DNA of 20,000 nucleotides from an uncultured virus (IMG/VR IMGVR_UViG_3300046689_000650) (IMGVR_UViG_3300046689_000650); one strand, 5' to 3'; shown: positions 1 through 20,000, numbered from the stretch's first letter. Program-made: numbers and translations. The notes: generated by a model from the letters alone, not told the origin.

Positions 1-7
1 GACGCCT

Positions 8-44
8 CCACAGCCCCGCCCGTTTCGCACGGGCGGGGCTGTGG
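8..44. terminator. Intrinsic terminator-like hairpin
   Basis: Perfect 16-bp stem ccacagccccgcccgt / acgggcggggctgtgg with a 5-nt loop. Confidence 0.75.
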
Positions 45-125
45 CGTTTGCGCCCTTGCGGCCAGCGCACACCCGCCTGACGGTGGACGGTCAGCGGGGT
101 GTCGTACCGACGACAGGGGGGTTTC

Positions 126-368
126 GTGTCGCGCAGGTTGAATGACGTGGCTGGCCGACTGCTGCTGCGGCTGGCCGTGGTGCTGCATCGGACGGTGGCG
201 GGTAGGGCGGCGCGGGAGCGGTTGCAGGCCCGCCGGAATCGGGCGTTGCGGGCGGCGTATCAGCGGGGCGTGCCGGTGGAGGAGTTGGCGGCTCAGATGC
301 GGCTGACGCCGAGTTGGATCCGGCAGGTGCTCAACGGGAAGAAGCCGGCGGTGGAGGAGGCCGCGTAG
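126..368 (+). CDS. Small helix-turn-helix DNA-binding protein
   Basis: RNRALRAAYQRGVPVEELAAQMRLTPSWIRQVL has an HTH pattern; GTG at 126 follows a G-rich RBS (alternative start 99); a hairpin follows. Confidence 0.7.
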   Translation: MSRRLNDVAGRLLLRLAVVLHRTVAGRAARERLQARRNRALRAAYQRGVPVEELAAQMRLTPSWIRQVLNGKKPAVEEAA

Positions 369-379
369 GCGGACATGCG

Positions 380-415
380 CGAAGGCCCCGGCCGTGGGAT
401 CGGCCGGGGCCTTCG
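380..415. terminator. Bidirectional terminator between convergent ORFs
   Basis: Perfect 15-bp stem cgaaggccccggccg / cggccggggccttcg between the stops at 368 (+) and 416 (-). Confidence 0.8.
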
Positions 416-802
416 TCATGTGGTGCAGGGCACGGGTGCGGTGAGCGCCTGCATCTGTACCTGAGTGATCGCTTTGCTGACTTTGTCGGAGAATCGCAAC
501 GCCTCCAAGGGCGCCCACGTCACGATTGAGCTCGGAGCGGTACCGCGGATCTCTCCACCACCGACTTTCTGCGACCATCCGCTCCACATTGGCAGCTCAA
601 CAGCGCAAGCTTCCAACAGATGATCTGAAAGCCAGACTTGGGTGATTTTGACCGTGACCCGACCTGCGTCATCGGGCAGCAGGAGTGTGGCAACCGGGTG
701 GGGGGTGGAACGGCGTGCAGGCACATGCCGGTTGCTTACAGCAGCAATGCCGGGACCACCGAGACAACGCACCGGACGTTCACGCGAACAGAGGATGCTC
801 AC
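416..802 (-). CDS. Hypothetical protein, lower GC; last ORF of the minus-strand operon (start uncertain)
   Basis: GTG overlaps the upstream TGA (799-802); stop abuts the terminator; no recognisable motif. Confidence 0.45.
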   Translation of the reverse strand: MSILCSRERPVRCLGGPGIAAVSNRHVPARRSTPHPVATLLLPDDAGRVTVKITQVWLSDHLLEACAVELPMWSGWSQKVGGGEIRGTAPSSIVTWAPLEALRFSDKVSKAITQVQMQALTAPVPCTT

Positions 803-1233
803 GCCGCTGCCCGCCTCGCCGCCACGCGCCCGTCTGACGCCCTCGCAGCCTCCCGGTCGTCCCGAGCGCCGTCCGCGGTCTCCCGGGCGCTCTCGCGGCC
901 TCCTGGCCCCACTGGCGGCCCATCGACGACCTCAACGGTCGGACAGGGGTACGGCGTGACGAGTCCTCGGCAACGCTGCCCGTCCCAGCCCGAGCACTCC
1001 CGGCACACCTCCACGCCGCCACGCAGCACCGGCGTGTGCAGGATGCGCAGCCGCTGCTTCAACCGCTGCAGTCGACGGGCCGCCGCCAGAGGCGGACCCA
1101 GCCGGCGCCGGAGCGGCTTGGCGGCCAGATGCTCGATGCCCTCCCGCAGGCGGGCCACCTCGGCCGGCTGCAGGCGTCCGTAGTCGGCTCGGTCGGCGAT
1201 GTTCAGCAACTGCTCAACGGTCGGCCCGCTCAC
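799..1233 (-). CDS. Hypothetical phage protein with a putative Zn-binding H-x-P...CxxC...YPCPT motif
   Basis: GTGA overlap with the upstream ORF; LHTP...CRECSG...YPCPTV pattern of the kind seen in small actinophage proteins. Confidence 0.7.
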   Translation of the reverse strand: MSGPTVEQLLNIADRADYGRLQPAEVARLREGIEHLAAKPLRRRLGPPLAAARRLQRLKQRLRILHTPVLRGGVEVCRECSGWDGQRCRGLVTPYPCPTVEVVDGPPVGPGGRESARETADGARDDREAARASDGRVAARRAAA

Positions 1234-1412
1234 GCCTGCCTCCCGTCGGCTCGCAGCGTCCTGCGTGCGGCCCGCTCGTCCGCGGCGGCCATCCGGCGCA
1301 GGGCCCGCTCGATGACTGCGGCCCGGACCTGTCCGGCGTAGCGGGTGCCGAGGATGCGTTCCGAGGTGCGGGTGAGGAGCTGGCGCGCCGTCGGACGACG
1401 CTGCGGGGTCAC
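1230..1412 (-). CDS. Small basic hypothetical protein (60 aa)
   Basis: GTGA overlaps at both ends; VTPQRRPTARQLL...GRQA. Confidence 0.65.
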   Translation of the reverse strand: MTPQRRPTARQLLTRTSERILGTRYAGQVRAAVIERALRRMAAADERAARRTLRADGRQA

Positions 1413-2356
1413 CGCTGGCCCTTCGATCGCCCGCTGTACCAGGGCAGCGCCAGACCGTCGTTCTCCGCCCGGGGAACCAGATGCAGGACACCGGCCGCGG
1501 CCTCGTCGTACTGCTTCAACGCTGCGCAAGCCGTGCACTCGCCAGCGCACTCATCGCTATGAAGACTGCGCATCTGCTCTATCGCGAACGAAGTTGCCAG
1601 GTACGAGTACCGGGACAGTGCCGCCATGAGGCCGCCTTCACGCGCGTGGTGGGACCGGCAGAGCACGCGATATCCGATGGACGAGTCGAGGCCAGAGAAA
1701 TACTTGGCTCCTGTGTCTGGGGCGACGCGAAGGCTTTCCTCCGGAAGGCCGGGGCGGAGCGCAACCTCCGGCCGACCGGAGCATGTTGCATCGGCTTCGG
1801 CGCAGGGCTGGCCTCGGAGCTGCTTCCTCGCCCTGGCGTGCGCAGCGTTGTATCCGATTTCCTCGCTGGCAGGCGGCCTACCGCCCATGTACGGCCTGCC
1901 CTGGTTTCCGCGGCCGCGAAGCGTGTAACCGCACTGCGGATCCCCACACGTCCGAAGGTCCCTTGCGTTCCGGTGGACCCGCGGCGCGAAGCACACGGGG
2001 CAGTCTCCAATCTCTGGAGTCCATGGAATCGGCACACCATCGAGTTCCTCGCGCGGGATCAGTTCGATGCTCAGATGCTCGGTTCCCTGGCCGGCTTCCC
2101 GGCCGCGCGAGGTGATCAGGTTCATGGGTCGGTCGGTCCACCGCATCAGCTGGGCAGCGTGCAGCATCGCGTCGGCGGAGACGGCCGGGTCGCTGGCGAA
2201 GTCGGGTACGTGCCGTTTCGGGATGACGAGGGTGTGGCCGTCGACGACGGGGTTGAGCGGGACGATCGCGATCACGTCCGACCACTCGTGGACGAAGGTT
2301 GCGGGTGCTCGTCCGGCGACGATCTCGCAGAACGGGCAGGGCTGTTCGGTAGTCAC
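1409..2356 (-). CDS. HIT-family protein interrupted in-frame by a Zn-finger/HNH-like endonuclease insert
   Basis: N-terminus CPFCEIVAG...PLNPVVDGHTLVIPKRHV is typical HIT; the expected HxHxH triad reads HLSIE; Cys/His-rich insert; ends with the original-type tail LHLVPRAENDGLALPW; GTG start overlaps the upstream stop. Confidence 0.85.
   Translation of the reverse strand: MTTEQPCPFCEIVAGRAPATFVHEWSDVIAIVPLNPVVDGHTLVIPKRHVPDFASDPAVSADAMLHAAQLMRWTDRPMNLITSRGREAGQGTEHLSIELIPREELDGVPIPWTPEIGDCPVCFAPRVHRNARDLRTCGDPQCGYTLRGRGNQGRPYMGGRPPASEEIGYNAAHARARKQLRGQPCAEADATCSGRPEVALRPGLPEESLRVAPDTGAKYFSGLDSSIGYRVLCRSHHAREGGLMAALSRYSYLATSFAIEQMRSLHSDECAGECTACAALKQYDEAAAGVLHLVPRAENDGLALPWYSGRSKGQR
1487..2092 (-). 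mobile_element. Putative homing-endonuclease-like insert (recoded HIT tail + CPVC...C-x4-C finger + HNH-like domain); boundaries approximate
   Basis: Many A/T-ending codons (e.g. ATT CCA TGG ACT CCA GAG ATT GGA) unlike the flanks; YNAAHAR...C...C...YRVLCRSHH resembles actinophage His-Me finger nucleases; bracketed by two copies of the HIT tail. Confidence 0.6.
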
Positions 2357-2622
2357 GCTGCCTCCTCGTGCTCGGCGTGCGCCCACGCGGGCGCTGTGTG
2401 CCTCTGTGGGGTCGGAGTGGACTCGGGGGTCAACTCGGGCTGTTCGTCCGGGAGAGACCCCGTCACGCCCCGTCTGACGGCAAGCCACGCCCACGCCCCG
2501 GTGAGCACCAGCGTGTAGACGACGACCGTGGCGACGAACGCGGCGGCCACAATCCAGGCGAGGATCGCGTCGGCCATGACCGACGCGGTGTCGATGACCT
2601 CGACGATCAACAGCGCCGTCAC
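2353..2622 (-). CDS. Small membrane protein
   Basis: Long hydrophobic segment AILAWIVAAAFVATVVVYTLVLTGAWAWLAV; GTGA overlaps at both ends. Confidence 0.75.
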   Translation of the reverse strand: MTALLIVEVIDTASVMADAILAWIVAAAFVATVVVYTLVLTGAWAWLAVRRGVTGSLPDEQPELTPESTPTPQRHTAPAWAHAEHEEAA

Positions 2623-2834
2623 GGGGTCGGCTCCTCGGCTACCGGGGTGATCGTGAGTCGCACCCAACCCAGCCGCTGCCGGTGCGACCGCTCCAGCAGC
2701 TCCCGCGCGAGGGATTCGGCGCGGTCCTTCGCGGGCGGCAGGTCGGGTTCATCTCGGATGATCTTGCTGTAGTCGCCGCGCTTGAGGTGGTAGTTGCGGT
2801 TGCTGCTGTAGGCGGTGACCTTGTAGTCGGCCAT
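2619..2834 (-). CDS. Hypothetical protein (71 aa)
   Basis: ATG 3 nt after the upstream stop; GC-ending codons; overlaps the downstream start. Confidence 0.75.
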   Translation of the reverse strand: MADYKVTAYSSNRNYHLKRGDYSKIIRDEPDLPPAKDRAESLARELLERSHRQRLGWVRLTITPVAEEPTP

Positions 2835-2837
2835 GGG

Positions 2838-3675
2838 TCAGGCCTTCCCGTCGGGCTGGGACACGGCGGCGGGCTGCTCGGCGTCGACGGTGTAGGTCGT
2901 CGTCTCGCGGATGAGGCGCCACGCGTGCCGTCCGCCGTCACGCTCGACGGTCTCGGCGAAGTCGGAGCGCGCCTCGGCGAGTTCGTATTGCACGCCATGC
3001 CAGGTGATCCAGTGGTCGCCGCGCCTCTGGGTCTCGGCGCGCCACTCGACGGACGGCGGGTAGGGGGCGTCGTCCTGCTGTGTCTCGACGGCCACACCAC
3101 CCGGACCGGACGCGGGCTGCTCGGCCCACTGGCCGTTGCGGTACGTGAGTCCGCAGCAGGGGCAGGGATCGGTGACGTCGCAGCGGACGCACTCGGCGTG
3201 ACCGGGGCAGCCAGGGTCGGACGCGGCGTCGGCCATGGCGCGCAGACCCACGGCGACGTCGTGTACGCCGCTCCAGTAACGGGGGTCGGCTTCCTTGCCT
3301 GTGGACTTGTCGATGATGGCGTCGTAGGCGTCGGCGGCTTCCCGCAGGATCGCGGCCCGGTCAGCGGTCTCGGGCAGCACAGCGGCGGCCAGCGCTTTCG
3401 CCCGGACGTCGAGCGCCTCAGCACGATCACGCATCTCCACCCAGTCCCATGCGGAGACGGTCCACGTCGCGGCACGACGACTCCAACTCGGTGATGCGGG
3501 TGCGCAACTCGGCTTGCTCGACGTCGGCGACAGCGATGGCCGCGTCGGCGCGCCTGAGGTAGTCGGGCTCGTCGTTCTCGTAGGCGGTCGGCCAGGTGTC
3601 GCCGTCACGGCGCGCCATCGCTGCGGCGTACCGAGTGCGGCGCTCGGCCTGGTCGGCGGGTGGGGTCTCGGTCAT
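2838..3675 (-). pseudogene. Hypothetical phage protein apparently split by a +1 frameshift near 3446-3448, or two coupled ORFs (3427..3675 and 2838..3440)
   Basis: Removing one G from ATGGGACTGG joins ...DVDRLRM to DWVEMRDRAEALD... as a continuous coiled-coil-like reading; the downstream part has DRAAILREAADA and a CPGHAECVRC...CPCC motif. Confidence 0.55.
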
Positions 3676-3715
3676 GGGCTGCTGCTCCTCGGGCTGGTGC
3701 GTAGGGTTCGGGGTG

Positions 3716-3752
3716 CGGGCCACCCGCCTGTTACCGGCAGGCAGGTGGCCCG
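3716..3752. terminator. Intergenic hairpin
   Basis: cgggccacc-cgcctg ... caggca-ggtggcccg imperfect stem downstream of the 3782 stop. Confidence 0.5.
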
Positions 3753-3781
3753 TGCCGCGGAAGGTCACGGGGTGGGGTGGA

Positions 3782-4105
3782 TCAGCCGGAGGTGGGAGCG
3801 CAGCCGTGCGCCATGAGCGCCAGGCCGAACCGCTCGACGTTCCCGCCGAACGAGATCTCGTTCGCGGTCGTCATCACGCTGCGAGTCCAGTCCGCCATCG
3901 ACGCCACCGCCGACGCTGCGCCGCTCGCGTCGTCAATGGACGTGAACAGGCCGAGCGCGCGGCCCTCGTGGTGGGCGAGGACCCATCGGTGGTCCGGCAG
4001 CGAGGCGTGGTCGGCGGGGACCTCGTAGACGCGCAGCCCGGGCACGGGCTCGGTGGCTTCGATGGCAAGGGGGCCGGTCGGGGTGGGGAACTCAACGGTG
4101 GGCAT
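3782..4105 (-). CDS. Hypothetical protein, paralogue of 14086..14424
   Basis: AAGGAG RBS before ATG 4105; shared motifs EPVPGLRVYE, WxLxHHxG, ADWTR. Confidence 0.8.
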   Translation of the reverse strand: MPTVEFPTPTGPLAIEATEPVPGLRVYEVPADHASLPDHRWVLAHHEGRALGLFTSIDDASGAASAVASMADWTRSVMTTANEISFGGNVERFGLALMAHGCAPTSG

Positions 4106-4221
4106 GATGCTCCTTCGGGCTGTCGGTCGGTTGGTTTGTCCACGTTTCGCATCCCGCCCCGGTCGGGCAGGTGCACGCCGTTTCCCCGGTCCGGGGGTCG
4201 GGCGGAGAACAACGGGCGAAG

Positions 4222-4512
4222 TCACGCGGCCTGGCCGTGCTGGCGGCCGACTGTGGGCAGTGCCACGACGGCGGCCTGCTCGCACTGCGGGCAGGTGCAG
4301 CGCCCGTGCGTCGGGGTGGGGCCGGTGGCGGTGGTGCCGATGGGCCAGCCGCCCCTGTGGGCGATCTCGTAGGCCGGCGGGGCGACCGCGGCCAGGGCCG
4401 GCTTCGGTGTGGGGGCGGGCTTGGCGGCCTGGCTGGTGAGGTACTGGAAGTACTCGCGGAGGCTGCCGTCGGTTCGCATTGCGGCGATGTCTTCGATCGT
4501 GGGTTCGTTCAT
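4222..4512 (-). CDS. Hypothetical protein with a C-terminal HxxCxCxxC motif
   Basis: ATGA overlap with the helicase stop; MNEPTIEDIAAMR...HGRCTCPQC. Confidence 0.75.
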   Translation of the reverse strand: MNEPTIEDIAAMRTDGSLREYFQYLTSQAAKPAPTPKPALAAVAPPAYEIAHRGGWPIGTTATGPTPTHGRCTCPQCEQAAVVALPTVGRQHGQAA

Positions 4513-5891
4513 GACTGCGCCATGTCGACAAAGCGGCTGTAGTGGCCCTGGAACGCAGTGGTGATCGTCGCGGTTGGGCCGCCGCGATGCTTGCCGACGA
4601 TCAAGTCGGCTTCGCCGGCCCGAGGGTGCTCCCGCTCGTAGGCGTCTTCGCGGTGCAGCAGGATGACGATGTCGGCGTCCTGCTCGATGGCGCCGGACTC
4701 CCGGAGGTCGGAGACCATCGGCCGCTTCTCGGTGCGCTGTTCGGGGCCGCGGTTGAGCTGGCAGAGGACGATGACGGCGATCCCGAAGTCCTTGGCGATC
4801 AGCTTCAGATTGCGGGAGATCTCGGCGACGGCCTGCTGCCGGTTCTCGGCGCGAGGCGCCTGCATCAGTTGCAGGTAGTCGACGATGACGAGCCGGAGCC
4901 CCTTGGTGCGGACCAGGTTGCGGATGCGGGCCCGCAGCGTCGGCAGAGACAACAGGGCGCCGTCGTTGATCCACAGGGGGGCGGCGGCGATATCTGGGGC
5001 CCGGCGTGCGGCGCGGAGCATGTCCTCGTCGGTGGCCATGCCCTGCTTCAGGTGGTGAAGGGCGATGCGGGCTTCAGCGGAGAGGGTTCGGTCGGAGAGT
5101 TCGTCTTTGCCCATCTCCAGCGACTCGAACAGGGTGGGGATGGCGTTGCGGATGGCGGCGGCGCGGGCGAAGTCGAGGGCGACGGTGGACTTGCCCATGG
5201 CGGGCCGTGCGCCGATGACGACGAGTTGGCCGGGTGCCCAGCCGCCGGCGAGGAGGCTGTCGAGGTCGATGAAGCCGGTGGGGATGCGGTCTTCGATGCT
5301 GGGTGGGGTGGTGGCCCGGTCGATGCTGCCGCCGAGCAGTTCCCCGATGAGCGCCAGGTTCTCCTCGTCGACCGGCCGGACGGCGCCGTCGAGGTCGGCC
5401 TGGATGGAGGCGACGTCGGCGTCTTCGTCGAAGGCCGGCGAGCTGCCTTTGAGGATTGCGTCGTAGCCGAGGGCGACAATGCGGGCGGCGACGGCCTTCT
5501 TGGCGACGCGGGTCGCGTACCAACTGGCGTTGCCGTAGTGCGCTTCGTTGCACAGTTCCATGAGCTGGTCGGCGGGAGGCACGCGGGTGGGCATGCTGCC
5601 GTCGGCGTGCCAGGTCTCGAGCTGCCGGTGGACGGCGAGGTGCTTGAGTTCGCCGTCCCGGAAGGCGGTTCGGAGTTCTTCGACGGCCCACCAGGTCCAG
5701 CGGAGCCAGTCGGTGGTGATGTCGGCGGGGTCGAAGCCTTCGGCGCCGAGGTCGTCGATGACGGCGGGCTGCATGATCGCGGTGGCGACGAGGATGCGTT
5801 CGGCTTCGAGGTCGCAGGGCCGGGAGGGCGGACGCGGGCCGGCATCGGCCACGGCCTCTTCGGCGATCCACAGGTCGGCTTCGGTGGTCAC
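4509..5891 (-). CDS. dnaB: Replicative DNA helicase, DnaB family
   Basis: IPTGFIDLD, Walker A GARPAMGKS, SLEM, VIVDYLQLM, QLNR, SDLRESGAIEQDAD, KHRGG; GTG 5891 overlaps the methyltransferase stop. Confidence 0.97.
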   Translation of the reverse strand: MTTEADLWIAEEAVADAGPRPPSRPCDLEAERILVATAIMQPAVIDDLGAEGFDPADITTDWLRWTWWAVEELRTAFRDGELKHLAVHRQLETWHADGSMPTRVPPADQLMELCNEAHYGNASWYATRVAKKAVAARIVALGYDAILKGSSPAFDEDADVASIQADLDGAVRPVDEENLALIGELLGGSIDRATTPPSIEDRIPTGFIDLDSLLAGGWAPGQLVVIGARPAMGKSTVALDFARAAAIRNAIPTLFESLEMGKDELSDRTLSAEARIALHHLKQGMATDEDMLRAARRAPDIAAAPLWINDGALLSLPTLRARIRNLVRTKGLRLVIVDYLQLMQAPRAENRQQAVAEISRNLKLIAKDFGIAVIVLCQLNRGPEQRTEKRPMVSDLRESGAIEQDADIVILLHREDAYEREHPRAGEADLIVGKHRGGPTATITTAFQGHYSRFVDMAQS

Positions 5892-6712
5892 GCGCTGAAC
5901 TCCTGGTTGAAGAGGTCGAATCGGTCGCCGAGCCTGGTGTTGGCCCAGATCACTTCCGTGCGGTCCTTGGTCGTCTTGGCGTTGCCGGTCATGGACGCCT
6001 TCTCGTAGCGGTGCCAGCCGGCGTACAGGTCGCCGTACAGCGGCGAGTGGTAGCCGGAAAGGACGACGGTGGCGCGGCAGTCGGCGAGCGCGGCCGCGAG
6101 CGCCCGGTGCTCGGCTTCGGTCTTCATCTCGACGCGGTAGTTGTTGCCCCACCCGCGGGTCGTGCCGAGGTACGGCGGGTCGACGTACAGCAGGCACTTG
6201 GGCTGCTTGCCGTACTTGGCGATCAGGTCAAGGGCAGGCATGTTCTCGAGCGACACGGCGTGAAGGCGTTCTGCCGCGGAGGCGAGGCGCAGCGCATAAG
6301 CCTCGAGGTAGCCCGGCATCGACGTGACCGACCCAGCAGGGTCGATGTAGTAGCGCCAGCCCGTGTTGCGCAGCGTGCCGGAGCGGCCCTGCGCGAGCCG
6401 GGACCAAATCCGGCGGGCCAGCTCAAGCTCGTCCGTCGTCGGGTCCCACGTCGCAGCGAGCTCGGCGCGGCCGTGCGGGGTGAGCATGCAGATGCGCAGC
6501 AACTCATCCGGCCGCTCGCGCAGCACTCGCCAGAACGTCATCAACTCGCCATCGAGGTCGTTGACGGTCTCCATCCGCGAGGGCCGTTTCGCGAGGAGCA
6601 CCGACATACCGCCGGCGTAGGGCTCGACATAGTGGTCGTGGTCGGGCAGGAGGTCGACAATCCAGCCAGCAATGCTCTGCTTGGAGCCGAAGTAGGGAAC
6701 GGGGCTCTTCAT
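5888..6712 (-). CDS. DNA adenine methyltransferase, Dam-like
   Basis: PYFGSK, YVEPYAGGMSV (SAM binding), VNDLD, catalytic YVDPPY, C-terminal RTEVIWAN. Confidence 0.95.
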   Translation of the reverse strand: MKSPVPYFGSKQSIAGWIVDLLPDHDHYVEPYAGGMSVLLAKRPSRMETVNDLDGELMTFWRVLRERPDELLRICMLTPHGRAELAATWDPTTDELELARRIWSRLAQGRSGTLRNTGWRYYIDPAGSVTSMPGYLEAYALRLASAAERLHAVSLENMPALDLIAKYGKQPKCLLYVDPPYLGTTRGWGNNYRVEMKTEAEHRALAAALADCRATVVLSGYHSPLYGDLYAGWHRYEKASMTGNAKTTKDRTEVIWANTRLGDRFDLFNQEFSA

Positions 6713-7422
6713 GCGGCTTCACCCCGACGGCGGTCCGGGCCCTTGAACACGACGCGCTGGCACATTTCGATGAGCCGGCTGGTGACGCGGTCGCCGAGGC
6801 GGTCGCTGATCTCCTTCGGCACCAGGTTGGAGGTGATCAGCGTCGGCAGGTGGTTCTCGTAGCGCCAGTTGATGAGCCGGAAGTTGATCTCTTCGGTGAA
6901 CTCGGTGGGCTTCCGCTCGGCGCCGAGGTCGTCGACGAGGAGCACCGAGGCGTTGCGGTAGTGGCGGAACTCGGCTTCGGAGTCGATGCCGTGGCGGGGT
7001 CGGAGCGCGGCGTACATGTCGGCCGCGGTGGTGACGACCCACGTGGCGGCGACGCCGGTGATCGCTAGTTCGCGGATCGCGCCGTAGGCCTGGTGGGTCT
7101 TGCCGGTGCCGGTGGGGCCAAGCAGCAGCAGGGAGCGTCCGCGGGTGATGGAGCCGACGGGTGCGCCGCGCTCGGCCTGAGTCTCGCGCGCCTCGGCGAT
7201 GAGCTCCTGGAGCCAGGTCTGAATCTCGGGGCTGTCGGCGATGGCGGCCCGGTAGTGGAACGGAATGATCTTGGCGGCGGCGACGATGGAGTAGCGGGCG
7301 ACGTTGGCGACGCTGTACGGGTCGGCGTCACCGGAGTTGAGCCAGTCGAGGTCGACGCCGCGGACGGCGAGCAGCTGCTCGAGGTGGTAGCGCTTCGGGT
7401 TGATCGGCGGGATCCACTGCAT
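6709..7422 (-). CDS. DnaC/IstB-like AAA+ ATPase (helicase loader)
   Basis: Walker A GPTGTGKT, Walker B LLVDDLG, TLITSN, RVTSRL, GPDRR; lies between the initiator and DnaB. Confidence 0.93.
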   Translation of the reverse strand: MQWIPPINPKRYHLEQLLAVRGVDLDWLNSGDADPYSVANVARYSIVAAAKIIPFHYRAAIADSPEIQTWLQELIAEARETQAERGAPVGSITRGRSLLLLGPTGTGKTHQAYGAIRELAITGVAATWVVTTAADMYAALRPRHGIDSEAEFRHYRNASVLLVDDLGAERKPTEFTEEINFRLINWRYENHLPTLITSNLVPKEISDRLGDRVTSRLIEMCQRVVFKGPDRRRGEAA

Positions 7423-7424
7423 GG

Positions 7425-8324
7425 TCAGTTCCAGTCCTCGAGGTAGGCGGCGTCGTCTGCGGGATTGCGGTGAGGGCCGTCGGGCGCGGCCACGGAGTCG
7501 AGCGGGTCGTCGTAGCTGCCGTTGTTCAGCCAGGTCGCGGAGTACGGCGTGTAGCGGTCGGCCTTGCCGTCGAGGTGCTGGGCGTAGGCCTTGGCCGCTT
7601 TGACGATCAGGTCCGGGTCGGCGCCGCGATCGAGAGCTGCCATCCAGGCCGTCCTGGACTTCTCTCGCTGCATGGGCCTCGGGTAGAGGAGCCAGAAGTC
7701 GCCGAACGCCTTCAGGGCGTAGTCGCGTTCTTCGTCTCCGGCCGCCGATCGAGCCGAGTTGCGGGCGCCGTAAGAGTCTTTTGGTTCAGCTCTTGGTTCA
7801 GTCTTTTGGTTTGGGTGACGTGGGCGTCGCCCCTCCTGCGACGTGGGCGTCACCCCATCCGAGACGTCGGCGTCACCGGTGACGTCCACGTCACCCCTGA
7901 CGTCCACGTCACCCGTCAAACCGGACGACGCATCGTCTGAGCTGGACTTCTTCTTTCCGCCCCTTCGACGGGATGACGCCAGCGCCACCCGTGACGTCCG
8001 CGTCACCTCATGCGAGCCGGCGCGGCCTCCCGGAACGACCCACTCGAGGGCCAGGTCGTAGACCTCCGGGCGCTTCCCTTCGGGGAGGTGGGCTGCCTTC
8101 GACTGGTCGCCGAGGCGGATGAAGCCGAGCTCTCGGAGCTGCTTGAGGTCACGCTGAACGGAGCGCTCGGCCTTGCAGGCGTAGGCGGCCAGCCGGGCGA
8201 CCGACGGGTATGTCCCGCGGCCCTTCTTGTCGGCGTGGCGAGCCAACCCGGCGAGGGTGGCGACGAGCTGCGCGGGCATCGGCGGCGCGTCTTCGAGTGC
8301 CCAGTCCATGGCCTCAACGCTCAC
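7425..8324 (-). CDS. Phage replication initiator with N-terminal winged HTH
   Basis: MSVEAMDWAL...LARHADKKG..TYPSVARLA...SVQRDLKQLRELGFI; C-terminal FGDFWLLYPR...ATWLN; internal iterons; upstream of the DnaC-like gene. Confidence 0.88.
   Translation of the reverse strand: MSVEAMDWALEDAPPMPAQLVATLAGLARHADKKGRGTYPSVARLAAYACKAERSVQRDLKQLRELGFIRLGDQSKAAHLPEGKRPEVYDLALEWVVPGGRAGSHEVTRTSRVALASSRRRGGKKKSSSDDASSGLTGDVDVRGDVDVTGDADVSDGVTPTSQEGRRPRHPNQKTEPRAEPKDSYGARNSARSAAGDEERDYALKAFGDFWLLYPRPMQREKSRTAWMAALDRGADPDLIVKAAKAYAQHLDGKADRYTPYSATWLNNGSYDDPLDSVAAPDGPHRNPADDAAYLEDWN
7770..8008. repeat. Putative replication origin: seven 18-bp quasi-palindromic iterons plus a T-rich repeat tract
   Basis: Consensus GTGACG-N4-CGTCACCC at 7815, 7838, 7861, 7879, 7897, 7973 and 7991; adjacent tract gtcttttggttcagctcttggttcagtcttttggtt at ~7776-7811. 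Confidence 0.8.
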
Positions 8325-8430
8325 TTCGGTCTCTTCTCAAGGAGGGGTGTCTCTCTGGGTGTTCAGCTGTTTTGGGACAGCCCTCATGGGGGCGACGTGG
8401 CCTGTGGTGCTAGGGCTTCGCTCGCATCTG

Positions 8431-8482
8431 AATTGTACAACCCGACGGACATTACAAGCGAGCTCTTGTGTATCCTGGTCGC
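8431..8482. promoter_or_regulatory. Divergent promoter/operator region between the initiator and the antitoxin
   Basis: TTGTACAA palindrome at 8433-8440 (contains TACAAT on -); acaag-N6-cttgt inverted repeat at 8454-8469; TATCCT at 8471-8476, 6 nt before ATG 8483 (leaderless pattern). Confidence 0.6.
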
Positions 8483-8782
8483 ATGAGTGAGTCCGCGATC
8501 CGACAGTTGGGCGTGTCCGAGGCCCGCGCGAACATGACCGAGGTCATTGCCGAGGTACGTCTGCTCAACAAGCCCGTCGCGCTCACTCGCCGCGATAAAC
8601 CGCAGGCCATGGTCATCTCCATGGACCGCTGGAAGGCTGCCGTCCTTGACGCCGAGGTCCGCCCCATCCACGAGGACGTGATCCGCCGGCTCAAGCAGCT
8701 GCTTGAGGACCCGGAGTTCTCCGAGATGCTCGAGCGGAAAGACCACGACCTTCACTACGTGCTCGAGACCAACAGCCTCTGA
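8483..8782 (+). CDS. Phd/YefM-family antitoxin-like protein (orphan)
   Basis: LGVSEARANMTEVIAEV....PVALTRRDKPQAMVIS matches the Phd/YefM N-terminal pattern; no toxin gene follows. Confidence 0.85.
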   Translation: MSESAIRQLGVSEARANMTEVIAEVRLLNKPVALTRRDKPQAMVISMDRWKAAVLDAEVRPIHEDVIRRLKQLLEDPEFSEMLERKDHDLHYVLETNSL

Positions 8783-8810
8783 CGTCACGTCCCCTCCTCT
8801 GCGGTCTCCC

Positions 8811-8832
8811 AGCCCCGCCTTCCGGCGGGGCT
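8811..8832. terminator. Bidirectional terminator between the antitoxin and the C5 methyltransferase
   Basis: agccccgcc-ttcc-ggcggggct perfect 9-bp stem between convergent stops. Confidence 0.75.
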
Positions 8833-8846
8833 TCGTCGTGTGCGGG

Positions 8847-9806
8847 CTAGGCGGCTGCTGCGAGTTGGCGGTGCGGCCGGAGGATTCCGGCGGCTTCGAG
8901 GACGGCCGCGGCGAGCGGTACCGGGACTGCGTTGCCGACGGCGAGGTACTGCTGGCCGGCGCGCCCGTGGAATACGAGTCCGGGCCGGAAGCCCTGGAGC
9001 GCGGCGCATTCGGCGATGGTGGGCCGCAGGTGCGGGAGTTCCCGGTCGCGCCAGGCCGCGGTGCCGATGTGCCGCTTCATCGCCTGCCGTGTCCCGTTGC
9101 CGAACGGCTCGGCTCCCCCGGTGTAGGTGCCGCCGGAGGTGACGGTGGGTGCGGGGCGTTGGGTGTAGCCCCAGCCGATGACGTCGGCCATGGCGGTCTG
9201 GGCCGGCTGGCCGAGCCCGCCGTGGGTGGGTGCGGGGAGCTGGATGTCGGCGATGCGGGAGGCGATGAGGACGGCCCGCTTGCGGGTCTGGCCGAGCCCG
9301 TAGTCCGCGGCGTCGAGGACGCCGGTGGCGACGCTGTAGCCCCAGCGTTGGAGGATGCCGGCGTACTGCTCCCAGACGGGCAGGACGCTGGGTACCTGTT
9401 CCATGGCGATGCGCTGCGGCTGCAGGTCGTAGTGCCAGCGCATCGGTTCGGCGGTGAGGATGCTGCGCCAGTCCAGGCAGTTGGCGCCGATCGCGGCCCG
9501 GGTGTCTTTGCCGCGGGAGAGGTCTTCGATCGCCTGGTGGACGAGCGGGAGATCCTGCAGGCCCAGCTTCTTGCCGCTCTTCCCGAAGCCGGGGCACGGC
9601 GGGCTGTCGATCTTGTCGACGTCGTAGCCCTTGAACGGGGCGGTCGGGTAGCGGGTGACGTCGCAGCGGATCGTCGTGTGCCCGGCACCGATGCGGGTGC
9701 GGCAGGCCGCGGCGTCCAGCTCCAGGCCCACCTCGTCGTGCAGGCCGGTCTCGGACCAGCCGATGCCGGCGAAGCCGTGAACGGTCAGGTGCTGTCGGCG
9801 GATCAT
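8847..9806 (-). CDS. DNA cytosine-5 methyltransferase
   Basis: Motif I FAGIG, catalytic SPPCPGF, MEQVP (motif VI variant), QTRKRA (VIII), ECAALQGF (IX), VGNAVP (X). Confidence 0.93.
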   Translation of the reverse strand: MIRRQHLTVHGFAGIGWSETGLHDEVGLELDAAACRTRIGAGHTTIRCDVTRYPTAPFKGYDVDKIDSPPCPGFGKSGKKLGLQDLPLVHQAIEDLSRGKDTRAAIGANCLDWRSILTAEPMRWHYDLQPQRIAMEQVPSVLPVWEQYAGILQRWGYSVATGVLDAADYGLGQTRKRAVLIASRIADIQLPAPTHGGLGQPAQTAMADVIGWGYTQRPAPTVTSGGTYTGGAEPFGNGTRQAMKRHIGTAAWRDRELPHLRPTIAECAALQGFRPGLVFHGRAGQQYLAVGNAVPVPLAAAVLEAAGILRPHRQLAAAA

Positions 9807-10654
9807 GCGGCCACCGCCACGTCGTACTCGGGGTGGTCGCGGAAGGCGTGGTCGATGTAGCTCTTGTCGACGCCGAGGCGTTCGGCGGCGGCGGCCCGGT
9901 CGAGCCCGGCGGTGGTCATGACCCAGTGCGCGTCTTGCGCGATGAGCTCACGGCGGGTGACGCGGTACATCGGTTCGAAGTGGGGGTCGTCGATGGCGCC
10001 GGGGTGCTGGTCCCAGTACTTCGGCGGGGCCCACTTGTGCTGCTTGGCGTTGCGCAGGGCGCGCCCGACGCCGATGTCGCTGACGCCATAACGGCGGGGC
10101 TTGCTCCTGCGGAGTCGTTCGTAGGCTTCGATGGTGGCCTGGGCGGTGGCGCCGTAGACCTGCTGGGTGCGGGTGAGGACGCGCCGCACGTGGTCGGGCT
10201 GGATGCCGATGTGCGGGCCGAGTTCCTTCAGCGGCCATCCGATCGCGGACAGTGCCTGGATGCGGCGGCGGGTGCCGGTGGGGTCAACCCGGCCGGGCAG
10301 GACCGGCTCGACGGGGATGGCGAGGATCTTGGCCTGCACCTCGACCGTGGTCTGCCGGATCATTCCGCGGCCCTGCTTCACGGCTGGCTGCGTGTACAGG
10401 CGGACGGTGTTCCAGTCGATGCCGGTGCGATCCGATACCCGTTGAATGGTGAAGCCTGCGGCGTACAGCTTGAGCAGGTGCTCGCGAACTGGGGTGGCGT
10501 CGATGAACGGCTGCCACGTTCCGGCTGCGACGGCACGGGCGCGGTTGCGCTGCCAGGTGTTGAACCGCTCGACGCACTCGGGGAGCCGGCACTGGTAGTC
10601 GGTGTAGCAAGTCAGGTTGCGGTGGTGGGGGGCTTCGCGGACGGCGGTGGTCAC
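9803..10654 (-). CDS. Multi-HTH DNA-binding protein with an N-terminal Cys/His knuckle
   Basis: HRNLTCY...CRLPEC; HTH-like segments FTIQRVSDRTGI, WPLKELGPHIGI and AAAAERLGVDKSYI. Confidence 0.75.
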   Translation of the reverse strand: MTTAVREAPHHRNLTCYTDYQCRLPECVERFNTWQRNRARAVAAGTWQPFIDATPVREHLLKLYAAGFTIQRVSDRTGIDWNTVRLYTQPAVKQGRGMIRQTTVEVQAKILAIPVEPVLPGRVDPTGTRRRIQALSAIGWPLKELGPHIGIQPDHVRRVLTRTQQVYGATAQATIEAYERLRRSKPRRYGVSDIGVGRALRNAKQHKWAPPKYWDQHPGAIDDPHFEPMYRVTRRELIAQDAHWVMTTAGLDRAAAAERLGVDKSYIDHAFRDHPEYDVAVAA

Positions 10655-10884
10655 GGTGTCTCCCTTCGCGGGCTGGGCGTGTTCCAGATGGCGTTGCAGG
10701 TGTCGAGGTCGGCCTGACGGCGCTGCAGGCGTTCGGCTTCGGCCTGCCGTTCCCGCCGCCGTTCGATGCGCCGGCTGGCGGCGTTGAGTGCGAGCCAGAC
10801 GGCGATGGCGACGGCGGGTGTGAGTACGGCGGTGACTGGGTGGGCGGCGATGAGGTTGATGACCCAGTCGGCGATGGGGCTCAC
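10651..10884 (-). CDS. Small membrane protein
   Basis: GTGA overlaps at both ends; hydrophobic N-terminus followed by a charged helix. Confidence 0.7.
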   Translation of the reverse strand: MSPIADWVINLIAAHPVTAVLTPAVAIAVWLALNAASRRIERRRERQAEAERLQRRQADLDTCNAIWNTPSPRRETP

Positions 10885-11012
10885 GTCCGCCTCCCGCGCG
10901 CCCAGTCGGCGACGAGGGTCCCGGCCGCGACGAGTCCGCCGGCGACGGCTCCTGCGGCGATGAGGGCGAGGTACAGGCGGCCGAGGCTGCGGTCCTCCAG
11001 GCGGGCCATCAC
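10881..11012 (-). CDS. Very small membrane protein (~43 aa)
   Basis: GTGATG overlapping the upstream stop; LYLALIAAGAVAGGLVAAGTLVADW. Confidence 0.6.
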   Translation of the reverse strand: MMARLEDRSLGRLYLALIAAGAVAGGLVAAGTLVADWARGRRT

Positions 11013-11386
11013 GCGGCGCTCCGCTGCTGCTGGGTGCGGGCGGCTCGGCGCTGGGCGGCGATCTGCCGGCCCTTCGCGGTGAGCGTCCAAACCGCGATGG
11101 GATGCCCGTGCGTGGCGGCACTGGTGGAGGGCACGTATTGGCCGGTGTGGGCGATGATCCCCGCCGACCGCAGGCTGTTGATGGCGGCGCCGAGGAAGCC
11201 GTTGCCCAGCTCGGGCAGGACTTTCCGGATCTGATTGCAGCTGAAGGTCGGGTAGCGCTCGCCGAAGTGCAGGACGGCCTGCTCGACGAGGAACCGGTCC
11301 CATTCGGAATGCTTGGCGATGTCGTCGAGGAGGGCGTCCTTCTCCGTGGACGCGAGCCGCTCGGCAACAGACAGACGACGGGTCAT
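11009..11386 (-). CDS. Hypothetical protein, possible winged helix
   Basis: AAGGA RBS; FSCNQIRKVLP...GAAINSLRSAGII...VWTLTAKG. Confidence 0.75.
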   Translation of the reverse strand: MTRRLSVAERLASTEKDALLDDIAKHSEWDRFLVEQAVLHFGERYPTFSCNQIRKVLPELGNGFLGAAINSLRSAGIIAHTGQYVPSTSAATHGHPIAVWTLTAKGRQIAAQRRAARTQQQRSAA

Positions 11387-11406
11387 GTGATGTCCTTGGG
11401 TCGAGG

Positions 11407-11433
11407 GGCCGGCCCGATTCCCGCGGGCCGGCC
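11407..11433. terminator. Intergenic hairpin
   Basis: ggccggcccg-N7-cgggccggcc 10-bp stem just after the 11447 stop. Confidence 0.55.
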
Positions 11434-11446
11434 TCCGGTGTGCGGG

Positions 11447-12379
11447 CTACTTGCTGTCGACGAGCTCGGCGGGGTACACCCCGTCCTCGTCGGGTCCGGA
11501 GTTCTCCGACTTCTTGCGCTCGGAGATCTCCTTGAGGTCGGCGATCAACTGGTCGTTGAGGTGGCCGGCCGCGTTGGCCTGGCGGTATACGTCGCCGACG
11601 TCGTCAGGGGTGAGGGCGCCTTCGGCGAGGGCCAGGTAGTCCGGGCGGGGCGCCTCGATCGCGGCGACCGCCTGCCCACCGCCGGCGGGGTTGAGGGCAA
11701 CCGCGGTCGGGAGGGGTCCGGCGAGGGCCTGCCTCGGGGTGACCCCGCGCAGCTCGACCACGACGACGGGGAATTTCTTCGTCTCCCCCTCGCGGACGAC
11801 CTGTCGCGGTTCGATCCGCAGCGTCACCGGCACGAACCCGCGGCCGTCGGTCCCGGCGAGGACCATGTCGACCATGCCGCCCCACTCGGATGCGGCATAG
11901 AAGGAGTGCGTCTCGGCCCGCCACAGACCCATCCCGGACAGGTCGGGGAGCATCACATTCAGGCGGGACGTGGTGGAGCAGACGACGCCCTTCTTCTGCT
12001 GGTGCCAGTCCTCACCGAACCGGGCCGCGCAGAGGCATGCCTGCCGCGACAGGAGCTCGGTCTCGCCGTCGCATCGGCGCTGACATCCGCCCTTCGTCCA
12101 GAGCTCGTTGTACTGATTCAGCGGATCACCGGGCGTGATCAGAGCCTCGATCGAGGACGCCTTCGTGATGACCCGCCACTGCTGGATCGTCGAGTTGAGC
12201 GGCGCCCACTGCTCGGGCTTGCCGCCCCACAGTTCGGCCGCGGCCCGGACGTGCTCCTCGGAGTGGGAGGTGACGACCCAGTTCGCGGACCGCATGGGCC
12301 GGTTGCCCTGGGTGTAGCCGGTGCGGAGTCGGCCGTGCTCGGCGGCGCGGGCCTGGATGTTGCGGAGTCGGGAGCCCAC
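11447..12379 (-). CDS. Cys-rich phage protein resembling the phiC31 Gp3-like (recombination directionality factor-like) family
   Basis: GRLRTG, CQRRCDG, CLC, CSTTSRLNVMLP, GLWRAETHSFYAA, acidic tail; family assignment is from memory of the pattern; GTG 2 nt after the exonuclease stop. Confidence 0.65.
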   Translation of the reverse strand: MGSRLRNIQARAAEHGRLRTGYTQGNRPMRSANWVVTSHSEEHVRAAAELWGGKPEQWAPLNSTIQQWRVITKASSIEALITPGDPLNQYNELWTKGGCQRRCDGETELLSRQACLCAARFGEDWHQQKKGVVCSTTSRLNVMLPDLSGMGLWRAETHSFYAASEWGGMVDMVLAGTDGRGFVPVTLRIEPRQVVREGETKKFPVVVVELRGVTPRQALAGPLPTAVALNPAGGGQAVAAIEAPRPDYLALAEGALTPDDVGDVYRQANAAGHLNDQLIADLKEISERKKSENSGPDEDGVYPAELVDSK

Positions 12380-12381
12380 GG

Positions 12382-13224
12382 TCAGGCCACCTTTCGGAAG
12401 TTGCGCCACCGGGCCGGGACGGGCTGGTCCGGGGCGAGAAGGGCCGGGTAGGAGGACGGGGCGGCGTGGTGCCACAGGGCGTTGACGAGGGCGCCGCGGA
12501 AGGCTTTGTGGGCGTCGCGGCCGGCGGGCATCTCGACGAGGGCGTGGGACTTGGCTCGCAGGTTGAGGACGCCGGTCTTCTGGATCTTCGGCATCGGCTG
12601 CTCGGTGTCGTCGGGGAGCAGGACGGTCTCGCAGTAGCGGAGGGCCGCTAGCTGCTGGGTGTTCTCCGGGTAGACGGCTTTCGCGGAGCGGGTCGCGGAC
12701 GTCTTGAAGTCGATCAGCCAGAGTTCGAGCTTGCGGCCGGGCCCGGTGGGCAGCCAGATCATGAGGTCGGCGGTGCCGGCGTAGCCGAGGCGTCGGTGCA
12801 GGCAGGTGATCTCGGCGGCTTCGACGTGCTTGTCGATGTCGACGCCCCAGAAGGAGAGGAACGCTTCCAGCTGGGCGAGGTAGGGGGCGACCGTCGCCTC
12901 GACCGCGAACGGGGCGCCGAGGAGACGGAGTTCCGCGGCTCGGTGGATGAGCGTGCCGAGATCGGACGCTGTGTCCCGTGCGTCGACGTGGATCTGCTTG
13001 AGCTGCTTGACCAGCGCGGTCCGGTCCGTGATGGCCCGGCGGGCAACTTCCATGCGGTGGTCGAGGATCCACTCGATGGTGACCTTGACGGCCCACGGCA
13101 TCAACGCGTGCTTGTGGACGCTGGTGCCGAGAACGTTGGTGACGGAGACGAGGTCCGGGCCGCCAGCCGGGTCGGTGTAGTAGCGGCCGTTGTCGGTGTC
13201 GTGGGCGTAGCGGGGGTCGGTCAC
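12382..13224 (-). CDS. PD-(D/E)XK (RecB/Cas4-like) exonuclease
   Basis: SVTNVL, GTLIH, E...GYAGTADL...LIDFKT...QQLAAL; GTGA overlap with the upstream gene. Confidence 0.85.
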   Translation of the reverse strand: MTDPRYAHDTDNGRYYTDPAGGPDLVSVTNVLGTSVHKHALMPWAVKVTIEWILDHRMEVARRAITDRTALVKQLKQIHVDARDTASDLGTLIHRAAELRLLGAPFAVEATVAPYLAQLEAFLSFWGVDIDKHVEAAEITCLHRRLGYAGTADLMIWLPTGPGRKLELWLIDFKTSATRSAKAVYPENTQQLAALRYCETVLLPDDTEQPMPKIQKTGVLNLRAKSHALVEMPAGRDAHKAFRGALVNALWHHAAPSSYPALLAPDQPVPARWRNFRKVA

Positions 13225-13955
13225 TGTTGGCCGCCGTTGCTGAGCGCCTGGCCCGCCAGCTCGCCGAGCTGCTCGTCGGTGGCTGTGTAGAAGGCGTCGG
13301 CCTTGGTGATCGCGTCGTAGACGTCGCGGGCCCATCGGGCGTCGCCGAGTGCAGTGTGGGCAGCGGCCTTGGCCGGGGGCTCGATGCCCATGAGCCGGGA
13401 CAGCTCGTAGGACTTCCAGCCGTCTTCGAGGAGTCGGTCGGCCCGGTTGTAGAACTCGGCGTCGCAGTTCTGCTTGGTCAGGGTGTACGCCTGCCCGTAC
13501 AGGTGGCCGACGGCCAGGGTGGCGATGTCGACGGTGCGGTAGTGCCAGCGGGGAGTGACGCCCGCCTCATGGAAGATCTTCGACAGGAACCGGTCGTCGA
13601 AGGCGGGGTTGGATCCGACGAGCATGGCGCCGTCGAGGATGGCCATCAGGTCGTGCATGAGGTCTGCCTCGGTAAGGGGCGTGACCTCGTCCGGTGTGGT
13701 GGTGGAGATCTCGATGGCGAACTCCCCGTCGGGGACGGCGAATCGCTGCTCGTACTGGTTGATCTCCAGGGCCTTCGGGTCGGCCTGGGCGAGGCTGGTG
13801 CGGATCTGGAGGAGGTACTCCAGGTCGGTGACGCCGGGACGACGAAGGATGACGGCGATCTCCCATGCGTCGTGCTTCCGCGGGTCGAGGCCGGTGGTCT
13901 CGGTGTCGATGAAGGCGAGAGGCCGAGAGGCCTTCGCGGTGCTGTCGGTACTCAT
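13221..13955 (-). CDS. DEDDh 3'-5' exonuclease (DnaQ-like)
   Basis: ExoI FIDTETTG, ExoII NPAFDDRFL, ExoIII AHTALGDA; GGAG RBS before ATG 13955. Confidence 0.92.
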   Translation of the reverse strand: MSTDSTAKASRPLAFIDTETTGLDPRKHDAWEIAVILRRPGVTDLEYLLQIRTSLAQADPKALEINQYEQRFAVPDGEFAIEISTTTPDEVTPLTEADLMHDLMAILDGAMLVGSNPAFDDRFLSKIFHEAGVTPRWHYRTVDIATLAVGHLYGQAYTLTKQNCDAEFYNRADRLLEDGWKSYELSRLMGIEPPAKAAAHTALGDARWARDVYDAITKADAFYTATDEQLGELAGQALSNGGQQ

Positions 13956-13984
13956 GGTTCTCCGTTTCAAGGTGTGGGGCGCCG

Positions 13985-14026
13985 GGGCCGCCGCCGATTC
14001 CCTGGGGGTTGGGAGGGCGGCGGCCC
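13985..14026. terminator. Intergenic hairpin
   Basis: gggccgccgcc ... ggcggcggccc 11-bp stem with a long loop. Confidence 0.45.
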
Positions 14027-14085
14027 TCGGCTGGCAGGCGGAGCAAGGGGGGGAAGCTCGACACCTGCCGGTCTGTGGTTGTCGG

Positions 14086-14424
14086 TCAGGCGGCGATGAT
14101 CAGGCCGCTGGTGGTCTCCATCAGCCGGTCGTAGTAGCCGGTCAAGTCGAAGTCCGCGTCCGCGCGGAGCTCGTCGGCCGGCCGCGTCCAGTCGGCGAAG
14201 TCGGCAACCTGCCGGGCGGCGTTGACGGCGTCGTCGTGGCTGGCGAACGCGGCCATGGCGAGCCCGGAGTGGTGGCCGAGCCGCCACAGGTAGGCGTCGC
14301 CGTCGGGGTGGCGGAGCTCTTCCGGCTCCTCGTACACCCGCAGGCCGGGCACGGGCTCGATCGCCTGGACGAGGACGGGCGTTGCCGTCCGGGTGGCCCT
14401 CACCTCGTGGGTGGAAGCGTTCAC
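14086..14424 (-). CDS. Hypothetical protein, paralogue of 3782..4105
   Basis: AGGAG RBS before GTG; shared motifs EPVPGLRVYE, WxLxHHxG, ADWTR. Confidence 0.8.
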   Translation of the reverse strand: MNASTHEVRATRTATPVLVQAIEPVPGLRVYEEPEELRHPDGDAYLWRLGHHSGLAMAAFASHDDAVNAARQVADFADWTRPADELRADADFDLTGYYDRLMETTSGLIIAA

Positions 14425-14456
14425 GGGAATCTCCTGTGGGATGCTGATGTCGGACT

Positions 14457-14486
14457 CCCGCCGAATTCACCTCGGCGGGGGTTTTT
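14457..14486 (+). terminator. Terminator-like hairpin with its T-tract on the + (antisense) strand
   Basis: cccgccga-attcacc-tcggcggg followed by ggttttt. Confidence 0.6.
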
Positions 14487-14528
14487 CGTTCACCGGCCGC
14501 CCGTACCTGAAGGCCGGGCGGCTGGGAG

Positions 14529-15059
14529 TCAGGCGGCCGGCTCGGGCTCGTCCCTTACGCCCCACGAGCAGGGCAGCCGGCCGGGGTTGGTGGTGGCGAA
14601 CGGCGCCTGATGCAGCGGCATCACGCGCGTGACGATGGGGATCTCCTGCGTGCGGGCCACTGCCGTTTCGGCGAGCTTCCGCACGTCCAGGCGGCGTTCG
14701 GCGTCGGTGACCTGGTTTTCGAGGTCGCGGATCCACCGGTCGCGGGCCTCGACATCCCGCTCGGCGACGGCCAGTGCTCCCTGCTCATCGGCGAGTTCGG
14801 CGCGCAGCCGGCGGACGTCGTCTTCGAGGTCGGTGATGAGCTGGACCTGAATGACGAACGTGTCGTCGGCTGCGGCCTTCAGGTTGAGGAGGGCCACGTT
14901 GTCGGCGCGGAGTTCCGTGAGCTCGGCCATCGCCTGGTCCAGGGCTGCGGTCAGTGACGTCGACCTGTCTTCGGCCTGGGTCAGCTCGCGTTGCAGCTGG
15001 AGTCCGGTCTTGCCGCGGTGGCGGTTCCGGTAGCGGGCGGGGATCAGGTTCATGCTCAC
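14529..15059 (-). CDS. Coiled-coil hypothetical protein
   Basis: Heptad-like L/E/R/A pattern; GTGA overlap. Confidence 0.8.
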   Translation of the reverse strand: MSMNLIPARYRNRHRGKTGLQLQRELTQAEDRSTSLTAALDQAMAELTELRADNVALLNLKAAADDTFVIQVQLITDLEDDVRRLRAELADEQGALAVAERDVEARDRWIRDLENQVTDAERRLDVRKLAETAVARTQEIPIVTRVMPLHQAPFATTNPGRLPCSWGVRDEPEPAA

Positions 15060-15274
15060 GACGCGTTCTCCAGTCCGGTGCGGTCGATGTATCCGGCGGC
15101 GAGGCTGGCCTTGTAGCTGGCGGTGGTGCGGAGGGTGTGGTTGAGCTCGCGCTTAGCTGCCAGTTCCGTGGTCCGCTCGGCCACGACGTCGGTCAGGCCG
15201 CGGATGACGAGGCGGCGCAACGCGTTGGCGAAGCCCGCGATCGGCGACAGGCGGGTCGGGAGCGGGGCGGTCAC
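15056..15274 (-). CDS. Hypothetical protein (72 aa)
   Basis: GTGA overlaps at both ends; VTAPLPTRLSP...LENAS. Confidence 0.65.
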   Translation of the reverse strand: MTAPLPTRLSPIAGFANALRRLVIRGLTDVVAERTTELAAKRELNHTLRTTASYKASLAAGYIDRTGLENAS

Positions 15275-15549
15275 TGGGCCGTCTCCGGGAGCGGCACGTC
15301 GGCGACAGCCCGCCCCTGGTAGCTGGCGTGCTGGCACCGGCCCATGAAGCAGGGCTCGGCACGCCGCTTCCACTCGCCGCGGCCGACCAGCTCGTGCCGC
15401 CACCCCTCGGCCGCTTCCCGTCGCCGGTCGGCGATCCGGGGGGTGAACTCCTTGTGGGCGTCCTCGGCAAGCTGGCCGACGACCTCCTCGTGTACGGAGC
15501 CGTACACGCAGCCCGTCGGGGCGATGCGGATCCAGAAGCCGGCCATCAC
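15271..15549 (-). CDS. Hypothetical protein (~92 aa)
   Basis: GGAGG RBS and GTGATG overlapping the upstream stop; MAGFWIRIAPTGCVYGS... Confidence 0.7.
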   Translation of the reverse strand: MMAGFWIRIAPTGCVYGSVHEEVVGQLAEDAHKEFTPRIADRRREAAEGWRHELVGRGEWKRRAEPCFMGRCQHASYQGRAVADVPLPETAQ

Positions 15550-16043
15550 GCCACCCGCCTCTGCTGCCAGGCGGTGAGCTGGTTGGTGGCGGTCCGCCAG
15601 GTTTGCGCTCGGTTCCAGTCGGCGCCCGGGAACGCGCCCTGCATCAGGTCGGCGAGCCGGTTCGAACCGCCGCGCGGGAGGCGGAGCTTGGCGCCGTCGG
15701 CGGTGAAGCACTGAGCGAGAAAAGTCCGGTGACTCTCCCCCGTCGCATCAGTCCAGACCGGCGCCAGAAGCACGGTGACGGCGCCGGGCGCGATCAGGCT
15801 GATACGCCACGCCAGTTGCCGCTGATGCCTGCGCCTACGGCAGGCCGAAGCCTTCCGCGGGTGCAGCGGGTGCGCTTCACGGTCGGCGGTGCGGCGGGCC
15901 CGCTGCATCTCCAACAGCTCGCCGCGGACACCTTTCGACCAGGCGCCCATGTCGGGGCCGTAGACGGCGGCGAAGTCGGCGTCGAGACGGACGAGGGCGA
16001 GTTCGACGTCGTCGGCGTGGCGGGATTCCAGGGCGGTGCTCAT
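15546..16043 (-). CDS. Hypothetical protein (165 aa)
   Basis: ATGA overlap; FPGADWNRAQTW near the C-terminus. Confidence 0.75.
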   Translation of the reverse strand: MSTALESRHADDVELALVRLDADFAAVYGPDMGAWSKGVRGELLEMQRARRTADREAHPLHPRKASACRRRRHQRQLAWRISLIAPGAVTVLLAPVWTDATGESHRTFLAQCFTADGAKLRLPRGGSNRLADLMQGAFPGADWNRAQTWRTATNQLTAWQQRRVA

Positions 16044-16258
16044 GCCGCCACCGCTTTCAGGGCTACGGCCGGCTGCTCGGGCTGCGGGAGCCGGGCGTCG
16101 ATCGCGCCGAGCAGGGCCTCCACGGCACCGGACAGGAACGCGCAGTCCGTGACGGTGACGGGCATCCCGTCCGTGATCGCCTTGGAGATCGGGGCGTGGA
16201 CTTCGCGGACGTAGGCCACGACCGCGGCGAGGCCGGCATCCATGTCGAGCTCGTTCAC
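16040..16258 (-). CDS. Hypothetical protein (72 aa)
   Basis: AAGGAG RBS; GTGA overlap; VNELDMDAGLAAVV... Confidence 0.7.
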   Translation of the reverse strand: MNELDMDAGLAAVVAYVREVHAPISKAITDGMPVTVTDCAFLSGAVEALLGAIDARLPQPEQPAVALKAVAA

Positions 16259-16566
16259 AGCGTCTCCTTGAGGGCGTTCCGGGCTGCGCGTTCGGCTTCC
16301 ACGCGGGCGGTCATCTCGGCGGCCCAGGCGGGGTAGTCGGCGATCTGTGCGAGCGGTGCGTTCGGGTGCCGGACCAGCCAGGCGTCCAGCTGGTAGGCGA
16401 GGCGGTCCGACGGGGATGCGGTGCGGTCGGCGGCCTCGGTGAGGAGCCGGGCGTTGCGCTGGCCGGTGACGATCGCGGCGACCTGCTGCTGCAGCGTCGA
16501 CCGCGGCACGTTCGCGCGGTCGATGTGCGGCGGCGGGGACTGGAAGCGCTTCGGGGTGAAGGTCAT
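16255..16566 (-). CDS. Hypothetical protein (103 aa)
   Basis: ATGA overlap, GAGG RBS, GC-ending codons. Confidence 0.75.
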   Translation of the reverse strand: MTFTPKRFQSPPPHIDRANVPRSTLQQQVAAIVTGQRNARLLTEAADRTASPSDRLAYQLDAWLVRHPNAPLAQIADYPAWAAEMTARVEAERAARNALKETL

Positions 16567-17372
16567 GACGCCGCCTCGGTCCGCTTGTCGTCACCAAGCG
16601 CGGCGCGCTGGACCGGCGCGACCCAGTCGGGGACAGGGATGGGGTTCTCCCAGCGCATCGCGTTCCGCTGCTCGCGGTCGCAGATGTCCAGCACGGCGCT
16701 GATGCGGTTGGTGAGGAGCTGCTTCGCGCCCTCGGCTCCTACGCGGTACGCCTGGTAGTTCTGTTCGGCCTGCTTCAGCCAGCCCTGGTACGCCTCGCGG
16801 TCCTTGACGACACGGAGGATCCCCTCGCCATGCGCCTCAGCCCGGAAGCGGGCTGAGGCCCAGGCGAGTTTGAACCTGGCACGCTCGCCCTCGGCCTTCA
16901 CGGCGCGGATGCGCCAGCGCTTCTTGCCGGCCTCGTGGTGCTGGATCGTTCGGCGCAGCTCCGGCAGCGTGGAACGCTCCAGGAAGGCGAGGTGCTCCTT
17001 GTGTGCGTCCAGTTCGGTGCGAAGCCGCTCGACTTCGGCTCGCAGCTCGGGCTTCGGCGCCATCAGGTCCGCCGGGGTCGCCGCACCAGCGGGCATGGGC
17101 AGGGCGCCGAGTTCACGGACCGCCTCTGCCGTCTCTTCCGCTCGCGCCTTCTCCCACTCATCCGCCGACACCGGGTCGACGTGAGTGAGAGCGATGTAGG
17201 AGCCCTCGCCGTCGACCCAGACGACGTCGTGACCACTGGCGGACTTCTGCGCCTTGGTCCGGGTGCGGGTGACCAGGCGGCGGGCTGCGGAATCGTCCTC
17301 CGGGCGGAAGCCCGGGTAGGCGAAGACCGGAGTGCCGACCGGGTAGCGGGCGTTGAACTGCTCGGCGTTCAT
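16563..17372 (-). CDS. Hypothetical phage protein, small N-terminal beta domain plus coiled coil
   Basis: MNAEQFNARYPVGTPVFAYPG...TRTRT.A....GHDVVWVDG...YIALTHV followed by heptad repeats; ATGA overlap. Confidence 0.8.
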   Translation of the reverse strand: MNAEQFNARYPVGTPVFAYPGFRPEDDSAARRLVTRTRTKAQKSASGHDVVWVDGEGSYIALTHVDPVSADEWEKARAEETAEAVRELGALPMPAGAATPADLMAPKPELRAEVERLRTELDAHKEHLAFLERSTLPELRRTIQHHEAGKKRWRIRAVKAEGERARFKLAWASARFRAEAHGEGILRVVKDREAYQGWLKQAEQNYQAYRVGAEGAKQLLTNRISAVLDICDREQRNAMRWENPIPVPDWVAPVQRAALGDDKRTEAAS

Positions 17373-18199
17373 CGCTGGCCGCCCTGCAACGGGACGGTCG
17401 GGATGGCGACGGCGGCGCTACCACCGAGCCGCTTGTGCAGCTCATGCAGGCCCTTTACCGTGACGCGGACCTGCGGGGCATCCATGACCAGCTCGCCCGT
17501 GCGCGGGTGGTAGTGGGACTGCGGGATCTCCGACAGCCACCGGCGTTCGATCGCCACCTGCATGACGCGCGGCCGGTCGTCGCCCAGCTGCCGGTACGTC
17601 CACCGGTACTCGTCGAGCAGCGTGAACAGCCGGTTCCGGCCCAGCCTGATCGCCGGGTCGCGCGCCAGGATCTTCGCCGCGTCCGCGACGGAGAAGTCGC
17701 CGTCACCCGAGGCGAGCACCTGCCACGAGTTCGCGGCCGGCTCCAACTCGGCGACCTTCTCCGTCAGCGCCTTCGTCTCCCGGACCTGACCGAGCAGCGC
17801 GACCAGCGCCTCCTCGTAGTCCTGCGGGAGAGCCGGGGTGGCGGGCTCGATCGAGTACGAACCGGTCGTGCGCAGAGAGGGGATGACCTCTTCGGCGAGC
17901 CAGTCCTGGAAGCGCTCGGCGGCGGGGAGGTTGCTCCGCATGATCAGGCGGTAGACGCCGGACTCGCGGATGACGGTCTTGTTGGGGTTACCCGGGGTTC
18001 CGTCGGAGATTACGACGGAACTCTTCATGCGCTCCGGCAGGCGACTGACGGCGTCACGACCGTTGGCCAGACCGAGCACGTCCGTCACGTCCTTGGCGAC
18101 GAACCAGGGCTCCGTGTCGATCATCACGGACCGCACGTGCTGCGCGGTCTCCGGGAAGGTGAACACCAGCGGGGTGCTCGGGGATGGGACCATGGTCAT
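17369..18199 (-). CDS. Phage antirepressor, Bro-N plus KilAC domains
   Basis: PWFVAKDV, ESGVYRLIMRS, FQDWLAEEVIPSLRTTGSY; LPQDYEEAL; SVADAAKIL..GRNRLF; VRVTVKG; AGGAG RBS before ATG 18199. Confidence 0.93.
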   Translation of the reverse strand: MTMVPSPSTPLVFTFPETAQHVRSVMIDTEPWFVAKDVTDVLGLANGRDAVSRLPERMKSSVVISDGTPGNPNKTVIRESGVYRLIMRSNLPAAERFQDWLAEEVIPSLRTTGSYSIEPATPALPQDYEEALVALLGQVRETKALTEKVAELEPAANSWQVLASGDGDFSVADAAKILARDPAIRLGRNRLFTLLDEYRWTYRQLGDDRPRVMQVAIERRWLSEIPQSHYHPRTGELVMDAPQVRVTVKGLHELHKRLGGSAAVAIPTVPLQGGQR

Positions 18200-18260
18200 T
18201 GGGTCCACTCCTGTTTCTCTCAGGGATCTACGGGTGGATCTCGCGGCTCTCGGGCCGCGG

Positions 18261-18301
18261 AGCCCCGGCTGCCGGCGAGCGAACCGGCGGTTGGGGCTTT
18301 T
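18261..18301 (+). terminator. Terminator-like hairpin after the AlpA-like gene, T-tract on the + strand
   Basis: agccccggctgccgg-N8-ccggcggttggggct then ttt. Confidence 0.55.
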
Positions 18302-18307
18302 GCCGCT

Positions 18308-18595
18308 CTAGGCGGCGGCGCGGGCCGGCTCGGCCGGACGGCTGTTGTGGAGCTGCGACTGGTCGGGGCCGAGTTCGGGGGCTCCCGCGAGCCAGGCGTC
18401 GATGTCGGCGATCCGCCAGGCGGCCTTGCGGCCGAGGTCTACGGACCGGGGACCGGGGCACTGGCCGGTGCGGCGCTGTATCGAGCGGTCCTTGTAGAGC
18501 GTCTCGATGGTCCGGCCTGAGAGCCGCGATGCTCCGTCGATCCAGACGTGGCCGGGTGGGGCCGGCGTCTTGTGCTGGGGGGCGTTGCGGGGCAC
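18308..18595 (-). CDS. AlpA/excisionase-like winged-helix protein
   Basis: ASRLSGRTIETLY...GPRSVDLGRKAAWRIADIDAWL. Confidence 0.8.
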   Translation of the reverse strand: MPRNAPQHKTPAPPGHVWIDGASRLSGRTIETLYKDRSIQRRTGQCPGPRSVDLGRKAAWRIADIDAWLAGAPELGPDQSQLHNSRPAEPARAAA

Positions 18596-18597
18596 GG

Positions 18598-18882
18598 TTA
18601 CTCCTCTTCGGGGTCATCATCCGTAGTCGCGGTGACGCAATTTGGCGTCACTGGGGGCGCGAAAAGGTTGAGAATGCTGCACCCGAACGCCCTCACGAGA
18701 GCGTGGGCGACGAGTACATCGACGTTGTCCTGGGCGCCGCTGGCGAGCTTCTGAATCAAGCCGGGGCTGACGTTCACGGTTTCCGCCAAGGTGCGAACCC
18801 TGAAGGGGATACCGGTCCAAGGGTTCTTCATGAACCATCTGAACATTTCGGCGGATTTGAGCGTGTAGCGCGGTCGACTCAA
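18598..18882 (-). CDS. Cro-like XRE HTH regulator
   Basis: VRTLAETVNVSPGLIQKLASG...LVRAFGCSILNLF; first gene of the divergent operon; GGAG RBS before TTG. Confidence 0.85.
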   Translation of the reverse strand: MSRPRYTLKSAEMFRWFMKNPWTGIPFRVRTLAETVNVSPGLIQKLASGAQDNVDVLVAHALVRAFGCSILNLFAPPVTPNCVTATTDDDPEEE

Positions 18883-18919
18883 TGGATCTCCAGTGGTGCG
18901 GACTGGCTTCGACTTGACC

Positions 18920-19063
18920 TAAGTAGACCACTAATCGCGTCGCTCTGTCTACAGATTGGGTCACCCCAACCCCGAGTGTTGGTAAGAGTTCCGGCCAAGT
19001 AGCATTGATCTGTAGACGATCCGTCTACAAACGGGGATGGTTGTAGGGACTGACCTGCTACTT
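18920..19063. promoter_or_regulatory. Immunity operator/promoter region
   Basis: Perfect inverted repeat tgtagacg-atc-cgtctaca at 19011-19029; more half-sites gtagac (18923) and gtctac (18947); relatively AT-rich spacer between divergent HTH genes. Confidence 0.75.
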
Positions 19064-19129
19064 TTCCAGCGCACCCCACGCCCCCTAGATACAGCCGGTG
19101 GAAGAGTGAACCGAGAGGACGACCAGGAC

Positions 19130-19558
19130 ATGACGGCAGCGGTACCCGCGCCGGACTCCAGCACTGCCGGGCCCTCCCCCACAGGCGCACTCTCGCAGCT
19201 CGTCCAGGGCGCCCTCGATGAAGGCAAGAGCCTCCGCGACCTCGGAAAGGCCGCGATCGACTCCAAGACCGGAACGAAGATCTCCTGGCAGTATTTCCAG
19301 AAGCTCGTGAAGAACCCTCCGGCCTCCGCCCCCAGCCCGACCCAGATCGGCGCCATCGCGGCTGCACTCGGCAAGTCCGAGCAGCGCATCAAAGAGGCCG
19401 CCGCAGAGCAGTGGCTCGACTACCGGGCCACGGAACTGGCCGGCTACGGCGGCACCGCGCGCATCATCCTCGGCCACGTCGGCGCGATGACCGAGCAGGA
19501 GCGCAGGCGCTGGCTCGCCATGATCGAGGCGGACGAGCGGTCTCGACGCGAGGACTAG
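19130..19558 (+). CDS. Putative immunity repressor (XRE-like HTH)
   Basis: KSLRDLGKAA...ISWQYFQKLV...PSPTQIGAIAAALGKSEQRIKEAAAEQW; divergent from the Cro-like gene; AGGA before ATG 19130. Confidence 0.8.
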   Translation: MTAAVPAPDSSTAGPSPTGALSQLVQGALDEGKSLRDLGKAAIDSKTGTKISWQYFQKLVKNPPASAPSPTQIGAIAAALGKSEQRIKEAAAEQWLDYRATELAGYGGTARIILGHVGAMTEQERRRWLAMIEADERSRRED

Positions 19559-19715
19559 CACGGCCGCAGCTAGCAGCGTGGCACCTGATCGGAAAGTTCT
19601 TAAGTAGACATTTCTTACAACAGATTGTGGCCATCCGTTAACAGGTCGTACCCTTCCACAACCGTGCACTAGTGGCCGTCGCGTCACTGGCGCACCGTGA
19701 CAACGGGAGGGCGCC

Positions 19716-20000
19716 ATGCTGCGTGTTGTGTACCAAGCCGCCAACCTCAAGCCCGGGAAGCTGTCCGACTGGCGTGAGGACCGCGGACTCCTGGAGATCC
19801 GAGTCGCACGCGGTACCCGGGCCCGCCAGTTCATCCCCTCGCTCAACGAGACCCTGCGCGACTTCCTCAAGAACGCCCAGTGGTACCAGCTGTGGGACGG
19901 TGAGATCGTCTCCGCCGATCACCCCGAGAACCCGATCTGCGTTGTCTTCGAGGTCTCTCCGTTCCAGCCGGCGCCGTACATCGACATCCGCGAGCACAAG
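19716..20000 (+). CDS. Hypothetical protein downstream of the repressor (runs off the window)
   Basis: GGGAGG RBS then ATG 19716; open frame MLRVVYQAANLKPGKLSDWREDRGLLEIRVARG...WYQLWDG... to the window end; not in the supplied ORF track. Confidence 0.75.
   Translation, partial: MLRVVYQAANLKPGKLSDWREDRGLLEIRVARGTRARQFIPSLNETLRDFLKNAQWYQLWDGEIVSADHPENPICVVFEVSPFQPAPYIDIREHK

Follow-up and report, generated by a model that had tools for sequence, protein, structure and literature searches.

A probable 3'-end-replacing endonuclease cassette in the histidine-triad gene of a temperate actinophage

Introduction

Homing elements are usually thought to persist by splicing or by an intergenic placement that spares the host gene. 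Another solution, in which the nuclease gene travels with a spare, resistant 3' end of its target, has been described in fungi and yeasts. In the mORF gene hybrids of fungal mitochondria, reported for atp6, atp9, cox2 and nad3 of Glomus and for atp6 of Allomyces macrogynus (PMC3630166), a foreign C-terminal part and an endonuclease ORF lie in phase with the gene, and the native C-terminal part is found downstream. According to the same report, it is the native fragment that closely resembles its counterpart in relatives, and the inserted one is diverged. The enzymes described there are of the LAGLIDADG or GIY-YIG type, the hosts are organelle genes, and the inserted C-terminus keeps 91-100% protein identity (PMC3630166).

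The WHO elements of Torulaspora and Lachancea yeasts home into FBA1 (PMC7282813). Their mobile unit is described as a nuclease gene together with an upstream 3' end of the target that confers resistance. Integration replaces the target 3' end, and the old end is pushed downstream, where it serves as a homology arm; the 5' and 3' phylogenies of the target are discordant. In that description the WHO proteins are intein-like LAGLIDADG-zinc finger proteins encoded by separate genes, and the target stays functional (PMC7282813). In actinophages, the ShiLan domain of a DNA methylase is a non-splicing insertion with a hidden HNH gene (PMC11855218). This insertion leaves the host frame open and belongs to neither introns nor inteins; it is associated with HNH and occurs sporadically. 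The HNH gene lies in another frame, and the abstract and discussion of that report describe no duplicate of the target 3' end (PMC11855218).

Here, we analyse an interrupted histidine-triad (HIT) gene in a stretch of 20,000 nucleotides from an uncultured virus, hereafter the window. The locus shares the above features of the mORF hybrids, of the WHO unit and of ShiLan, with the following differences. In contrast to the mORF hybrids, its enzyme is predicted to be HNH-like, the host is an actinobacterial phage gene, and the replacement tail lacks the catalytic histidines. Unlike WHO elements, the variant in the window is fused in frame to its target, whose active site is lost, and unlike ShiLan it has the nuclease-like ORF in the host frame and carries a replacement tail. 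The initial annotation of this DNA had pointed to the intronless homing described in T4-like phages, but the fungal mitochondrial hybrids and the yeast WHO elements are the closest analogues.

We estimate a probability of roughly 0.7 that a mobile endonuclease cassette of the 3'-end-replacing type entered the triad-coding DNA of a HIT gene in a temperate actinophage. The design of such a cassette is known from fungal mitochondria and yeasts, and is apparently not yet reported in phages: judging from titles and the openings of abstracts, the literature that we searched describes neither a HIT gene with an endonuclease cassette nor a phage with a 3'-end-replacing one.

Results and discussion

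Anatomy of the interrupted gene

The window comes from a rhizosphere metagenome and represents the early/replication module of a temperate phage, with Bro-N/ANT, an exonuclease, a Gp3-like factor, two methylases, a DnaC-like loader and DnaB.

The reading frame (1409..2356, minus strand) runs from a GTG start at 2356 to a TGA stop at 1409-1411. It has no internal stop and encodes a fusion of HIT, insert and HIT tail of 315 aa. Residues 1-88 (2093..2356, minus strand) are the native HIT N-terminal part, identified by its identity to an uninterrupted allele (L005, see below) and by the Pfam HIT family, and end with ...NLITSRGREA. Residues 89-112 (2021..2092, minus strand; GQGTEHLSIELIPREELDGVPIPW), hereafter tail1, are a replacement copy of the HIT 3' end carried by the cassette, according to alignments A1, A2 and A4 and to GC3. 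The following 178 residues (113-290; 2020-1487) are rich in cysteine and histidine, with 10 Cys and 5 His. Finally, residues 291-315 and the stop (1409..1486, minus strand; LHLVPRAENDGLALPWYSGRSKGQR), hereafter tail2, are the displaced native HIT 3' end, which opens with LHLVPRAENDGLALPW and is read through in frame. The translation thus agrees with the initial annotation, which had placed the N-terminus, a tail at 2092-2021, a Cys/His-rich insert of about 180 aa and a second tail from 1486 in a single frame.

The two tails are identical at 8 out of 16 residues (IELIPREELDGVPIPW vs LHLVPRAENDGLALPW), the same number as noted earlier when counted directly on the translation. Both are homologous to the HIT 3' end, and their likeness is therefore not due to chance. 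At the DNA level they share 30 out of 48 nucleotides, which is too diverged for the DNA repeat scan, and because of this the pair is absent from its output. The scans for repeats, promoters and terminators gave nothing relevant to the junctions.

Codon usage also separates the parts, as had been proposed from the more frequent A/T-ending codons of the insert. GC3 is 0.67 in tail1 and 0.74 in the insert, compared with 0.875 in the N-terminal part and 0.84 in tail2, and it ranges from 0.78 to 0.92 in seven neighbouring ORFs.

The promoter scan found no promoter-like site in the region, which argues that the nuclease-like protein is expressed as the C-terminal portion of a fusion with the presumably dead HIT domain. 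Alternatively, judging from the sequence, it could be made from an internal start at the in-frame GTG of Val108, where GAGGAA is found 11 nt upstream.

Uninterrupted alleles define the insertion

To describe the junctions we used L005 (Streptomyces sp.), the closest uninterrupted allele, as the reference for both DNA and protein. The N-terminal part of the window is identical to L005 at 83 of 85 residues and 225 of 255 nucleotides, and tail2 at 15 of 16 residues and 38 of 48 nucleotides; in L005 these two pieces adjoin. The DNA homology covers 2348-2093 (256 nt, 88%) and then 1487-1421 (67 nt, 79%), and only 23 nt lie between the two blocks in L005. The window therefore has about 605 nt of extra DNA (1487-2092), which opens with the second, diverged copy of the HIT tail. 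The entire cassette, i.e. tail1 and the nuclease-like ORF, comprises 202 codons (1487..2092, minus strand) and replaces the 23 nt of the uninterrupted allele.

Two proposals of the initial annotation can be recognised in this comparison. The homology to L005 breaks at 2093 and resumes at 1487, the interruption is located at the triad codons, and the diverged replacement 3' end lies upstream of the nuclease-like ORF with the native 3' end, nearly identical to that of L005, downstream. Could an allele like L005 instead have arisen by a simple deletion between the two tails? This is ruled out, as the altered triad would then remain.

Uninterrupted alleles with matching flanks, whose absence had been named as evidence against the proposal, also occur in phages. 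Among phage records, seven Streptomyces phages match in blastn. In three of them (JustBecause, Kela and Frankenweenie), the N-terminal part and tail2 match neighbouring pieces of a gene that is intact and carries a histidine triad protein annotation.

A scan with one genome per species gave 66 loci, of which 64 are other than antisense-cassette loci. In 54 of these 64, an intact H-x-H-x-H-x-x-P-R motif is found in an ORF that runs through the match, and none of these 54 loci is interrupted. In their triad-coding DNA, the first and second codon positions are 90-99% conserved. One apparent long match, L039, turned out to be two separate intact HIT genes in tandem.

The interrupted allele was also found in other sequencing data. 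Three additional runs, all from other studies, have contigs that are identical to the insert, and those of runs X2 and X3 include the left junction. In run X1, from which the window probably derives, 1487 is joined to 2111 in a contig of a diverged relative. As the same interrupted allele is present in independent runs, the structure is not an assembly artefact.

The HIT fold is complete but the triad is lost

The Pfam HIT family (PF01230) matches residues 16-104 with an E-value of 3.9e-9, covering positions 3-97 of the 98 in the family model, and this match spans tail1. The model of the full-length protein has a mean pLDDT of 86, with block means of 86-98 across residues 11-100. In a Foldseek search against solved HIT structures it obtains an E-value of 2e-8 and a TM-score of up to 0.83 on the target, over about 100-118 aligned columns. 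Tail1 forms the final strand of the HIT sheet in this model (E97-101), with a mean pLDDT of 94 for residues 91-100, whereas tail2 is modelled without confidence (pLDDT below 50 at residues 301-315). According to Pfam, the model and Foldseek, the N-terminal part and tail1 thus together have the alpha+beta fold of the HIT superfamily.

The fold is shared with the HIT hydrolases of PF01230, but the motif is not. Instead of H-x-H-x-H-x-x, tail1 reads H-L-S-I-E-L-I, in which the middle and the third histidine are gone, and of the triad region tail2 retains only L-H-L-V-P-R. The earlier statement that the replacement (H-L-S-I-E) does not restore the triad is therefore correct, and the catalytic histidines are lost. 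The middle histidine is absent in all nine fused proteins (the window protein and eight relatives, see below), which have S, A, L or G instead. We take this residue to be the nucleophile, as in Hint and Fhit. Since it is missing, hydrolysis via a nucleotidyl-histidine intermediate should be lost, and the HIT domain of the fused variant should be complete in fold yet catalytically dead.

The terminal branches in the tree of the N-terminal part are longer for fused alleles, with a median of 0.21 vs 0.084 for empty ones (one-sided Mann-Whitney p 0.013). In empty alleles, 23 columns reach a conservation of at least 95%; three of the nine fused alleles (P0004, P0009 and P0106) have changes at 5 of these columns, and the other six keep 22-23. 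The longer branches and the changed columns fit a relaxed constraint after inactivation, although uneven sampling may contribute.

The insert encodes a putative HNH-like protein

The insert has three parts. A zinc-ribbon-like motif, CPVC...TCGDPQC, covers residues 119-142 (1931..2002, minus strand), and its four cysteines (C119, C122, C137 and C142) are invariant in the nine fused proteins. The predicted HNH-like core, residues 164-240 (1637..1867, minus strand), is recognised by an invariant Cys/His pattern and by remote homology. The C-terminal part, residues 241-290 (1487..1636, minus strand), is helical according to the alignment and the model, and contains H266, C270, C274 and C277.

In the core, C185, C192, C233, H236 and H237 are invariant in the nine fused proteins and nearly so in the wider family. 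The arrangement C185...C192...C233-x2-H236-H237 agrees with the zinc-ligand and metal-binding residues of HNH enzymes, with the roles assigned from the C-x2-[C/H]-[N/H] pattern of T4 endonuclease VII. The column expected to hold the general-base histidine, after the first strand, is occupied by Pro202 in the window. We located this column by the sequence pattern and the strands of the model rather than by superposition. None of 19 HIT-associated proteins has a histidine there, compared with 40 of 75 other relatives. As the column varies in the wider family, it may not represent the essential base.

No curated family for the insert was found in Pfam, NCBIfam, PHROGs or PADLOC; the single match in PADLOC is a HIT-family model on residues 3-54. 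Two out of 13 scanned relatives (P0151 and P0137) match PHROG 8446, 'HNH endonuclease', through the shared core, so that the link to the insert is transitive. The wider relatives are small proteins, and 7 of the 29 scanned carry NUMOD3 motifs. With one of the latter type, P0137, tblastn finds only six records, from Ralstonia and Xanthomonas phages; in two of them the NUMOD3 part carries the annotation homing endonuclease. An hmmsearch with the core alignment against the PDB sequences gave no match at E <= 10.

The model of the insert has a mean pLDDT of 92.3, but Foldseek finds no match in the PDB at E <= 0.001 (best 1.7) and all VIA scores are below 5. The best BFVD match has an E-value of 5.5e-3, and among the 50 matches listed there 16 are named HNH or homing endonuclease. 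In the ESM Atlas, which provides leads only, viral hypothetical clusters score 0.90-0.91, HNH clusters 0.89 and a NUMOD3 cluster 0.88. Remote homology and low structural scores give a weak assignment of the insert to the HNH / His-Me finger group. The HNH-like label of the initial annotation thus stands in part: the invariant Cys/His pattern and the transitive PHROG link agree with it, while the expected general-base histidine is absent and the fold scores are weak.

The insert and its host have separate histories

The interrupted architecture is shared by eight other proteins, seven full-length ones and P0106, at 48-65% identity. A fragment, P0010, is of the same fused kind. The nine fused proteins have their left junction at the same place, after the A of REA, and in all nine the frame is kept through tail2, where DGLALPW is invariant. 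As read from the sequences, this conservation would count against a functionless fragment, of which it is not required.

The insert and the HIT part differ in how closely they relate the proteins. The inserts of P0003, P0005, P0006, P0007 and P0008 are 83-92% identical, compared with 58-74% for their HIT N-terminal parts, while between the window and P0003 the relation is reversed, with 82% for the N-terminal part and 61% for the insert. The numbers of differences in the N-terminal part and in the insert are 15:65 for the pair P0001/P0003 and 32:14 for the pair P0006/P0008 (Fisher p 2.8e-8). Moreover, the N-terminal part of the window is nearest to empty alleles, with 98% identity to L005 vs 82% at most to any fused allele. 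The insert and the HIT parts thus have separate histories, and this pattern points to mobility. A counterpoint comes from the tree of the N-terminal part, built on 84 columns, in which monophyly of the fused alleles is not rejected by AU tests, neither for all nine (p 0.29) nor for the five with similar inserts (p 0.22).

The only other fused allele compared as DNA is L072. Between the window and L072, pN is 0.23 and pS 0.72 in the core, which is a rough estimate as the synonymous sites are saturated; by this comparison, the core is under purifying selection. The scans of viral and metagenome contigs gave only L071, L072 and L073, and a tblastn search with the insert against 50,697 phage records gave no match at E <= 0.01.

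Sister cassettes in the opposite orientation

An exhaustive phmmer search with the insert found 89 relatives. All four that were compared at the DNA level lie antisense beside a HIT gene or its remains, and they represent three cassettes: L071, L037 with its near copy L073, and L022. The insert is 43-47% identical to these antisense relatives (E 1e-35 to 1e-41), and the zinc-ribbon motif is common to them and to the fused inserts. In the core tree, the HIT-associated proteins form one clade (SH-aLRT 99), whose 20 rows comprise ten fused, three antisense, six of unknown context and one identical to L037.

In L071, a viral contig, a HIT gene with an intact HLHLHLVPR tail and a stop is followed by the nuclease-like gene on the opposite strand and then by a second HIT tail remnant (ATQS...PRAESDGLALPWYSGRSSR). 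L037 also has the HIT gene and the antisense nuclease-like gene, and a remnant was not found there. In L022, all that flanks the antisense gene is a tail remnant and the initial ten codons of HIT.

The triad is intact in L071 and L037. Their HIT tails have a GC3 of 0.61, compared with 0.96 and 0.92 in the respective N-terminal parts, and the changes in the triad region are mostly at third codon positions. By its codon pattern, the tail of both is a synonymously recoded spare tail. In L071 the loss of one nucleotide in a G run just before the junction breaks the frame, which could be a sequencing error.

A model for the cassette

The proposed model builds on what is established at this locus: its anatomy, the junctions, the empty alleles, the sister cassettes in opposite orientation and the separate histories of insert and host. 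The putative nuclease would cut an empty allele near the triad codons, and the break would most likely be repaired by copying from an allele that bears the cassette. The two homology arms would then be the N-terminal part of HIT on the left and the native 3' end on the right, with the entry of the cassette displacing this native end downstream. Because the ORF of the cassette has no stop of its own and such copying would by its nature yield an in-frame junction, translation continues across the native tail as far as the native stop. In this model, tail2 would be renewed at every transfer, hence its native-like sequence and its frame. Such a copying mechanism accounts for the conserved left junction, the discordant histories, the native-like tail2 and the open frame through tail2.

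The features that define a 3'-end-replacing cassette are found here: a diverged spare 3' end upstream of a nuclease-like gene, a displaced native end downstream (with remnants also in L071 and L022), and empty alleles together with discordant histories. Preserved function of the host, another feature of such cassettes, is not: none of the nine fused proteins retains the triad. It is kept in L071, whose frame is broken, and in L037. By analogy with the described systems, the cassette would cut the empty allele and spare the recoded one. The antisense relatives L071 and L037 closely fit the WHO design as it is described (PMC7282813).

For the fused form, a more specific idea can be put forward tentatively. 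It may represent a separate homing lifestyle, in which the cassette neither splices out nor repairs the gene that it enters, is immune by having erased the codons of the catalytic histidines, uses the dead HIT domain as an expression or folding carrier of the nuclease, and spreads at the cost of the target enzyme, with the antisense sisters as the harmless form. If this is true, the fused and antisense forms would be a pair in which nature itself sets costly homing beside cost-free homing at the same target.

Alternative explanations

An in-frame insertion at a catalytic motif is the typical place of an intein or an intron, and splicing could in principle yield an intact HIT enzyme. We consider this extremely improbable, in agreement with the initial annotation, which had proposed neither. 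There is no Rfam match at E <= 1 within 1000-3000, and the frame is open throughout and the tail duplicated, neither of which is a trait of group I or II introns. Inteins start with Cys or Ser and end with His-Asn followed by Cys, Ser or Thr. The insert begins with TPEIGD and ends with AAAGV before an L, without these residues, and no Hint/intein family is present in the Pfam results. A duplicated tail is also foreign to inteins, and excision of either residues 113-290 or residues 89-290 leaves no H-x-H-x-H, as tail2 opens with LHLVPR. A domesticated chimera is somewhat less remote, though still quite improbable. Here, the triad-less HIT, the nuclease-like domain and the C-terminal tail would together have a new phage function, for instance in nucleotide-sensing DNA processing or in interference with rival HIT proteins. 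The frame kept across both junctions in all nine proteins with the invariant DGLALPW, the nearly complete set of conserved N-terminal columns in six of the nine, and the complete HIT fold modelled for the N-terminal part and tail1 agree with such a function. However, the architecture is sporadic, with 0 of the 54 checked HIT loci interrupted, insert and host part differ in their histories, tail2 is modelled with a pLDDT below 50 at residues 301-315, the N-terminal part decays in older fused alleles, and the antisense sister cassettes work as separate genes.

The alternative with most weight, which we still regard as unlikely, shares the origin of the cassette and differs in its present state. 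The nuclease would lack its catalytic base, HIT would be dead and the fusion a mere passenger, while the recent spread would result from ordinary recombination during co-infection or from a nuclease acting in trans. The general-base histidine that is expected but found in 0 of the 19 HIT-associated proteins agrees with this, as do the longer end branches of the fused alleles and the three of nine with 5 of the 23 conserved columns changed. Trans-homing of a defunct endonuclease is also on record, for T4 mobE and I-TevIII (PMC2790892). On the other hand, inserts of 83-92% identity in HIT alleles of 58-74% imply a recent directed spread, the core shows purifying selection (pN below pS), and C185, C192, C233, H236 and H237 are invariant; the histidine column itself, present in 40 of 75 proteins of the wider family, may not hold the essential base. 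These points lead us to prefer a mobile 3'-end-replacing cassette.

Significance and genomic context

A cassette of this kind extends the solution of a resistant spare 3' end from fungi and yeasts to actinobacterial phages, where it occurs in two orientations at one target. As one orientation keeps the active site of the host enzyme and the other destroys it, the pair offers a test of how costly to its host a homing element can be. The putative nuclease family would be aimed at the highly conserved DNA of the HIT triad.

The fused proteins are also a trap for annotation, as they can be labelled HIT family while lacking the nucleophile. P0007, the sole relative with a source name, is labelled 'HIT family protein' although it has no nucleophile. 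The nearest record to the window, G001, is identical to it over 4431-20000 and ends short of the HIT gene.

Arrangements of the cassette in related loci

In the viral contig L071 (4880-4945, minus strand), the HIT gene adjoining the antisense cassette contains a G run that is one nucleotide short, located about 10 nt ahead of the junction. The run reads CGGGCC, while CGGGGCC is required for in-frame reading, and the frame of the N-terminal part therefore ends after ...ITSRAGKPPSP. This loss could be either a real break or a sequencing error.

At a second locus, L022 (3890-4550), all that remains of a HIT gene on the flanks of the antisense nuclease-like gene is its first 10 codons plus a remnant of its tail (MSMLPRAEGDRLALPWGSGR), the main part having been lost. 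This arrangement looks like a degraded, late state of the cassette. Among the relatives of the window insert, the 277-residue protein P0108 carries two zinc ribbons and the core, and its ORF also includes a sense-strand HIT tail remnant (LHVVPRRKGDGLPLPW) without the HIT N-terminal part. Read from the protein sequence, it may represent a third arrangement of the cassette.

Surroundings of the HIT gene

The Streptomyces genome locus L039 (3956-5423) has a tandem pair of intact HIT genes, the second being part of a 387-residue ORF with a long C-terminal extension. The first is followed by a small protein resembling the product of the small ORF downstream of the HIT gene in the window (VTPQRRPTARQLL..., extending to 1230). 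The GTG start of this ORF is overlapped by the HIT stop codon (GTGA, 1409-1413), which, together with the similar small protein in L039, suggests that the two genes are translationally coupled.

In the region 2480-3140, upstream of the HIT gene, contigs from two runs, X1 and X2, have a depth above 100 over 2480-2600, 2762-2949 and 3044-3137. These contigs pass directly from 2603 to 2826 and from 2887 to 3074, with gaps of about 190-220 nt relative to the window. Abundant relatives therefore lack these segments directly upstream of the HIT gene.

Further along the window (4509-6712), a DnaB ORF of 562 residues shares about 310 nt with the overlapping ORF of a D12-class N6 adenine methylase (5888-6712). 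The initial ~100 residues of the DnaB ORF are rich in Arg and Pro, and the true start of DnaB is probably further downstream.
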